A DNA stretch of 64,000 nt from Alphaproteobacteria bacterium (GCA_965232515.1 CBDDPY010000002.1:4608001-4672000), one strand, 5' to 3'. Shown: positions 1 to 64,000, counted from the stretch's first letter. Notes: generated from the sequence alone by a model not told the origin. Numbers and translations are program-made.

Positions 1-483
1 GCCCGGCGCCGGTTCGAAGCGCGCCTCGCCGAGGATGACGCTGTCGCCCGCGCCGTCGCCGCATGGCAGGAACGGCTCTCGCCACTGTCCGATCCGGAGG
101 TCGAGACACCGCCGCCGCCGGAGGTCTGGACGAAGATCCGGCGCCGTCTTGCCGACGATGGCGCCGAACCGCCGATGCGGACGATCAGGGCCGGCGGCGG
201 CGCCTGGCAAGCTTACGCCCCCGGCATTGCCAAGAAGCCGCTGCATATCGATCCGGAGGCCGGCATGCAGTCGTTTCTGCTGCGCTTGGATCCGGGCGCG
301 GTGGCCGACGCGCACGACCATCCGGCGGACGAGGAATGCCTGGTGCTGGAGGGCGAGCTGGTGATCGGCGATCTCGTCCTGCGCGCGGGCGACTACCACC
401 TAGCGCCGAAAGGCGTGCCGCACAAGGCGTTGGAGGCGCCCACCGGCGCCCTGCTGTTCGTACGCGCCGCGTTGCCGGCCTAA
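1..483 (+). CDS. ChrR-like cupin anti-sigma factor (5' end lies outside the window)
   Basis: Frame 1 is open from base 1 (ARRRFEARL...WQERLSPL...PPPEVW) into a cupin with [14 protein letters not shown] and [11 protein letters not shown] motifs. Confidence 0.75.
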
Positions 484-1346
484 CCCCAGGGGCCGCTGGC
501 CGCGCCGGCCGGCTGGCCGGCCATCTCGCGCAGGCGGGCGACGCGATTGGCCGTGTTCGGATGGGTCGAGAACAGGCTGTCGACGCTGTGCGCGTGCAGC
601 GGATTGACGATGAACATATGCGCGGTCGCGGGGTTGTTCTCGGCCGGAATGTTGTCGATCCGCCGCGCGCCCTGCTCCAGCTTCTGCAGCGCGCTCGCCA
701 GCCACAGCGGCCGGCCGCAGATCTCGGCGCCGATGCGGTCGGCCTCGTATTCGCGCGTCCGGCTGATCGCCATCTGCACCAGGGCGGCGGCCAGCGGCGC
801 CAGGATCATCAGCGCGATGGTGCCGATCAGGCCCAGCGGATTGTTGCGGTTGCCGCCGAAAAAAATGGCGAAGTTCGCCAGCATGCCGACGGCGCCGGCG
901 ATCGTCGCCGTGATCGTCATGATCAGCGTGTCGCGGTTCTTGATATGCGCCAGCTCGTGCGCGATCACGCCCGCCAGCTCGTCCGAGGTCAGCATCCGCA
1001 GCAGGCCGCGCGTCACCGCCACCGCCCCGTTCTCCGGGTTGCGGCCCGTGGCGAACGCGTTCGGCTGCTCGGTCTCGATCAGATAGACCTTCGGCATCGG
1101 CAGGCCGGCGTTGCGCGCCAGGCTCTCGACCATGGCGACGAGCTGCGGCGCCGAGCGGGCATCGACCTCGCGCGCGCCGTGCATGCGCAGCGCCATCTTG
1201 TCGGAATTCCAGTAGGCGTAGAGGTTCATGCCGCCGGCGATCAGCAGCGCGATCAGCATGCCGCCCGTGCCGCCCAGCATATAGCCGATGGCCAGGAACA
1301 GGCCGGTCATGGCCGCCATCAACAGGGCCGTCCTGGCATAGTTCAT
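480..1346 (-). CDS. htpX: Zinc metalloprotease HtpX (M48B)
   Basis: [10 protein letters not shown]-terminus, [16 protein letters not shown] zinc motif, [15 protein letters not shown]; likely start ATG at 1346. Confidence 0.95.
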
Positions 1347-1478
1347 TTTGTGCGCATGGCTCCTCTGCGTCGCGCCGCGCTGGATTTCGGGGCGCTGGCT
1401 GATATGTAATGGGGGCAGGAGAACGATCAAGCAACGCCCGTCGCGGGACCGCGGCGGAAAATCGAAGGACTAATCCGG

Positions 1479-1646
1479 ATGAGCGACAAAGCGACAACGA
1501 CCGACGAGTCGCCGGCCGAACCGTCGTCCGACAACAAGCCGGATGCCGAAAAGGCGAAAAAACCGGTCGAGATCGGCGGCCGCAAAGGCCCCGAGCCGAC
1601 CCGCTACGGCGATTGGGAAGTCAAGGGCATCTGCACCGACTTCTAG
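1479..1646 (+). CDS. DUF1674 / succinate dehydrogenase assembly factor 4-like small protein (55 aa)
   Basis: Manual translation ends EIGGRKGPEPTRYGDWEVKGICTDF*, the DUF1674 signature; divergent from htpX; absent from the ORF track. Confidence 0.92.
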   Translation: MSDKATTTDESPAEPSSDNKPDAEKAKKPVEIGGRKGPEPTRYGDWEVKGICTDF

Positions 1647-1658
1647 GCCCAAGACGGC

Positions 1659-2414
1659 TCAGCGCAGCAGGCCGTAGAGCGCCACCACGGCCAGGAACGT
1701 CAATGCGACACGGCGGTAGAGCCGCTCGCTCGATTCCCGGAACAGCTGGCTGCCCAGCCAGGCCGCGAACATGAACGGCGGCGTCAGCACGATGGAACGC
1801 CAGATGCCGGTTTCGCCCACCAGGCCGGCTGTGAACAACACGATCAGCAGGAAGATCTCGGTTATGCCGAAATAGCAGATGATGTTGGCGCGGTTGGTGC
1901 GGGCCTTGTCCTGGCCGGCCAGCATATAGGTCAGCACCGGCGGTCCGCCCATGCTGGTGGTCGCCATCATCGTGCCCGAGACCAGACCCAGCCCAAGCGT
2001 GATCGGCAGCCTTTTCTCGCCGGCATAGCGCCAGCCCGAGATCAGGAACAGCACGAAGGCCAGCACGACACCGGCGACCAGGCGCGACAACAACGCCGGA
2101 TCGATGGTCAGCAGGATATAGCTGCCGAACGGCATGGCGAGGCCTGCGGCGAGACCCATGGGGCCGACGAAACGCCATTGCGCGTCCCGCACCGCGCCGG
2201 GGAACAGCTGAACGGTCACGCCCAGCTCCATCAGCATGATCATCACCACCATCTCGGCCGGCCCGAACAGGATGGCGAAAACCGGCGCCATGGCCATGGC
2301 GGAACCGAAACCGGCAAATCCGCGCATCAGGCCGGCGACGACGGTGACGGCGCCGGCGATCGCCAGGTCGATATCGAACAGCGATGGATCGGGTAGCAAA
2401 CTCTCGGCAAACAT
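1659..2414 (-). CDS. TauE/SafE family sulfite exporter (TSUP) membrane protein
   Basis: AGLMRGFAGFGSA and SMGGPPV motifs, multiple transmembrane segments. Confidence 0.88.
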   Translation of the reverse strand: MFAESLLPDPSLFDIDLAIAGAVTVVAGLMRGFAGFGSAMAMAPVFAILFGPAEMVVMIMLMELGVTVQLFPGAVRDAQWRFVGPMGLAAGLAMPFGSYILLTIDPALLSRLVAGVVLAFVLFLISGWRYAGEKRLPITLGLGLVSGTMMATTSMGGPPVLTYMLAGQDKARTNRANIICYFGITEIFLLIVLFTAGLVGETGIWRSIVLTPPFMFAAWLGSQLFRESSERLYRRVALTFLAVVALYGLLR

Positions 2415-2559
2415 TCCGCGCCGTACCAGCCGCCACCCGGCCGGTCAACCCGTGCCCGCGCATGCCTGCACTGCGGCCCATGCCGACGCCGTGCTTGCCC
2501 TCGCGCGGGCGGCGCGCCATGGTGGCGGCCGTTTGGGTTTAGGCGGTTCGAGGCGCGAG

Positions 2560-2973
2560 ATGGAAGCGGTTCTGCAGAGTTTCCTGGCAGGTTTCCCGGT
2601 TCTGATGCTGCATTCCAGCGTGACGCTGGCGATGCTGGTGGCGGGCGTGCTGGTCTACACGGTGCTGACCCCGCACAAGGACTTCGCGCTCGTGCGTCAG
2701 GGCAACACCGCCGCAGCGATTTCGCTGTCGGGCGCCATTGTCGGGCTGGCGCTGCCGCTGGCGGCCTGCATGGCGGCGAGCGTCAGCGTTTACGACATCA
2801 TCATCTGGGGTGTGGTGACGCTGGTGCTGCAGATCCTGGCCTTCCGCATCACCGATCTGTTGCTGCGCGACCTGCCGCGCCGGATCGAGGCCGGCGAGAT
2901 CGGCCCAGCCCTGCTGCTGGTGGCGATCAAGCTGGCGGTCGCCGCCATTAACGCGGCCGCCGTTTCCGGCTGA
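2560..2973 (+). CDS. DUF350 (YjfL-like) membrane protein
   Basis: YTVLTPHKDFALVRQGNTAAAISLSG...AINAAAVSG; start ATG at 2560. Confidence 0.85.
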   Translation: MEAVLQSFLAGFPVLMLHSSVTLAMLVAGVLVYTVLTPHKDFALVRQGNTAAAISLSGAIVGLALPLAACMAASVSVYDIIIWGVVTLVLQILAFRITDLLLRDLPRRIEAGEIGPALLLVAIKLAVAAINAAAVSG

Positions 2974-3001
2974 CGCGGCAGCCTGTCACCGGCGCGGCGC
3001 C

Positions 3002-3895
3002 ATGAATCGCCTCCTCAACGGTCTGGTCTATGTGCTGACCGTGGCCGTGATCATCTACAGCGTGCTGATCCGCGATAGCGACCCGCCCGACGATTTGGGG
3101 CCGTCTTTCGATTCGCGACGGCCCGCGCCCCAGGCATATGTGCCGCCGGCCGTTCAGCCAGAACGTCGCGGCGACCTGCCGTCGCCCAGCCGGCGCGATC
3201 CCGAGGTCGTCGTCGAGGTCGGCGAGAAGCGTCCCAGCAGCGGCACGGCCTTCTCCATCGGCGGCCCTGGCGTTTGGATGACGGCGCGTCACGTCGTCGA
3301 CGGCTGCAGCGATATCTACCTCCTGACCGGCGAGCGGCGCGGCGTGCGCGTGCGCGATGTCAAGCTGCACCGCAATGCCGATCTCGCCGTGCTGTTCACC
3401 CGTGGCGGCGTCGATTCACTGCCATTGGCGGCAGGCGGCCTCGATGTCGGCCAGGACGGCTTCGCACCGGGTTATCCCCAGGGCAAGCCGGCCGATCTGC
3501 ACGCGCGCCTGCTCGGCCGCAGCCGCCTGCGCTCGGTCGGTCGCTACAGCACCAACGAACCGGCCATCACTTGGGCCGAACAGCGCCGCGCGCCGGCCTT
3601 CCAGGGCTCGCTCGGCGGACTCAGCGGCGGCCCGATGCTGGACGCCAGCGGTGCGTTGATCGGCGTCGTCGTTGCCGAATCCCGGCGTCGCGGGCGGGTG
3701 ACCTCGGCCGCCCCGGTCTCGATCCGCAACCTTCTGGCCGACCTCGGCGTCACGCCCGCGGTCGCCGGCCCGTCGCCACAACCGGTTTTGACGTCCGGCA
3801 ACTTCGCCAACCGCGGTCAGTCGCTGCGGCAGTCGCTGACCGTCTCCAAGGTGGTTTGTCGCGTTGCCCGTTCGGCCCGGCGGCCACGGCTCTGA
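3002..3895 (+). CDS. Membrane-anchored trypsin-like serine protease
   Basis: Catalytic triad motifs TARHVV, ADLAVL, GLSGGP; N-terminal TM segment. Confidence 0.85.
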   Translation: MNRLLNGLVYVLTVAVIIYSVLIRDSDPPDDLGPSFDSRRPAPQAYVPPAVQPERRGDLPSPSRRDPEVVVEVGEKRPSSGTAFSIGGPGVWMTARHVVDGCSDIYLLTGERRGVRVRDVKLHRNADLAVLFTRGGVDSLPLAAGGLDVGQDGFAPGYPQGKPADLHARLLGRSRLRSVGRYSTNEPAITWAEQRRAPAFQGSLGGLSGGPMLDASGALIGVVVAESRRRGRVTSAAPVSIRNLLADLGVTPAVAGPSPQPVLTSGNFANRGQSLRQSLTVSKVVCRVARSARRPRL

Positions 3896-3908
3896 GCGCT
3901 GCCGCGTA

Positions 3909-4553
3909 TCAGTCGGGCTCGGTCATCGCGGCCTCGACGAGATCCGCCATTGCCAGACTGTTGCCGTCACCCTGGGCGCGCAGGCCGTTGATGACGCCGC
4001 GGCGGTCGTGCTCGACCCGGTTCTGCGACATCTTCCATTTGCCCTCGATGCGCGTCAGCTCGATTTCGATGCCGATAATGCCGCGGGCCAGGCCGTCGAT
4101 GAAGTCCCGCGGCGCGTCGTCGATCTTCCACGGCAGGTGATAGGGGCTTTCCAGCCGGTCGGTCAGCGCTGCGAGATGCGCCAGCAGGCGGTCCGGTTCC
4201 GTGAAGGTCTTGGCCCGGCCATAGGCATGCACCGCCACATAATTCCAGGTCGGCACGACCTTGCCGGTCCGGTGCTTGGTCGGATACCAGGATGGCGTGA
4301 TGTAGCCCTGCGGTCCCTGAAAGATCAGCAACAGCTCGCGGTCGTCCGCAAGCGCCGCGCCGAACGGGTTCGGCTTGGCGAAATGGCAACGGATGGTGCC
4401 GTGCGGCGCCGGCTGGGGATCGAGCTCCACCGGCAGGTGGCTGGCGATCAGGCCGTCGGGTCCGTCGGTGACGATCGCGGCCGCACCGATCTCCCGCATG
4501 GTCGCGTGCAGCATCTCGATCCGCTCCTCGCGGAAGGCGCGCGGGACATACAT
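3909..4553 (-). CDS. paiB: PaiB-like FMN-binding protein
   Basis: MYVPRAF, YITPSWY, VPTWNYVAVHAYG, GKWKMSQNR. Confidence 0.9.
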   Translation of the reverse strand: MYVPRAFREERIEMLHATMREIGAAAIVTDGPDGLIASHLPVELDPQPAPHGTIRCHFAKPNPFGAALADDRELLLIFQGPQGYITPSWYPTKHRTGKVVPTWNYVAVHAYGRAKTFTEPDRLLAHLAALTDRLESPYHLPWKIDDAPRDFIDGLARGIIGIEIELTRIEGKWKMSQNRVEHDRRGVINGLRAQGDGNSLAMADLVEAAMTEPD

Positions 4554-4556
4554 CTG

Positions 4557-5039
4557 TCAATCTCCTTCCTGCGGCAGCAGGTATTCGTAAAGCGGCAGAC
4601 GCCGGCCGGGGATGGCGTCCGACGGTGCATCGCCGATGCCGACCGCGCCCATGCGTTCGTAGAACGGCGCCGCGTTCGGGTCGGCCAGAATTTCCAGCCG
4701 CCGGGCGTCTCGGGCACGCAGCCAGTCAAGGACGCCGTCGAACAAAAGTCGGCCGACCCCCCGGCCCATCGCTTCCGGCGCGACGAACATCAACGCCAAT
4801 TCGTACTGTGCGTCTACCGGCAGAACTTCAAGGCTGGCGACGCCCAGCAATTGGCCGTCAATATCGTCGGCCACCAACACGCGTCCATCGGCGATCATTT
4901 CGGGCGTGACGCTCAGGCCGGGAAGCGACAGCCGCATGAACTCGGCGTCGTAGCCCCAATGCGCCTTCGAACGAACGCAGAGTTGCGTCAGGACATCGGC
5001 CTCGTCTGCGTTCGGCGTGCGGATGCGGATGGTCGACAT
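4557..5039 (-). CDS. GNAT acetyltransferase
   Basis: SKAHWGY, FVAPEAMGRGVGR, ADPNAAPFYERMG; start ATG at 5039. Confidence 0.88.
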   Translation of the reverse strand: MSTIRIRTPNADEADVLTQLCVRSKAHWGYDAEFMRLSLPGLSVTPEMIADGRVLVADDIDGQLLGVASLEVLPVDAQYELALMFVAPEAMGRGVGRLLFDGVLDWLRARDARRLEILADPNAAPFYERMGAVGIGDAPSDAIPGRRLPLYEYLLPQEGD

Positions 5040-5061
5040 GGCAGGGCGATACCCCATGGCC

Positions 5062-5634
5062 TCAGGCCGGATTGCCTGCCAGCCAGGCAATGACGTCAGC
5101 GGCGTTCCGGTCGGGCGGGAACACTGGATAGAACACATGCTCGATCGCGCCATCGCGCAGGATCATCGTCAGGCGTTTCATCAGCGTCATGCCGGCAGCC
5201 TCGAATGTCGGTAGGTGCAGGGCTGACGTCAACGTCAGCCGTTCATCCGACAACAGCGGAAACGGCAGATGCAGACGTTCGGCGGCGTCCCGTTGAAAAT
5301 CCGTCGGCTGCGTCGACAGGCCGAACAGGTGTGCCACGCCCGCGTCGGTCAACTCGGCATGATGGTCGCGAAAGGCGCAGGCCTGCGGCGTGCAGCCACG
5401 GGCGCCGGGGATCATGTCCCAATCGTCCGGACGCGCGGGGTCGTCGCCGGGCAGGCCGGTGCGCGGATAGGCATAGACGACAGTGCGGCCAGTTAACGCC
5501 GACAGGTCGACCATGCCGCTGTCCGTGGCCGGCAGCGTGACCGACGGCAACCGTCGGCCGGCCAGATGCCGCGCGCCGCCATCGTCTTCGGGCGCCGGTA
5601 TCTTTGACCAGTCGACAGTCAGCAGGTCCGTCAT
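5062..5634 (-). CDS. Peroxiredoxin (BCP/redoxin family)
   Basis: YAYPRTG...WDMIPGARGCTPQACAFRDH, FYPVFPPD. Confidence 0.9.
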   Translation of the reverse strand: MTDLLTVDWSKIPAPEDDGGARHLAGRRLPSVTLPATDSGMVDLSALTGRTVVYAYPRTGLPGDDPARPDDWDMIPGARGCTPQACAFRDHHAELTDAGVAHLFGLSTQPTDFQRDAAERLHLPFPLLSDERLTLTSALHLPTFEAAGMTLMKRLTMILRDGAIEHVFYPVFPPDRNAADVIAWLAGNPA

Positions 5635-5661
5635 GCGATTCTCCCGTCGCGGGCGGGCAGC

Positions 5662-6318
5662 CTAGCCGACGCGGAACTTCGCCAGATAGTCCGGCGGCTC
5701 GATGCCGGGCGTCAGGCGCGGATCGGGGATCGGCGCGCCGACCGTCTGCGTCACCGGGATCACGCCGGCCCAGCAGGGCAGCGCGTAGTCTTCCTCGTCG
5801 TCGGCCGGCGGCCCGGTGCGGATCTTCGCCACCGCCTCTTCGATTTCCATGCCGACCACGGTGGTCGCCTTGATCTCCTGCCCGTTCGGCGGCCGCATCT
5901 CGGCCCAGTGGCCGGGCACGATGCCCTCGACGAACTCCTCCAGCGCCGCGGTCTTCTCGGCATCGTCGGTGATCGCGTGCGCGGTGCCGAAGGCCATGAC
6001 CGAGCGGTAATTCACGCTGCAATGGAAGCCCGAGCGTGCCAGCACCAGACCGTCCATCAGCGCAACCGTCACGCAGGCCGGCACGCCTTCCTTCACCGTG
6101 CGCAGCATGCGGCTCGCCGACGAGCCATGCCAATAGAGCCGCGTGCCGACGCGCCAATGCAGGGTCGGCGTCACGTAGGGTTGGCCGTCAATGACATAGC
6201 CGACATGACAGAACGTGGCGGCATCGATGACGGTGTGTACCGTCTCATGATCGTAATGACCCCGCTCGTGCAGCCGCTTCACCCGTGACCGTTCGCTGGC
6301 CGTATAGCCGTCCGGCAT
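5662..6318 (-). CDS. Pyridoxamine 5'-phosphate oxidase-like / NimA flavin-binding protein
   Basis: LYWHGSSASRM, DGLVLARSGFHCSVNYRSV, AKIRTGPP, WAGVIP; start ATG at 6318. Confidence 0.88.
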   Translation of the reverse strand: MPDGYTASERSRVKRLHERGHYDHETVHTVIDAATFCHVGYVIDGQPYVTPTLHWRVGTRLYWHGSSASRMLRTVKEGVPACVTVALMDGLVLARSGFHCSVNYRSVMAFGTAHAITDDAEKTAALEEFVEGIVPGHWAEMRPPNGQEIKATTVVGMEIEEAVAKIRTGPPADDEEDYALPCWAGVIPVTQTVGAPIPDPRLTPGIEPPDYLAKFRVG

Positions 6319-6362
6319 CTCGCTTCTCCATTTCCTCAGTGCGCTGTCTTGCCTATAGGCGT

Positions 6363-6411
6363 GAATTGGCTTGGCCAAAAGAGCCAATTCGAAGAAAATC
6401 ATGGGGCCAAT
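6363..6411. promoter_or_regulatory. Probable MocR-family operator (inverted plus direct GCCAAT repeats)
   Basis: GAATTGGCT (6363-6371) and AGCCAATTC (6382-6390) form a perfect inverted repeat, with a third GCCAAT at 6406-6411, in the divergent gap next to a MocR gene. Confidence 0.6.
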
Positions 6412-6425
6412 CCGGAGAAGGTCAG

Positions 6426-7907
6426 ATGGTTGCGAAAACGCTGCGCGGCACGCTGCTGCCGTTGGGGATCGACCGGCGGACGGACGTACCGCTGCAACGC
6501 CAGATCTATGACGATCTCAGGCGGCTGATCCTCGACCGTCGGCTGGCGCCGGCAACGCGGCTGCCGTCGACCCGGGCGCTGGCCCACGACCTGGCGGTCT
6601 CGCGCAACACCGTGCTTGCGGCCTTCGAACAACTGTTGGCCGAAGGCTATCTGTCCGGCCGGCAGGGCGCCGGCACATACGTCTCGGCCGAGCTGCCGGA
6701 TGCCGCGCCTTTGACGGCAGAGGCATCGCCGGCCGTCGCCAGGCCGCGACGGCGTGGGCTGTCGCGCCGCGGCACGACGCTGGCCGGGATCGCCGGCAGC
6801 CATCGGGGCAGCCGCGGGCCATTCGCCCTCGGTCTGCCGGCGGTCGACGACTTTCCCTTCGCGGTCTGGAGCCGCCTGCTGGCGCGTGCCTGGCGGTCGC
6901 CGGGCGGGTACGCGGGGCACGGCGATCCGGCCGGCCACCTGCCGCTGCGCGCGGCGATCGCCGATTATCTCCGAGCCGCGCGCGCGGTGCGTTGCACGGC
7001 CGAACAGGTGGTGATCGTCGCCGGCGCCCAGCAGGCGGTCGCGCTCGCGGCGCAGATCCTGCTCGATCCGGGCGACGAAGCCCTGATCGAGGAGCCGGGT
7101 TATGCCGGCCTGCGCGGAGCGCTGACGGCGGCCGGTCTGCGCGTAACGCCGGTGCCGGTCGATCCCGAAGGCATCGACATCGACCGCGGCGCCGTCCTGG
7201 CGCCCGCCGCGCGCTTCGTCTGCGTCGCGCCGTCGCACCAGTATCCGCTCGGCATGACCATGAGCCTGGCGCGCCGCCTGGCGCTGATCGACTGGGCCCG
7301 GCGGCAGGATGCCTGGATTGTCGAAGACGACTACGACAGCGAGTACCGCTATGCCGGCCGGCCGCTGGCGGCGCTGCAGGGGTTGGATGAGACCGGCCGC
7401 GTGCTCTATGTCGGCAGCTTTTCCAAGGTGCTGTTCCCGACGTTGCGGCTCGGTTATGTCGTCGTGCCGGAAGATCTGCTGGCGGCATTCTGCCGGGCCC
7501 GGGCGGCGCTCGATGATCATCCCTCCATGCTGGCTCAGCCGGCGCTGGCGCAGTTTTTCGCCGAGGGCCATTTCGCCGCCCACGTCCGGCGCATGCGCCG
7601 GCTCTATGCCGGCCGTCAGGAGGCGTTGCTCGCCGCGGCGTCGCGCCATCTCGACGGCCTGCTGGAGCTGTCGCCGGACGAGGCCGGCATGCACCTGCTG
7701 GCGCGTCTGTCGCCGGCGCTTGCGGCGTGCATGGACGATCGTGCCGTCGCCGCGCGACTGGCGGCAGCCGGCGTCATCGCGACGCCGCTCAGCGATTACT
7801 ACGACGGGCCGCCCGACCGCCAGGGCCTGTTGCTGGGCTACACCGCCTTCGACGAGCGCGCCATCGAGGACGCCGCCGTGCAGGCGCGCGACGCCCTGTC
7901 GGCCTGA
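6426..7907 (+). CDS. GntR/MocR family regulator with PLP-dependent aminotransferase domain
   Basis: RLPSTRALAHDLAVSRNTV HTH; APSHQYPLG, EDDYDSEYRY, GSFSKVLFPTLRLGY. Confidence 0.93.
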   Translation: MVAKTLRGTLLPLGIDRRTDVPLQRQIYDDLRRLILDRRLAPATRLPSTRALAHDLAVSRNTVLAAFEQLLAEGYLSGRQGAGTYVSAELPDAAPLTAEASPAVARPRRRGLSRRGTTLAGIAGSHRGSRGPFALGLPAVDDFPFAVWSRLLARAWRSPGGYAGHGDPAGHLPLRAAIADYLRAARAVRCTAEQVVIVAGAQQAVALAAQILLDPGDEALIEEPGYAGLRGALTAAGLRVTPVPVDPEGIDIDRGAVLAPAARFVCVAPSHQYPLGMTMSLARRLALIDWARRQDAWIVEDDYDSEYRYAGRPLAALQGLDETGRVLYVGSFSKVLFPTLRLGYVVVPEDLLAAFCRARAALDDHPSMLAQPALAQFFAEGHFAAHVRRMRRLYAGRQEALLAAASRHLDGLLELSPDEAGMHLLARLSPALAACMDDRAVAARLAAAGVIATPLSDYYDGPPDRQGLLLGYTAFDERAIEDAAVQARDALSA

Positions 7908-9055
7908 GGTCGGGCGTCGGTCCAGGTCAGGACCACTGCCACGGCGCACAGCGCCATGGCGATCAGTGTCAGCAGCGGCCAACCACCCAGCGCATAGAGC
8001 GGGCCGAAGCCGACCGTGCCGACGGTCACCGACAGATAGGTGACGGCGCTGTTCAGGCCCAGGATGGTGCCGCGTTGCGCCGGATCGATGGCCGACAGGC
8101 AGCCGATCAGCAGGTTCAGACCGAAATGATTCATGAGGCCCCAGATGAGCGCGATGCCGACGATGGCGATGTAAGACCCGCTCGCCGCCGTCAGCAGCAG
8201 GTAGACCGCGGCGATGCCGGCATAGGCGAACGGCATGACGCGCCGCGCGCCCAGGCGGTCGATCAGCGGATCGGCGAACACGGCGGCGCCGAAGCCGAGG
8301 CCGTAGGCGAGGGCAACCATGCCGCTGGCGCTGACGGCGTGCCCGAGCGCGTGATGCACATGGTCGCCGAGATAGGCATAGACGCCGTAGAACGCGGTCA
8401 TATAGGCGATGCAGACCAGCAGCAGCCGACCCACACCCGGCACGATCAGTGCCGCCAATGGAGAGGGTGCGGTCGCGACGGCCGGCGCATTGCTGCGATT
8501 CCGCGTTCGCGTCAGCGCCAGTGCCGCTACAAGAGCGAGGCCGGTGAGCGACCCGAAGACCGTGCGCCAGCCGACGAGGTCCGCCAGCACCGCCGACAAC
8601 GAGACGCCGGCCACCATGCTCAGCGTCCAGCCCGTCAATACCGCGCCCAGCACGGCGCTCTCACGTCCGGGCAGCGCCACCACCGTGGCGAAGGCATAGA
8701 TCGCCGGCAGCGCAATGCCGGCGGCAAGGCCGGCCGCGGTCTGGGCGCCGACCAGTCCCCAGACATTCGGTGTCGCCGCGCTCGCCGCGAAGGCAAGGCC
8801 CAGCAGCGCCATGGCGGCGACAAGCGCCCGCTTCACGCCAATCCGGTCGATGTGCCGGGCCAGAAACAGCGCCCCGAACGCGGTGCCCAGGCCGTAGCCG
8901 CCGCCGGCCAGCATCACCGTCGGCACCGGCGCCAGAAACGCCGCGGCGATGCCGGGCGCGATCGGACTCAGGGCCAGTGAGTTCGCGCCGATCACGGCGA
9001 TGCAGACGGTCAGGATCGGGACAACGCCGCGTTGCCCATCGCGGTTCTGAGACAT
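7838..9055 (-). CDS. MFS transporter
   Basis: About 12 hydrophobic segments, DRIGVKR and DRLGARR MFS loop motifs; its 3' end overlaps the MocR gene. Confidence 0.85.
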   Translation of the reverse strand: MSQNRDGQRGVVPILTVCIAVIGANSLALSPIAPGIAAAFLAPVPTVMLAGGGYGLGTAFGALFLARHIDRIGVKRALVAAMALLGLAFAASAATPNVWGLVGAQTAAGLAAGIALPAIYAFATVVALPGRESAVLGAVLTGWTLSMVAGVSLSAVLADLVGWRTVFGSLTGLALVAALALTRTRNRSNAPAVATAPSPLAALIVPGVGRLLLVCIAYMTAFYGVYAYLGDHVHHALGHAVSASGMVALAYGLGFGAAVFADPLIDRLGARRVMPFAYAGIAAVYLLLTAASGSYIAIVGIALIWGLMNHFGLNLLIGCLSAIDPAQRGTILGLNSAVTYLSVTVGTVGFGPLYALGGWPLLTLIAMALCAVAVVLTWTDARPQADRASRACTAASSMARSSKAV

Positions 9056-9131
9056 GGACACTACTTTGTTTGGTGTTTCGATTTATGTAATAATTGCCGA
9101 ATGTCATTCGGCTACAAGGCGAAATCACCTG

Positions 9132-9659
9132 ATGATACAAAAAACAGATGATGTTCGGGATGAACGACCGGCGGCGCGTCCTCTGGACGATGCGGACCGA
9201 AGGATATTAGGCGTGCTGGCCGAGGACGCGACCTTGAGCTACGCCCGCCTGGGCGAGCGGGTCGGCCTGTCGCCGCCGGCCGCGCACGAACGGGTCAAGC
9301 GCCTGCGCCAATCGGGCGCCATCCGCGGCACCGTCGCGCTGGTCGATCCGGAAGCCGTGGGCAAGTCGTTGCTCGCCTTCGTCCATGTCGACACAACGGG
9401 CTGGGGCAAGTCCCAGAAGCTGATGGACATCGGCGACTATCCCGAGGTCGAGGAAATCCACTCCGTTGCCGGCGATACCTGCATGCTGCTCAAGGTCCGG
9501 GCCGAGAATCCGCGCGCGCTCGAAGCCATCCTCGAACAGCTCTACGCCACCCCCGGCGTCAAGGCGACCCGCAGCTACGTCGTCCTTTCCACCTACCTCG
9601 AACGCCCACCCCAACCTGGCATCACTGCCCAATGGCCGGCCGTCATGACGCTTGAGTGA
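9132..9659 (+). CDS. Lrp/AsnC family transcriptional regulator
   Basis: LDDADRRIL...LGERVGLSPPAAHERVKRL HTH; EIHSVAGDTCMLLKV. Confidence 0.92.
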   Translation: MIQKTDDVRDERPAARPLDDADRRILGVLAEDATLSYARLGERVGLSPPAAHERVKRLRQSGAIRGTVALVDPEAVGKSLLAFVHVDTTGWGKSQKLMDIGDYPEVEEIHSVAGDTCMLLKVRAENPRALEAILEQLYATPGVKATRSYVVLSTYLERPPQPGITAQWPAVMTLE

Positions 9660-9661
9660 CG

Positions 9662-9678
9662 TTACCAATATTTGGTAA
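9662..9678. promoter_or_regulatory. Palindromic operator upstream of parD
   Basis: TTACCAA-TAT-TTGGTAA perfect inverted repeat about 30 bp before the antitoxin start. Confidence 0.6.
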
Positions 9679-9706
9679 TGTCGGGATGCGCATAGAGGAA
9701 CTTCTG

Positions 9707-9952
9707 ATGGCTAAAAACACGAGCATTGCACTCGGCGATCATTTCGAGCACTTCGTCGGTCAGCAGGTTGCTGGTGGTCAATACGGCTCGGTGAGCGAGG
9801 TCGTGCGGGCCGGCCTCCGTTTGCTTGAAGAGCGAGAGATGCGGTTGGCGGCATTGCGCCAGGCGCTTGAGGAGGGTGAGCGCAGCGGCGAGGGCGTGCC
9901 GTTCGACGTCGAAGCCTTTCTGGCCGAGCGCGCCGCTGAACAGACGGAGTGA
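9707..9952 (+). CDS. parD: ParD-type antitoxin (CC2985 family, ribbon-helix-helix)
   Basis: MAKNTSIALG...GQYGSVSEVVRAGLRLLEE...ALEEGERSG. Confidence 0.92.
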   Translation: MAKNTSIALGDHFEHFVGQQVAGGQYGSVSEVVRAGLRLLEEREMRLAALRQALEEGERSGEGVPFDVEAFLAERAAEQTE

Positions 9953-10239
9953 CGACCCTTAAGCTGCGCCCGCGCGCCAACGCCGACCTCGCAGGAGTCT
10001 GGCGATACACGGCGAGGGAGTGGGGCGCTGAAACAGCGGACACCTATGTCCGCCAGATCGATGAAGCTTTTGCCCGCTTAGTCACAAACCCGGAAATCGG
10101 ACCGAGATGCGACGATGTTCGGCCGGGATATCGAAAGTATCTGGTAGGCCGGCATTTGATCTTCTATCGGCTGATCGAACACCAAATTGATGTGATCCGT
10201 ATCCTCCATGTGAGCATGGACACAACTCGACACCTGTAA
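9949..10239 (+). CDS. parE: ParE-type toxin
   Basis: ADLAGVWRYTAREWG, RPGYRKYLVGRHLIFYR, IRILH; GTGA overlap with parD. Confidence 0.92.
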   Translation: MTTLKLRPRANADLAGVWRYTAREWGAETADTYVRQIDEAFARLVTNPEIGPRCDDVRPGYRKYLVGRHLIFYRLIEHQIDVIRILHVSMDTTRHL

Positions 10240-10378
10240 GTGCAGTGCCGGCTGGCTACTGTAGGCTGCGTGCCGTCGTTACGTGCAACAATTCTGAAAT
10301 ATCACGGCCTGTCCTCGCCGAATTGCGCCATACTGCTGGTGTGCAGAAGCACGGTGCGGCGGCATAGGGGGTAGTGAC

Positions 10379-11821
10379 ATGGCGCGGCAACGACGTGATC
10401 CGTATCTGTGGGAAGCTTTGTTGTCGCTGGTGTCGTTGGTAGCGGGGATCAGCATCGCCATCGTCGTCTACGGCACCGATCCGCACATCTCCATGCTGCT
10501 CGGCGTGTTCATCGCCGCCCTGATCGCCTTCAAGGCCGGTTACAGCTGGGAAGCGATCCAGGCCGGCATGCTGCAGGGCATCACCAACTCCCTGCAGGCC
10601 ATCGTCATCCTGCTGATCATCGGCATCCTGATCGGGGTCTGGATCCTGAGCGGCGTGGTGCCGGTGCTGCTCTACTACGGCCTGAAGATCCTCGATCCGA
10701 CGATCTTCCTGCCGGCGACGGTGGTGATCTGCGCCATCACCTCGATCGCCACCGGCACCTCCTGGGGCACGACCGGCACCATCGGCGTCGCCCTGATGGG
10801 CATCGGTTCCGGTCTCGGCTTTCCGCTGCCGATCGTCGCCGGCGCGGTGCTGTCGGGCGCCTATTTCGGCGACAAGATGTCGCCGCTCTCCGACACCACG
10901 AACCTGGCGCCGGCCATGGCCGGCACCGACATCTATACGCACATCCGCCACATGGCCTACACCAGCGGTGTCGCGATCGTGCTAACGCTGATCATCGAGA
11001 CGGTGCTGGGCCTGTTCCTTGGCGGAGGCGAGGAAAACCTCGAAAGCGTGCAGCAGATCCTGGCGGTGCTGGAGCAGGAGTTCAGTCTCAACCCGCTCTT
11101 GCTGATCCCGCCGGTGCTGGTGATCGGCTTCGCCTGGCGCAAGGCGCCGGCGATCCCCGGCATCACGCTGGGTGCGCTGTCGGCCGCGGTGCTGGGCCTG
11201 CTGTTGCAGGACAACAGCTACGAAGACCTGCTGAGCGCCGCCTATAGCGGCTACACCAGCACCACCGGCGTCGATGCCGTCGACAGCCTGCTGACCAAGG
11301 GCGGCTTCACGGCCATGCTCTACGCCATCTCCATCGTGATTTGCGCCATGATGTTCGGCGGCATCATGGAGCACACGAACCAGCTCAAGGTCATCGTCGA
11401 GGCCATCCTGCGCTTCGCCACGGGCAAGAGCTCGCTGATCACCTCGACGGTGCTCACATGCCTCGGCGCCAACCTGGTGCTCTGCGATCAATACATGGCG
11501 ATCGTCATGGGCGGGCGCATGTACGCCCAGGCCTATCCGGAGCGTGACCTGCATCCGAAGAACCTGTCGCGCGCGGTCGAGGACAGCGCCACCGTCACCG
11601 CCTGCCTGGTGCCGTGGAATTCGGGCGGCGCCTATCAGGCGGCGACGCTCGGCGTGGCGACGCTCGCCTATCTGCCGTTCGCCTTCTTCAACTGGTTGTC
11701 GCCACTCGTGACCCTGATCTTCGGCTGGTTCGGCTGGACCATCCATCCGCTCGACGAGGAGACGCGGCAGCGCCTGGCCGCGCGAGCCGCCGAACCCGTG
11801 CCGGGATCGGATCCCGCCTAG
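10379..11821 (+). CDS. nhaC: NhaC family Na+/H+ antiporter-like transporter
   Basis: TGTSWGTTGTIG, SGAYFGDKMSPLSDTTNLAP, LSRAVEDSAT, LVPWNSGG. Confidence 0.92.
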   Translation: MARQRRDPYLWEALLSLVSLVAGISIAIVVYGTDPHISMLLGVFIAALIAFKAGYSWEAIQAGMLQGITNSLQAIVILLIIGILIGVWILSGVVPVLLYYGLKILDPTIFLPATVVICAITSIATGTSWGTTGTIGVALMGIGSGLGFPLPIVAGAVLSGAYFGDKMSPLSDTTNLAPAMAGTDIYTHIRHMAYTSGVAIVLTLIIETVLGLFLGGGEENLESVQQILAVLEQEFSLNPLLLIPPVLVIGFAWRKAPAIPGITLGALSAAVLGLLLQDNSYEDLLSAAYSGYTSTTGVDAVDSLLTKGGFTAMLYAISIVICAMMFGGIMEHTNQLKVIVEAILRFATGKSSLITSTVLTCLGANLVLCDQYMAIVMGGRMYAQAYPERDLHPKNLSRAVEDSATVTACLVPWNSGGAYQAATLGVATLAYLPFAFFNWLSPLVTLIFGWFGWTIHPLDEETRQRLAARAAEPVPGSDPA

Positions 11822-11840
11822 CGTTCGGGAGGGCTGCCCC

Positions 11841-12716
11841 ATGCGCCTGATCGCGCGACGCATATTCATCGGCGGACTGTTGGCGCTGCCGGTGGCGGCG
11901 CGTGCTGCCGATGCCGAGCTCGCCAAGGACTCGACATTGGAAGGCATCCTCAGCCGCGGCCAGCTCCGGGTCGGCTTCGAGGCTGGCTACATGCCGTTCC
12001 AGATGATCGACAAGCGCGCCGGCCTGCGCCAGCGCGACCTGCGGCCGGCCGACGTCCGCCGCGGCGGCCAGCAGGCAAGCTTCATCGGCTTCGACATCGA
12101 TATCGCCCGCGCGATGGCGAACGAACTCGGCGTCAAGTTCGTGCCCGTGCATACCCGCTGGACCAGTATCATTCCGGCGCTCAGGCTCGGCCGCTTCGAC
12201 ATCATCATCAGCGGCATGTCGGTGACGGAAGAACGCCAACGCCTGGTCGATTTCGCCGATCCCTACATGACCATCGGCCAGACCGTGCTGCTGAGCGCCA
12301 AGCATGCCGACAGCGTCAGCAGCCACTCCGACCTCAACGATCCTGCCTTCACTGTCACTTCCAAGCCCGGCACCACCGGCGAGGCGGCCGTCAAGCAGTT
12401 CCTGCCGAACGCCGTCTACGCGCCGCGCGACACCGAGCTGGAAGCCGCGCGCGCCGTCGCCGACGGCGAGGCCGACGCCTTCGTCTACGACCTGCCCTAC
12501 AACGCCGTCTTCACCGCCATGCACGGCGGCGACGCGGTCGTGTTCCTGGACGAGCCGTTCACCTCAGAGCCGCTGGCCTGGGCGATCCGCAAGAACGACC
12601 CCGACTTCCTGAAGTGGCTCAACACCTTCCTGGCTGAGATCAAGGCCGACGGCCGCTACGACAGGATCTATATGAAATGGTTCAGGGAGCGAGACTGGTT
12701 CCAGCGTGTGCGCTGA
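11841..12716 (+). CDS. Polar amino-acid substrate-binding protein (family 3), with no ABC partners adjacent
   Basis: LRVGFEAGYMPF, IGFDIDIA, FDIIISGMSVTEER, DFADPY; ARRIFI signal peptide. Confidence 0.9.
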   Translation: MRLIARRIFIGGLLALPVAARAADAELAKDSTLEGILSRGQLRVGFEAGYMPFQMIDKRAGLRQRDLRPADVRRGGQQASFIGFDIDIARAMANELGVKFVPVHTRWTSIIPALRLGRFDIIISGMSVTEERQRLVDFADPYMTIGQTVLLSAKHADSVSSHSDLNDPAFTVTSKPGTTGEAAVKQFLPNAVYAPRDTELEAARAVADGEADAFVYDLPYNAVFTAMHGGDAVVFLDEPFTSEPLAWAIRKNDPDFLKWLNTFLAEIKADGRYDRIYMKWFRERDWFQRVR

Positions 12717-12720
12717 CGCG

Positions 12721-13851
12721 TCAATCCAGCATCCGCGAAATCACGATGCGCTGCACCTCCGACGTGCCCTCGTAGATCTGGTAGACGCGGACGTCGCGGT
12801 AGATCTTCTCGACCGGGAAGTCTTCGAGATAGCCGTAGCCGCCGTGGATCTGGATCGCGGCCGAGGCCACACGCTCGGCCATCTCGGACGCATAGAGCTT
12901 TGCCATCGAGGCCTCGCGGGCGCACGGCAGGCCCCGGTCCTTCAGCGCCGCCGCGTGCAGATAGAGCCGGCGCGCGGCCTCGACCTCCGTCGCCATCTCG
13001 GCCAGCCGGAAGGCGATCGCCTGGTGTTCGATGATCTTCTGACCGAACGTCTCGCGTTCCTGGGCATAGGCGAGCGCAGCCTCCAGCGCCGCCCGCGCGC
13101 CGCCGGTCGCCTGCGCCGCGACGCCGATGCGGCCCGCCGACAGGTTGGCGAGCGCGATGCCGAGGCCGCGTCCGGGCTCGCCCAGCACGTCGCTGGTCGG
13201 CACCCGCATGTCGTCGAAGGCGATCTGGCAGGTGTCGTTCGTGCGGTGGCCGAGCTTGCGCTCCTTGGCGATCACCCGATAGCCCGGATTGTCGGTCGGC
13301 GTGATGAAGCAGGTGATGCCGCGCTTGCCGGCGTCGGGATCGGTGACGGCGACGATCATCGCGAGATCCGCCGTGCCGCCACCGGTGATGAAGGCCTTGT
13401 GGCCGCTCAGCACATAGTCGTCGCCGTCGCGCACCGCCCGCGTGCGGATCGCCGCCGCGTCCGAGCCCGTGTGCGGCTCGGTCAGGTGGATGCAGCCGAT
13501 CCATTCGCCCGACGTCAGTTTCGTCAGGTAGTCCCGCTTCTGCCGTTCGGTGCCGTGGTCCTGCAGTGCGACGGCGACGGGCGAGTTGTTCGCCGCCATC
13601 ATGTTCGACAGCCCGCCGTCGGCTGCCGAAATCTCCTCGATCGCCAGCACATAGGCGGTGAAGTCGGCCCCCGCGCCGCCATAGTCCGGATCGATGGTCA
13701 CGCCCATCAGCCCGGCCTCGGCCATCTTCTCCAGCACCGCCCGCGGCGCGCCCTCCGCCCGGTCCCAGTCGGCGGCAAAGGGCGCGATCTCGCGTTCGGC
13801 GAACGCCCGCGCCGTCGCCTGGATCAGACGCTGCTCTTCGGTGAGCGGCAT
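12721..13851 (-). CDS. Acyl-CoA dehydrogenase
   Basis: LTEPHTGSDA, GHKAFITGG, QIHGGYGYL, QIYEGTSEVQR. Confidence 0.93.
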   Translation of the reverse strand: MPLTEEQRLIQATARAFAEREIAPFAADWDRAEGAPRAVLEKMAEAGLMGVTIDPDYGGAGADFTAYVLAIEEISAADGGLSNMMAANNSPVAVALQDHGTERQKRDYLTKLTSGEWIGCIHLTEPHTGSDAAAIRTRAVRDGDDYVLSGHKAFITGGGTADLAMIVAVTDPDAGKRGITCFITPTDNPGYRVIAKERKLGHRTNDTCQIAFDDMRVPTSDVLGEPGRGLGIALANLSAGRIGVAAQATGGARAALEAALAYAQERETFGQKIIEHQAIAFRLAEMATEVEAARRLYLHAAALKDRGLPCAREASMAKLYASEMAERVASAAIQIHGGYGYLEDFPVEKIYRDVRVYQIYEGTSEVQRIVISRMLD

Positions 13852-13876
13852 TGGCGGATGCCGCGCACGGTCTCCG

Positions 13877-15817
<1,941 letters not shown>

Positions 15818-16097
15818 GACCTTCAGAACCTCCCCAGTTCGGTCTCGTCGCGGCGGCTGCGTTGACCGCCCAGGTTTGCCGCGAATTATCCGACCAAACA
15901 GGCCGCGTCACAAGGCGGGCGACATGGTGACGCAGATTTGACGCGCCGAGGGGCGGAAAGGCGCGTGGCGTCGCAGCAAATCCGAACCTTACGAATTTGT
16001 AAGGCGGCGGAAAGGGCGCCGTAAGCTCGGCCCCCCATCTGGCTTCCAGAATTGCACGGCGTGCGTCCGGCGCGCGCCGCGAGACAGGAGAGCTGCG

Positions 16098-17660
16098 ATG
16101 CCAGATGCAAACCACTTCGTTCGACGGCGCAAGACCGGTGCGGTTCTGGCGGCCGTCGCCGTGGCCGCGATCGCCGGCACGGCGCTGGCCGCGGTCAACA
16201 CCGGCGGGCTGAAGGGCAACACGGCGCTCACGCCGGTCGCCGCCATCGAGACCGTGGCGCCGCCCGCCGGCGCGCCGGTCAGCTTCGCCGATGTGATCGA
16301 GCGGGTCAGCCCCGCCGTCGTCAACATTCAGGTGGCTCGCCAGGTCGACGACCGTTCAACGAACAGTCCGCGCTTCCGCGGCGACCGTCCCAACACGCCG
16401 CCCTTCGACGATTTCTTCCGGCGGTTCTTCGACGACGAGGAGTTCCAACGACGCTTCGGCGGTCGCGGACCAGACCGCGAGCGCGCGCCGCGCCGCGCCG
16501 CCGGACTCGGCTCCGGCTTCATCATCTCGGCCGACGGTTATGTCGTATCCAATGACCATGTCGTCGGCGAAGCCGACGAAATCACGGTGATCCTGGGCGA
16601 TGGCCGCAAGTACGAGGCCGCGCTGGTCGGTCGCGATCCGAAGACCGATCTCGCGCTGCTGAAGATCGAGGACGGCGAGGATCTGCCTTTCGTGCGCTTC
16701 GCCGAAACCGACAGTGCCCGCGTCGGCGACTGGGTGGTGGCCGTCGGCAATCCGTTCGGCCTCGGCCAGACGGTCACGGCCGGCATCGTCTCGGCCCGCG
16801 GCCGCACCATCGGCGCCGGTCCCTATGACGATTTCCTGCAGATCGACGCCGCCATCAACCGCGGCAACTCGGGCGGTCCGGCCTTCAACCTCAAGGGCGA
16901 AGTGATCGGCGTCAACACCGCCATCCTGTCGCCCAGCGGCGGCAGTGTCGGCATCGGCTTCGCCATTCCGGCCGGATTGGCGCAGGACGTCATCGCCGAT
17001 CTGCGCGACGACGGCCGCATCGAGCGCGGCTGGCTCGGCGTCAGCATCCAGGGCGTCACCGACGACATCGCCGAAAGCCTGGATCTGGACAAGGCCCGCG
17101 GCGCCATCGTCTCCGATGTCACGCCCGACAGCCCGGCCGCCGCCGCCGGGATCCAGGCCGGCGACGTCATCGTCGCGGTGAACGGCGAGGCGGTCGAAAG
17201 CGTGCGCACGTTGCCGCGGCTGATTGCAGAGATCGATCCCGGCGAGACGGCTGAGCTCGGGATCTGGCGCCGCGGCAGCGAGATCGCCGTCGATGTCGAG
17301 ATCGGCGAGTTGGACGAGACGCCGGAAGTCGCGTCGCTTCAGAACGACGATGCCACGGCTGAGGATGCGCTGGGTCTGCAACTCGCCCGACTCGATCCGT
17401 CGGCGCGCCGCGCCTTCGATATCGGTCCCGACGTCGACGGCGTGGTCATCGCCGATGTCGCGCCCGACAGCCAGGCCGCCGAGAAGGGCCTGCGCCCCGG
17501 CGACGTCATCGTCGCCGTCGATACATCCGATGTGTCGACGCCCGCCGACGTCGTCGCCGGCATCAAAGCCGTCAAAGACAAGGGCCAGAACGCGGTCCTC
17601 TTGCGGGTCAGCCGCGACGCGCGGGAGCGTTTCGTCGCCCTGCGACTGCGCGCCGCCTGA
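16098..17660 (+). CDS. degP: DegP/HtrA (Do) periplasmic serine protease with two PDZ domains
   Basis: LGSGFII, SNDHVV, DPKTDLAL, QIDAAINRGNSGGP, RGWLGV; AGGAG RBS. Confidence 0.93.
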   Translation: MPDANHFVRRRKTGAVLAAVAVAAIAGTALAAVNTGGLKGNTALTPVAAIETVAPPAGAPVSFADVIERVSPAVVNIQVARQVDDRSTNSPRFRGDRPNTPPFDDFFRRFFDDEEFQRRFGGRGPDRERAPRRAAGLGSGFIISADGYVVSNDHVVGEADEITVILGDGRKYEAALVGRDPKTDLALLKIEDGEDLPFVRFAETDSARVGDWVVAVGNPFGLGQTVTAGIVSARGRTIGAGPYDDFLQIDAAINRGNSGGPAFNLKGEVIGVNTAILSPSGGSVGIGFAIPAGLAQDVIADLRDDGRIERGWLGVSIQGVTDDIAESLDLDKARGAIVSDVTPDSPAAAAGIQAGDVIVAVNGEAVESVRTLPRLIAEIDPGETAELGIWRRGSEIAVDVEIGELDETPEVASLQNDDATAEDALGLQLARLDPSARRAFDIGPDVDGVVIADVAPDSQAAEKGLRPGDVIVAVDTSDVSTPADVVAGIKAVKDKGQNAVLLRVSRDARERFVALRLRAA

Positions 17661-17756
17661 CCCGATTCCGGCCGCCGGTCCGTCGCCAACCCCGACCTCG
17701 CCCTCCCCCGCGAAGGACGGGATGCGCCGGACCGGCGTGCCGGGAAAAGTTTTCCG

Positions 17757-17808
17757 ACCCCCCTCCCGAACCCTTGACCGTATGCGTTCAAGGGTTCGGG
17801 AGGGGGGT
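17757..17808. repeat. Perfect 21-bp inverted repeat (hairpin) between degP and the response regulator
   Basis: ACCCCCCTCCCGAACCCTTGA, 10-nt loop, TCAAGGGTTCGGGAGGGGGGT. Confidence 0.8.
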
Positions 17809-17864
17809 GTTAGCAACGCCTCGCCACCGCATTCCGGTATAAACTCTCCCTGGAGCAAGCCGAT

Positions 17865-18542
17865 ATGCGCGTCCTGGTCATCGAAGACGATTCCGAAGCC
17901 GCCCGCTACATGGTCAAGGGCCTGGCCGAGTCCGGCCATCTCGCCGACCACGCGGCCGACGGCGTCGAGGGGCTGGCCATGGCCGAGAGCGGCCAGTACG
18001 ACGTGCTGGTGGTCGACCGCATGCTGCCGCGTCTCGACGGCCTCTCGGTGGTGGCCCGGTTCCGGGCCGACGGCGGCGACACGCCGGTGCTGTTCCTGAG
18101 CGCCCTCGGCCAAGTCGACGACCGGGTCAAGGGCCTGAAAGCCGGCGGTGACGACTATCTCGTCAAGCCCTATGCCTTCTCCGAGCTGCTGGCCCGCATC
18201 GAGGCGCTGGCCCGACGTCGCAACCCGGCCCAGGCCGAGACCAGCTTTCGCGTCGGCGACCTGGAGCTGGACCTGCTGGCCCGGCAGGTTACCCGCGCCG
18301 GCCAACGTATCGAGCTGCAGCCGCGCGAGTTCCAGCTGCTCGAATACCTGATCAAGCATGCCGGCCAGGTCGTCACCCGCACCATGCTGCTGGAAAACGT
18401 CTGGGACTATCACTTCGATCCGCAAACCAGCGTCATCGACGTCCATATCAGCAGGCTCAGGGCGAAGATCGACAAGGGCTTCGACAAGCCCCTGCTGCAC
18501 ACCGTCCGCGGCGCCGGCTACTGCCTGCGCGAGGCGGATTGA
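17865..18542 (+). CDS. OmpR-family response regulator
   Basis: VLVIEDD, VVDRMLP, GGDDYLVKPY, VIDVHISRLRAKID, HTVRGAGY. Confidence 0.95.
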   Translation: MRVLVIEDDSEAARYMVKGLAESGHLADHAADGVEGLAMAESGQYDVLVVDRMLPRLDGLSVVARFRADGGDTPVLFLSALGQVDDRVKGLKAGGDDYLVKPYAFSELLARIEALARRRNPAQAETSFRVGDLELDLLARQVTRAGQRIELQPREFQLLEYLIKHAGQVVTRTMLLENVWDYHFDPQTSVIDVHISRLRAKIDKGFDKPLLHTVRGAGYCLREAD

Positions 18543-18574
18543 GCGGGGATGACGACACCAAATGCTGCCATACC

Positions 18575-18651
18575 GTCATTGCCGGGCGCGACCCGGCAAT
18601 CCGACGGCCGTGCAGTTTTCCCTGGATGCCCGGATCAAGTCCGGGCATGAC
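18575..18651. repeat. Alphaproteobacterial palindromic repeat (RPE/REP-like, GTCAT...ATGAC ends)
   Basis: GTCATTGCCGGGCGCGACCCGGCAATCC ... TGGATGCCCGGATCAAGTCCGGGCATGAC. Confidence 0.75.
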
Positions 18652-18686
18652 GATTGGTCGACACTAAACGACATAAAGCCGCCAAG

Positions 18687-20069
18687 GTGCAGCCCGGCAA
18701 GCTGCTGCGCACCTCCACCTTCCGGCTGGCGTTGCTGTATCTGGCGCTGTTCTGCCTGTCGGTGCTGGCGCTGCTCGGCTTCATCTATTGGAACACGATC
18801 GGCTTCGTCGCCGATCAGACCGACGCCACCGTCAACGCCGAGATCACCGGCCTCGCCGAGCAGTACCGCCGCACCGGCATCGCGGGCCTGCGCGCCGTCG
18901 TCGACGAGCGCAGCCGAAACCAGCGCTACAGCCTTTATTTGCTCACCAGTCCTGGCCCCGCGCGCGTTCCGGTCGCCGGCAATCTCGATGCCTGGCCGCC
19001 GGTCGAGACCGGGCCCGGCGGCTGGCTCGACTTCGTCTACGACCGGCCCATGGGCCCCGACATCGAGACGCATCAGGCCCGCGCCCGGCACTTGTCTCTT
19101 GCCGGCGGCTTCAACCTACTGGTCGGCCGCGACGTCGAGGAGCGTCGCCGGCTCGAATTGCTGATCCAGGAATCCCTGCTCTGGGCCATGGCGCTGACGC
19201 TCGGCCTGGGCCTGATCGGCGGCGTGGTGATCAGCCGCAACATGCTGCGCCGTATCGACGGTATCGCGCGGGCGAGCCAGGAGATCATGGCCGGCGATTT
19301 CAGCCGCCGCGTGCCGGTCGGCGGCAGCGGCGACGAGATCGACCGCCTGGCCGCCAATCTCAATACCATGCTGGACGAGATCGAGCGTCTGATGACCGGC
19401 CTGCGCGAGGTTACCGACAACATCGCGCACGACCTGCGCAGCCCGCTCAACCGCCTGCGCAACCGGCTCGAGGTGACGCTGATGCAAGAGCCCTCGGCGC
19501 CCGCCTATCGCGACGCCATCGGCGAAGCGGTCGCCGACGCCGAGGGCCTGCTGAACACCTTCAACGCCCTGCTCGGTATTGCCCGGGCCGACGCTGGCGC
19601 GCCGGGTGAGAACCTGGAACCGCTTGACCCCGGTGCGCTGGTCCGCGACGTCGCCGAGCTCTACGCCCCGGCTGCCGAGGACAAGGGCCTGACGCTCGAC
19701 CACCGCATCGACGATGGCCTCGGCCTCAACGGTGACCGCCACCTGCTGTCGCAGGCGCTCGCCAACCTCGTCGACAATGCCGTCAAGTACACACCCGCCG
19801 GCGGCCGCATCCTCGTCGCCACCCGGCGCGACGGGGCTGCTGTCGAGCTCAGTGTCGCCGACAGCGGCCCCGGCGTTCCGCCGGCCGACCGAACCCGCGT
19901 CCTTGACCGTTTCGTCCGCCTCGACGCCAGCCGCCACAGCCCCGGCAGCGGCCTCGGCCTCAGCCTGGTCCGCGCCGTCGCCCGCCGCCACGGCGCCGAA
20001 CTGCGCCTGGAAGACAACGCCCCCGGTCTGCGCGCCGTGCTGCGTTTTCCGGCGATGGCCGAGCGCTGA
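18687..20069 (+). CDS. HAMP sensor histidine kinase
   Basis: Two TM segments, IAHDLRSPL, NLVDNAVKY, DSGPG, GSGLGL. Confidence 0.93.
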   Translation: MQPGKLLRTSTFRLALLYLALFCLSVLALLGFIYWNTIGFVADQTDATVNAEITGLAEQYRRTGIAGLRAVVDERSRNQRYSLYLLTSPGPARVPVAGNLDAWPPVETGPGGWLDFVYDRPMGPDIETHQARARHLSLAGGFNLLVGRDVEERRRLELLIQESLLWAMALTLGLGLIGGVVISRNMLRRIDGIARASQEIMAGDFSRRVPVGGSGDEIDRLAANLNTMLDEIERLMTGLREVTDNIAHDLRSPLNRLRNRLEVTLMQEPSAPAYRDAIGEAVADAEGLLNTFNALLGIARADAGAPGENLEPLDPGALVRDVAELYAPAAEDKGLTLDHRIDDGLGLNGDRHLLSQALANLVDNAVKYTPAGGRILVATRRDGAAVELSVADSGPGVPPADRTRVLDRFVRLDASRHSPGSGLGLSLVRAVARRHGAELRLEDNAPGLRAVLRFPAMAER

Positions 20070-20076
20070 CCCACGC

Positions 20077-20114
20077 ATCCTCCGAGACGCGGGCTGCGCC
20101 CGCTCCTCAGGATG
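20077..20114. repeat. REP-like palindrome (left copy, interrupted by the IS)
   Basis: CATCCTCCGAGACGCGGGCTGCGCCCGCTCCTCAGGATG, continuing as AGG after the IS; inverted partner of 21340-21381. Confidence 0.7.
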
Positions 20115-21289
20115 GAGACCTTTGCACGGTTTTGGGAAGCGTGATTCACTGACGGTATAGGGGCTGTCGGTGAGGGTTTGAGATGTCTCGCAAGCGTGTT
20201 GGTCAGCTGGGGTTTGAGGACGCGGTTGTCGAGGCGCGGCTTGGCGCTCGGTTCGATCGGCTGTCGAAGATCAATGATCTTGTGGACTGGCGGCCGTTTG
20301 AGGCGCTGCTGGAGGGGCTTTATCCGTCGCGTCGGGGCGAGCCGTCTTATCCGGCGCTGATCATGTTCAAGGTGCTGCTGTTGCAGCGCTGGTACAATCT
20401 GTCGGATCCGATGATGGAGGAGGCGTTGGCGGACCGGATCTCGTTCCGTCGGTTTGTCGGTCTGAGCCTGAGCGATCCGGTTCCCGATCACTCGACGATC
20501 CACCGTTTCCGGGACCGTCTACGCGGGGCGGCGCGTCTTGAGGCGCTGATGGGGGAGTTGTCGCGTCAGCTCGAAGCGCACCAGGTCGTGCTCAAACAAG
20601 GCACGTTGATTGATGCCAGCCTGGTGAGCAGCGCGGCGCGGCGGCCTCGGATCAAGGAAGGCCGGACCAGCCGGACCGATCCGGATGCGCGCTTTGGCAC
20701 CAACAACGAGCGCCGGCGCTATAGCTTTGGCTACAAGCTGCATGTGGCCGTGGATCAGGGCTCGGCGCTGATCCGCGGCCTGTTTCTGACGCCGGCCAAT
20801 CGCCAGGAGATCGACTTTGCCGCCGATTTGGTTCAGGGCGACGAGCAGGCCGTCTATGCCGACCGTGGTTATGACGCCCGGCGCCTGCGCGATCATCTGG
20901 CGGCGCTCGGCATCGCCGACGGGGTCATGCGCCATGCCCGTAAAGGCAGGCCGCTCAACGCCGAAGAGACCGCCCGGAACCACCGGCTGGTGGCCCGGCG
21001 CCGACCGGTCGAGAAGATCTTCGGCACCCTCAAACGAAGCTACCGCCTCAGCCGCCTGCCGCATTTCAGCCAAGCACGCAACGAAGTCACCGTCACGCTC
21101 GCCTGTTTCGCCTACAACCTGCGACGCCTCGCCGTCCTCTGCGCAACTTGAGGCCGCTCGATATCGACCTCATCGACAGCAAACAGGCCTCAAGCCGGTC
21201 AGCGGCTCGAAAACAGGCGCGATCGCCGCTAACAACCCAGCGCCAAGCTCGAACATAGCGACAAACAACACCTACCGTGCAAAGGTCTC
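20115..21289 (+). mobile_element. IS5-family insertion sequence (about 1175 bp)
   Basis: 16-bp perfect terminal IRs GAGACCTTTGCACGGT (20115-20130 and 21274-21289); flanking direct repeat CAGGATG (20108-20114 and 21290-21296); single transposase. Confidence 0.93.
20183..21151 (+). CDS. IS5 family DDE transposase
   Basis: LLQRWYNLSD, VPDHSTIHRFR, LIDAS, FGYKLH, YADRGY, RRPVEKIFGTLKR. Confidence 0.95.
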   Translation: MSRKRVGQLGFEDAVVEARLGARFDRLSKINDLVDWRPFEALLEGLYPSRRGEPSYPALIMFKVLLLQRWYNLSDPMMEEALADRISFRRFVGLSLSDPVPDHSTIHRFRDRLRGAARLEALMGELSRQLEAHQVVLKQGTLIDASLVSSAARRPRIKEGRTSRTDPDARFGTNNERRRYSFGYKLHVAVDQGSALIRGLFLTPANRQEIDFAADLVQGDEQAVYADRGYDARRLRDHLAALGIADGVMRHARKGRPLNAEETARNHRLVARRRPVEKIFGTLKRSYRLSRLPHFSQARNEVTVTLACFAYNLRRLAVLCAT

Positions 21290-21339
21290 CAGGATGAGGT
21301 TGAGCATTTGGCTAAACCGCTCTTTCGTCATCTACCTGT

Positions 21340-21381
21340 CCTCGTCCTGAGGAGCCGCCGCAGGCGGCGTCTCGAAGGACG
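21340..21381. repeat. REP-like palindrome (right copy)
   Basis: CCTCGTCCTGAGGAGCCGCCGCAGGCGGCGTCTCGAAGGACG. Confidence 0.7.
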
Positions 21382-21521
21382 ACGTGCCGAACGGTACCGG
21401 CATGCCATTCTTGATCATTGATCGGCGATGAGTTGTAGAGCGACACCTCATCGCCTCCCGGCTGGACACTTGCGCGGGAATAGGCCAGTAACAGGGTCGG
21501 GACGCGTCAGGAGGAAAGCCC

Positions 21522-22271
21522 ATGCTGCTGCAGATGATGACCTGGAACGAGGTCGAGGCCCATCTCGAACGCTCGACGGCCGTGATCGTGCCGATCGGCT
21601 CGACCGAACAGCATGGGCCCAACGGCCTGATCGGCACCGATGCCCTGACGGCGGAATACATCGCCAAAGGGGTCGGCGAGGAGGTCGACGCCATCGTCGC
21701 GCCGACCATCTCCGTGGGCATGGCGCAGCACCATATGGAATTCACCGGCTCCATGACGCTGAAACCCTCGACCCTGATCCTGGTGATCAAGGAATGGGTC
21801 GAGAGCCTCGCCAAGCACGGCTTCACGCGGGTCTATTTCGTCAACGGCCATGGCGGCAACATTGCCACCATCAACGCCGCCTTCCAGGAGATCTATGCCG
21901 ATCAGAGCCTGGCTCGCGCCGGCAACCGGCCGGCCGTGCGCTGCCGGCTGCGCAACTGGTGGGACGGCAAGGACGTGCACGACTTCTGCCAGAACCTCTG
22001 GGGCGACAAGGACGGCTCGCACGCCACGATCTCCGAGGTCGCGGTCACGCAGTACCTGTTCCCCGATCACATCAAGCGCGCCGACGATATGGGCCCGCCG
22101 TCCGGCTGGCGCGGCGGCTTCGCCGACGCCGAGGACTATCGCGAGAAGTTCCCCGACGGCCGCATCGGCTCGCACCCGTATCTGGCGACGCCCGAGACCG
22201 GCAAGCAGATCTACGACATCGCCGTCAAGGACGTCGCCGCCGACTACCGCGCCTTCGCTGACGGGCGATAA
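21522..22271 (+). CDS. Creatininase family amidohydrolase
   Basis: PIGSTEQHGP...GTD, VNGHGGN, SHA..SE metal ligands. Confidence 0.92.
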   Translation: MLLQMMTWNEVEAHLERSTAVIVPIGSTEQHGPNGLIGTDALTAEYIAKGVGEEVDAIVAPTISVGMAQHHMEFTGSMTLKPSTLILVIKEWVESLAKHGFTRVYFVNGHGGNIATINAAFQEIYADQSLARAGNRPAVRCRLRNWWDGKDVHDFCQNLWGDKDGSHATISEVAVTQYLFPDHIKRADDMGPPSGWRGGFADAEDYREKFPDGRIGSHPYLATPETGKQIYDIAVKDVAADYRAFADGR

Positions 22272-22377
22272 TCGCGTAGCGAAAAAAATCACCACCAAGA
22301 CGCAAAGACACCAAGGTCAGACGTCGCGATCGCCGGACATCCTGCATGATCTTGGTGTCTTCGTGTCTTGGTGGTGA
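22272..22377. repeat. Long hairpin repeat unit, copy 1
   Basis: TCGCGTAGCGAA leader, then CACCACCAAGACGCAAAGACACCAAG ... CTTGGTGTCTTCGTGTCTTGGTGGTG. Confidence 0.8.
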
Positions 22378-22423
22378 AAAATCTGTTGCGCCGCTTAGTG
22401 CGGCCGGTCCGGTTGATTGCTGC

Positions 22424-23245
22424 TCAGCTCCGCGCCTGCTCGAAGACCGGCACGGCCCGTGGCATCAGGGCTTCCAGGCCGGCGATGCGCTGCTGGTCGG
22501 AGGGATGCGTTGACAAAAACTCGGGCGGTTGGCCGCCGCCTTTCGCCTGCGACATGTTCTGCCAGAAGCTGATCGACTGCCGCGGGTCGTAGCCGGCCCG
22601 CGCCATGTAGAGCACGCCGACCTGGTCGGCCTCCAGCTCCTGGCCGCGGGAATAGGGCAGGATCACGCCGTATTGCACGCCCGCGCCCAAGAGGCCGGCG
22701 ATTTGGTTCGCATACGCGATGTTGCCCGCCTCCAGCGCCGTCGACACCGCCTGCAGGCCCAGTTCGGAGGCCTGGGCGACGCCGATACGTTGCGCGCCGT
22801 GCTGTTCGGTGACATGGCCGATCTCGTGGCCCATGACGGTCGCGACGTGGGCATCGTTGTCCATGACGTTGAAGATGCCCTCGTAGAAGCCGACCTTGCC
22901 GCCGGGCAGCGCGAAGGCGTTGATCTGGTCGTTGCGGAAGACCACGAACTCCCAGTTCTGCTGGCCGAAGTCGTTCGCCGCCACCAGGCGTTGGCCGACC
23001 GCCTGCAGCCGTTGCTGCAAACCCGTATCGGGCGAGACCTCCTGCTCCTGCCGGATCCGCGTCCAGGTATCGAGGCCCAGCGCCTCCGCCTGCTGCGGCG
23101 AGATCGCCAGCAATTCGCCGGTCTGCGCGAGCTGCTCCGACGTGCAAGCCACCGTCACCGAACCCGCGGCGCCGATCAGCAGCACCAGCACCTGCCGCCG
23201 CCCGACACGGCGCGGCCGCCGCTCACAACACATCCCGGAATGCAT
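22424..23245 (-). CDS. M48 family metallopeptidase (LoiP-like, probable lipoprotein)
   Basis: INAFALPGGKV, GHEIGH, YSRGQELEAD, EFLSTHP; GRRQVL...VAC signal. Confidence 0.9.
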   Translation of the reverse strand: MHSGMCCERRPRRVGRRQVLVLLIGAAGSVTVACTSEQLAQTGELLAISPQQAEALGLDTWTRIRQEQEVSPDTGLQQRLQAVGQRLVAANDFGQQNWEFVVFRNDQINAFALPGGKVGFYEGIFNVMDNDAHVATVMGHEIGHVTEQHGAQRIGVAQASELGLQAVSTALEAGNIAYANQIAGLLGAGVQYGVILPYSRGQELEADQVGVLYMARAGYDPRQSISFWQNMSQAKGGGQPPEFLSTHPSDQQRIAGLEALMPRAVPVFEQARS

Positions 23246-23339
23246 CCCGTCCCTCGCCGTCGTTCAGTCACTCTCCCCAGAACAGATATAGTTTGCCGCC
23301 GACGTCGGCGGCAGAAACATTTCGGTGGCGCGCGGGGCT

Positions 23340-23447
23340 TCGCGTAGCGAAGGGGAAAAGAGACCGCCAAGACACGAAGGCACCAAGTTCACGTCGCCCT
23401 CGCACCAATCATTCGGCGTGATCTTGGTGCCTTCGTGTCTTGGCGGT
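23340..23447. repeat. Long hairpin repeat unit, copy 2
   Basis: TCGCGTAGCGAA leader, then ACCGCCAAGACACGAAGGCACCAAG ... CTTGGTGCCTTCGTGTCTTGGCGGT (perfect 25-bp stem). Confidence 0.8.
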
Positions 23448-23479
23448 GAGAATGACGGCTTCGCCGGATGACGGGCGAT

Positions 23480-23860
23480 TCAGGACGCGACCCGAACCTC
23501 CCCTTCCTTCACTTCGACCGGGTAGACCGTCAGGCCGCGGCCGAAGCAGGGGCCCGAAATGCAGTGGCCGGTGTCGATCTCGAATTGGGCGCCGTGGAAG
23601 CTGCATTCCAGGCGCCGGCGGTCCAGGCTCAGGAAATCGCCCGGCGGATGATCGAGCCGGGACAGCGCGTGCGGGCATTCGTTGACATAGGCGAACAGCG
23701 CGTCGCCCCGGCGCAGCAGGAACACGCGCTTCTGCCCGTCCCAGTCGAACCACAAGAGACGCAGGTTGCCGAGATCGGGATCGATGTCGTCCAGCCGGCA
23801 CAATACGTCGCCGGGCTGTGGCGCGGCCTCGAGCTTGATCAGGCCTGTCGCGTTGCCCAT
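23480..23860 (-). CDS. Rieske [2Fe-2S] ferredoxin
   Basis: NECPH and CSFHGAQF...SGPC Rieske ligands. Confidence 0.9.
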   Translation of the reverse strand: MGNATGLIKLEAAPQPGDVLCRLDDIDPDLGNLRLLWFDWDGQKRVFLLRRGDALFAYVNECPHALSRLDHPPGDFLSLDRRRLECSFHGAQFEIDTGHCISGPCFGRGLTVYPVEVKEGEVRVAS

Positions 23861-23883
23861 GGCGTGCCGCTCAAATCCCGTTC

Positions 23884-23948
23884 GTCGTACCGCCGCAGGC
23901 CGGTATCCATCTGATGTGCCCATGGATGCCGGCCTGCGCCGGCATGAC
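23884..23948. repeat. Alphaproteobacterial palindromic repeat (RPE/REP-like)
   Basis: GTCGTACCGCCGCAGGCCGGTATCCAT ... ATGGATGCCGGCCTGCGCCGGCATGAC. Confidence 0.7.
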
Positions 23949-23969
23949 CCAGAGATCGGTCGACACGGC

Positions 23970-24389
23970 TCAGCCCTTCACGCCGCCCATCTTGCAGATC
24001 AGCTTCCAGGACTTGGCGTCGACCGGCAGCACCGAAAGACGCGACTGCCTGATCAGCGGCAGCTCGGCCAGGCGTTCTTCGGCCTTGATGTCGGCAAGCG
24101 TCACCGGTTTCGGCACCGGCGCCACCGCGGCGACGTCGACCATGCCGAACCGGCCCGAGGCGTCGGTCGGATCGGGATAGTACTCCTTCACCACCTCGAC
24201 GATGCCGACGACCTGCTTTTCATTGACGGAGTGATAGAAGAAGGCGCGGTCGCCCTTCTTCATCGCCTTCATGTTGTTGGAGGCCTGGTAGTTGCGCACG
24301 CCGTCCCATTCGGCGCCCTTCTTGCCCGCTTTCACCTGATCGTCCCACGACCAGGCCCCGGGCTCCGATTTCATCAGCCAGTATTTCAT
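23970..24389 (-). CDS. EVE domain protein
   Basis: YWLMKSEP, WDGVRNYQA, FFYHS, RLSVLPV. Confidence 0.95.
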   Translation of the reverse strand: MKYWLMKSEPGAWSWDDQVKAGKKGAEWDGVRNYQASNNMKAMKKGDRAFFYHSVNEKQVVGIVEVVKEYYPDPTDASGRFGMVDVAAVAPVPKPVTLADIKAEERLAELPLIRQSRLSVLPVDAKSWKLICKMGGVKG

Positions 24390-24411
24390 TGCGCCTGCCG
24401 TCCCTTCGCGC

Positions 24412-24705
24412 TCATTCCGGCTTCAGCGTGCCGAGCGCGAAGCGCCAGGGCCGCACGGTAACGCTCTCGAACAGGCCAGCCTTGGCGAAGGGGTCGTTGG
24501 CGGCGAAATCCTCGGCATCCGCCAGGCTGTCCGCCTCGATGATCAACAGGCTGCCGCACATGGTCTCGTTGTCCTCCTGCAGCGTCGCGCCGCCGGCGAG
24601 GATCATCGCGCCCTTCGACTTCAGATAGTCGATATGCGCGGGCCGGGTCTCCTGGCGCACGTGCAGCCGTCCCGGCCGGTCGTTGCAGTAGATCGCGTAA
24701 TACAT
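24412..24705 (-). CDS. YciI family protein
   Basis: RPAHIDYL, GSLLII, DPFAKAGLF. Confidence 0.9.
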   Translation of the reverse strand: MYYAIYCNDRPGRLHVRQETRPAHIDYLKSKGAMILAGGATLQEDNETMCGSLLIIEADSLADAEDFAANDPFAKAGLFESVTVRPWRFALGTLKPE

Positions 24706-24741
24706 CGGTTTCGTCCCCTTGTTGTCCCGTCGGCTGTTTTA

Positions 24742-25734
24742 TCACACCGCTTCGGATTTGAACGGTCGCGACAGCAGGCCCTCGATGGTCGCGCCGATGT
24801 CGGCCCAGTGATTGACGACGCCGTCGACCGCGGTGCAGATCGGCATCTCGATGTTGAGCTTGCGCGCGGCGTCCGTCACGGCGCTCGCCGTATGCAGGCC
24901 TTCGGCGATGCTGCGGCGTCCGGCGATGAACGCGTCCAGGCGCTGGCCTTCGCCGAGCGCGATGCCCAGCGACATGTTGCGCGAGGTGTCGCTGTTGCAG
25001 GTCAGCGTCAGGTCGCCCAGGCCCGACAGGCCCATAAGGGTTTCGGGCCGGGCGCCGCGGGCGCGGCCGAAGCGCATGATCTCGGCGAGCCCGCGCGTCA
25101 TCAGCGCCGCGCGGGCGTTGTCGCCGAGCTGCCGGCCCTCGACGATGCCGCACGCAATGGCGATCACGTTCTTGATGGCGCCGCCGATCTGCGCGCCGAC
25201 CACGTCGTCCGTCAGATAGGGCCGGAAGGTCGGCCGGCCGATGGCCGCGACGATGGTGTCGCCCAGCTTGGCGTCGGCGCAGGCGAGCGTGACCGCCGTC
25301 GGCAGGCCTTGCGCCACCTCAATGGCGAACGTTGGGCCCGACAGCACGGCCACCGGCGCGTCGGGCATGGTCTCGGCCAGCACCTCGCTCATGAGCGCGT
25401 CGCTCGCCTGCTCGATGCCCTTGGCGCAAATCACGACGGGCGTGCCGGCTGTCGCATGCGGCGCCAGGTCGGCGCTGACCTCGCGCAGCTTCTGCGCCGG
25501 CGTCACCAACAGGATCAGGTCAGCCGCGCCGGCCGACGCCAGGTCCGTCGTCGCCTGGATGCGCGTATCGAGCGTCACGCCGGCGAGATAGTCAGGGTTT
25601 TCCCGGCGGTCGTTGACGGCCGCGACGACATCCGGGTTGCGCGCCCACAGCGTCACGTCCCGCGCGCCGCCGGCGATGGTCTGCGCCAGCGCCGTGCCCC
25701 AGGCGCCGCCGCCGATGACCGTGATTCGCTGCAT
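24742..25734 (-). CDS. gpsA: NAD(P)H-dependent glycerol-3-phosphate dehydrogenase
   Basis: IGGGAWGTALA, CAKGIE, LSGPTFA, GGAIKNVIAIACG, GLSGLGDLTLTC, SRN. Confidence 0.97.
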   Translation of the reverse strand: MQRITVIGGGAWGTALAQTIAGGARDVTLWARNPDVVAAVNDRRENPDYLAGVTLDTRIQATTDLASAGAADLILLVTPAQKLREVSADLAPHATAGTPVVICAKGIEQASDALMSEVLAETMPDAPVAVLSGPTFAIEVAQGLPTAVTLACADAKLGDTIVAAIGRPTFRPYLTDDVVGAQIGGAIKNVIAIACGIVEGRQLGDNARAALMTRGLAEIMRFGRARGARPETLMGLSGLGDLTLTCNSDTSRNMSLGIALGEGQRLDAFIAGRRSIAEGLHTASAVTDAARKLNIEMPICTAVDGVVNHWADIGATIEGLLSRPFKSEAV

Positions 25735-25885
25735 GCCGGGACCTTACGCCCTCGGCCCGCCGGAACTCAATCGTGCATGAACCAGTCCGGCTGATGTGGC
25801 CGAATTCCGACGAATTTTTCGCTTGACGCACCTGTGCATGGGGTTGTTCCGCTGTTTCCGGCGGGCGATACCCCCCTCCCGGCGC

Positions 25886-26323
25886 TCAGGACCGGGCGTG
25901 AATCATGTAGCGGCCGGGCGGGGCGTCGGTCCAGCCGTACTGCCGGTAGAGTTCGTGGGCGTCGTCGGTGGCGAGCACCATGCGGCGCAGGCCGGCAACC
26001 CGCGGGTCGGCCATGATCGTGCCGACCAGCCACTTGCCCAGGCCCTGGCCGCGATAGGCGTCAAGCACATAAACGTCGCTCAGCCAGCCAATGCGGCTGC
26101 CGTCGGTAACGACGCGCGCGAAGCCGATCTGCGCGCCGTCGTTCTCATCGGTCAGGTTGTAGACCAGGGCCGCGCGGATCGACTGTACGAGGTCGGCGCG
26201 CGCGACGTCATGCGCCCAGTACGCGGTCTGCAGGAAATCGCAGACCGCGTCGATATCTGTCGTCGCCGGATCGGTCGTGATCACGAACCCATCCCGGCGC
26301 CAGGATTGATGTGTCTCCGGCAC
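25886..26323 (-). CDS. GNAT acetyltransferase
   Basis: QIGFARVVTD, LSDVYVLDAYRGQGLGK, LATDDAHELY. Confidence 0.9.
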   Translation of the reverse strand: MPETHQSWRRDGFVITTDPATTDIDAVCDFLQTAYWAHDVARADLVQSIRAALVYNLTDENDGAQIGFARVVTDGSRIGWLSDVYVLDAYRGQGLGKWLVGTIMADPRVAGLRRMVLATDDAHELYRQYGWTDAPPGRYMIHARS

Positions 26324-26383
26324 GTGCCGACCCCATGCGCTGTCGTGGCTGCCGGCGCATCTTGCGCCGCCATCGCGTCACGC

Positions 26384-28477
26384 TCAAGTTCGCGCTGCCG
26401 CCGTCTCCTCGTCGTCGCGCCAGGCCCAGAGGTCGATCGGCTCTTCGCGGCCGCGGATCGCCTGGTCGGGAATGGCGAAGAAGCCGGCGAGGTCGGCCTC
26501 GACCGCCGGGTCCGCGGCCCGCGCCGCGTCGACCACAGCGTCCGACGCAATGATGGTGACCTTGTGGTTGCGGGTCAGCGCCTCCAGCCGGCTGGCGACG
26601 TTCACCGCATCGCCGGTGACGGTGAAGGAGAACTGCTGCTCGCCGCCGAGATTGCCCATCAGAACCGGCCCGTAATGCAGGCCGATGCCGATCTGCAGCG
26701 GCGTCTGGCCCTCGGCGGCGCGCTCGCGGCCCCAGACGGTCATGTCGTCGGCCAGCCGTTTGGCGCAGTGGATGGCGTTACCGGCATCCGCGAAGCCGGG
26801 CGCCGGCACGCCGAAGCAGGCCATGGCGCCGTCGCCCATATACTTGTCCAGCGTGCCGTTATTGGCGAACACGGCCCGCTCGACCACGCGGTGGAACTGC
26901 CGCAGCATCGCCACCGCCTCGGTCGGGCTCATATGCTCGCTCTGCCGGGTGAAGCCGACCAGGTCCACGAACATGATGGCGGCGTTCTGCATGCGGTCGA
27001 AGGTGAAGGGGTCGTCGCGGTCGGCGAGCGCCTGCACCACGGCCGGCGAGAAGTAGCGCGACAGGTTGCGGCGCTCGCGCTCCGCCAACCGGCGGCGGCG
27101 CTGCTCGACCAAGGCCCGGGCCAGCGAGAACCAGGCGAAGTTGAGCGCGATCGCCGCAGTCGGGAACACGAAGCTGATCCAGAGGTTGCCGGCGCCGAGC
27201 GCGACGGTGGTGATTACACCCCAGCCGGCCAGCAGGACCACCAGCGCCGGTCCGGTGATGGCGAGCGCCCCGAGGCCGGCCAGCGCCGCGCCGGCAAGAC
27301 CGCCGATCAGGATCGCCGCGATATCCAGTGCGGTCGACCGGTCGTCGCGGATCAGCACCCGGTCGTGCAGGATATTGTCGATCACGGTTGCATAATGTTC
27401 GGTGCCCGGCAGCGTTGGCGTGAACGGCGACGGAAAGGTGTCGCCGATGCCGAGCGCGGTGGCGCCGATCAGCACGATGCGGTCGCGCACCGCGTCGTCG
27501 GGCAGGCGGTCCTCCAGCAGATCGATGAAGGAGAAGGTTTCGAAGCTCCGGGTTGGGCCGTAGCTGTTGACCGGCAGCCGCATGGCGCCGTCGGTCGGCA
27601 CGAAGACGTCGCCGATCTGCACGCCCTCGCCGAAGGTGACGGATAGCGCGTTCCGCGGCAGACCGCGATAGGCGCGCACGGCCTCGATCGGCAGCGAGGG
27701 AAAGTACTCGCCGCGATAGCCGATCACCGGGCGCTCGTGACGCAGGCTGCCGTCGGCGTCGAGCAGGACCGTCACATGCGCCGTATGCGCGGCGCTGTCG
27801 ACGATGCGCGGCGCCGGCGCCAGCAACCCGACCGGCCGCGGCCGCTCGCCGAACAACGTCTCCGGCGCGTGCCGATACACGGCATAGGCCGCGGCCTCTA
27901 TGCGCCGCGGCAGATCGAAGACGTTGGCCTCGGCGGGATCGAAGACGAAGCTGAACGGGATCAGCACGTTGCCGGCGGCCGTGACGGCCGTGGCGAAGTT
28001 GTCGTCGGGACTGGCGACGCCAAGCAGACGATCGAGCTCGGCGGCGGCCGTCGCGGCATCCTTCGGCAGGCCGTCGCGGATCCGGCGCAGGGCGTCGGCG
28101 ATGTCATCGGCGATCGGAGTTTCCGGCTCGCTGAACAGCAGATCGAACACAACGACCCGCGCGCCGCCGGCCTGCAATCGGCGCACGGCGTCGGCCATGC
28201 GGTCGCGCGAAAACGGCCACTGGCCCAATCGGGCGACGGTGGCGTCATCGATCATCACCAGCGCGACGTCCGAGCCGGGCGTCGTTGGGCCGCGCGCCAG
28301 GAAACGCAGATTCAGGCTCTGCGTCTCCATCACCTCGAACGGATTCAACCGCCCCGCGGTGGCGTAGACCGCCAGGACGGCGAGCGTGATCAGCAGCGCG
28401 GCGGCAATGCGGGCGCCACGCCGCGACGGCGGGAGCGGATACGATCCGGACGGGTTAGTCGAGTTCGGTATCGGCAA
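26384..28477 (-). CDS. CHASE2-domain class III adenylate/guanylate cyclase
   Basis: CHASE2 (IDDATVARLGQWPFSR, VVVFDLLFSEP), TM segments, MFVDLVGFT, LDKYMGDG, GDAVNVASRLE. Confidence 0.92.
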   Translation of the reverse strand: MPIPNSTNPSGSYPLPPSRRGARIAAALLITLAVLAVYATAGRLNPFEVMETQSLNLRFLARGPTTPGSDVALVMIDDATVARLGQWPFSRDRMADAVRRLQAGGARVVVFDLLFSEPETPIADDIADALRRIRDGLPKDAATAAAELDRLLGVASPDDNFATAVTAAGNVLIPFSFVFDPAEANVFDLPRRIEAAAYAVYRHAPETLFGERPRPVGLLAPAPRIVDSAAHTAHVTVLLDADGSLRHERPVIGYRGEYFPSLPIEAVRAYRGLPRNALSVTFGEGVQIGDVFVPTDGAMRLPVNSYGPTRSFETFSFIDLLEDRLPDDAVRDRIVLIGATALGIGDTFPSPFTPTLPGTEHYATVIDNILHDRVLIRDDRSTALDIAAILIGGLAGAALAGLGALAITGPALVVLLAGWGVITTVALGAGNLWISFVFPTAAIALNFAWFSLARALVEQRRRRLAERERRNLSRYFSPAVVQALADRDDPFTFDRMQNAAIMFVDLVGFTRQSEHMSPTEAVAMLRQFHRVVERAVFANNGTLDKYMGDGAMACFGVPAPGFADAGNAIHCAKRLADDMTVWGRERAAEGQTPLQIGIGLHYGPVLMGNLGGEQQFSFTVTGDAVNVASRLEALTRNHKVTIIASDAVVDAARAADPAVEADLAGFFAIPDQAIRGREEPIDLWAWRDDEETAAART

Positions 28478-29084
28478 GCGCGGCGTTGACCCTGGCTTCG
28501 CCCCACTTGACCGGCGGGCTCGGCTCGCCGCCGACCACCACGTCGGTTCCGAATTCGGGCTCCAGCAGCACCGCGGCCGGCGGCTGATCCGTCGTTACCG
28601 CGACCAGGCCTTCGACGACGAAGACGCCTGTTTTGCCGTTGTTCGCCTCGACGATCCAGTCGGTGGACCGGACCGAGGCCACGGCCGCCTGGGTTCGGAT
28701 GTCGAACGGCGCCGGCGGATCGCCGCCCGTCACGGTTGCCCGGATAATGCCCCGAATCAATGTCAGAACGGCGCTCAACCGACTGTCGGCTTCGATAAGG
28801 ACGTATTCCGTAAGCTCGACCTCGCTGTCGGCGCCGATCGCGACCACGGTGCCGTCGACCAGCTGCAGCTTCACCCGCGCCTCGGGCCCGGTGACGATAC
28901 GATCGGTCTGAAAGACGGGTTCGCCGACGTCGAGCGACTTGATCGCGCCGTCCCGCATCGCCGTCACGTCGCCGCGCTGCTTCAAGACTTCGCCGACCCG
29001 ATCCACGTCTGCCAAAGCCGACGGTGTGGAATTGAGAAGCCAAACCAGTATCAGGGGAAGGGCGAGGTGTCGAAGCATGAACAT
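28455..29084 (-). CDS. Secreted FecR-domain protein
   Basis: Signal peptide; DRIVTGPEARVKLQLVDGT, IRTQAAVASVRST, VFVVEGLVAV; overlaps the cyclase start. Confidence 0.85.
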   Translation of the reverse strand: MFMLRHLALPLILVWLLNSTPSALADVDRVGEVLKQRGDVTAMRDGAIKSLDVGEPVFQTDRIVTGPEARVKLQLVDGTVVAIGADSEVELTEYVLIEADSRLSAVLTLIRGIIRATVTGGDPPAPFDIRTQAAVASVRSTDWIVEANNGKTGVFVVEGLVAVTTDQPPAAVLLEPEFGTDVVVGGEPSPPVKWGEARVNAALADTELD

Positions 29085-29279
29085 TTGTTAACTCTTTTGT
29101 CTTGCTGCCGTGTGTCAGCGGCTCGTTTCCATAGCCGTCGGGGAAATGTCCAGGCGATTCCCACCAGAATAGGCCAATTAGGTGACTGGTGTCGCGGTCT
29201 GCCGATTTTTCCGAGCGCGATCGGGGAAAGTTCGGCCGGAAACCCGTCATACTGGGATTCTATTAGAAAAACCAAAAGC

Positions 29280-29294
29280 TTAAATGCCTTTTAA
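29280..29294. promoter_or_regulatory. CtrA-type binding box TTAA-N7-TTAA
   Basis: TTAA-ATGCCTT-TTAA exact match in an AT-rich divergent intergenic region, about 55 bp upstream of the PAS kinase ATG. Confidence 0.6.
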
Positions 29295-29349
29295 TAGATT
29301 TCCGAGAAAATCCGCCCGCAACGTTCTCCACAACGAAATAGGAGAAACA

Positions 29350-32217
29350 ATGGGCGACGTTGCGCTCAGGCGAAAATCCGCTAGCGCCAAATCAAAGGCG
29401 AAAAAGCGCATGCCGGCGACCAAGCCGGCCGCATCCCGGGCGCGCCCGGTCGAACGCATCGCAGACTACCGGCGTCGTGACCAGGCGCTGGCACTGCTGC
29501 TGCGCAGTTCGTCGGGCGGCGTGTCCACGTTCGAGGCCGGCGCACAGGCGCTGGCCATGGGTTTGGGCTATCGCTGGGCCGGGGTTGGCCGGATCGTCGA
29601 CGATGGCCGGCGAGCCGAGCTGGTGGCGTTCTGGGACACGGACGCCTTCGGCGAGCTGTTTTCCTATCCGCTTGCCGGCACGCCCTGTGGCGATGTCGCC
29701 AAGAAGCAGCGCTACTGCCTGTTTCGCGACGATGTCGCGGGACGTTTTCCCGACGATCCGATGCTGGCCGATCTCGGCGCCGTCAGCTACCAGGGCGAGG
29801 TTTATGCCGATGACGACGGGCGGCGGCTGGGCTATGTGTTCGCCGCCAACGATCGCCCGGAACGCCGCAAGCTTGGGGCGCAGCGAGACTTCGTCGGACT
29901 GGTCGCGGGTTGGGTCGGCGGCGAGCTGCAACGCCGCGGCGCCGAAGAGGCTCTGCGGGCCAGCCAGCAACGGCTGATGGATATTGCCGAGGCCGCATCC
30001 GACTGGTTCTGGGAGATGGATGCCGACCTGCGGTTCAGCTACCTGTCGGAACGGCTGACGACGGTTACGAACATAGAGACCGAGTCGGTTCTGGGCCGGA
30101 CGCGGCGCGAGGTGGCGACCGAAAACGGCACCGAACGGAAGTGGCGGCGTCACCTCGCCGACCTGGACGCGCACCGGCCGTTCCGGGATTTTCAATACAG
30201 CATGGTGCTCGCCGACGGCAGCGTCCGGCATCTGAAAACCAGCGGCAAGCCGATCTTCGACGCCGACGGAGCGTTCGCCGGCTATCGCGGCACCGGCAGC
30301 GACATCACCGCCGAGGTGGAAGCCCGCGAGCGGGCCGAGCGCGCCGAGATCCAGCTCCAGCATGCCATCGACGGCACGTCGGAAGGCTTCGCGCTGTTCG
30401 ATGCCGAGGACCGCATGGTGCTCTGCAACGAACGGTTCCGGGAAATCTATGCCGACGTCGCCGATCTCTATGTCACTGGCGCCCGCTTTGAGGACATCGT
30501 GCGCGAGGCGGCCCGACGCGGCGTCTATGCCAGCGACGAGAACGCGCTCGAAGGCTATGTCGCCGAACGTCTCGCGCGCCACGGGAACCCATCCGGCACC
30601 TGGGAACAGATGCTGAGCAACGGGCAGTGCGTCCAGGTCAGCGAACGCCGGACCGAGGACGGCGGCGTTGTCGGCCTCTGGACCGACATAACGCATCTGA
30701 AGCGGCAGGAACAGGAGCTGGCGCAGAAGTCGGCCACGCTCGAAACGATCATGCAAAACATCGTCCAGGGGATCAGCCTGGTCGACAAGGATCTCAATCT
30801 CCTCGCCTTCAATGACCGCTTCCTGGAGTTGCTGGAGTTTCCCGGCGACCGTTTCCATACCGGCGATCCGTTCGAGAAGTTCATCCGCTATAACGCCGAG
30901 CGCGGCGAGTACGGCCCGGGCGACGTGGACGAGCTGGTCCGCGAGCGTGTCGAGATCGCCAAACGGTTCGAGCCGCATTGCTTCGAGCGCAGCCGGCCGG
31001 ACGGCACTGTTATCGAGGTGCGAGGTAAGCCGCTGTCGGGCGGCGGCTTCGTCACCGCCTATACCGATGTGACCGAGCTGCGGCGCAACGAGCGGGCGCT
31101 CGAGGAGAAGTCGCAGTTGCTCGGCGCCACGCTCGACAATATGGCGCAGGGTCTGGTCGTGTTCGATGCCGACCTGACGATACTGGCGGCCAACGAACGC
31201 GCCGCGCAGTTGCTGCAGTTGCCGGCCGAGCTGCTGGCCGTGGGCGCGAGCTTCTCGGCCGTGATCCGCCATGCCGCCGACCGTGGCGACTATGGGCCGG
31301 GCGACGCCGATGCGTTGTACGAGAAGTATCGGTCGCTGACCCGGTCATCCGGGATCACCCAGCATCAACGCGAGCTTCCAGACGGCTGCATCCTGGAGAT
31401 CCAGGGCTACCCGCGCCCCGATGGCGGCTTCGTCGCCACGTACACCGATGTGACCGAATTCAAACGCGCGGAAGAGACCCTGGCGCGTCTAAACGAGGAC
31501 CTGCGGGCCAACGCCGAGGATCTGGAGCGGTCGAACGGCGAGCTGGAGCAGTTCGCCTACGTCGCGTCGCATGACCTTCAGGAACCGTTGCGCATGGTCG
31601 CCAGCTATTGCCAGCTGCTGCAGCGGCGGTATCAGGATCAACTCGACGAGGATGCGAACGAGTTCATCGGGTTTGCCGTTGACGGCGCTAACCGCATGCA
31701 GCGGCTGATCAACGACCTGCTTGCCTATTCGCGCGTCGGCACCCGCGGCAAGCCTTTGGAGCCAACCGACTTGGGTCAGGTCTACGAACAAACGCTGCTG
31801 AACCTGCGCGTCGCCATTGAGGAGAGCGCCGCCGAGGTAACGGCCGATCCGTTGCCGACATTGCCCGCCGACACGACGCAATTGGCGCAGCTGTTTCAGA
31901 ACCTGATCGGCAACGCCATCAAGTTCCGCACCGAAGCTGCGCCCGTGATACATGTCGGCGCGCGTCAGTCGGACGGCAACTGGGTGTTCAGTGTGTCCGA
32001 CAACGGCATCGGTATCGATCCGCAGTATGCCGAGCGCATCTTCATGATTTTCCAGCGCCTGCACGGCGCCGGCGAGTATGCCGGCACCGGTATTGGCCTC
32101 GCGGTCTGCAAGAAGATCGTCGAGCGCCATGGCGGTCAGATCTGGATGGAATCCGAGCCCGGTCAGGGCACCACCTTCTTTTTCACGCTGCCGACCGAGG
32201 GAGCCGCAGATGAGTGA
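29350..32217 (+). CDS. Cytoplasmic GAF-multi-PAS sensor histidine kinase (Cph1-type kinase module)
   Basis: GAF (YPLAGTPC), PAS (SDWFWEMD), three further PAS-like repeats, ELEQFAYVASHDLQEPLRMV, NLIGNAIKF, GTGIGL; AGGAG RBS. Confidence 0.92.
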   Translation: MGDVALRRKSASAKSKAKKRMPATKPAASRARPVERIADYRRRDQALALLLRSSSGGVSTFEAGAQALAMGLGYRWAGVGRIVDDGRRAELVAFWDTDAFGELFSYPLAGTPCGDVAKKQRYCLFRDDVAGRFPDDPMLADLGAVSYQGEVYADDDGRRLGYVFAANDRPERRKLGAQRDFVGLVAGWVGGELQRRGAEEALRASQQRLMDIAEAASDWFWEMDADLRFSYLSERLTTVTNIETESVLGRTRREVATENGTERKWRRHLADLDAHRPFRDFQYSMVLADGSVRHLKTSGKPIFDADGAFAGYRGTGSDITAEVEARERAERAEIQLQHAIDGTSEGFALFDAEDRMVLCNERFREIYADVADLYVTGARFEDIVREAARRGVYASDENALEGYVAERLARHGNPSGTWEQMLSNGQCVQVSERRTEDGGVVGLWTDITHLKRQEQELAQKSATLETIMQNIVQGISLVDKDLNLLAFNDRFLELLEFPGDRFHTGDPFEKFIRYNAERGEYGPGDVDELVRERVEIAKRFEPHCFERSRPDGTVIEVRGKPLSGGGFVTAYTDVTELRRNERALEEKSQLLGATLDNMAQGLVVFDADLTILAANERAAQLLQLPAELLAVGASFSAVIRHAADRGDYGPGDADALYEKYRSLTRSSGITQHQRELPDGCILEIQGYPRPDGGFVATYTDVTEFKRAEETLARLNEDLRANAEDLERSNGELEQFAYVASHDLQEPLRMVASYCQLLQRRYQDQLDEDANEFIGFAVDGANRMQRLINDLLAYSRVGTRGKPLEPTDLGQVYEQTLLNLRVAIEESAAEVTADPLPTLPADTTQLAQLFQNLIGNAIKFRTEAAPVIHVGARQSDGNWVFSVSDNGIGIDPQYAERIFMIFQRLHGAGEYAGTGIGLAVCKKIVERHGGQIWMESEPGQGTTFFFTLPTEGAADE

Positions 32218-32665
32218 ATTCGACCTCGCCAAACCGATCGACATTCTGATGGTCGAAGACAACGCGGGCGATGCGCGCCTGGCGGAAGAGGCGTTCAAGG
32301 AAAGCAAGATGATGAACAAGCTTCACCGCGTCAAAGACGGGGTGGAGGCGCTGGCCTTCGTCCGCCGCACGGATGAGTTCACCGACGCGCCGCGGCCGGA
32401 CATCATTCTTCTGGACCTGAACCTGCCCAAAAAGGACGGCCGCCAAGTGTTGGAAGAGCTCAAGAACGATCCGGACCTGAAAACGATTCCGGTCGTCGTC
32501 CTGACGACATCGGAGGCCGAGCAGGACATCCTGAAGAGCTACGAGCTGCACGCGAACTGCTACATCACCAAGCCGGTGGACTTGGACAAGTTCATGGGCA
32601 TCGTCAAGCGCCTCGAGGACTTCTGGCTCAGCATCGTCAAACTGCCGTCTCCGGCGGCGAGCTGA
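32210..32665 (+). CDS. Rcp1-like single-domain response regulator
   Basis: ILMVEDN, PDIILLDLNLPKKDG, ANCYITKPVD, FWLSIVKLP. Confidence 0.93.
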   Translation: MSEFDLAKPIDILMVEDNAGDARLAEEAFKESKMMNKLHRVKDGVEALAFVRRTDEFTDAPRPDIILLDLNLPKKDGRQVLEELKNDPDLKTIPVVVLTTSEAEQDILKSYELHANCYITKPVDLDKFMGIVKRLEDFWLSIVKLPSPAAS

Positions 32666-32706
32666 TCCCGAGCCCCGGCGAGAGGTGATCGGACAGAAAC
32701 GCCGCC

Positions 32707-33882
32707 ATGGCCGATATCGAGCCGATCAAAGTCCTGCTGATCGAGGACAATCCCGGCGATGCGCGCCTGGCCGAGGTCTTGCTGGAAGACATCGCGCCGG
32801 GCGGCTTTCAGATCACGCATGTCGAACGCATTGCGGTCGCGCTCGAGCGCCTGGATGAAACAGACTTCGACGTCGCGTTGCTGGATCTGTCTCTCCCCGA
32901 TACCAAGGGATTGGCCGGCGTCGAATGCCTGCAACAACGGGCCAAGCAACTGCCCATCGTCGTGTTGAGCGGCCTGGACGACGCGGCGGTTTCTCTGGAG
33001 GCCGTGCAGAAAGGCGCTCAGGATTACCTGGTGAAGGGGCAGGGGTCCGGCGAAGTCGTGGCGCGGTCAATCCGCTACGCGATCGAACGCAAGCGCGAAC
33101 AGCAGCTATTGATGGAAGCCAAGGAGCGTGCCGAGTTCGCCAGCCGGACCAAATCCGAATTCCTGGCGGCCGTGAGTCACGAACTGCGCACGCCGCTCAA
33201 CGCCATTATCGGCTTTTCGGAGATGATGCGGGACGAGGTGCTTGGTCCGGTCGGGAATGATGCCTACTGCGAGTATGCCGACCATATCTACAACAGCGGA
33301 TCGCACCTGCTGGGCATCATCAACGACATTCTCGACCTGGCGAAGGTCGAAGCGGGCACGGCCGAGCTGAACGAAGAAGAGGTCGACATCGCGGAAGTGT
33401 TCGAGACAAGTCGCCGCATGTTCGAGGCCCGTTGCCAGCAGGCCGGCAACACGCTGACCTGTGAGGTCGCGGACGGCCTGCCGCGATTGCGGGCCGACCG
33501 GCTGAAGCTGCAGCAGGTGCTGGTCAACCTGCTGTCCAACGCCGTGAAGTTCACGCCCGAGGGCGGCAGCATCGTCTGCAGCGCCTATCTGGAGCCGAAC
33601 GGCGACATGCAGATAACCGTGGTCGATACCGGTATCGGCATTGCAGAGGCGGATATCGCCACGGCGCTCGAGCCGTTTCGGCAGGTCGATAGCAGCCTGA
33701 GCCGGCAGTACGATGGCACCGGTTTGGGCCTGCCGCTGGCTACGCGTTTCGTCGAGTTACATGGCGGCACGCTGCGCCTGGAGAGCCAGTTGGAGGCCGG
33801 CACCGAGGTGACGGTGACGTTTCCGAAGCATCGGGTCTGCACGACTGAGGCGGCCGTGACCGAGACGGTACCCGCCGATTGA
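32707..33882 (+). CDS. Hybrid receiver-histidine kinase
   Basis: Receiver (LLDLSLPD, GAQDYLVKG) plus VSHELRTPLNAIIGFSE, NLLSNAVKFT, GTGLGL. Confidence 0.92.
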   Translation: MADIEPIKVLLIEDNPGDARLAEVLLEDIAPGGFQITHVERIAVALERLDETDFDVALLDLSLPDTKGLAGVECLQQRAKQLPIVVLSGLDDAAVSLEAVQKGAQDYLVKGQGSGEVVARSIRYAIERKREQQLLMEAKERAEFASRTKSEFLAAVSHELRTPLNAIIGFSEMMRDEVLGPVGNDAYCEYADHIYNSGSHLLGIINDILDLAKVEAGTAELNEEEVDIAEVFETSRRMFEARCQQAGNTLTCEVADGLPRLRADRLKLQQVLVNLLSNAVKFTPEGGSIVCSAYLEPNGDMQITVVDTGIGIAEADIATALEPFRQVDSSLSRQYDGTGLGLPLATRFVELHGGTLRLESQLEAGTEVTVTFPKHRVCTTEAAVTETVPAD

Positions 33883-34033
33883 TCCGACAAGGCCGTATCC
33901 CCGGACTTTGCGCTCATAGTAGACTTGGTTCCGCATCATCGAGGCTTCAGGCGATCTCTTGGCGGCTCGGCGCCGCGCGCCAGGGAGTCGGTCAACGGAC
34001 GCCCGCGACCTCGGCTGTCAAGGGAGGGCGTGC

Positions 34034-34486
34034 ATGTCAGTCGGACCTTTGCAGCGTTATCTGCATCTCATCGTTGTCGGTGTTTTTGGTTTGACGCTTG
34101 GATCGATTGGACCGTCGATCGCGGCCGATCATGCGGAGGGTCGTCAGCTTTACGTCGACGTTTGCGCCAAGTGCCATGGCGCGCTGGCGGAGCGGCGCAC
34201 CAGCGGGCTTGCGCGCGACCTGCTGATCCTCGTCGTCGCGCCGCCGCTGGGACCGAACCTGAGCGGCATTTTCGGCCGGTCGGCCGGGACGGTCGAGGGC
34301 TTCCGCTATTCCAATGCGTTTCGCAAGAAGGCGGCCGGCCTGGTCTGGGACGAGCCGACGCTTGACCGCTGGCTGACCGACAGCCAGCGGATGATCCGTG
34401 GGTCCTATATGTTCCTAAAGGTGGCCCAGCCGGCGCGCGGCAAGATCATCGCGTATCTGAAGGCCTATGGCCGGCATCAGGAATGA
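34034..34486 (+). CDS. Class I (c2-like) cytochrome c
   Basis: Signal peptide, CAKCH heme motif, GPNLSGIFGR, WDEPTLDRWL, GSYM. Confidence 0.85.
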   Translation: MSVGPLQRYLHLIVVGVFGLTLGSIGPSIAADHAEGRQLYVDVCAKCHGALAERRTSGLARDLLILVVAPPLGPNLSGIFGRSAGTVEGFRYSNAFRKKAAGLVWDEPTLDRWLTDSQRMIRGSYMFLKVAQPARGKIIAYLKAYGRHQE

Positions 34487-34517
34487 GGCCGGCCGGCGGT
34501 TGTCCCGCCGGCCGGTC
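34487..34517. terminator. GC-rich hairpin between convergent genes
   Basis: GGCCGGCCGGCGG-TTGTC-CCGCCGGCCGGTC; no clear U-tract. Confidence 0.5.
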
Positions 34518-34522
34518 CATCC

Positions 34523-36019
34523 TCAGGCCTTGGCGATGTAGCCGTAGGTCGCGTTGCTGCGCAGTCCGCCGGCCAGCTGGTACTGCCGCTTGATCTCGGC
34601 GAACTTGTCCGCCTCGAGCGGACCGAGATCGGCGCGCAGATTGAGATTGTAGATCCGGGCCGAGTTGAAGCCGAAGATGGCGTTCTTGATCATGCCGTCG
34701 GCGGGGCCGAGCGGCGCGAAGCCGTGCTTCTGCTGCATGTCCTCGGGAATCTCCAGGCGGCGCAGCGCCTCGATCTGCCATTGCGGCGAGCCGTACCACA
34801 TGGAATCCGTGCCCCAGACCACGTGGTCGGCGCCCATGCCCTTGATGTAGGTGCCGAGCAACGCCGCCGCGAAGCGCGGATTGGCCGTCGCCGAATTGGC
34901 GAAGCTGCTGCCGAGCTCGGCGTAGACGTTGCTGACGCCGTACTCCTCGGGAATGCGCGCCAGGTGGCTGGCCCATTTGATCTCGCCGGTGGCCTCGAAC
35001 TCGGCCAGCACGCGATCCGGCAGCTCGAGGAACGGTTGCAGGCAGCCGTGATAGATGACGAAGTTCATTTGCGGCCAGTCCTTGGCCGCCTTGCCGATGT
35101 CCCAGTGCGTGTTGTACTGCCAGACGCCCGGCCAGCTTTGCTCGTAGTCCGCCGGCATCAGGCCCTTGTGGATGGCGATGGTGTTGATGCCCGCCTTCAC
35201 CGCCTTCTCGTAGAAGGGATACATCAGCTCTTCGTCGTCGAGCCGCCAGGGATACTTGGTCTTCGGCGAAAGCGGGTCCCCGATCGTGTAGGCCTTCCAG
35301 GAATCGTGCCGGCCGCTCTCCAGTGACGCATCCACCTTGTCCATCCAGCCGTCCTGGCGCGGGGTAATCACGAAGTGGCCCAGCATCCGCCGCGATCCGG
35401 AGATCGAGTTGATCAGGTCCACGGCCTGCTGGATCTGGTCGTTCGGCAATAGCCACCAGGACGGATCGTCGAACGGCGCGCCGCTCAGCAGGGCGACCTT
35501 GGTGTCGCTGTTCAGGAAGATCTCGCGAACGTAGCTCTCGAACTTGTAGTACGACAGCGTGATCTGCTCCGGCGACAGCTTGGGGTTCCAGTTCTCGGCC
35601 GCGAACAGCCCCAGCCCCAACAGCCCCTCCTGCTGAAAATCGTCATGCACGAAATGGGTCTGGTCGTCGAAGACGAACTGGTTGCGCAGGCCCGCGGCCC
35701 GCGCCATCGAGGCTTCCGGTTGGGCCGCCTCGGCGCGGCTGACGTCGAACAGCGGGCCGAAGACGTCGTTCATGGCCAGGAATGCGGCGGCCATGCCCGA
35801 CGCGGTGCCCAGAAACCGCCGCCGGTCGAGGCCCTGCTTGCGGCCGAACTCGTCGGCAAGTTCCTTTACCCGCTCCTCGACCTGACGCTGCTGCTTGGTC
35901 TGCGGCGGCGGGTTGAACTCGCCATTGGAAACGATCTGGGTGGGAACCGGACTGCGGAACGCGTCCGTCTGCGCGGGCCGGACCCGCTTCAATTCGTCAT
36001 CGCTCAAGTAGTGTGCCAT
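34523..36019 (-). CDS. Amidohydrolase_2-type TIM-barrel metallohydrolase
   Basis: DDQTHF, IAIHKG, FVIYHG, NVYAELG, VWGTDSMWYGSPQWQI. Confidence 0.85.
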   Translation of the reverse strand: MAHYLSDDELKRVRPAQTDAFRSPVPTQIVSNGEFNPPPQTKQQRQVEERVKELADEFGRKQGLDRRRFLGTASGMAAAFLAMNDVFGPLFDVSRAEAAQPEASMARAAGLRNQFVFDDQTHFVHDDFQQEGLLGLGLFAAENWNPKLSPEQITLSYYKFESYVREIFLNSDTKVALLSGAPFDDPSWWLLPNDQIQQAVDLINSISGSRRMLGHFVITPRQDGWMDKVDASLESGRHDSWKAYTIGDPLSPKTKYPWRLDDEELMYPFYEKAVKAGINTIAIHKGLMPADYEQSWPGVWQYNTHWDIGKAAKDWPQMNFVIYHGCLQPFLELPDRVLAEFEATGEIKWASHLARIPEEYGVSNVYAELGSSFANSATANPRFAAALLGTYIKGMGADHVVWGTDSMWYGSPQWQIEALRRLEIPEDMQQKHGFAPLGPADGMIKNAIFGFNSARIYNLNLRADLGPLEADKFAEIKRQYQLAGGLRSNATYGYIAKA

Positions 36020-36298
36020 GGCGCCGTTGCCCTCCGATATTCTTGTTGCGGAATACGCGAACTGGCTCGGCCGAACGGATTGACGCCGTTGGATCTACGC
36101 TACTGGCGTATCAATGCACTCCCAATACAAGACGACCACCATCCTCTCCGCCCGCCGGCGGCGACGTCTACGACGTGACGCGTGGTCACGGCGACGCTCA
36201 CAATCGGCCTGTCCTCAGGGTACGATGGGGTAAGTCTGAGCAAGGCGTTCAGGTTTGACAATCTCATTCTTTGCTGAATCAAGGCGGGGGAAGCGGCC

Positions 36299-37084
36299 AT
36301 GCGTGCACTGATAACCGGCGCCAGCCAAGGGATCGGCGCGGCGATTTGCCGTCGGCTGGCTGCCGACGCGCGCCGATCAGATGACAAGCTGCAACTGGCG
36401 GTCTGCGGTTCGCAGCATGCAGATGCGCTGTCTGCGCTGGTGGATGAACTGACCGCCGCCGGCGCCGAGGCGACGGCGGTGCTGGGCGATCTGGCCGATC
36501 CGGAGACGCCCGCGCGGTTGGTTGCATCGGCGGTCGATGCGTTCGGCGGATTGGATGCCGTCGTCAGCAATGCCGGCATCGCACGGCCCGGCGCGCTGCT
36601 GGATGTGTCGCTCGACGATTGGAACCGTCTGTTCGATATCAACACCCGCGCGACCTGGTTGCTGGCCAAGGCCGCGCATCCCTGGCTGCGGCAGGCGGGC
36701 GGCAGCCTGGTCATCGTCGCCTCGATGTCGGGGGTGGATCCGCAGCCGGGCATGGGCGCCTACAGCGTCAGCAAGTCGGCGCTGATCATGCTCACGCGTC
36801 TGATCGCTCAGGAATGGGCGGACGACGGAATTCGGGCCAACTGCGTATCGCCCGGATTGGTGCTGACGCCCATGACCGAGCAGGCCTATGCGGACGCGGA
36901 TTTCAAGCGCCGGCGCGAGGCGTTCGTACCGCGACGCCGGATTGCCGAACCGTTGGCCGACATCGCTGGCGTCGTCGCCTTTCTGCTGGGACCGGATGCG
37001 GCCTATTGCAGCGGTCAGAACCTCGTGGTCGATGGCGGGCTTACCGACTCGGTGTTGCGCGCCCTACCCGTACGCACCGTCTAA
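36299..37084 (+). CDS. Short-chain dehydrogenase/reductase
   Basis: TGASQGIG, SNAG, YSVSK catalytic motif, VSPG, VDGG. Confidence 0.92.
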   Translation: MRALITGASQGIGAAICRRLAADARRSDDKLQLAVCGSQHADALSALVDELTAAGAEATAVLGDLADPETPARLVASAVDAFGGLDAVVSNAGIARPGALLDVSLDDWNRLFDINTRATWLLAKAAHPWLRQAGGSLVIVASMSGVDPQPGMGAYSVSKSALIMLTRLIAQEWADDGIRANCVSPGLVLTPMTEQAYADADFKRRREAFVPRRRIAEPLADIAGVVAFLLGPDAAYCSGQNLVVDGGLTDSVLRALPVRTV

Positions 37085-37250
37085 CCGGCATTCCGGCTGC
37101 CAACGCGATCTGCGTCGCGCTCAGGCGTTCGATCAGTCAGACGCGGTCTGAAAAGCGCGGCAGGCGTTACGGTCGAGGATCGCGGCGCGGCACCGGCCAT
37201 GACAGGTGTGAGGAACCCAGGCCAAGCAGCGCCCACCAACGGCTTCAGAT

Positions 37251-37640
37251 CTATTTCTTGGCTTGTTGGCTGTCGAATAGCGCGTCGATAGTTTCCGTCG
37301 ATGCGTCGCGGAGATTGTCGTCCGGCGGCGGCGGCGCCAGGCTGAAATCTGTCTCGATATCCGTCAGAACCATGAATGGGATGACATAGTCACGGCCGTC
37401 GGCCGGCACCGCCTGCGGTGATGCGCCGGATTCATTTGGATTGGCCGGCTGTGCGACCGCTGAAACCGCCACCAGGCAGGCGGCAATCGTTAATAGGACA
37501 GCGCTACCGCAAAGGGTATTGCGCCATGCGGTATGTTTGTCGTCTTCGGCCCCTAGCCTACGCATCAACTTTCGGCTGTGTTGTGTTGCGGTGGGAGGTG
37601 TGGGGCCGACGCTATACTCAGTACCCGTCACAACTGTCAT
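37251..37640 (-). CDS. Hypothetical small exported protein (start uncertain)
   Basis: Hydrophobic signal-like stretch (SAVLLTIAACLVAVSAVAQ) followed by an acidic/Pro-rich tail; no family recognised. Confidence 0.4.
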   Translation of the reverse strand: MTVVTGTEYSVGPTPPTATQHSRKLMRRLGAEDDKHTAWRNTLCGSAVLLTIAACLVAVSAVAQPANPNESGASPQAVPADGRDYVIPFMVLTDIETDFSLAPPPPDDNLRDASTETIDALFDSQQAKK

Positions 37641-37902
37641 CCGGTATTATTGTTTATTTGTTAGGGTTAACATACGCGATCTTTCTCGTTCAAGGAACGA
37701 AAAAGGTAGTTAACGGAATCAAAATGGATACTTACTAGCTTCACATGGCTAGTGCCCCCGTCGCATGACCAAAAACGGCAACCGACAGCCTCACGCACGA
37801 ACCTTGCCGCGAGCCGATACATATTCAGAACGTCACCAGTGTTGTGGTAGTCGATGGGCGGCTCGTTGATGCCGGGGCAAAACAGGTCGGTGGATTGCTG
37901 TC

Positions 37903-38277
37903 ATGTCATTGAAAATACTGTCGTTAATACTGGTGAGCGTTTGTCTGTCGGCAGTCGCGCAACTGATCCTGAAGCTTGGTATGTCGGAGCCCCAGGTGCA
38001 AAGCGCAATGACGGGGAATGATCGCGTTGCCGTGTTGCAGGCGGTTGCGCTTAATTTCAAGGTCTTGGCCGGGTTGACCACCTACGGTCTGGGCGCCGTG
38101 CTGTGGCTGTTCGTGCTGGCAAGAACGGATGTGTCGATGGCTTACCCGTTTGTCGGTTTGGGCTTTCTTCTGACCATGGCGTTTGGCGCCTTGTTCCTTG
38201 GCGAACCGATGTCGCTTGCCCGGATCGGAGGTACAATCCTGGTCGCATCGGGCGTCTACCTGGTGGCGCAGAGTTGA
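37903..38277 (+). CDS. SMR/EamA-type 4-TM protein (ArnE/ArnF-like putative lipid-sugar flippase)
   Basis: SAVAQLILKLG, LWLFVLARTDVSMAYPFVGLG, FLGEP...RIGG. Confidence 0.8.
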   Translation: MSLKILSLILVSVCLSAVAQLILKLGMSEPQVQSAMTGNDRVAVLQAVALNFKVLAGLTTYGLGAVLWLFVLARTDVSMAYPFVGLGFLLTMAFGALFLGEPMSLARIGGTILVASGVYLVAQS

Positions 38278-38383
38278 GGCGCCGTCGGCAGCGTGACCAT
38301 AGCGGCTTGTTGGTATGCGACGTTCGCCAGCCCGCCCCAAACTGTGCGGCCTGTAGGAGCCAATTCGGCGCGGAACGCTGAAA

Positions 38384-39877
38384 ATGGCGGGAGCGGATAG
38401 ATTGGTCGAACAGCTCCAGTCGGAAGAAGCCGACGTACCGCTCTGCGTCGATCTGGACGGGACGTTGATCCGGTCCGATATCTTGGTCGAGTCGGCTTTT
38501 GCGCTGTTGAAACAGTCTCCGCTGTTGGTGCTGGCGATGCCGTTCTGGTTGTTCAGGGGCCGCCAGCATTTGAAGCTTCAAATCGCCCGGCGTGTGGCTC
38601 TCGATGTCGAGGCGCTGCCCTACGACGATGTCGTGGTTGACTTCCTCAGGCAGCAGCAAGCCGATGGCCGACGGTTGGTGATGGCGACCGCCACGAACGA
38701 AAGGCTCGCCGGCGCGGTAGCCGATCACTTGGGCATATTCGACGAGGTATTGGCGAGCAATGCGGACGCCAATCTAAAGGGCGACCGCAAGCAGGAGACG
38801 CTCGTTCGCCGCTACGGTGAACGTGGCTTCGATTATGCCGGCGACGCCTGGGCCGATCTGAAGGTCTGGTCGGGTGCGCGCCATGCCATCCTGGTGCGAC
38901 CGTCGGCCCGACTGAGCCGCATTGCAAATCAACGGTTCAATGTCGAGCGGGTGTTCGAGTCCGACAACCGGTCAGTCGCGTTCTATCTGCGTGCAATGCG
39001 GCTTCACCAGTGGGTCAAGAACCTGCTGATCTTCATACCGCTGCTGGCGGCACAGAAGGTCGCGGAGCCGCAATTGCTCCTGCAGGCTCTGATCGCGTTT
39101 CTCGTATTCGGACTATGCGCGTCGAGCGTTTACGTTCTGAACGATCTGCTCGATCTCTCGGCGGATCGGCGGCATCCGCGCAAGCGGTTGCGCCCCTTTG
39201 CGTCGGGAGCAATTCCGATTACGCACGGCGTCGCAATGATTCCATTGCTGCTGCTCGTCGCGGCGGCATTTGCCTACTTGCTATCGCCGATCTTCGCGGT
39301 CGTTCTTGCCGGCTACTACGCGCTCACGTTGGCCTACTCGCTCTGGCTGAAACAAAGGGTATTGGTGGATGTCCTGACGCTCGCCAGTCTCTACACCATC
39401 AGGGTCATTGCCGGCGCGGCGGCCGTTGCCGTCGCGCCATCGTTTTGGCTGCTGGCCTTTTCCATGTTCCTGTTTCTCAGCTTGGCGATGGTCAAGCGTT
39501 ATGCCGAGTTGATCGAAGTCGAGGCCAAGGGCGGCGAACAGATTCTCGGTCGCGGCTATCAGATCGTCGACCTGGAAACGCTGACGAGCCTGGGGGCGGC
39601 AAGCGGCTACGTTTCGGTTCTGGTGCTTGCCTTCTACATCAACAGCCCCGACGTGCAGATCCCGTATGGTCTGCCGCAAGCGATCTGGCTGGTTTGCCCC
39701 ATCATGCTGTATTGGATCAGCCGGATGTGGTTTGCGGCGCGCCGGGGCAAGATGCATGACGATCCAATCGTATACGCAGCAAAAGACAACATCAGCCGAT
39801 GGTGTTTCGTGACCGTGGTTCTGGTGTTGGCGCTGGCCGTCTTTGGCGCGCCTCTTGCGGATATCGCGGCATCCTGA
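38384..39877 (+). CDS. HAD-UbiA fusion: polyprenyl-phosphate 5-phosphoribosyltransferase (DPPR synthase-like)
   Basis: N-terminal VDLDGTL HAD motif, YAGDAWAD; UbiA part RLHQWVKNLL, NDLLDLSADRRHPRKRLRPFASG, AYSLWLK, MHDDPIVYA. Confidence 0.9.
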   Translation: MAGADRLVEQLQSEEADVPLCVDLDGTLIRSDILVESAFALLKQSPLLVLAMPFWLFRGRQHLKLQIARRVALDVEALPYDDVVVDFLRQQQADGRRLVMATATNERLAGAVADHLGIFDEVLASNADANLKGDRKQETLVRRYGERGFDYAGDAWADLKVWSGARHAILVRPSARLSRIANQRFNVERVFESDNRSVAFYLRAMRLHQWVKNLLIFIPLLAAQKVAEPQLLLQALIAFLVFGLCASSVYVLNDLLDLSADRRHPRKRLRPFASGAIPITHGVAMIPLLLLVAAAFAYLLSPIFAVVLAGYYALTLAYSLWLKQRVLVDVLTLASLYTIRVIAGAAAVAVAPSFWLLAFSMFLFLSLAMVKRYAELIEVEAKGGEQILGRGYQIVDLETLTSLGAASGYVSVLVLAFYINSPDVQIPYGLPQAIWLVCPIMLYWISRMWFAARRGKMHDDPIVYAAKDNISRWCFVTVVLVLALAVFGAPLADIAAS

Positions 39878-41580
39878 GCCGACAGGGCGCGATCGTCTTG
39901 CGACAAGGTTCCGACATCGTCATTCCGATCGGGCTTTTGTTTCTCTCGGCATTCCTGCTGCACTTCCCCCGAATTGTGTTGGACTTCAACATCTACAGCG
40001 GCGATTCCAAATTGTACTTCGTGAGTGCCGTCGATTTCGCTCGAGCGCTCGATGAAGGTCAGGCATTGCCGCGTTGGGTGGGTTGGGCGAACAATGGTCT
40101 GGGCGAGCCGGTCCACATGTTCTTTTCGCCACTGTTCTATTACGCGACAGCGCTGGTCGCGAAAATCACCGGCGAAATCTGGTTGGCCATGAAAGTCGTG
40201 ACCCTGATCGCTTGCTGGGCGATGGGTGTCCTCGGTTACCTGATTCTGCGACGCCTCGACTGTGCACGACTTGGTTTGTTCGCCGCCGTCTGCCTTCAAC
40301 TCACGCCGATTCTGCCCTTCTATCTTTTTAAGAGCGTGCATACCTACAGCAACGCCGCCGGATTGCTTTTGGTGGTTTATTGTCTCCTTCGCTACCAACC
40401 GCGTGCGGAATTCATCAGCATCATGGTTGCGCTGGCGGTATTTCTCACGCTGGTGATGCACTCGCTGAGCGGCATCATGAACCTGATGTGTCTGTTCCTC
40501 GGGTTGCTCGCCGCCGCACTGCTGACGCGACGGAACCTGCGCGTCGACGTCTTTCGGATCGTCGGTTTCGGCCTGTCGTCCCTGATCGGACTTGGATTGG
40601 CGCTGTTTCATGTGCTGCCGGCCTACATCGCCAAGTCCTACGTCAATCCGGCCTGGCAGGCGAGGGATCTCGGCGCTTCGATGATGCTGCCGGTTGTGCA
40701 GGAGGCGAGCGAACTCAGATGGTTCACCGTTCAGTGGACGCTGCCGCTCTTGTTCCTGGCCGTGAACATCTCGACCTCATGGCTGCTGTGGCGTCTGAGG
40801 GATCGGTGGTCGACGAAACATGACTTTGCATTGGTTTGTCTGTGCGCGTCCTGGTCGGCTCTGCTGCTAGGAAGTGGCTTCGCGGTGCCCGTCTGGGAGG
40901 TTTTGACGCCCTTGCAGACCTTGCAGTTTGGGCATCGTCTGGCGTTTCCACTGACGCTGTTTGGCCTTCTCGCGTGCCTGGCAACGGCTGTCATTGCTTG
41001 GCATGGGGATCTGTCTCGCCTCATGCGCCAGGCTTCCGTTCTGCCGGCCGTCCTTTCCGCCGTCATCGGAGCACTCGTTCTCGCCAAGTTTTCGTTGCTT
41101 GACGCCGCACCATCCGCATTTGCCGGCTCGGATGGCGTGTTCATTCGCGGCACCCACTACTTCCGTCCGATTACGGCCGGCGAGGCGCGATACGACTATG
41201 TCGAGGCCGGCGGTTTCCAGACCGAATGTCGGGGGCTGGGTATCGACTGCGCGTCGACGCGGGACGATCTTCACGATCGGCGTTGGATGATCGATGCCGG
41301 ACAGTCGGTGCAGGTGCGTCTGCCAGTGCTGCATTTTCCGGGCTGGGCGGTCTCGATCGACTTCAAGAAGGCCGAGATTTCACCCGATCCGGAGACTGGT
41401 TTGATTTCGGTCGAGGTTCCGGAAGGGCGATCGTTCGTGCGCCTCTATTGGTCATATGCCGGCTATGAGCGGATCGGTATTGCGGCTTCGTTGGCGTTTC
41501 TGATCGTGCTGATGGTTGTTTTTGGCCTTCGTCGGAAAGCTGGGGCGCCGCAGCACGGCGGCGACCCGCCGCTGTCCTAG
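39799..41580 (+). CDS. Polytopic membrane protein, putative GT-C glycosyltransferase (PTPS-related/YfhO-like); true start probably near 39898
   Basis: LPRWVGWANNGLGEPVHMFFSPLFYY, LQFGHR, C-terminal LHFPGWAVSID...GLISVEVPEG. Confidence 0.7.
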   Translation: MVFRDRGSGVGAGRLWRASCGYRGILSRQGAIVLRQGSDIVIPIGLLFLSAFLLHFPRIVLDFNIYSGDSKLYFVSAVDFARALDEGQALPRWVGWANNGLGEPVHMFFSPLFYYATALVAKITGEIWLAMKVVTLIACWAMGVLGYLILRRLDCARLGLFAAVCLQLTPILPFYLFKSVHTYSNAAGLLLVVYCLLRYQPRAEFISIMVALAVFLTLVMHSLSGIMNLMCLFLGLLAAALLTRRNLRVDVFRIVGFGLSSLIGLGLALFHVLPAYIAKSYVNPAWQARDLGASMMLPVVQEASELRWFTVQWTLPLLFLAVNISTSWLLWRLRDRWSTKHDFALVCLCASWSALLLGSGFAVPVWEVLTPLQTLQFGHRLAFPLTLFGLLACLATAVIAWHGDLSRLMRQASVLPAVLSAVIGALVLAKFSLLDAAPSAFAGSDGVFIRGTHYFRPITAGEARYDYVEAGGFQTECRGLGIDCASTRDDLHDRRWMIDAGQSVQVRLPVLHFPGWAVSIDFKKAEISPDPETGLISVEVPEGRSFVRLYWSYAGYERIGIAASLAFLIVLMVVFGLRRKAGAPQHGGDPPLS

Positions 41581-41613
41581 ATCAGATCCTCAAGCCGCGC
41601 TCTCCGGCCCGGC

Positions 41614-43311
41614 CTACGGCCGCTTCGTCAGTTCCCAGGCGTCGAGGCCGGCGAGCGGGCCGATCGGCGTGATCTCGTAGTGTTCGCGGAAGAAACCGAT
41701 CAGCTTCCGTTTCGGCATGCCGTGGCCGGCGAATTTGAGCCAGGGCGCGTCCCAGTCCCGCTCGTCGAAGATCCGGAAAGCGACGACCTGGCCGCCAGCT
41801 TCGAGCGTGCGGTCGATCTGCGCCTTGGCATCCGGCAGCACCGAAGGGTCAAAGCGGCTTTCGATCAGCGCCCGGTCGAGTTTCAGTCTGGGGATCCCGG
41901 GCAGGGCGAAGAACGAGATGTCCGGACGGCCGGCGTAGCTCGTGAAGTGCACGATCAGGTCGTCGGCGCCGAACCGCGTCTGCATGTCCGCCTCGTGCGC
42001 GGCGAGCGGATAGAGCGCCCGCGGCACGGAATAGAGGCTGAGGTTGACCGCGCCGACCACCAGCAGCCATACCGTCGCCACCGCCGCAACGGCCGTGGCG
42101 GCCGGCAATTGCGTAAACAGCAGCAGCGTCGGAAACGTCACCTGAAACCAGATCTCCGGGTCATTGACGTTGGTGGTGATGGCGAAGCCGACATGGCCGA
42201 CGAGGAAAGCAAATGGCACCACGACCGGAAAGCCGCCGGTCAGCAGCCGCAGGCCGGCGGCCAGATAGGTGGCGCCAAGGACGATGATGGTCAGGACGAA
42301 GGGCACGATGTCGCGCGCCAGCTCCCAGGTGTAGGGCGCCAACGAGTCGATCTGGCCCCACAGGCGGGCGCGCATGACTGGCCCGAGGTCCGGCGTGAAC
42401 ACGTAATTGTAAACCACGGCGTAGGCGCCGCGCGCCAAACGGTCGACGAGCCCGAAGTCCCGTGCGAAGGCGTTGCTGTGCTTGTGCGCCACCTGGCCAA
42501 ACACGTAGCCCAGGAAATCGAACAGGCCGCCGGGCTGTGCAACATCGGCGACATAGCCGACGAACATGGCCGCCGCGCCGATGCCGCAGCAAATCGCACC
42601 GAATGCCACCATGGGCGCCAGACCGCGGTGCCAGCCCTGGCTGGCGCGGTGAAAAATCAACAGGATGCCAAGGCCGATGAACGGAAGCACGGTGATGCCG
42701 GTGACCAGGAAGGCCGTCGACATGCCGAGCGCGGCGGCTGACAGGGTCAATCGATACCAGTTGACGACTTTGCCGCCACCGACCGCTTCGTGCTCCCACA
42801 ACACGGCGTGATAGAGCGCCAGCGCCAGAAACGGCAGGGCCAGCATCTTGATATGCGGGGTCGGCGCCAGCGCCAGAACGTTGAAGCTGAGGGCCGCGAG
42901 GCCGGCAACGACGATCCGAAGCCAAAGTCCATAGCCCAGACGGCAGAGCAGAAAATAGAAGATGGCCAGTCCGATGGCGGCGCACAGCGTGTTGATCTGG
43001 GCCATGCTGCTGACCACGTCGCCGCCGTCTCCGAACAACCGGTGCCAGATCAGCGCCGCCGGTTGCAGGAAGATGTGAAACACCTTCCAGTCGAACTTGT
43101 CGGCCTCGAGCTTCGCGGCGTAGAGGGCCACATCGTCGGTCGGTACTTCCGAATAGAGCAGCCGGAAGAACAGCCAGATGATGGCGAACGCGGCTGTCAG
43201 CTCGAGCCAGTCGCGCGGCCTCGCGGCCGGAAGGCTGCGATCCGCCGGCGGGCTGAGGAGCCATGTCAGCCTGGCAGGTCGACGTTGATTTTCGCTCGAG
43301 AGGCTTGCCAT
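41614..43311 (-). CDS. Polytopic membrane protein, possible GT-C glycosyltransferase
   Basis: More than 10 TM segments, DD acidic pair (PTDDVALY) and His in the first outer loop, soluble C-terminal domain. Confidence 0.55.
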   Translation of the reverse strand: MASLSSENQRRPARLTWLLSPPADRSLPAARPRDWLELTAAFAIIWLFFRLLYSEVPTDDVALYAAKLEADKFDWKVFHIFLQPAALIWHRLFGDGGDVVSSMAQINTLCAAIGLAIFYFLLCRLGYGLWLRIVVAGLAALSFNVLALAPTPHIKMLALPFLALALYHAVLWEHEAVGGGKVVNWYRLTLSAAALGMSTAFLVTGITVLPFIGLGILLIFHRASQGWHRGLAPMVAFGAICCGIGAAAMFVGYVADVAQPGGLFDFLGYVFGQVAHKHSNAFARDFGLVDRLARGAYAVVYNYVFTPDLGPVMRARLWGQIDSLAPYTWELARDIVPFVLTIIVLGATYLAAGLRLLTGGFPVVVPFAFLVGHVGFAITTNVNDPEIWFQVTFPTLLLFTQLPAATAVAAVATVWLLVVGAVNLSLYSVPRALYPLAAHEADMQTRFGADDLIVHFTSYAGRPDISFFALPGIPRLKLDRALIESRFDPSVLPDAKAQIDRTLEAGGQVVAFRIFDERDWDAPWLKFAGHGMPKRKLIGFFREHYEITPIGPLAGLDAWELTKRP

Positions 43312-43453
43312 CGTTTAGCGCTCGTCACCGCCCACATTGCCGAGGTTGGACCGTTTGTTCCGGCCGGCGAAATGCCTCGCATGCTTCAGCGAATTGCGCA
43401 AGGTACGCCGTCGCCGATTTCGATCTCGGAGATGGGGTTCCGGTTCGATTCCG

Positions 43454-44632
43454 TCAGGCGGCCGGCGTCACGGCCTGGGACAAGTCCACGCCATCGAGGA
43501 TCGCGCCATGCAGATCTGCGTCGGTCAGGTTGGTCGGGCAGGCGCGGCCAATCGGCTTACCATCCGGCCCCTTCAGTTCGATGGCAGCCAGCTTCGCCCC
43601 GGTCAAGTTCGCGCCGCGAAGATTGGCGCTTGTCAGATTCGTGCCTGACAGATCCGCATCGTTGAGATCGCAGTCCGAAAGGTCGGCGTACGACAGGTCC
43701 GCCATCATCAGTTTGCAGCGGCTCAAATGGGCGCCCGACAGATTGGCGCCCGAAAGACTGCTGGCCGAGAGATCCAAACCGGCGAACGCGGAGCCCTTCA
43801 GATCCTGCCGGTCCAACTGCAAACGCTCGCCCTGTGCCCCGTTTGACGACAACCAAATGGCATGGTTGTCGAGGCATTTCTGCATTGAGGGCGATACGAT
43901 GGCGGTGTCCTTGCTGACGACGGCGCCAAGTAGACTGGTGGTCGAGAGATCCACATTGGTCAGCACCGCGCCACTCAGATCGGCGCCATCGAGCCGAGCC
44001 TGCTTCAAGTTGGCTCCACGCAGATTCGCGCCCGACATATCGGCGTGTTTAAGCTGCGCGCCCTCAAAGTTTGCACCGGCAAGGTCCGCGCCACGGAAGT
44101 CGACATGCTCGCCCTGCGCGCGCGACAAGTTGGCGTCGCGAAGATTCGAGTTGGCGAACCGGGCATGGTCGAGCTTGGCCCTTTTCAGCTTGGCCTGCGT
44201 CAGATCGACGACCGAAAGATCGGTGACCTGCGTCGTTTCGGATTGCATCATGGCGCCCGGCCGCAGGTCGGTCTCGGCGAGATTGACCCGGATCATTTTT
44301 GCGCCGCCGAAACGCGCGCCGCGAAGATCCGCCCGCGCGAAGATGGCGTCGGTCAGATCGGCATCGTGAAAGTTGGCGGCAAACAGATCGGCATACTGGA
44401 ATTTGCCGCGCGTCAGGACCGAGTGGCTGAAGTTGACCGCGCTGAGCAGGGCTTGCTGTAGATCGATATCGGGCAAATCGCGCCCCGACAGGTCGCGATT
44501 GCGAAGATCGGCCCGAACCCCGCCGCTCTGCTTGGCCACATAACGTCGATGCTCTTTCAGAACGGCGACGAGTTCATGAATCGTTAACGGTTGAAGTTCC
44601 AGCGGCGCGGCTGCTGTCACGTCATCCCCCAT
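43454..44632 (-). CDS. Pentapeptide repeat protein
   Basis: Dozens of A(D/N)LxG-type repeats; likely start ATG at 44632. Confidence 0.92.
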   Translation of the reverse strand: MGDDVTAAAPLELQPLTIHELVAVLKEHRRYVAKQSGGVRADLRNRDLSGRDLPDIDLQQALLSAVNFSHSVLTRGKFQYADLFAANFHDADLTDAIFARADLRGARFGGAKMIRVNLAETDLRPGAMMQSETTQVTDLSVVDLTQAKLKRAKLDHARFANSNLRDANLSRAQGEHVDFRGADLAGANFEGAQLKHADMSGANLRGANLKQARLDGADLSGAVLTNVDLSTTSLLGAVVSKDTAIVSPSMQKCLDNHAIWLSSNGAQGERLQLDRQDLKGSAFAGLDLSASSLSGANLSGAHLSRCKLMMADLSYADLSDCDLNDADLSGTNLTSANLRGANLTGAKLAAIELKGPDGKPIGRACPTNLTDADLHGAILDGVDLSQAVTPAA

Positions 44633-44800
44633 TACCAGGTGCCAAGTCACGGGATTATCGTCAGGTTTGGTTTGAGAATTACTAAGCCGAAGAGAGGAAT
44701 TCTTGGGCAACTCTAGCGGGCGGGTCCCAACTTGATCGTTGCTTTTCGGTGCAGGCGAACCCAATTCCCTGATCGAGGCAACCGGACGGGGTGGAGCGAC

Positions 44801-45037
44801 ATGCCAGGCGATTGGTGCCGGACAGATGTTCTGATTTCCAGACGCCGTTTTCTGACGCGGGCCGGTTTGGTGCTGGGATCTGGCGCCTTAACCGCCTGTT
44901 CGCCGCAGGAGGTGTTCCGACAGAATTGCGAAGGCAAAGGCCTGCAAGCCGGGACGGCGGCGTTCGACCGGTGTTTGGCGCGAGAGCGGGCAATTGTCGA
45001 TCGCATGGGTCGGTCGAGGCGCAGTGGCGGGCCTTAG
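44801..45037 (+). CDS. Small Cys-containing lipoprotein (Tat-like signal), paralog 1
   Basis: SRRRFL...LTAC lipobox; C-x14-C core; GGAG RBS. Confidence 0.7.
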   Translation: MPGDWCRTDVLISRRRFLTRAGLVLGSGALTACSPQEVFRQNCEGKGLQAGTAAFDRCLARERAIVDRMGRSRRSGGP

Positions 45038-45039
45038 GT

Positions 45040-45267
45040 ATGGCCGATCCGATCAAGGGTATCTCCGCGGGTGTCGGACCGTTTGGTCTGACTGTCTGGC
45101 TCGCCCTTGGCGTTTTGCTTGCCGGCTGCGCGGCTGACGACTGGATGCAGCGGAGTTGCATAAAGCAGGGTTTTCAGCCGGGCACGGCCGGCCATGACGC
45201 ATGCCTGGCGCGTGAAAAAGCCTGGAGCGATAAGCTGGATCGATATGGTCGCGGCGGCGGCCCATAG
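45040..45267 (+). CDS. Small Cys-containing lipoprotein (Sec-type signal), paralog 2
   Basis: LLAGC lipobox; same C-x14-C core and GGP C-terminus as the upstream gene. Confidence 0.7.
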   Translation: MADPIKGISAGVGPFGLTVWLALGVLLAGCAADDWMQRSCIKQGFQPGTAGHDACLAREKAWSDKLDRYGRGGGP

Positions 45268-45422
45268 TCCGGCACGCGCCTTATCCTCATTGTGCGTTCA
45301 TTGTATTCGCACGGTTGTTCACACATTTCCTTCGCATTTGATGCTCGGCCCGGCGGCTGGAACCGGTAAGGATTGCGCCCAATCGGCATTGCCGAGGTCC
45401 ACGAGCAATACGTGAGGGTTCC

Positions 45423-45785
45423 ATGATTTCCGTTCTTCGCCGGATCGGCGGCATTCTTGGCGTGCTGGCGCTGGTCGCCGCCTCGATCACTGGGCCGGCC
45501 GCCGCACAGACGGCGTACAGCGACGCCAAGCTTCAGGCTTTCGTCACGGCGGCGCTCGCGGTCGATGATCTGGTCAAGACCTGGGCGCCACGCATCGATA
45601 GCGCCGGCAGCCAGGAGAAGGCCGATCAGCTTCGCACCCAGGCCAATACCGAGTTGATCGGTGCGGTCGAACAGACAGACGGTATTTCGCTCGACGAATA
45701 TCGCCAGATCGTTCGGGACGCGGGCCAGGATGCCGACCTGTCGGCGCGCATCCAGAAGATCGTTGAGGAGAAATCCGTCGACTGA
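45423..45785 (+). CDS. DUF4168-like periplasmic protein
   Basis: Signal peptide, YSDAKLQAFVTA, GISLDEYRQI...DADLSARI. Confidence 0.75.
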   Translation: MISVLRRIGGILGVLALVAASITGPAAAQTAYSDAKLQAFVTAALAVDDLVKTWAPRIDSAGSQEKADQLRTQANTELIGAVEQTDGISLDEYRQIVRDAGQDADLSARIQKIVEEKSVD

Positions 45786-45880
45786 CCGACGCCCGACCGG
45801 TCGATCGACGGTATCGACCCCGACAGACGATTGCGCGGCGGTTGTAAGGCGTAAACCGCGCGTGCGAAGCTGCCGCGGAC

Positions 45881-46783
45881 ATGCCGGAACTGCCGGACAT
45901 TACGCTCTATATCGAGGCGCTTGAGCGACGCATATTGGATACGCCGCTGCTGGGCGTGCGGGTAACGAACCCATTTCTGTTGCGGACGGCGGAACCGCCC
46001 ATCGCATCGGTGGCCGGTCGGCGGGTCATCGCGCTACGGCGGATCGGCAAGCGGATCGCGATCGGGCTTGAGGACGAGTTATGGCTGGTTCTGCATCTGA
46101 TGATCGCCGGCCGGTTGCACTGGCGGGCGCCGGGCGCAGATCCTCCGGGCCGGCGCGGCCTGGCGGCGTTCGATTTTGCCGACGGCACCCTGATCCTGAC
46201 CGAGGCCGGCAGCAAGCGCCGCGCCTCGCTGCATGTCGTGCAGGGAGCCGCCGCCCTCGGCGCCCTCGATCCCGGCGGGCGTGAGGTGTTCGACATCGAT
46301 GTCGCGACGTTCGGTGCGTTGCTGACGCGCGAGAACCACACGTTGAAGCGGGCGCTGACCGATCCGCGTGTTTTCAGCGGGATCGGCAATGCGTTTTCCG
46401 ATGAGATTCTGCATCGTGCCCGAATGTCGCCGGTGGCCATGACCGACAGGCTGACGCCGGCGCAGATCGAGGCGCTGTTCCACGCGACCCGGGATACGCT
46501 GATGCACTGGGTGGCCGAGTTGCGGGCCGAGATGGGCGATGGCTTTCCGGAAAAGGTGACGGCGTTCCGCGACGGCATGGCGGTGCATGGGCGTTTCGGC
46601 AAGCCCTGTCCGGACTGCGGCACGGCCGTGCAGCGGATCCGGCATGCGAGCAACGAAACCAACTACTGTCCGCGCTGTCAGACCGAGGGCAAGCTGCTGG
46701 CCGATCGGGCCTTGTCGCGACTGTTGCGTAAAGACTGGCCGCGCACCATCGACGAGCTGGAACGCATGGGGCGAAGCGGTTGA
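45881..46783 (+). CDS. Fpg/Nei family DNA glycosylase (MutM paralog)
   Basis: MPELPD N-terminus, [25 protein letters not shown]2TH, CPDC...YCPRCQ zinc finger. Confidence 0.9.
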
Positions 46784-46814
46784 GTCGGGGACGACATCGG
46801 TCCGGGATGCCGGA

Positions 46815-48380
46815 TCAGCCTGTGATCGGCAGGTATTGGTAGAGCCAGGTCTCTGTCAGGGTCCGTTCGTTGAATCGCAGAAAGCAGCGCAAATCGACTG
46901 GCTGGTCACCGTCTGCATAAAGATCGAAGAAAGCCCGCCAGCGGTTCGTGCCAACGATCTGCAGTGCGTAATCGTTGTCGATCCGGCCGCGCGAGGCTGA
47001 GATTACGGGCTCGACGCCGTCCTGCTTGCGCAAGCCACGAAGCGGGCCGCCGTCGAAATCGATCACGAATTTCCTGGCGCCGTCGGGCCTTGGTTGGCCC
47101 GGAACACCGCCGCGTCCGAGACGGGTATGGCGAACGCGCCCGATGCTGTCGTCGGCAAAAGGTTCGTTGCCAAGCCAATGCAGACGATAATTGAACGACC
47201 ACTGCGAGCCGGCGGTCACCGGCTCCTCCGGCACCCAGTAGGCGGCGATGTTGTCGTGGATCTCGTCGTCGGTGGGAATTTCGACGAGCTGCACCGCCCC
47301 TCTTCCCCAATTTCCGCGCGGCTCCACCCAGACACTGGGACGGCGGTCGTAGAACACGCCGTCATCCTCATAGTTGTGGAACTGGCGATCGCGCTGCAAC
47401 AGTCCGAAGCCCTTTGGGTTGTCATCGACGAACGTATTCGTGACGACCCGATCGGGATTGTTGAGCGGGCGCCAGATCCGCTCGCCGGCTCCGGTCCAGA
47501 TCGCCAGGCCGTCGCTGTCGTGCACCTCGGGCCGCCAGTCCGTCGCCTGATGACGGTTGTTTTCGCCAAACCAGAACATGCTGGTCAGCGGTGCGATACC
47601 CATGCGTTCGATTTTCTTGCGCGGGAAAAGCTCGGCCTGAACATCCATCACGACGCCGGTCGATCGGGTGCAGTCGAACCGATAGGCCCCGGTGATGCTG
47701 GGGCCGTCCATCATCGCATAGAGGGTGATGGTCCCTGTATCCGGCGCCGGCCGGACCAGCCAGAACTGCGTGAAGCGCGGGAATTCCTCGGGCCAAGGCA
47801 TGGCCGTGTCGATCGCGATCCCGCGCGCCGACATGCCGTACTGGTTAAAGGCACCGGAGCTACGAAAGTAGGCCGCGCCCAGAAAGACCAGCCAGTCGGT
47901 CTTGCCGTCATCCGGATTCATCAGGCGAAAGCCGGCGAAGCCGAGATCGTCCGGCAACCGGGCGGCAAGTTCGGTGTCGCCGAAATCGAAGAAATCCGTG
48001 GAATAAAAAATCTGTCGGGCGGTAGCGCCGTCGACGGCGTGAATTGCGACCGGCGCCTTGAAGTACCGGCCGAGATGGAACAACTGGGCCGGAAAGGCCG
48101 CGGAGCCGTCGGCCCAGAGCGCTTGCTCGGGGCGAAAGCGGATCTTCTGATAGGCGTCGTAGTCGATGCTTTCGAGCAGTTCCGGATGTTGAATGATGGG
48201 GGTGTGGTAGGCCCGCTTGGCCGATTCGCGTGCCAGATTTCGTAACCAATCGAAATCAAACGCGCGGGAGGGACCGAACCGAACGACCGGGACCGTTGCC
48301 AGCGCTGGCCGCGAAAGTGTCAGCGGCAACATCGCCGCGGCGGCCAGCAATTGCCGGCGCGAAGTGAACTTGGACAACAT
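46815..48380 (-). CDS. opgD: Periplasmic glucan biosynthesis protein OpgG/OpgD family (Tat signal suggests OpgD)
   Basis: SRRQLL Tat motif, YDAYQKIRF, FLGAAYFR, APLTSMFW, RPEVHDSDGL, ETWLYQ. Confidence 0.88.
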   Translation of the reverse strand: MLSKFTSRRQLLAAAAMLPLTLSRPALATVPVVRFGPSRAFDFDWLRNLARESAKRAYHTPIIQHPELLESIDYDAYQKIRFRPEQALWADGSAAFPAQLFHLGRYFKAPVAIHAVDGATARQIFYSTDFFDFGDTELAARLPDDLGFAGFRLMNPDDGKTDWLVFLGAAYFRSSGAFNQYGMSARGIAIDTAMPWPEEFPRFTQFWLVRPAPDTGTITLYAMMDGPSITGAYRFDCTRSTGVVMDVQAELFPRKKIERMGIAPLTSMFWFGENNRHQATDWRPEVHDSDGLAIWTGAGERIWRPLNNPDRVVTNTFVDDNPKGFGLLQRDRQFHNYEDDGVFYDRRPSVWVEPRGNWGRGAVQLVEIPTDDEIHDNIAAYWVPEEPVTAGSQWSFNYRLHWLGNEPFADDSIGRVRHTRLGRGGVPGQPRPDGARKFVIDFDGGPLRGLRKQDGVEPVISASRGRIDNDYALQIVGTNRWRAFFDLYADGDQPVDLRCFLRFNERTLTETWLYQYLPITG

Positions 48381-48546
48381 CAGTACAGCTTCCCTGTCGG
48401 AGAAAAACGAGGACGGGCGCGATCACTTCGTGGCTCGACGCGGGGCGCAACGTTCGCGTCGCTAGCAGTTGCAGCTAGTTGACGACAGGTAGGGCGCAAG
48501 TCCGGTCCACGCCGTTGTCACAACCGTGCGGCATTTGCGCCGGCGT

Positions 48547-50181
48547 TCATCCATGTCGCGCGAACTTGAGATGGCAATCGTTCAGTCGGCCTTCGGCGGT
48601 CGTTCCGTGGGCGGCGAGATTGGTGTTCAGCGCGAACGCCTGACCGCGTTCCTCGAACTGGAGATCAATGACGCCGTTCTTGCCGACGCTGGTCTCAAAG
48701 ATCCGCTCCGGCGTCGGTGTCCATTCCCCCGACCGCTTGATCTTGGCCGTCGCCTTCGGTCCGTTGACGTCGAGCGCGAGGTCGAAGAAGACCTTTGTTG
48801 TCTGGCTTATCATGTCGGCAATCTGGCAGACGCCATATGCCTGCCACGTGCCGTCGTAAGGTGATGTCGTTGACCCCGATCGTTCGTTCGCGACCGGTTC
48901 CGGCGCGTTGGCGATCCGGGTGCGTGCCGTGTCGGCGTGACGGCCGTCGGGAAAGGCTTCCAGATAGGCACGGTAGCCGACGGTCGCCTCGCCGGTTTCG
49001 GCGACGTTCCAAAGGCCGTCGTCGTCCTGTGCCGCAGGATCGGCGCGCGCGAGCGCTTTTTCGACCTCATCGATCAAGGCGCGGGCCGTCAGTGCATGCC
49101 GGCCTTGCGGATGGTTTTCGAGATAGCTGCGAAACGCCGCCAGCGTGCCGATCTCCGAGGCGATCCGCCACGCCGCCTCTTCGGCCTCGTCGCGAACCCG
49201 GAGTTGATCGAGGCGTGCCGAGGCGAGCGGCGCAAATCGGCCCGACGGATAGGTGTCGAGGTAAGCCGTGTAGTCACTGGCGCTGCGGCTGTTGCTGATC
49301 GAATCCCAGAAGGCCAGCTCCACGGCCATGTCATTGTCCGGTTCCCGCGCGACGGCGACTTTTTGGGCCGCCTGATCCAGCTGGACCGTCGGTATGAACA
49401 GGAATTCTCCGCCTTCATGGCTGGCCCGACGGATCTCCGAATACTGCGGCGTCTGGTCGGCATTGACGACGACCTGGCGGCTGACCTGCAGGAACAGCTC
49501 GTCCCCGTCGAGGATGTTGTTGTTCTCGCGCAGAGCGCGGAGAAAGGCATTGGCGAAGGTCGAATGGCCGTTGGCGCCGGCGTCCGTCACCGGCTCAAGG
49601 CCGCCGGAAACAAGCGCGGTGCGCGACCGCCGCCCGGCGACGCGCTTGATCCAGGCCTGCCGTTCGAACCCGGTCGCGGGCCGCGCCCTGGCGGTCCGGA
49701 CCAGGGTGCCCGAGAAGCAGCTATCGGCGACGACGATGACGTGCCGCGCGGTCATGCCCTTGAGGCGGCGCGTGAGCGCATCGTTCGCGATCCAGTTCAG
49801 GTCGTTCTCGGGTTCGGCATCGACCGGTAGCCAATAACCCATGCCTGTTTCGCGCTCGAGCGTTCCATGGCCGGCATAGTAGATCAGCAAATTATCGCGC
49901 TCGGTCAGCTCGGCCCGCAGACGGTTGATGGAGCGAAGAGTGTCTTCGCGGGTCGCGTTGTGCAGCAGCGTCACGGTGAAGCCGTATTTGACCCGGAGCA
50001 GCTCGGCTGTCGCCGTCGCGTCGTTGACGGCCGTCTCCAGCTTGGGCAAGTGCTTGTAATCGTTGTTCCCGATGACGAGCGCGTGGTAACGGCCGAATTC
50101 TACATCTTGGACCGCAAGACTCGGGCGTGATAGATAGCAAAAGAGGCATATGATCGCCGCCGCGATCGAAAATATTCGCAT
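48547..50181 (-). CDS. Secreted caspase-like (peptidase C14) protein with C-terminal helical repeats
   Basis: Signal peptide, ALVIGNNDY, YYAGHG and ADSCFSG catalytic dyad, three W...Y/F-xx-YL-xx-(Y/H/F)PxG repeats. Confidence 0.88.
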   Translation of the reverse strand: MRIFSIAAAIICLFCYLSRPSLAVQDVEFGRYHALVIGNNDYKHLPKLETAVNDATATAELLRVKYGFTVTLLHNATREDTLRSINRLRAELTERDNLLIYYAGHGTLERETGMGYWLPVDAEPENDLNWIANDALTRRLKGMTARHVIVVADSCFSGTLVRTARARPATGFERQAWIKRVAGRRSRTALVSGGLEPVTDAGANGHSTFANAFLRALRENNNILDGDELFLQVSRQVVVNADQTPQYSEIRRASHEGGEFLFIPTVQLDQAAQKVAVAREPDNDMAVELAFWDSISNSRSASDYTAYLDTYPSGRFAPLASARLDQLRVRDEAEEAAWRIASEIGTLAAFRSYLENHPQGRHALTARALIDEVEKALARADPAAQDDDGLWNVAETGEATVGYRAYLEAFPDGRHADTARTRIANAPEPVANERSGSTTSPYDGTWQAYGVCQIADMISQTTKVFFDLALDVNGPKATAKIKRSGEWTPTPERIFETSVGKNGVIDLQFEERGQAFALNTNLAAHGTTAEGRLNDCHLKFARHG

Positions 50182-50514
50182 GACTAACGCATCGTGTTAT
50201 TGCGGGAGGATTTGGTATTTTTTCGAGTTCCGCCAATTGTATTTGGCTTAGTGCTATATGATGCTTTCGAACGCGTGTCATATCTGTGAGAAATCAATGT
50301 GAAAGGCCGAGCGCATTCTTGATCGACGGGCGCCGATGGAAGGCGCTGCGGCAGTTCGGATGCGGCTGACCTTTTTCATGCAAATCCGGCGGCAATTTCA
50401 CCGGTTTGTGATGCATTTCACACGGTTCGTCAGCCTGCATCCGTAGATATGAGGGGTCGTGAACCCGCTGTCGGGTCCGACTGCGTGCCGTGCCTGGGCA
50501 ATAGGGGCTGCATT

Positions 50515-51312
50515 ATGAGTTACGACGACGATCGATATCGTAACGAGCTGCGCGAGGCGGATTTGCGCCGAGACGATCTGCGTCAGGATTTTCTTCGCCA
50601 GGAGTGTCTGTTGGACGATCTTCGCTTGGCCGACATTCGACAGGAGCAGATCGATTGGGAATTCCGCCGTGATGACGCCGCGCACGAGCAGCGAGCCGTG
50701 GAGGCCCGCCATGAACACGGCAAAGAGCCGGCGAGATCGGGCGATGTTTCGGGTTTGGCCGGACTATATGGGCTCGACTACCAGCCGGCATTGGCCGATC
50801 GCGACCGCGGGTTGGACCGGTTTCCAGCATTGACGTTGGCGAACATAGATCTGTTTCCGCTGAATGGTGTGACATTGGGCCAGACGACGATCGCTGAGCT
50901 GAGCCAGCTTGGCCAACGCTCGCGCTACATCGACGACCAGACCGGCGAGCCGTTTCGCTGTTATCAGGTGGGCGGCATCAATTTCTGGTATCTCGACGGC
51001 GATGTCGCAGACAGCGTGTTCTTGTCCCACGGCACGACGATTCCGGAGAAATGGCGGAAACTTGGATTTTCCTGGGTTCATTCCTTCGATCGCTACGGAG
51101 AGCTGTTGCGCACGCTCGGTTTCGACGTGGCTGTGACACGGGCGTCGACGACACGTTGGTTCTCGGGCCGGCGATCCTTCTCGGCGGAACTGGAAGGCCG
51201 GCGGAAAGGTCCCGTCGATCTGCGCATCAAATTGGACTTCGATTTCGGCGAGGGCACGACGGCGGAAGACATCGACACGCTGTATTCCATCGATGTGGCG
51301 ATTACCGAATAG
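50515..51312 (+). CDS. Hypothetical protein with a charged repetitive N-terminus and a globular C-terminal domain
   Basis: Open frame divergent from the caspase gene; D/L/R-rich N-terminus; LFPLNGVTLGQTT...IPEKWRKLGFSW domain. Confidence 0.6.
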   Translation: MSYDDDRYRNELREADLRRDDLRQDFLRQECLLDDLRLADIRQEQIDWEFRRDDAAHEQRAVEARHEHGKEPARSGDVSGLAGLYGLDYQPALADRDRGLDRFPALTLANIDLFPLNGVTLGQTTIAELSQLGQRSRYIDDQTGEPFRCYQVGGINFWYLDGDVADSVFLSHGTTIPEKWRKLGFSWVHSFDRYGELLRTLGFDVAVTRASTTRWFSGRRSFSAELEGRRKGPVDLRIKLDFDFGEGTTAEDIDTLYSIDVAITE

Positions 51313-51549
51313 CCGCTGCGCGACCTGTTCCCCTGCGCGCGACCTCCGCTGCGCGGCCGAACGGCAATCATCCAAAAGGCGCAGAAACCTCATCCAAATC
51401 AATTAATCGATCATTTAGGTCGTGCGCCTATGGTTGGGTCGGGACGCCGGTTGGCGCCCGCGGCGATGTGGCATTGGCGCATGCTGCGGTTCCGCCATTC
51501 TGCAGGGCGTTCACATCCGCGACGGCTGCTGTTGGAACGCGACCGCCGA

Positions 51550-52053
51550 TTGAGCGATGGACCTTCCAAGATGGGCGTTTGGGAAGATCAATTGTTCCTC
51601 GATAGTTGCGATGGCCGCATCGCGTCGTTGTACCGCTATTGGACGGCGAAGCGGAGCGGTCGCTCGATGCCTTCGCGTGGGGACATCGATCCGATCGAGA
51701 TGAAGCCGTGGCTTGGTCGCATCGCGTTGATCGATGTGGCCGAGGAGCCGGTGGGGTTGCGTTGGCGGCTTGTCGGCTCGGAATTGACCATCGAGTCTGG
51801 CGTCGATTTGACCGGCAAGCGCGTCGACGAGGCGAGCTATCTGGGTGACTCGACGGTCGCCTATTCAGCGTTGACGGAATTCGCCGCCAGGGGGCTGCCG
51901 CGCTATCGCAACGATCCCTTGACGGCCACGTCGGGCTGGTTTCGAAGCACCGAGCGCCTGTATCTGCCGTTATCGGGCGATGGCAGCCGGGTCGACATGA
52001 TCCTGCTGTACGTGTTGAACGATATTCTTGTCGATCCCTACGATCGCGGCTGA
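51550..52053 (+). CDS. PAS_5 (DUF1457) stand-alone PAS protein
   Basis: LYRYWTAKR...MPSRGDIDPIEM, RWRLVGS, ERLYLPLSGDG; start uncertain. Confidence 0.85.
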   Translation: MSDGPSKMGVWEDQLFLDSCDGRIASLYRYWTAKRSGRSMPSRGDIDPIEMKPWLGRIALIDVAEEPVGLRWRLVGSELTIESGVDLTGKRVDEASYLGDSTVAYSALTEFAARGLPRYRNDPLTATSGWFRSTERLYLPLSGDGSRVDMILLYVLNDILVDPYDRG

Positions 52054-52070
52054 CCCGGCCGCAATCCCCC

Positions 52071-53348
52071 TCAATTCGGATCCGTCCTGTTGCGCGGACC
52101 GCTGAATTCATAGGCACCGATGTCCGGATCGCCGTCGCGTCCGCGCAGCGCGCCGGCCGCGTCGCGCCGGACGGCGTCGGGAAGATGAACGCCGCGATCG
52201 ATCAATTCATGCGCCGTCGCGCGCAGACGCAGGTCGCGTTGTTGCGCATTCACGAATGTCCGCTCGGCCAGACCAATATCCAGCACGTGATTTTGACGCT
52301 TGTCGACCTGCATGCCGGCATGTGTTTCGATCGCATGGCCAAGAACGTTGTTCCGAATGGCGACGCGGCTGACGGCCTTTGGATTGCGGCCGTCAATGGC
52401 GACGAGGATCGACTGGCCATTGGCGAACAGCGTGTTGTGGTCGACGCGGCCGCCATCGACATTGACCACGGCGATGCCGATCTCGGTCGAATCGACGACA
52501 ACGTTGTTGACGACCCGTCCACCGATATGCCCAGGCGTCTCGAGGCCCTCGCCACCGAAGACGATGCCGATATGGCATCGCGCCACCCGGTTTCCGGCGA
52601 TCAGGGTTCCGGTTGATGCGCTCTTGAGCTGAATGCAAGCGCCACGGTCGAAGCGGGAATGGGATTGCTCGGTCGGGCGACGGATGTCGTGCAGGTGGTT
52701 GCCGATGATCTGGAACCGGTCGCAGCGATTGCAGTCGATGCCTTGAAAGTTCCCGCCGCCCGGATGACTCGTATGGAAGATCTCGTTTCCACGCAGGACG
52801 ATGTCTCGGGGCCGGTCCCGCGGGTCGCCGCTGCCCGAGCCTTTGATTTCGGCATGGCTGTTAAGGGGACGGCGCCGGTGGTTGTCAAAGATTCGGTTGC
52901 TATCGAGCGTGATATGCGCGGCGCCCCTGTCGAAGAACACGCCGTGATAACCCCCGCCCGTGATGTCGAGATGCCGGATTTCGATGTGCCGGGCGCGGCT
53001 GAACTTCACGGTGATGTTGGCGCCACGGCCATCGATGACGGCGCTGCCCGGCCCGTCGCGAGCCCGCAGCACGATCGGCGCATCGCGGCTGCCTGAATTG
53101 CCGTCGGTGAAGCGCAACGTGCCCCGATAGCGACCGGGCAGGATTTCGATGATGTCGCCAGGCCGCGCCTGCCCGATCGCCATCCGCAGCTGCGGCATCG
53201 TCGCAACGGTCACGGCAGTGTCCGCTTCGCCGGTGGCGACCGGCGTCGTCCCGATGGCAAGGGCGAGCAGAAATGGACCGCCAGCGCGAAGGCGTTGGTG
53301 AAGGTGTTTCGCGGATAGAAATCGATCCACGCTCGATCCCATTGCCAT
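52071..53348 (-). CDS. Exported right-handed parallel beta-helix protein (pectin lyase-like fold)
   Basis: ARPGDIIEILPGRY, PIVLRA, repeated I-x-x-N-x-I ladders, C-terminal PDIGAYE. Confidence 0.82.
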   Translation of the reverse strand: MAMGSSVDRFLSAKHLHQRLRAGGPFLLALAIGTTPVATGEADTAVTVATMPQLRMAIGQARPGDIIEILPGRYRGTLRFTDGNSGSRDAPIVLRARDGPGSAVIDGRGANITVKFSRARHIEIRHLDITGGGYHGVFFDRGAAHITLDSNRIFDNHRRRPLNSHAEIKGSGSGDPRDRPRDIVLRGNEIFHTSHPGGGNFQGIDCNRCDRFQIIGNHLHDIRRPTEQSHSRFDRGACIQLKSASTGTLIAGNRVARCHIGIVFGGEGLETPGHIGGRVVNNVVVDSTEIGIAVVNVDGGRVDHNTLFANGQSILVAIDGRNPKAVSRVAIRNNVLGHAIETHAGMQVDKRQNHVLDIGLAERTFVNAQQRDLRLRATAHELIDRGVHLPDAVRRDAAGALRGRDGDPDIGAYEFSGPRNRTDPN

Positions 53349-53380
53349 GCGGTGACCGCAACCGTTCGGCATGATGCGAA

Positions 53381-53854
53381 TTAGGGCGGCGTTCGGCAAT
53401 CACATAGCCGGCTGGACTGTCGGCGCAGGATGGCCGCCTCGCCAGTCATGGCGATGGCGATGCTGAGTGCCAGGGTCGAGCGGCCCTGCGGGTTGCTGCG
53501 GTGGTACCGGAGCATGCGCGCCAGGCGCAGCAGGATATGCCGCGTCCAGTCCCGACCGATATCATTGTCTACGGTGAGCAGATCGCGATCGAGATGTTGC
53601 GGCCACAACGGCGGCAGGTCGCGCGCTCGGTCGTAGAATGCAGCCGCGGCGCGGATGCGTCGCTTGCGCGCCGCCAGGCCCTGGGCGCGCGCCTGGGCGG
53701 AGGCGATGGCGACATGCGGCGAGACGCCGCGGCGCAGCAGACCTGAAACCAGTCCCGGATTTGGCGTCGGAACGGCAGCGTCGCCGTCCGAGGCCGTTTC
53801 CGGCGGATTGCCGTTCGTATCACGAGCGGCGGTGGCGGCGGTCTTGGTCATCAT
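53381..53854 (-). CDS. DUF6477-like protein (GTA-regulon-associated family; tentative)
   Basis: RIRAAAAFYDRARDLPPLWP...RHILLRLARML...IAMTGEAAIL resembles remembered DUF6477 patterns (YxRxRxL; IAMxGEA). Confidence 0.55.
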   Translation of the reverse strand: MMTKTAATAARDTNGNPPETASDGDAAVPTPNPGLVSGLLRRGVSPHVAIASAQARAQGLAARKRRIRAAAAFYDRARDLPPLWPQHLDRDLLTVDNDIGRDWTRHILLRLARMLRYHRSNPQGRSTLALSIAIAMTGEAAILRRQSSRLCDCRTPP

Positions 53855-53878
53855 TGGCCCCCCGGCAGCGTCAAGGCA

Positions 53879-54313
53879 TCAGGCGTGGATGGCGACGACG
53901 CTTTGGCTCGACGAAACGGCGCGCCGATCAAGCGTGCGGCGTAGATAGCCCTGCAGGCAGGAAATCACGCCTGCTTTCGTCCCGTCATGGTGCGGGCTGG
54001 GATCGTCGAACACTCGCCAGGGGATGCCGAGGGTAGTGGCAACGCGTTTCATCACCTGCGGGGAAACGGCGATCGGCGAGCGGTGGCGCGGCAGATCGAT
54101 GTCCGGATTATCCTGCAGAAAATCGGCACGCAGTTCGGGATCGGCGAGAAAATGACCGCAGGCGCAGCCGGGCGTGCCGCAGAAATGAAAGACGAATGCA
54201 TGGTCGTAGGTCTCGGACCGCTCGATGGTGGCAATCAGTCGTTGCAGTCGTTGGCGGCGTCGGATGCTCTCGGGATCGATGTTTGGAATGTCGCGAGGGT
54301 CGATCATTCGCAT
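53879..54313 (-). CDS. Phage-type hypothetical protein with HFCGTPGCACGH motif
   Basis: CGTxxCxxGH motif typical of phage early-region ORFs; first gene after the leftward promoter. Confidence 0.6.
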   Translation of the reverse strand: MRMIDPRDIPNIDPESIRRRQRLQRLIATIERSETYDHAFVFHFCGTPGCACGHFLADPELRADFLQDNPDIDLPRHRSPIAVSPQVMKRVATTLGIPWRVFDDPSPHHDGTKAGVISCLQGYLRRTLDRRAVSSSQSVVAIHA

Positions 54314-54466
54314 GAGGCAGGTTTCCCATTCTTGCGCTGCTGTTCCGGCGCCGGCGCGTTTTCGTCGCACGTGCGCCGCTGAATAGCTGGCCGCATTGGT
54401 GTGGCCGATCTATGGCCGTTGCGTGGCGGCAAGATGCCCGTCCCGGTTTCGGGCGGCTGTGATATA

Positions 54467-54517
54467 TGTGTAGCATAGTTATGCGGTATACGCAAATGAT
54501 AATCGCATAATTATGCG
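54467..54517 (-). promoter_or_regulatory. Leftward promoter (PL-like) with two repressor operators
   Basis: Minus strand TTGCGT-N17-TACACA; operator GCATAGTTATGC (54473-54484) in the spacer and CGCATAATTATGCG (54504-54517) upstream. Confidence 0.7.
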
Positions 54518-54585
54518 TTATTGAGTTCCAGATATCGCGCGCGCCGCGTGACGGCGGCACGCGTCAGGACTGAATCGGGAGAGAT

Positions 54586-55188
54586 CTATCGCCGTCTGGG
54601 CTTGTAGACCCAGCGGACGACGGCGCCGTTGCGGATAATCACATCTTCGATTTCGGGCGCGTTGTACGAAGCCAGGCTGAACAGGCCCGGCCGGGTTCCG
54701 CGGCGGACCTGTTTCAGAAACCTTCGGCCGTCGTTGAGCTCGACGATACAGTCTTCACCAAGCAGTTCACTGAGGTCCTGCACCGGAATCTCGTCGAAGA
54801 AGATGATGTCGCGGTCCTTGTAAACGGGATACATGGACTGCCCGCGAATGATCGCGGCCTCGGTGCCGACGGGACCTTCTGCCTCGTCGATGCCGTCCGC
54901 ATCATCGAGAGCGAACACCTCTTCGCCGGCTCCGACATAGAACTTCACTTTCACGACCCCAAATGCGCTTTCCTCGCCCAGCAGAGCAGCGACAGAAACG
55001 CCTTGCTGCCGCGCCAGCTTTTCCAAGACTCGGGTCGAAAGAGAGTCGGATAGTCCGTTCAGGAAGTTCCTGATTGCGCCCTCACTGACCCCCGCCGCGT
55101 CGGCCCACGGCTTGTTCTTGAGCTGCCTTCTCTGCATGAACCGGCGCAGAGCGGCACGCCTTCGTTCGGCTTCAATGTTAGCGGACAT
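54586..55188 (-). CDS. CI/LexA-like repressor: XRE HTH plus S24 autopeptidase (RogA-like architecture)
   Basis: WADAAGVSEGAIRNFLNG HTH; VGAG cleavage site, RGQSMYP catalytic Ser, RFLKQ catalytic Lys, LASYNAP. Confidence 0.9.
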   Translation of the reverse strand: MSANIEAERRRAALRRFMQRRQLKNKPWADAAGVSEGAIRNFLNGLSDSLSTRVLEKLARQQGVSVAALLGEESAFGVVKVKFYVGAGEEVFALDDADGIDEAEGPVGTEAAIIRGQSMYPVYKDRDIIFFDEIPVQDLSELLGEDCIVELNDGRRFLKQVRRGTRPGLFSLASYNAPEIEDVIIRNGAVVRWVYKPRRR

Positions 55189-55211
55189 AGTGAAGGAAAC
55201 AATAGGCGGGT

Positions 55212-55280
55212 GCGCATAATTATGCGCTAGCATATTTATGCGAAATATCGGTTGAAATCGCATTTATATGCGATTATTTC
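55212..55280 (+). promoter_or_regulatory. Rightward promoter (PR-like) with three repressor operators
   Basis: GCGCATAATTATGCGC (55212-55227), GCATATTTATGC (55230-55241), CGCATTTATATGCG (55259-55272); TTGAAA (55252)-N17-TATTTC brackets the third. Confidence 0.72.
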
Positions 55281-55287
55281 TTTCGTC

Positions 55288-55929
55288 ATGATAGCGAATC
55301 AATCGGTATCCCAGCCATCACCTGCAAATTCGGACCCGATCGCCCGTGGATCGTCCGCGGAACCGGCGGACAACGGGCATGATCCATTCACGACCGTTGC
55401 CGCCGTGATCGCGTTGGAGCCGCGTCAATGTCGTTGGCCGAACGGTGTGCCTGGGCATTCGGGGTTCCATTTCTGCGGTGCGCGGACGGCCGTCGGCGAA
55501 AGCTATTGCGCGGAGCATCTGCGTCGATCCCTGCATCGCTCGGAGCGTCGGACGCCGGAAGCCTTGTATCGCTTGAACAGGGCGCAGCAAGCCGCCGTCA
55601 TGGATGGCGGTCGATCGGACGCCCTTGCCGTTCCGGCAGAGACAAAGACGACGACATCCCGATCGCGGCTTCAGCGACAGCCGCGACAATCCGACGTCAA
55701 TCCGCCGGTTCCGCAGCAGAAGCTGGCACGCGGTGTGCTGCAGCGTCAGTTGTTCGACTTTCTCAGGCGACAGCCTCGCGGGGTCGATCTCGCACCGGCC
55801 CGCGACATCGCGCAGCAACTGGACTTGAAACCGGAAACCGTGCGCGGCCAGCTCAGCCGGTTCGAGGCGCGGGGTTGGATCCGGCGCCAACCGTTCGATC
55901 TGCTGCACGATCCCACTGCCGCGACGTGA
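55288..55929 (+). CDS. GcrA C-terminal-like domain fused to a C-terminal winged HTH; putative transcription activator
   Basis: LEPRQCRWPNG...FHFCG...SYCAEH GcrA signature near the N-terminus; LQRQLFDFL...ARDIAQQLDLKPETVRGQLSRFEARGWIRR wHTH at the C-terminus. Confidence 0.8.
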   Translation: MIANQSVSQPSPANSDPIARGSSAEPADNGHDPFTTVAAVIALEPRQCRWPNGVPGHSGFHFCGARTAVGESYCAEHLRRSLHRSERRTPEALYRLNRAQQAAVMDGGRSDALAVPAETKTTTSRSRLQRQPRQSDVNPPVPQQKLARGVLQRQLFDFLRRQPRGVDLAPARDIAQQLDLKPETVRGQLSRFEARGWIRRQPFDLLHDPTAAT

Positions 55930-56132
55930 GCCGGACGATGTTGTCATCATTGCTCGGCAAACGCGCCGGCCAGAGCCCGGCCACCGCCGAAGATATCCGT
56001 GAGATGGCCCAGCGCGCCTGGCGTCAGAAGGGACTGGCGCTGATCGATCCGGCCGATGTGCCGGACCCGTTCGCGCGCCAGGCCATCATCAACGAAGCCG
56101 AACGCCTCTATGGCGAACGATTGGAGGCGTAG
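55926..56132 (+). CDS. Small phage-type hypothetical protein (68 aa)
   Basis: GTG start overlaps the upstream TGA (GTGA coupling); SSLLG...AWRQKGLALIDP...QAIINEAERLYG. Confidence 0.65.
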   Translation: MSRTMLSSLLGKRAGQSPATAEDIREMAQRAWRQKGLALIDPADVPDPFARQAIINEAERLYGERLEA

Positions 56133-56204
56133 GGACGTGGGCGAAAGCGAGCAATTCCGGCTGATGCCCCGGGGCGCCTGTCATGCGGACGACGGAGCAT
56201 CGGC

Positions 56205-56861
56205 ATGAAAGCTGGCGCAGACAGGCCGCGACGGCCGGGCAACGCGAACCTCGATACGGCCACCGATGAGCGGGTTTCGCGCGCATCCGCTGCGGCCGAG
56301 AAGATCCGACGGGACGACCGGGCGCGTCAGAAACGATCCGATGAGATGACGCCGCTCGACTGGCGGGCACGGCACGATCCGCTGGGCGGCAAGCAGCGCG
56401 CCGTCGTCCGCCACGGCCTGACCATGGCGGACGCTCACGGCACGATTTCGCACCCGCACCGGGTCTTCGACACGCTGGCCGCGCTGCATCGCCGCGGCGC
56501 CATCGACGATCCGGCCTATGCCGCCGGCGAGCGCTTTCGAAACGACTGGGAACGGGCGCATCTCGACCCCTTGCATTCGCCGGCGCTGGATCGGGTGCTG
56601 GGCGCCAGTGGGGGTGGTGGCGAGCACATTTCCGAACGGGCGGCGCGGGCGCGTGACGAAATCTGGCAGGCGTTGCAGGCGCTGGGCGGTCATGCCACGC
56701 CGATCGGCTCGGCCGCCTGGCACGTTCTCGGCTTTGGCCTAACGATAAAGGACTTCGCCGGCCGGACCCAACTCGGCCAAGGACGCGCGCTTGACGAACG
56801 TACGGCGCGGGGGCTGGTGATCGGCGCCTGCTGCGTGCTGGCCGGCCATTACGGGACGTGA
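56205..56861 (+). CDS. DUF6456-like protein (GafZ / GafA C-terminal type activator-antiterminator)
   Basis: LAALHRRGAIDDPAYAAGERFRNDWERA...AARARDEIWQALQALG...GLTI...VLAGHYG matches the remembered DUF6456 pattern; GGAG RBS. Confidence 0.78.
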   Translation: MKAGADRPRRPGNANLDTATDERVSRASAAAEKIRRDDRARQKRSDEMTPLDWRARHDPLGGKQRAVVRHGLTMADAHGTISHPHRVFDTLAALHRRGAIDDPAYAAGERFRNDWERAHLDPLHSPALDRVLGASGGGGEHISERAARARDEIWQALQALGGHATPIGSAAWHVLGFGLTIKDFAGRTQLGQGRALDERTARGLVIGACCVLAGHYGT

Positions 56862-56899
56862 TATGCAATCCCGTCTTTTGGTCTGACGGAGTTGCCGGC

Positions 56900-57118
56900 A
56901 TGAAGGTGACGATCGAATACTGCGTCCAGTGAAACTACGAACCGAATGCTCTCCGTGCGAGGGACCGGCTGGTGGAGAAGGCGGGCGCCGAGGTTGAGTT
57001 CATCAAATCCGGCGGCGGTGTTTTCGAGATCACCGTGGACGGCGCCTTGCGGTTCTCGAAGAAGCAGCTCGGCCGTTTTCCGACCGACGAAGAGGTCGAT
57101 GCGCTGATACCCAACTGA
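56900..57118 (+). CDS. Rdx/SelW-SelT-SelH family selenoprotein (72 aa, Sec at codon 11)
   Basis: MKVTIEYCVQ[TGA 56930-56932]NYEPNA...SGGGVFEITVDG...FSKKQLGRFP; both halves match the Rdx family across the TGA; GGAG RBS; downstream hairpin. Confidence 0.9.
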
Positions 57119-57166
57119 TCCGTTTGGCGATAGGACGGCGAACGCCGAGTGACGATGCCGGCGCAA

Positions 57167-58162
57167 TCAGCCGGTGGTGCGTCTGATGCCGTGCCATTCC
57201 TGTCGCGTCCACTCGACGCAGGCGATGCTCTGCTCGAAGAGCGAATAGCGGCAGCCTTCACCGTAATCGAGGTTCGGGATGAACTCGGTCGAGATCTGAC
57301 CGAGTTGGCCGTCCGGATCGTCGGCGTGGTGGCGCAACAGGTGACGGATCGCCTCCTTCCACGGCGCCAGCGCTTCTTCGTCCCAGTCGGCGTGGTACTC
57401 GCCGGGCCCGGGTCGTTTGAACGGATACTGGATGCCGCGGCCGGGCCGGCCCTGATCGTCGCGGGCCATGGTGTTCTTCGGGTTGTTGGGCACGGCGGCC
57501 CGCGCATGGCAATGGCGCACCCAGCCGGCGTCGATCCATTCGTCGATGACGTTGCCCGGATGAAACGGATTCAACACCAGCTCGCCGGCTTCGACGGCTG
57601 GCCGGATGTTCTGGACGTCCTGTTCTTTGGGGTTGTCGATCTTGAAGATGACGTGGCTGTGGTCGAGCGTCATGTGGAATGGCGCGCCGGCCGCTTCGAC
57701 GGCGCGCGCGACGTCGCCGACGCGGCGGAAATCCTCCGACCACATGTTGACGTGCACCTCGAAGCACGGGGTTACGCCGTATTTCTGTCCGAGCTCGTGG
57801 AATGACAGATAGGTTTCAACGACGCGCTCATTGCTGACCAACTCGTTGTCGGCGTCATAGGTCATGATCTGCGTGTTGTGCACCAGCGAGCCGAGCTGTT
57901 TCGCCATCCGCAGGTTCTCTTCGAACAGCGGCTCGTCGCGCCCCAGCGTGTAGAACCAGCCGCCGGCGCGTACCGGCAGGTCGTATTTGGCGCTCGCCTC
58001 GAGAAACTGTTCCAGCTCGCCGGGTCCCGGCGTCTTGTCGACATAGTCGAAGACGCCGGCCTCTTTCACCATGCGGAACCGCGTGTCGATATCGGGCATC
58101 GGATCGGCATGGGTATGCTTGATGCCGTTGGTCTGAATGCCGAACAGCAGCTTGTCGGCCAT
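57167..58162 (-). CDS. Xylose isomerase-like TIM-barrel protein
   Basis: FEVHVNMWSE, TLDHSH, RHCHAR, ISTEFIP metal ligands; GGAGG RBS. Confidence 0.8.
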   Translation of the reverse strand: MADKLLFGIQTNGIKHTHADPMPDIDTRFRMVKEAGVFDYVDKTPGPGELEQFLEASAKYDLPVRAGGWFYTLGRDEPLFEENLRMAKQLGSLVHNTQIMTYDADNELVSNERVVETYLSFHELGQKYGVTPCFEVHVNMWSEDFRRVGDVARAVEAAGAPFHMTLDHSHVIFKIDNPKEQDVQNIRPAVEAGELVLNPFHPGNVIDEWIDAGWVRHCHARAAVPNNPKNTMARDDQGRPGRGIQYPFKRPGPGEYHADWDEEALAPWKEAIRHLLRHHADDPDGQLGQISTEFIPNLDYGEGCRYSLFEQSIACVEWTRQEWHGIRRTTG

Positions 58163-58236
58163 CGTCGCCTCCCGGTCTTTTTCGTTTCCCTAATGTTAGC
58201 CGGATTGCGTGGGCGATGGAGACGTTATCGGCTCGG

Positions 58237-58935
58237 CTATCTCAGGGTGTCGACGACGTCGGCATAGGTCTGCAACGCGTCCCGGCCCTTCGGCGACAAA
58301 GTGTAGATGCCGCGTTCGACCCGCTGGAACCAGCCGTAGACGTCCTTCTGCAGGATGCTGGCGGCTTTCTGCACGCCGCTGGCCTGCCGCAAAACGGCGA
58401 GTTTCATGGGGCCGTCCGTGCCCAGCCAAGTGGCGCACCTCAGCGCGTCCTGGCGATAGGCGGTGACGACCGGCCGCTTGTTGACGCCGCCGCTGTTCGG
58501 GTCGCCGACGCGGTGTTCGAATTCCTTCAGCAACAGATTGCCGCGGCGGCGGTTCTTGCGCGGCTGGTACGGCGCCGGATCGAGATGCGCCTCGACCTTC
58601 GCCGCCCGACGGTTGCCGATATGCACGGCCAGCAGGCCGAGACCCAAAAGTCGGCAGAGGCGGTGGATATCGCGCCGGCGCCGCTGCCAGATCGCGGTCC
58701 GGGCCTGGCCGGCGGGAACGCCGATGGCGAGATAGACATCGTCGGCGATGCGCTGACGATCGATGCCCTGGAATACCAGCTCGAGATTGAAGCGCTGTTT
58801 CAGCTCGACAATGACCGGCGGCTCGTCGTCCCGCCGGGCCACCAGATCACAGTTCCGGACCTCGCCCTTGACGACGTAGCCTTGGCTTTCCAGGTAGGCC
58901 TTTACGGGTGCGTAGAGCTCGGATTCGCGCGTCAT
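58237..58935 (-). CDS. DUF2161 putative PD-(D/E)XK protein
   Basis: ESELYAPVKAYL, VKGEVRNCDLVA, IVELK, TAYRQDAL, YGWFQRVERGIY. Confidence 0.85.
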   Translation of the reverse strand: MTRESELYAPVKAYLESQGYVVKGEVRNCDLVARRDDEPPVIVELKQRFNLELVFQGIDRQRIADDVYLAIGVPAGQARTAIWQRRRRDIHRLCRLLGLGLLAVHIGNRRAAKVEAHLDPAPYQPRKNRRRGNLLLKEFEHRVGDPNSGGVNKRPVVTAYRQDALRCATWLGTDGPMKLAVLRQASGVQKAASILQKDVYGWFQRVERGIYTLSPKGRDALQTYADVVDTLR

Positions 58936-59039
58936 CGAATTGCCTTATCCGCTGCCCAGAATGTAGGTGATTCGGCCCGAGCTCGAGAATGGGTAGTTGA
59001 CTGTGCCCCGTCTCGGATCCGTCGCGGAGCGAAAACGCC

Positions 59040-59696
59040 ATGGCAGATGACGATCATCCGGAAGAGACGTTGATCGAGGAGGTCGTCAACACGCTGACGC
59101 ACGGGGTCGGCGCGGTGCTGAGTATGGTCGGGCTCGGTGTGCTGATCTGGCTGGCGGTGACAGACGGCGGCGCGGCGGTGATCGCCAGCGCCGTGGTTTA
59201 TGGGGCGGCGCTGGTGATCCTCTATCTCAGCTCGACGCTCTATCACGGCACCTGGCACGGTGGCGCCAAGCGTATCCTTTTGGCTGTCGACCATTGCGCG
59301 ATCTTTCTGCTGATCGCCGGCACCTATACGCCGATCGCGATGCTGACCATGCCGCTGTCATTCGGCCTGCCATTGGTTCTTGCGGTATGGCTGCTTGCCG
59401 TGGTCGGCATCGTCCTGCGGCTGTGCGTCGTTCGGCTGTTCGACCGCATCTCGACCATGCTTTATCTGGCGATCGGCTGGCTTGGCATCGTCTGGGCCGG
59501 ACCGCTGGTCAAGGGGCTGGGCGCCGGCGGGTCGTTGCTGCTGCTGGCGGGCGGGCTGTCCTATACGGCCGGTGTACCGTTCTACGCTTGGCGTCGCCTC
59601 CGCTTCAATCATGCGATCTGGCATGTCTTCGTGCTGACTGGCAGCGCCCTGCACTTTTTCGCGATCGCGCTATACGCTCTGCCGGCGGTGGGTTGA
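59040..59696 (+). CDS. Hemolysin III / PAQR family membrane protein
   Basis: EEVVNTLTHG, SSTLYH, DHCAIFLLIAGTYTP, HAIWHVFVL. Confidence 0.93.
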   Translation: MADDDHPEETLIEEVVNTLTHGVGAVLSMVGLGVLIWLAVTDGGAAVIASAVVYGAALVILYLSSTLYHGTWHGGAKRILLAVDHCAIFLLIAGTYTPIAMLTMPLSFGLPLVLAVWLLAVVGIVLRLCVVRLFDRISTMLYLAIGWLGIVWAGPLVKGLGAGGSLLLLAGGLSYTAGVPFYAWRRLRFNHAIWHVFVLTGSALHFFAIALYALPAVG

Positions 59697-60203
59697 CGAT
59701 CGCTGAACCGCGTAGCGCACCAGACCGTGAGCGCCGCTCGCGCGGAACCAGATACGGGTCATGCCGCATTTTTCCAGGACATGGTGAGAGGCGGCATTGT
59801 CGCCGCGCGCCATGGCGACAATCTGATGCAGCGACAAGGTGTTGAAACCGTAGGCGAGCGCGGCGCTGGCGGCTTCCGTGGCATAGCCGCGGCTACGGAA
59901 AGCGGGCAGCAAGCCATAGGTCAGTTCCACATCGGCGCCATCGTCGGACCAGCGCAAGCCGCATTCGCCGACAAAGCATCCGCTTCCACGCTCGATCATG
60001 GCCCAGATGCCGAACCCATGCGTGTGCCAGTGGTCGAGAATGATCTCCAATTGATGTTCGGCGGCGGCCGTGTCGAGGACACCGAGCTTGCGGATCGCCA
60101 TGACCTCGGCATTACCATAGAATGCGACGATCCGTGCTCGATCGCCCTGAGAAAATGGCCGCAGGTGCAGGCGATCGGTGAAGACCTCCTTATCACCTAC
60201 CAA
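59670..60203 (-). CDS. RimJ/RimL-type GNAT acetyltransferase
   Basis: TDRLHLRPF, VELTYGL, RGYATEAA, NAASHHVLEKCG; start (TTG) uncertain. Confidence 0.85.
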   Translation of the reverse strand: MVGDKEVFTDRLHLRPFSQGDRARIVAFYGNAEVMAIRKLGVLDTAAAEHQLEIILDHWHTHGFGIWAMIERGSGCFVGECGLRWSDDGADVELTYGLLPAFRSRGYATEAASAALAYGFNTLSLHQIVAMARGDNAASHHVLEKCGMTRIWFRASGAHGLVRYAVQRSSTHRRQSV

Positions 60204-60205
60204 CG

Positions 60206-62233
60206 CTAGTTCACGGGCGCGCCGCGCAGGTCGAGCGCCGGATTGCGGTCGAAGAAGTTGAACGGCCGCAGCATGAAGGCGTGCCATTTGGTCGGCATGA
60301 TCGGCCAGTCCTCGGACCGCGTGACGTGACTGAACCCCAGCGTGTACCAGAGCACGATGTCGCGGTTGACGATGCTGCGGCCGGCCTTGGTCCAGGCTGG
60401 CAGGCCGTCGTCGCCCTTGCTTTGGTTCGGAAAACGTCCGGCGGCGAAGATCTCGTCCGCGTCGTGCGGCGTGACCCAGAGGTGATGCTTGCTGAAGGCC
60501 GCGCGGCGCAACGGGAAATCGTCGTCGCCCAGCAGCATCGAGGCGTTGCCCATGGGCATCAGTTGATAGCTGGTCGGATTGCCGACGGCATTGCTGCGGT
60601 TGGGATTCATCACGCGCCAGACGGCCGGCCGCTGCAGGTTGATGTTGAACTTGGCGCTGCTGTCGCGCTGGGCCACGTGGGGTTCGATAACCCAGATGCT
60701 ACGCCTCGCGCTGTCGGCATCGAGCTGTTTCGGCACCCGACGGTCGAGGACGAAGCTGTTGTCCCGGCCGTCGATATCGAGATCGAGCCGGAAGCTGAAG
60801 AAATGGTCATGGTAGATCGCCACCAGATTGGGCGCGACGAGTGTGCCGTAGGCCGTGTCCGCGGCGGCGGTCGGCTCGGACATGTGACGCGTCGCGACGC
60901 CCTTGACGGCGTCGATCCCGGTGGCGCCGACCCGCACCGTGATGTTGCCGCGCTGATCGAACACCCAGTCGACGGCGTAGTCGTAGTTGCCGATGGTCGA
61001 CATGGTGCGGAACACAAGATCGACCTGAGGACGGCTTTCGTGCGTTTCGTTCAGGATCTCGAAATGTCGCCAAGCCGGGTCGCCGGCATTGCGCTCGAAC
61101 AGGCAGGCGATGCCTTCCAGCGTCAGCGGATTGCCCTCGTCGTCGGCGATCGTCGCGTCAAGATAGGTCGCGGCGGCCGGGCAATCAGAACCGGGCATCA
61201 GCGGCGAGGTCAGCAGACCGAAGCCGTATTCGCCCGCGTCCATATAGGTGCGGAAGCTCCAGCCAATGTCCGGGTCCATATAGGGCACGAAGATCTCCGA
61301 CAAGGCGCCCTGATAGAGCACCGACCGGGTTTCGCCGTTCTCCTGATAGGCAACGTTCGAAATGATGGCCCCCTGGCGCCGGTCGAAGCGGACATGGAAG
61401 CGCCACTTCTGCCAGGAGATGACGCCGCCATCGATGCTGTAGTTGCCGCCGTCGCCGCTTGTCATCCGCACGGGTTTCAGTGGTGCTCGCAGCGTTGCGA
61501 CCGACGCTTCGTCGTAGTCATGCGTATCCGTACTGATCGGCACCATGCCGGTATCGATCACCTCGACGACCTGCCGGGCATTCAGATCGACGACCGCGAA
61601 CAGTCCCTCTATGGGCTTGCCGAACCAGTGATTCTTCGTCCCGCGCAGATCGAAGCACGGCACCTTCAGCAGCCGACGCCCCTCTTCGCCCGGCAGCGCG
61701 AAATAGCCGGCGCTGAGCGGCGCGCAGAACACCTTGTCGGTATCGACGCCGCGCTTCTGCATTGCGGCCTGCCAGTCGGGATGCGCGGCCGTGATCTCCT
61801 GCGCCGCGATCCATTCCTCCAGCAGGATGTTCGGCTGCACGCCATCCTGCCTGGTCCAGGACGCGATCCGGTTGCCGGTCAGATCGACGACGCCCTCGAA
61901 GATCTCGGCGCCGCTCTTGACGACGACATAGCTCTGTCGGCTGAGCGGCTGGCCCGGCGACCAGGCCAGCACGTCGGCCTTCGCCGGCTCGCGCAAGGTG
62001 ATCATCGGAAAACGCGCTTGCGCATCGGCCTTGCCGGCGTCGCGGAGCACCTGAACCGTTTGCTTGATCTCGTCCGGCGTCAGCGCGTCCATCGGATGCG
62101 CCGGCGCGGCAACGGCCGTATTGTGCAGAAAGAAAGCGGTCAGCGTCGCCAATATCGCGCGACGCCATGCGGCTCCATGGATCATCCGAGCTCTCCCCAT
62201 CGCTTCGGGTCCGCGTGCGGACAGATACGCCAT
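60206..62233 (-). CDS. tynA: Periplasmic copper/TPQ amine oxidase
   Basis: Signal peptide, HPMDALT, TIGNYDY TPQ motif, HDH copper ligands, HVTRSEDWPIMP, LRPFNFF. Confidence 0.93.
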   Translation of the reverse strand: MAYLSARGPEAMGRARMIHGAAWRRAILATLTAFFLHNTAVAAPAHPMDALTPDEIKQTVQVLRDAGKADAQARFPMITLREPAKADVLAWSPGQPLSRQSYVVVKSGAEIFEGVVDLTGNRIASWTRQDGVQPNILLEEWIAAQEITAAHPDWQAAMQKRGVDTDKVFCAPLSAGYFALPGEEGRRLLKVPCFDLRGTKNHWFGKPIEGLFAVVDLNARQVVEVIDTGMVPISTDTHDYDEASVATLRAPLKPVRMTSGDGGNYSIDGGVISWQKWRFHVRFDRRQGAIISNVAYQENGETRSVLYQGALSEIFVPYMDPDIGWSFRTYMDAGEYGFGLLTSPLMPGSDCPAAATYLDATIADDEGNPLTLEGIACLFERNAGDPAWRHFEILNETHESRPQVDLVFRTMSTIGNYDYAVDWVFDQRGNITVRVGATGIDAVKGVATRHMSEPTAAADTAYGTLVAPNLVAIYHDHFFSFRLDLDIDGRDNSFVLDRRVPKQLDADSARRSIWVIEPHVAQRDSSAKFNINLQRPAVWRVMNPNRSNAVGNPTSYQLMPMGNASMLLGDDDFPLRRAAFSKHHLWVTPHDADEIFAAGRFPNQSKGDDGLPAWTKAGRSIVNRDIVLWYTLGFSHVTRSEDWPIMPTKWHAFMLRPFNFFDRNPALDLRGAPVN

Positions 62234-62284
62234 GCGGTTGCCGGTCTCCAGGTTACCACATCCGCCGGACGGCCGGCGTTCGGC

Positions 62285-62689
62285 TTACAGCCCGGTGCCC
62301 CGCTCCAGGCCGATATCGCGGCGCGCCGTTGAGATCGTGATCGTGAAGCCGGCAATAACGTCCAACAGCGTCATGATGGTGATGACGAAAAACGTCGACG
62401 TCGCGGCCTGCGGCACGACCAGCAATTCGACGACACAGACAACGAACAAGCCGGTCGACAGGATGTGGTCGACAATCGATGCATTCGAGGTGCGCGTCGC
62501 CTTGAAAATCTCGAAAAACAACAGGATCAGGCCGCAGACGACGAGCAGCTCTCCGGTGCTGAACTGCCATGTCGCGCCGGACGGCATGGTCATGCTGAGA
62601 ATGTTGTCGTCGAGCGTTCCGGCCGTAAAGAAGGCGATAACATTGTAGGCTGCAACGACCAGGATCAACAGCGGTATACTGGCAAGCAT
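62285..62689 (-). CDS. Alphaproteobacterial-type 4-TM membrane protein
   Basis: IPLLILVVAAYN, LFFEIFKAT, IVDHILS, DVIAGFTITI...ARRD; GGAG RBS. Confidence 0.75.
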   Translation of the reverse strand: MLASIPLLILVVAAYNVIAFFTAGTLDDNILSMTMPSGATWQFSTGELLVVCGLILLFFEIFKATRTSNASIVDHILSTGLFVVCVVELLVVPQAATSTFFVITIMTLLDVIAGFTITISTARRDIGLERGTGL

Positions 62690-62834
62690 GCGTTCCTCCG
62701 GACATACGCGATTTGGCGGCAAGCCGACCAAGGGTATACAACGGATCGACACGAATCCCACGAACCAAGATCGTGACATGACGACACAGCCGACTTGCCG
62801 ACTGTACCGGCTGACGACGGTGCACTAGCCAGCC

Positions 62835-62996
62835 ATGGAACCTGTCGTATTCATCGTCGGCGCCATCATCGCGCTGGTGCTGGCCCGGATCTTCAAGCAG
62901 ATCTACCGCGACCATGGCTCGCGATGGGAACCGATTGCGCTCGGTATCGCGGTGATTGCCGCCGTCGCGATCGTGCTCAGCCGCTTCCTCGAGTGA
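62835..62996 (+). CDS. Small two-TM membrane protein (53 aa)
   Basis: MEPVVFIVGAIIALVLARIFKQIYRDHGSRWEPIALGIAVIAAVAIVLSRFLE*; fills the gap with GC3-rich codons; below the ORF-track cutoff. Confidence 0.6.
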   Translation: MEPVVFIVGAIIALVLARIFKQIYRDHGSRWEPIALGIAVIAAVAIVLSRFLE

Positions 62997-63015
62997 CTTC
63001 GCGGCGGTTGCCGTG

Positions 63016-63360
63016 TCAGTGATCGGCGCCGATCAGGATCTGGTCGCGTAGATTGGTCTCATAAGACAGGCCGTCGGGCGTCAGCGAAATCCCGAGCGGG
63101 AAATGCGAGCGCGCCAGACCTTTGCGTTCGAGCGCCCGCCAGACGTTTTCGTTTCGCAACCCACTTGCGTCCCTCGCCATGACGACGCGGTTGCCGATGT
63201 GGAAATGATTGCCATGCGGTTGCGGCAGCAGGGTGATGAGGATGTCACCCGACTCCTCGTTGGGCGTCGAGGTCTGAGGGCTGCGCGCCAGCTCCTGCAG
63301 CAGGACCAGTGTTTTCAGTTGCAGCTTGTTCAGCTTCAGCGGATTGAGTTTCTGCGGCAC
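63016..63360 (-). CDS. Hypothetical protein (114 aa)
   Basis: NPLKLNKLQLKTL...PHGNHFHIG...DASGLRNENVWRALERKGL; plausible codon usage. Confidence 0.7.
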   Translation of the reverse strand: MPQKLNPLKLNKLQLKTLVLLQELARSPQTSTPNEESGDILITLLPQPHGNHFHIGNRVVMARDASGLRNENVWRALERKGLARSHFPLGISLTPDGLSYETNLRDQILIGADH

Positions 63361-63468
63361 GTGGGGATTCCTGGCAACTAAGAAATTTTCTTATCGCCAG
63401 CCTACGAACTGCCTTGGCAATTGCAAGATCGGGAGCCGGTTCGCCACCGTGCCGCCGCCCACCAGAAA

Positions 63469-63936
63469 TCAGGTCCGCTGCTCGAATTCGATCACCCCGA
63501 AGATCGCGTCTACCGTTTCGCCGTCGTCCGATAACGGCATGTAGAGATCCTGATACGCCTCGACGAAAGCATCCGGTCCCACGTAGGGGATGTCGCTGTA
63601 GAAAGGCATGGCTTCTTGCACCAGGCGGACGCCGGCCTGCCAGACCCGGCTGCCGGGCCGCTGATGCGGGATGTCGGTGAACCGCATGCCGGTGTAATCG
63701 AGCTCGATGCGTGCGATCACGGCCTCGCCGATATGGGTGTAGCGGAAATTCAATGGATCGCTCAGTACGTCGATCAGCACCACATTGGCGGCGACATGCG
63801 GAATCTCAATCGACTGAATGTCCTGGCGGCGCGGCATCGCGCGTCCGGCCCGCTTGCCTTCCCAATAGGAAAGAGCCTGCTCGAAACGCCTGACCGCAAA
63901 GCGGCTGGATGGCGGTGAGAGTTCCATGACGGACAT
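63469..63936 (-). CDS. PAS_5 (DUF1457) stand-alone PAS protein
   Basis: YWEGKRAGRAMPRRQDI, FRYTHIG, LYMPLSDDGETVD. Confidence 0.85.
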   Translation of the reverse strand: MSVMELSPPSSRFAVRRFEQALSYWEGKRAGRAMPRRQDIQSIEIPHVAANVVLIDVLSDPLNFRYTHIGEAVIARIELDYTGMRFTDIPHQRPGSRVWQAGVRLVQEAMPFYSDIPYVGPDAFVEAYQDLYMPLSDDGETVDAIFGVIEFEQRT

Positions 63937-64000
63937 GCCGATGTTGACCCCGGGAACCGGCCCGTCCGGCGACGAGCGGTATGTATCAACTATCAGAAGG

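What the first reader, a model, noticed from the sequence alone, without database searches (positions are those of the whole stretch)
53381..56861. Stand-alone lambda-like switch wired to GTA-type activators: candidate new GTA or cryptic-phage control module
Seen: a 3.5-kb unit [DUF6477-like, Cys/His ORF] <- PL | XRE-S24 repressor | PR -> [GcrA-domain-wHTH, 68-aa ORF, DUF6456-like]. All frames are open, the repressor keeps its Ala-Gly site and Ser/Lys dyad, and the window has no integrase, replication, terminase or capsid gene. Known: DUF6456 proteins are GTA activators or antiterminators (R. capsulatus GafA, Caulobacter GafZ), the CI-like repressor RogA silences gafYZ, and DUF6477 accompanies gafA. 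Inference: a domesticated phage immunity region acting in trans on a distant GTA cluster, possibly RecA-inducible, with a GcrA-domain protein replacing GafY. I do not recognise this architecture from described systems. The alternative is a heavily deleted prophage remnant.
Basis: partly seen in the sequence, partly recalled or inferred. Interest (0 to 1): 0.9.

Follow-up and report, generated by a model that had tools for sequence, protein, structure and literature searches.

The report
Orphan phage switch with GafZ-like output
A complete lambda-type repressor switch of phage origin is kept intact in a bacterium in which no phage-head or gene-transfer-agent gene was found, and it drives two small operons for proteins that appear to act on RNA polymerase, so it is a new variant built from known parts and not a GTA controller.

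Summary
The unit is real. A CI-like XRE-S24 repressor (Ala-Gly site and Ser/Lys dyad kept) sits between two sets of palindromic operators. Three lie at PR and two at PL. The AT-spacer form of the palindrome occurs four times in the 7.39-Mb genome, all inside the module. PR encodes a GcrA sigma-interacting zinc finger fused to a wHTH, a 68-aa phage-type protein, and a divergent DUF6456 protein. PL encodes two lineage-specific proteins. The DUF6477 call failed.

The GTA reading is not supported. The genome gave no match for DUF2460, HK97 or Phage_capsid_4 capsid, portal, three TerL families, tail sheath or Phage-tail_3. None of the 15 relatives carrying the F homolog has DUF2460 or an HK97 capsid.

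Relatives of the DUF6456 protein lie in full prophages just upstream of terS-TerL. Stand-alone repressor/DUF6456 modules recur in other lineages. One is fixed at a syntenic site in a marine genus. All genes show dN/dS of 0.05-0.32.

Best reading: a domesticated, probably RecA-inducible phage switch whose effectors act on RNA polymerase. Its targets are unknown. This is a new variant of a known kind, of moderate interest.

The parts
53381..53854 (-). A: 157-aa protein, second gene of the PL operon, no known family
   Evidence: Open frame. No Pfam, PHROG, NCBIfam or PADLOC hit. 8 database relatives of 67-100% identity, none named. dN/dS 0.25 against the same-genus contig L028. Two paralogs elsewhere in the genome lie beside integrase genes.
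53879..54313 (-). B: 144-aa Cys/His protein (ORF open up to 54370), first gene of the PL operon
   Evidence: Open frame. Invariant HFCGTP.CACGHF motif in 7 relatives of 60-87% identity. No family hit. Model pLDDT 73.7, with no PDB fold match at E<=0.001. dN/dS 0.17.
54469..54517 (.). OL: two operator palindromes (cores 54473-54484 GCATAGTTATGC and 54505-54516 GCATAATTATGC) between the stop of C and the start of B
   Evidence: Sequence read directly. Members of repeat family D1. One of the only two clusters of this motif in the genome.
54586..55188 (-). C: CI-like XRE-HTH + S24 repressor (200 aa from Met26; ORF open up to 55263)
   Evidence: Pfam and PHROG hits. Best PDB hit of its profile is lambda CI, with the cleavage site and Ser/Lys dyad aligned. 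96% identical in L028, dN/dS 0.046.
55210..55272 (.). OR: three operator palindromes (cores 55214-55225, 55230-55241, 55260-55271). The third fills the spacer of a TTGAAA-17-TATTTC promoter-like site facing D
   Evidence: Sequence. Conserved in L028 while the flanking coding DNA diverges. Genome-wide census. Repeat family D1. The promoter reading is my own reading of the sequence. The scanner reported only a minus-strand site at 55302..55273.
55288..55929 (+). D: GcrA sigma-interacting zinc finger (residues about 40-85) + linker + C-terminal wHTH. First gene of PR (ORF open from TTG 55252)
   Evidence: Pfam GcrA and wHTH families. PDB 5yix_B and 7ye1_G. CCCH ligands C48, C63, C74, H77 plus W50 and Y73 invariant in 14 of 14 D/D' sequences. 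Of the 149 non-self hits listed from 1.84 billion representatives, 148 cover only the zinc-finger part and one matches a short repetitive stretch.
55926..56132 (+). E: 68-aa protein. Its GTG start overlaps the stop of D
   Evidence: phrog_19772 1.3e-5. E-like ORFs lie directly upstream of F-like genes in prophages and viral contigs. dN/dS 0.31.
56205..56861 (+). F: divergent DUF6456 (GafA/GafZ-family) protein, last phage-type gene of PR
   Evidence: Pfam 32.3 bits against 26.3. The only DUF6456 in the genome. 16 of 29 family members hit DUF6456 and nothing else. Model residues 88-218 have pLDDT above 90. BFVD matches are uncultured phage proteins, one of them named DUF6456. dN/dS 0.088.
52071..53399 (-). 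Possible third gene of the PL operon: 442-aa beta-helix protein whose start overlaps the end of A
   Evidence: Beta_helix and NosD hits. 19-nt overlap with A. A 75%-identical homolog lies directly downstream of A in L028. Co-transcription is inferred, not shown.

Best explanation
This is a phage-derived, self-contained lambda-type switch that the host lineage has kept after all structural, replication and integration genes were lost. Nothing links it to a GTA in this genome.

Shown: the repressor C has the CI architecture with its cleavage site and catalytic dyad. Five copies of its presumed operator lie at two promoter regions and essentially nowhere else in the genome, so its direct regulon is the module itself. 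All six genes are under purifying selection.

Inferred mechanism: in undamaged cells C dimers occupy OL and OR and shut both promoters. C probably autoregulates as well. DNA damage activates RecA, C cleaves itself at Ala-Gly, and PL and PR fire.

PR makes three proteins. D docks on region 2 of sigma-70 through a GcrA-type CCCH zinc finger and brings its own wHTH DNA-binding domain. This is the reverse domain order of GcrA and a functional stand-in for GafY. E and F are the pair that related phages place at the end of their early region, just before terS-TerL. There they most likely switch on or antiterminate late transcription, as GafZ does.

PL makes B and A, and probably the secreted beta-helix protein.

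No late genes remain, yet the repressor and operators of the sister module are conserved at one chromosomal site across a whole genus. The retained role is therefore most likely a damage-gated reprogramming of host RNA polymerase. Its targets are still unknown.
For: Architecture and domains.

Operators: five palindromes at two sites. GCAT[AT]4ATGC has 4 hits in the genome, all in the module. Of 203 GCAT-N4-ATGC sites, the only pairs within 60 bp are the three inside the module. The OR region is 91% identical to the same-genus contig, with the operators kept, while dS of the genes is 0.43-0.71.

Selection: dN/dS is A 0.25, B 0.17, C 0.046, D 0.32, E 0.31, F 0.088.

Sister module (G <- C <-> D' -> F): present in 14 of 17 marine loci. 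It has flanking M48 peptidase and asparaginase genes in the 6 loci whose output I could read. It has its own TATACG-N4-CGTATA operators at both promoters. Ten of 13 genome-wide sites in five genomes lie in the module. Median dN/dS is 0.10-0.29.

Phage origin: F relatives lie just upstream of terS-TerL-portal-capsid in prophages. They lie after the primase in phage AcaML1. They occur in 12 IMG/VR contigs, 9 of which have an E-like ORF directly upstream.

No GTA or head genes.

Known functions, from passages of papers: GcrA-SID binds sigma-70 region 2 through a CCCH finger (PMC5887438). GafZ is an antiterminator loaded with GafY, and RogA is a LexA/CI-like repressor of gafYZ (PMC11150451; PMC9632790).
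Against: No target of D, E or F was found, and no binding was demonstrated.

F's model finds no solved fold, neither Q21 nor sigma region 4, at E<=0.001. Its place in DUF6456 rests on a modest Pfam score covering profile positions 12-90 of 136.

dN/dS for the window's version rests on one genome pair. In the marine clade dS is near saturation (median 1.1-1.35).

Two of 17 marine loci (L036, L038) have F with no detectable C, D' or G in the 2.4-3.4 kb upstream.

The module's GC3 (0.67-0.78) is below that of most neighbouring genes (up to 0.84-0.93), which suggests later acquisition in this genus.

Contigs from RNA libraries cover the whole region evenly and say nothing about on or off states.

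The genome does hold phage debris elsewhere: an island with an integrase, an orphan terS and four large ORFs with no PHROG match, next to a paralog of A. A hidden target is therefore not excluded.
Confidence: 0.55

Rival explanations
1. One reading: the module is the master switch of a GTA or other phage-like particle encoded elsewhere in the genome, with D and F playing GafY and GafZ.
For: F is a DUF6456 protein. RogA-GafYZ is a precedent for a CI/LexA-like repressor above GafYZ. The genome has an island at C2:4.250-4.268 Mb with an integrase, an orphan terS (phrog_4044, 8.9e-39) and four ORFs of 133-857 aa with no PHROG match, beside a paralog of A.
Against: The 96%-complete genome gave no match for DUF2460, Phage_capsid, Phage_capsid_4, Phage-tail_3, portal, three TerL families or tail sheath. 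tblastn with proteins of F-bearing prophages found no structural hit. No TerL ORF follows the orphan terS. Of the module-bearing relatives, 0 of 13 (g6), 0 of 1 (g2) and 0 of 2 (g1) have DUF2460 or an HK97 capsid. Weak-scoring DUF6456 proteins co-occur with DUF2460 in only 9 of 39 genomes, against 28 of 38 for strong ones.
Confidence: 0.05
2. Inert wreck: the last surviving piece of a deleted prophage, drifting towards loss and without function.
For: No integrase, replication or structural genes lie nearby. GC3 is atypical. A and B are narrow ORFan families. Immunity regions are often the last part of a prophage to go (established knowledge, recalled).
Against: All six frames are intact in two genomes, with dN/dS 0.05-0.32. 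The operators are conserved above the synonymous rate. The sister module is kept at one syntenic site in 14 species-level loci under purifying selection. Similar stand-alone repressor/F pairs occur in two further families (G092, G165).
Confidence: 0.12
3. Anti-phage remnant: C gives superinfection immunity against phages that use the same operators. D, E and F mistime or hijack the late transcription of related incoming phages.
For: A viral contig (L109) has the same 14-nt operator twice, 959 bp apart, flanking an XRE repressor and a Cro-like gene. E-F pairs are common in phages. F sits in the late-regulator position in prophages.
Against: C and the L109 repressor are barely alike (22% identity, E 0.052). 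PADLOC gave 0 hits for 8 proteins. Immunity specificities usually diversify, but in the marine genus the repressor is 78-88% identical and the operators are conserved over dS above 1. None of the 80 operator-bearing viral loci held encodes D, E, F, A or B relatives.
Confidence: 0.13

Closest known systems
Lambda immunity region (cI, OL/OR, PL/PR)
   Same: An HTH + S24 repressor with an Ala-Gly site and a Ser/Lys dyad. Multiple palindromic operators at two promoter regions that flank the repressor gene. Three sites lie at OR, one of them inside the PR spacer. One leftward and one rightward operon.
   Different: No cro-type small repressor was recognised, and the first PR gene is a sigma-docking wHTH protein. 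OL has two sites instead of three. No N, Q, replication, lysis or structural genes follow. Cooperative binding and bistability were not tested.
Caulobacter RogA-GafY-GafZ control of CcGTA (PMC9632790, PMC11150451; passages read)
   Same: A LexA/CI-like repressor directly above an operon that ends in a DUF6456 protein. The partner protein contacts sigma-70.
   Different: RogA lacks the catalytic residues and is unlinked to gafYZ, whereas C keeps them and is adjacent. GafY is like DnaA domain IV and binds sigma-70 domains 3-4, whereas D carries a GcrA zinc finger whose GcrA counterpart binds region 2. F is a low-scoring, divergent DUF6456. No GTA cluster was found.
Rhodobacter capsulatus GafA (PMC9638019; passages read)
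   Same: Shares the DUF6456 family.
   Different: GafA is a single 42-kDa fusion with a DnaA-like N-terminus and acts through the RNAP omega subunit on RcGTA. Here F is 218 aa with no DnaA-like part and there is no RcGTA.
GcrA (PDB 5YIX, 7YE1; PMC5887438 passages read)
   Same: A CCCH zinc finger with the sigma-contact aromatic residues conserved.
   Different: D lacks the N-terminal methyl-DNA-binding domain. The finger lies at the N-terminal side and a wHTH follows it. The spacing is C-X10-C where GcrA has C-X9-C. The real GcrA gene is elsewhere in the genome.
Phage late-gene regulators (Q of lambdoid phages; BrrG of BaGTA, bioRxiv 10.1101/2024.11.20.624540, passages read)
   Same: The gene position of F relatives in prophages, at the end of the early region and immediately before terS-TerL.
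   Different: No sequence or fold match to Q21 or any solved structure. Antitermination by this branch has not been tested.

Membership tests
Lambda CI / LexA-type S24 repressors | N-terminal HTH plus C-terminal Peptidase_S24 domain | tested here: met
   PF00717 25.0 bits (cut-off 23.3). HTH_26, HTH_3 and HTH_31 matched below their cut-offs. phrog_4 5.2e-16. The profile matches full-length lambda CI 3bdn_A at E 2.6e-8.
Lambda CI / LexA-type S24 repressors | Ala-Gly cleavage site and Ser/Lys catalytic dyad | tested here: met
   AG aligns with the QAG of CI. G.SM aligns with GNSM, and the Lys with FKKL. G88, S118 and K159 are invariant in 8 of 8 homologs.
Lambda CI / LexA-type S24 repressors | RecA-stimulated self-cleavage | not testable with these tools
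   Needs a biochemical or in vivo assay.
DUF6456 (GafA C-terminus / GafZ) | Reaches the Pfam gathering score | tested here: met
   32.3 bits against 26.3, but only profile positions 12-90 of 136. 16 of 29 family members hit DUF6456 at E<=0.01.
GafYZ/GafA GTA activators | Adjacent or fused DnaA-domain-IV-like partner (GafY) | tested here: not met
   The upstream genes are a GcrA-finger/wHTH protein and a 68-aa protein. No DnaA-like hit.
GafYZ/GafA GTA activators | An RcGTA-type structural cluster in the same genome | tested here: not met
   No DUF2460, Phage_capsid, Phage-tail_3, portal or TerL in the 96%-complete genome. The same markers were found in the Caulobacter control genome.
GafYZ/GafA GTA activators | Antitermination or activation at a target promoter | not testable with these tools
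   No target is known. Needs reporter assays and ChIP.
RogA | S24-like domain that has lost the catalytic residues; gene unlinked to gafYZ (as described in PMC9632790) | tested here: not met
   C keeps Ser and Lys and lies next to the operon it should control.
GcrA (equivalog) | Full-length GcrA with the N-terminal methyl-DNA-binding domain | tested here: not met
   NCBIfam sig70cofacGcrA 40.1 bits against a cut-off of 280. The Pfam match covers only positions 86-150 of 155. The true GcrA is at C2:2465468-2465857.
GcrA sigma-interacting domain | CCCH zinc ligands and sigma-contact residues (W120, F130, F132, Y142) | tested here: met
   C48-X14-C63-X10-C74-X2-H77, with W50, F60, F62 and Y73. 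Ligands, Trp and Tyr are invariant in 14 of 14. The motif comes from PMC5887438. One extra residue lies in the second spacer.
DUF6477 | Any match of protein A to the family | tested here: not met
   No Pfam hit for A at E<=10. Its relatives carry no precomputed Pfam domain.

The most novel reading that the evidence does not exclude
Alphaproteobacteria have repeatedly domesticated a phage cassette as a damage-gated 'sigma-70 hijack' switch. When the CI-like repressor cleaves, a GcrA-type zinc finger is released together with a GafZ-like factor. The finger either stands alone, as in the marine genus, or is fused to a wHTH, as here. It competes with or replaces GcrA on region 2 of sigma-70. The two proteins together redirect or stall host transcription, giving an SOS-linked cell-cycle or stress checkpoint that needs neither a GTA nor a prophage. 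GafZ-family proteins would then have a cellular role outside gene transfer.
Probability: 0.2. Interest if true: 0.75.

Novelty: new variant of a known kind. Interest (0 to 1): 0.55.

Why it matters
DUF6456 proteins are currently read as GTA activators. Here, weak-scoring members of the family are mostly found in genomes without a GTA marker (30 of 39). The branch to which F belongs turned up in prophages, in the position of a late-gene regulator. It also turned up in orphan switches that selection has kept.

The pairing with a GcrA sigma-docking finger in place of GafY appears in none of the papers my literature searches returned. This particular finger + wHTH fusion was the only one among the 149 non-self hits listed from 1.84 billion protein representatives.

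The module is small, self-contained and has obvious operators. That makes it a convenient system for asking what a GafZ-like protein does to RNA polymerase when there is no GTA, and why bacteria keep such switches.

Tried and rejected
Complex prediction of F with D: verdict 'no answer', score 0.00. It is not used as evidence either way.

Fold searches gave nothing at E<=0.001 against PDB, for F and for B. Sequence searches against PDB found nothing for single C or for the F profile.

Protein atlas: B gave only weak leads to unnamed viral clusters (0.90, low recognition). A gave nothing.

PADLOC: 0 of 8 proteins hit.

The PL leader RNA has no unusual structure (z -1.4) and no convincing terminator lies between PL and B. 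An 'F antiterminates PL' idea therefore has no support.

Sequencing runs: contigs of three RNA libraries from one study hold a 95-99% identical copy. They cover genes and flanks alike at depth 2-9. One raw polyA run gave 0 reads. No inference on expression or habitat is drawn.

I considered that the manC gene downstream of F in the marine genus might be the target. I dropped this because two loci (L018, L019) lack manC there.

I considered the operator 14-mer in viral contigs as evidence of homoimmune phages. Of 83 contigs, 82 carry a single site, which I took to be chance (not tested), and only L109 is convincing.

They may already list homologs of this branch.

Four papers were seen only as search listings: PMC3556154, PMC6473078, PMC8116508 and PMC10688885.

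Full report
**What is there**

The window is G000:C2:4608001-4672000 of a 7.39-Mb genome in 4 contigs, 96% complete.

Six frames are open at 53381-56861:
- A: 53381-53854, minus strand.
- B: 53879-54313 or 54370, minus strand.
- C: 54586-55188 or 55263, minus strand.
- D: 55252 or 55288 to 55929, plus strand.
- E: 55926-56132, plus strand.
- F: 56205-56861, plus strand.

C is an XRE-HTH + Peptidase_S24 protein. A profile of eight homologs finds full-length lambda CI as its best solved relative (3bdn_A, E 2.6e-8). The Ala-Gly site, the G.SM serine and the lysine all align. G88, S118 and K159 are invariant in 8 of 8 sequences.

D matches only the C-terminal part of GcrA (Pfam positions 86-150 of 155). 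It scores 40 bits against the 280-bit cut-off of the GcrA equivalog. It aligns with the solved sigma-interacting domain 5yix_B (E 1.2e-8). According to passages of PMC5887438, that domain is a CCCH zinc finger (C-X14-C-X9-C-X2-H) that binds region 2 of sigma-70 and needs W120, F130, F132 and Y142. D has C48-X14-C63-X10-C74-X2-H77 with W50, F60, F62 and Y73. The ligands, the Trp and the Tyr are invariant in 14 of 14 D-type proteins. D ends in a wHTH (LexA_DNA_bind 25.6 bits; weak match to the PdhR wHTH).

F reaches DUF6456 (32.3 bits against 26.3) and is the only such gene in the genome.

E matches phrog_19772.

A and B match nothing, so the DUF6477 label for A has no support.

**The switch**

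The strongest new evidence is in the DNA. Three palindromes lie between C and D: GCATAATTATGC, GCATATTTATGC and GCATTTATATGC, at 55214, 55230 and 55260. Two lie between the stop of C and the start of B: GCATAGTTATGC and GCATAATTATGC, at 54473 and 54505.

The repeat finder returns them as its first family. In the whole genome GCAT[AT]4ATGC occurs 4 times, all here. Among 203 GCAT-N4-ATGC sites, the only pairs within 60 bp are the three pairs in the module.

The third OR site fills the 17-nt spacer of a TTGAAA...TATTTC promoter-like site facing D. This is my own reading. The scanner reported only a minus-strand site at 55302..55273.

The OR region is 91% identical to the same-genus contig L028 with the operators kept.

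The layout is therefore lambda-like: PL and PR flank the repressor gene, and both carry its sites. The repressor's direct regulon appears to be the module alone.

**Is it alive?**

L028, from a second genome of the genus, carries all six genes plus the beta-helix gene downstream of A. dN/dS is 0.25, 0.17, 0.046, 0.32, 0.31 and 0.088 for A to F. This rests on one pair, with dS 0.43-0.71.

A sister module occurs in a marine genus (g6) and in g2. It reads [116-150-aa protein G] <- [S24 repressor] <-> [about 105-aa GcrA finger only, D'] -> [F].
- It is present in 14 of 17 loci of that type.
- Two loci (L036, L038) have F without the other genes in the 2.4-3.4 kb upstream.
- One locus is cut by a contig end.

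The six g6 loci whose output I could read share M48 peptidase and asparaginase genes on the F side.

The sister module has its own operator, TATACG-N4-CGTATA, at both promoters. In five genomes, 10 of 13 sites with at most 1 mismatch lie in the module.

Median dN/dS is G 0.16, C 0.10, D' 0.29 and F 0.24, with dS near saturation.

Two further families hold stand-alone divergent S24 repressor <-> F pairs among host genes (G092, G165).

**Origin**

F relatives in five other genomes sit in prophages, directly upstream of terS, a GpA-like TerL, portal and capsid.

In Acetobacteraceae they follow a large primase and an E-like ORF. In one locus they precede a Phage_capsid_4 gene.

The only hits in the phage collection were three records of Acidithiobacillus phage AcaML1. 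In the annotated record the hit is gp20, which lies after the primase and before the methylases and terminase.

Twelve IMG/VR contigs carry F relatives, 9 of them with an E-like ORF directly upstream.

F's model is confident for residues 88-218. It matches only predicted phage proteins, one of them named DUF6456 (3 hits at E<=0.001), and no solved fold.

**The GTA question**

The genome gave no match for any of these families:
- DUF2460, Phage_capsid, Phage-tail_3.
- TerL_ATPase, Terminase_6N, Phage_portal.
- Phage_capsid_4.
- Phage_sheath_1 and Terminase_3.

The control genomes did respond to these searches. tblastn with all proteins of at least 100 aa from five F-bearing prophage loci found no TerL, portal or capsid.

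F homologs occur in 15 of 41 relatives: g1 2 of 2, g2 1 of 1, g6 11 of 13, and one weak hit elsewhere. DUF2460 and the HK97 capsid were found in none of the g1, g2 or g6 genomes.

In 401 genomes of the class, 77 have a DUF6456 hit:
- 38 are strong (E<=1e-30). Of these, 28 have DUF2460.
- 39 are weak, including this genome. Of these, 9 have DUF2460.
- Of the 324 genomes without DUF6456, 31 have DUF2460.

Canonical GafA/GafZ goes with GTAs, and this branch does not.

For comparison, passages of PMC9632790 and PMC11150451 describe RogA as a LexA/CI-like repressor without catalytic residues, unlinked to gafYZ. They describe GafY as like DnaA domain IV and binding sigma-70 domains 3-4, and GafZ as an antiterminator. 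PMC9638019 describes GafA. A preprint argues that GafZ and GafA resemble Q21. I could not reproduce that resemblance for F.

**Reading**

The parts are known and the combination is not. D's fusion of a finger with a wHTH was found only in its own cluster. Of 1756 hits at E<=0.001 in 1.84 billion representatives, 150 were listed, including D's own cluster. Of the other 149, 148 cover only the finger region and one matches a short repetitive stretch.

No paper returned by my searches pairs a GcrA domain with a GafA/GafZ protein. By their titles, the two papers that hold both the terms GcrA and GafA deal with other matters.

I commit to a damage-gated, phage-derived switch whose effectors act on RNA polymerase. 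Its role is more likely cellular than phage immunity. The reason is that the marine genus has kept one repressor specificity at one site over long divergence. Targets remain unknown, and the rivals are scored above.

**Limits**

Nothing here shows binding, cleavage or expression. The complex prediction gave no answer, and the RNA-library contigs are uninformative.

Phage debris elsewhere in the genome includes four large ORFs with no PHROG match. This leaves a small chance of an unrecognised target.

Noticed in passing
window 56900-57118 (+): A 72-aa SelW-like Rdx gene lies 38 nt after the stop of F on the same strand. It has an in-frame TGA at 56930-56932 in a C-V-Q-U motif (Pfam Rdx 62.1 bits when TGA is read through). 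The start and the TGA are conserved in the tail of L028. It is a likely selenoprotein and may be co-transcribed with the PR operon. Standard ORF lists show only its 48-aa C-terminal half.
   Followed up: partly
G000:C2:4250257-4266096 (locus L181), about 400 kb from the window: A low-GC3 island holds an integrase (phrog_216), a 77-aa XRE regulator divergent from a 109-aa paralog of A (67% identity), four ORFs of 470, 133, 471 and 857 aa with no PHROG match, and an orphan terminase small subunit (phrog_4044, 8.9e-39) with no TerL after it. A third A paralog (61% identity) lies at C2:1368529-1369167 beside an integrase-like gene.
   Followed up: partly
L109 1519-2771 (IMG/VR contig): A viral contig carries the window's operator core CGCATAATTATGCG twice, 959 bp apart. 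The two sites flank a 229-aa XRE-HTH repressor and a divergent Cro-like 94-aa gene. That repressor is only 22% identical to C.
   Followed up: partly
G000:C2:2423816-2424121 (-) (locus L060): A second small ORF carries only the GcrA zinc finger (28.6 bits). It lies among core genes (aroC-, tlyA- and dxs-like) and is unrelated to the module. Short finger-only proteins of 70-120 aa are also common among the database hits of D.
   Followed up: no
L078 9613-11701 and L084 2108-3522: Two other alphaproteobacterial families have a stand-alone divergent pair among ordinary host genes: an S24 repressor facing a DUF6456-like gene, with no GcrA-finger gene. In L078 a 556-aa secreted protein follows the F-like gene.
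   Followed up: partly
window about 37000-57000: GC and GC3 are lower here (GC 0.57-0.65; GC3 mostly 0.70-0.80) than in the first 36 kb (GC3 mostly 0.8-0.93). The stretch includes a caspase-domain protein (48547-50181), a pentapeptide-repeat protein (43454-44764) and two large ORFs without Pfam hits (39799-43311). It may be a larger acquired region.
   Followed up: no
window 51900-57300, runs X4, X6, X7: Contigs from three RNA-seq libraries of one study, labelled with another organism, hold a 95-99% identical copy of the whole module and its flanks. This points to a third strain carrying it.
   Followed up: partly
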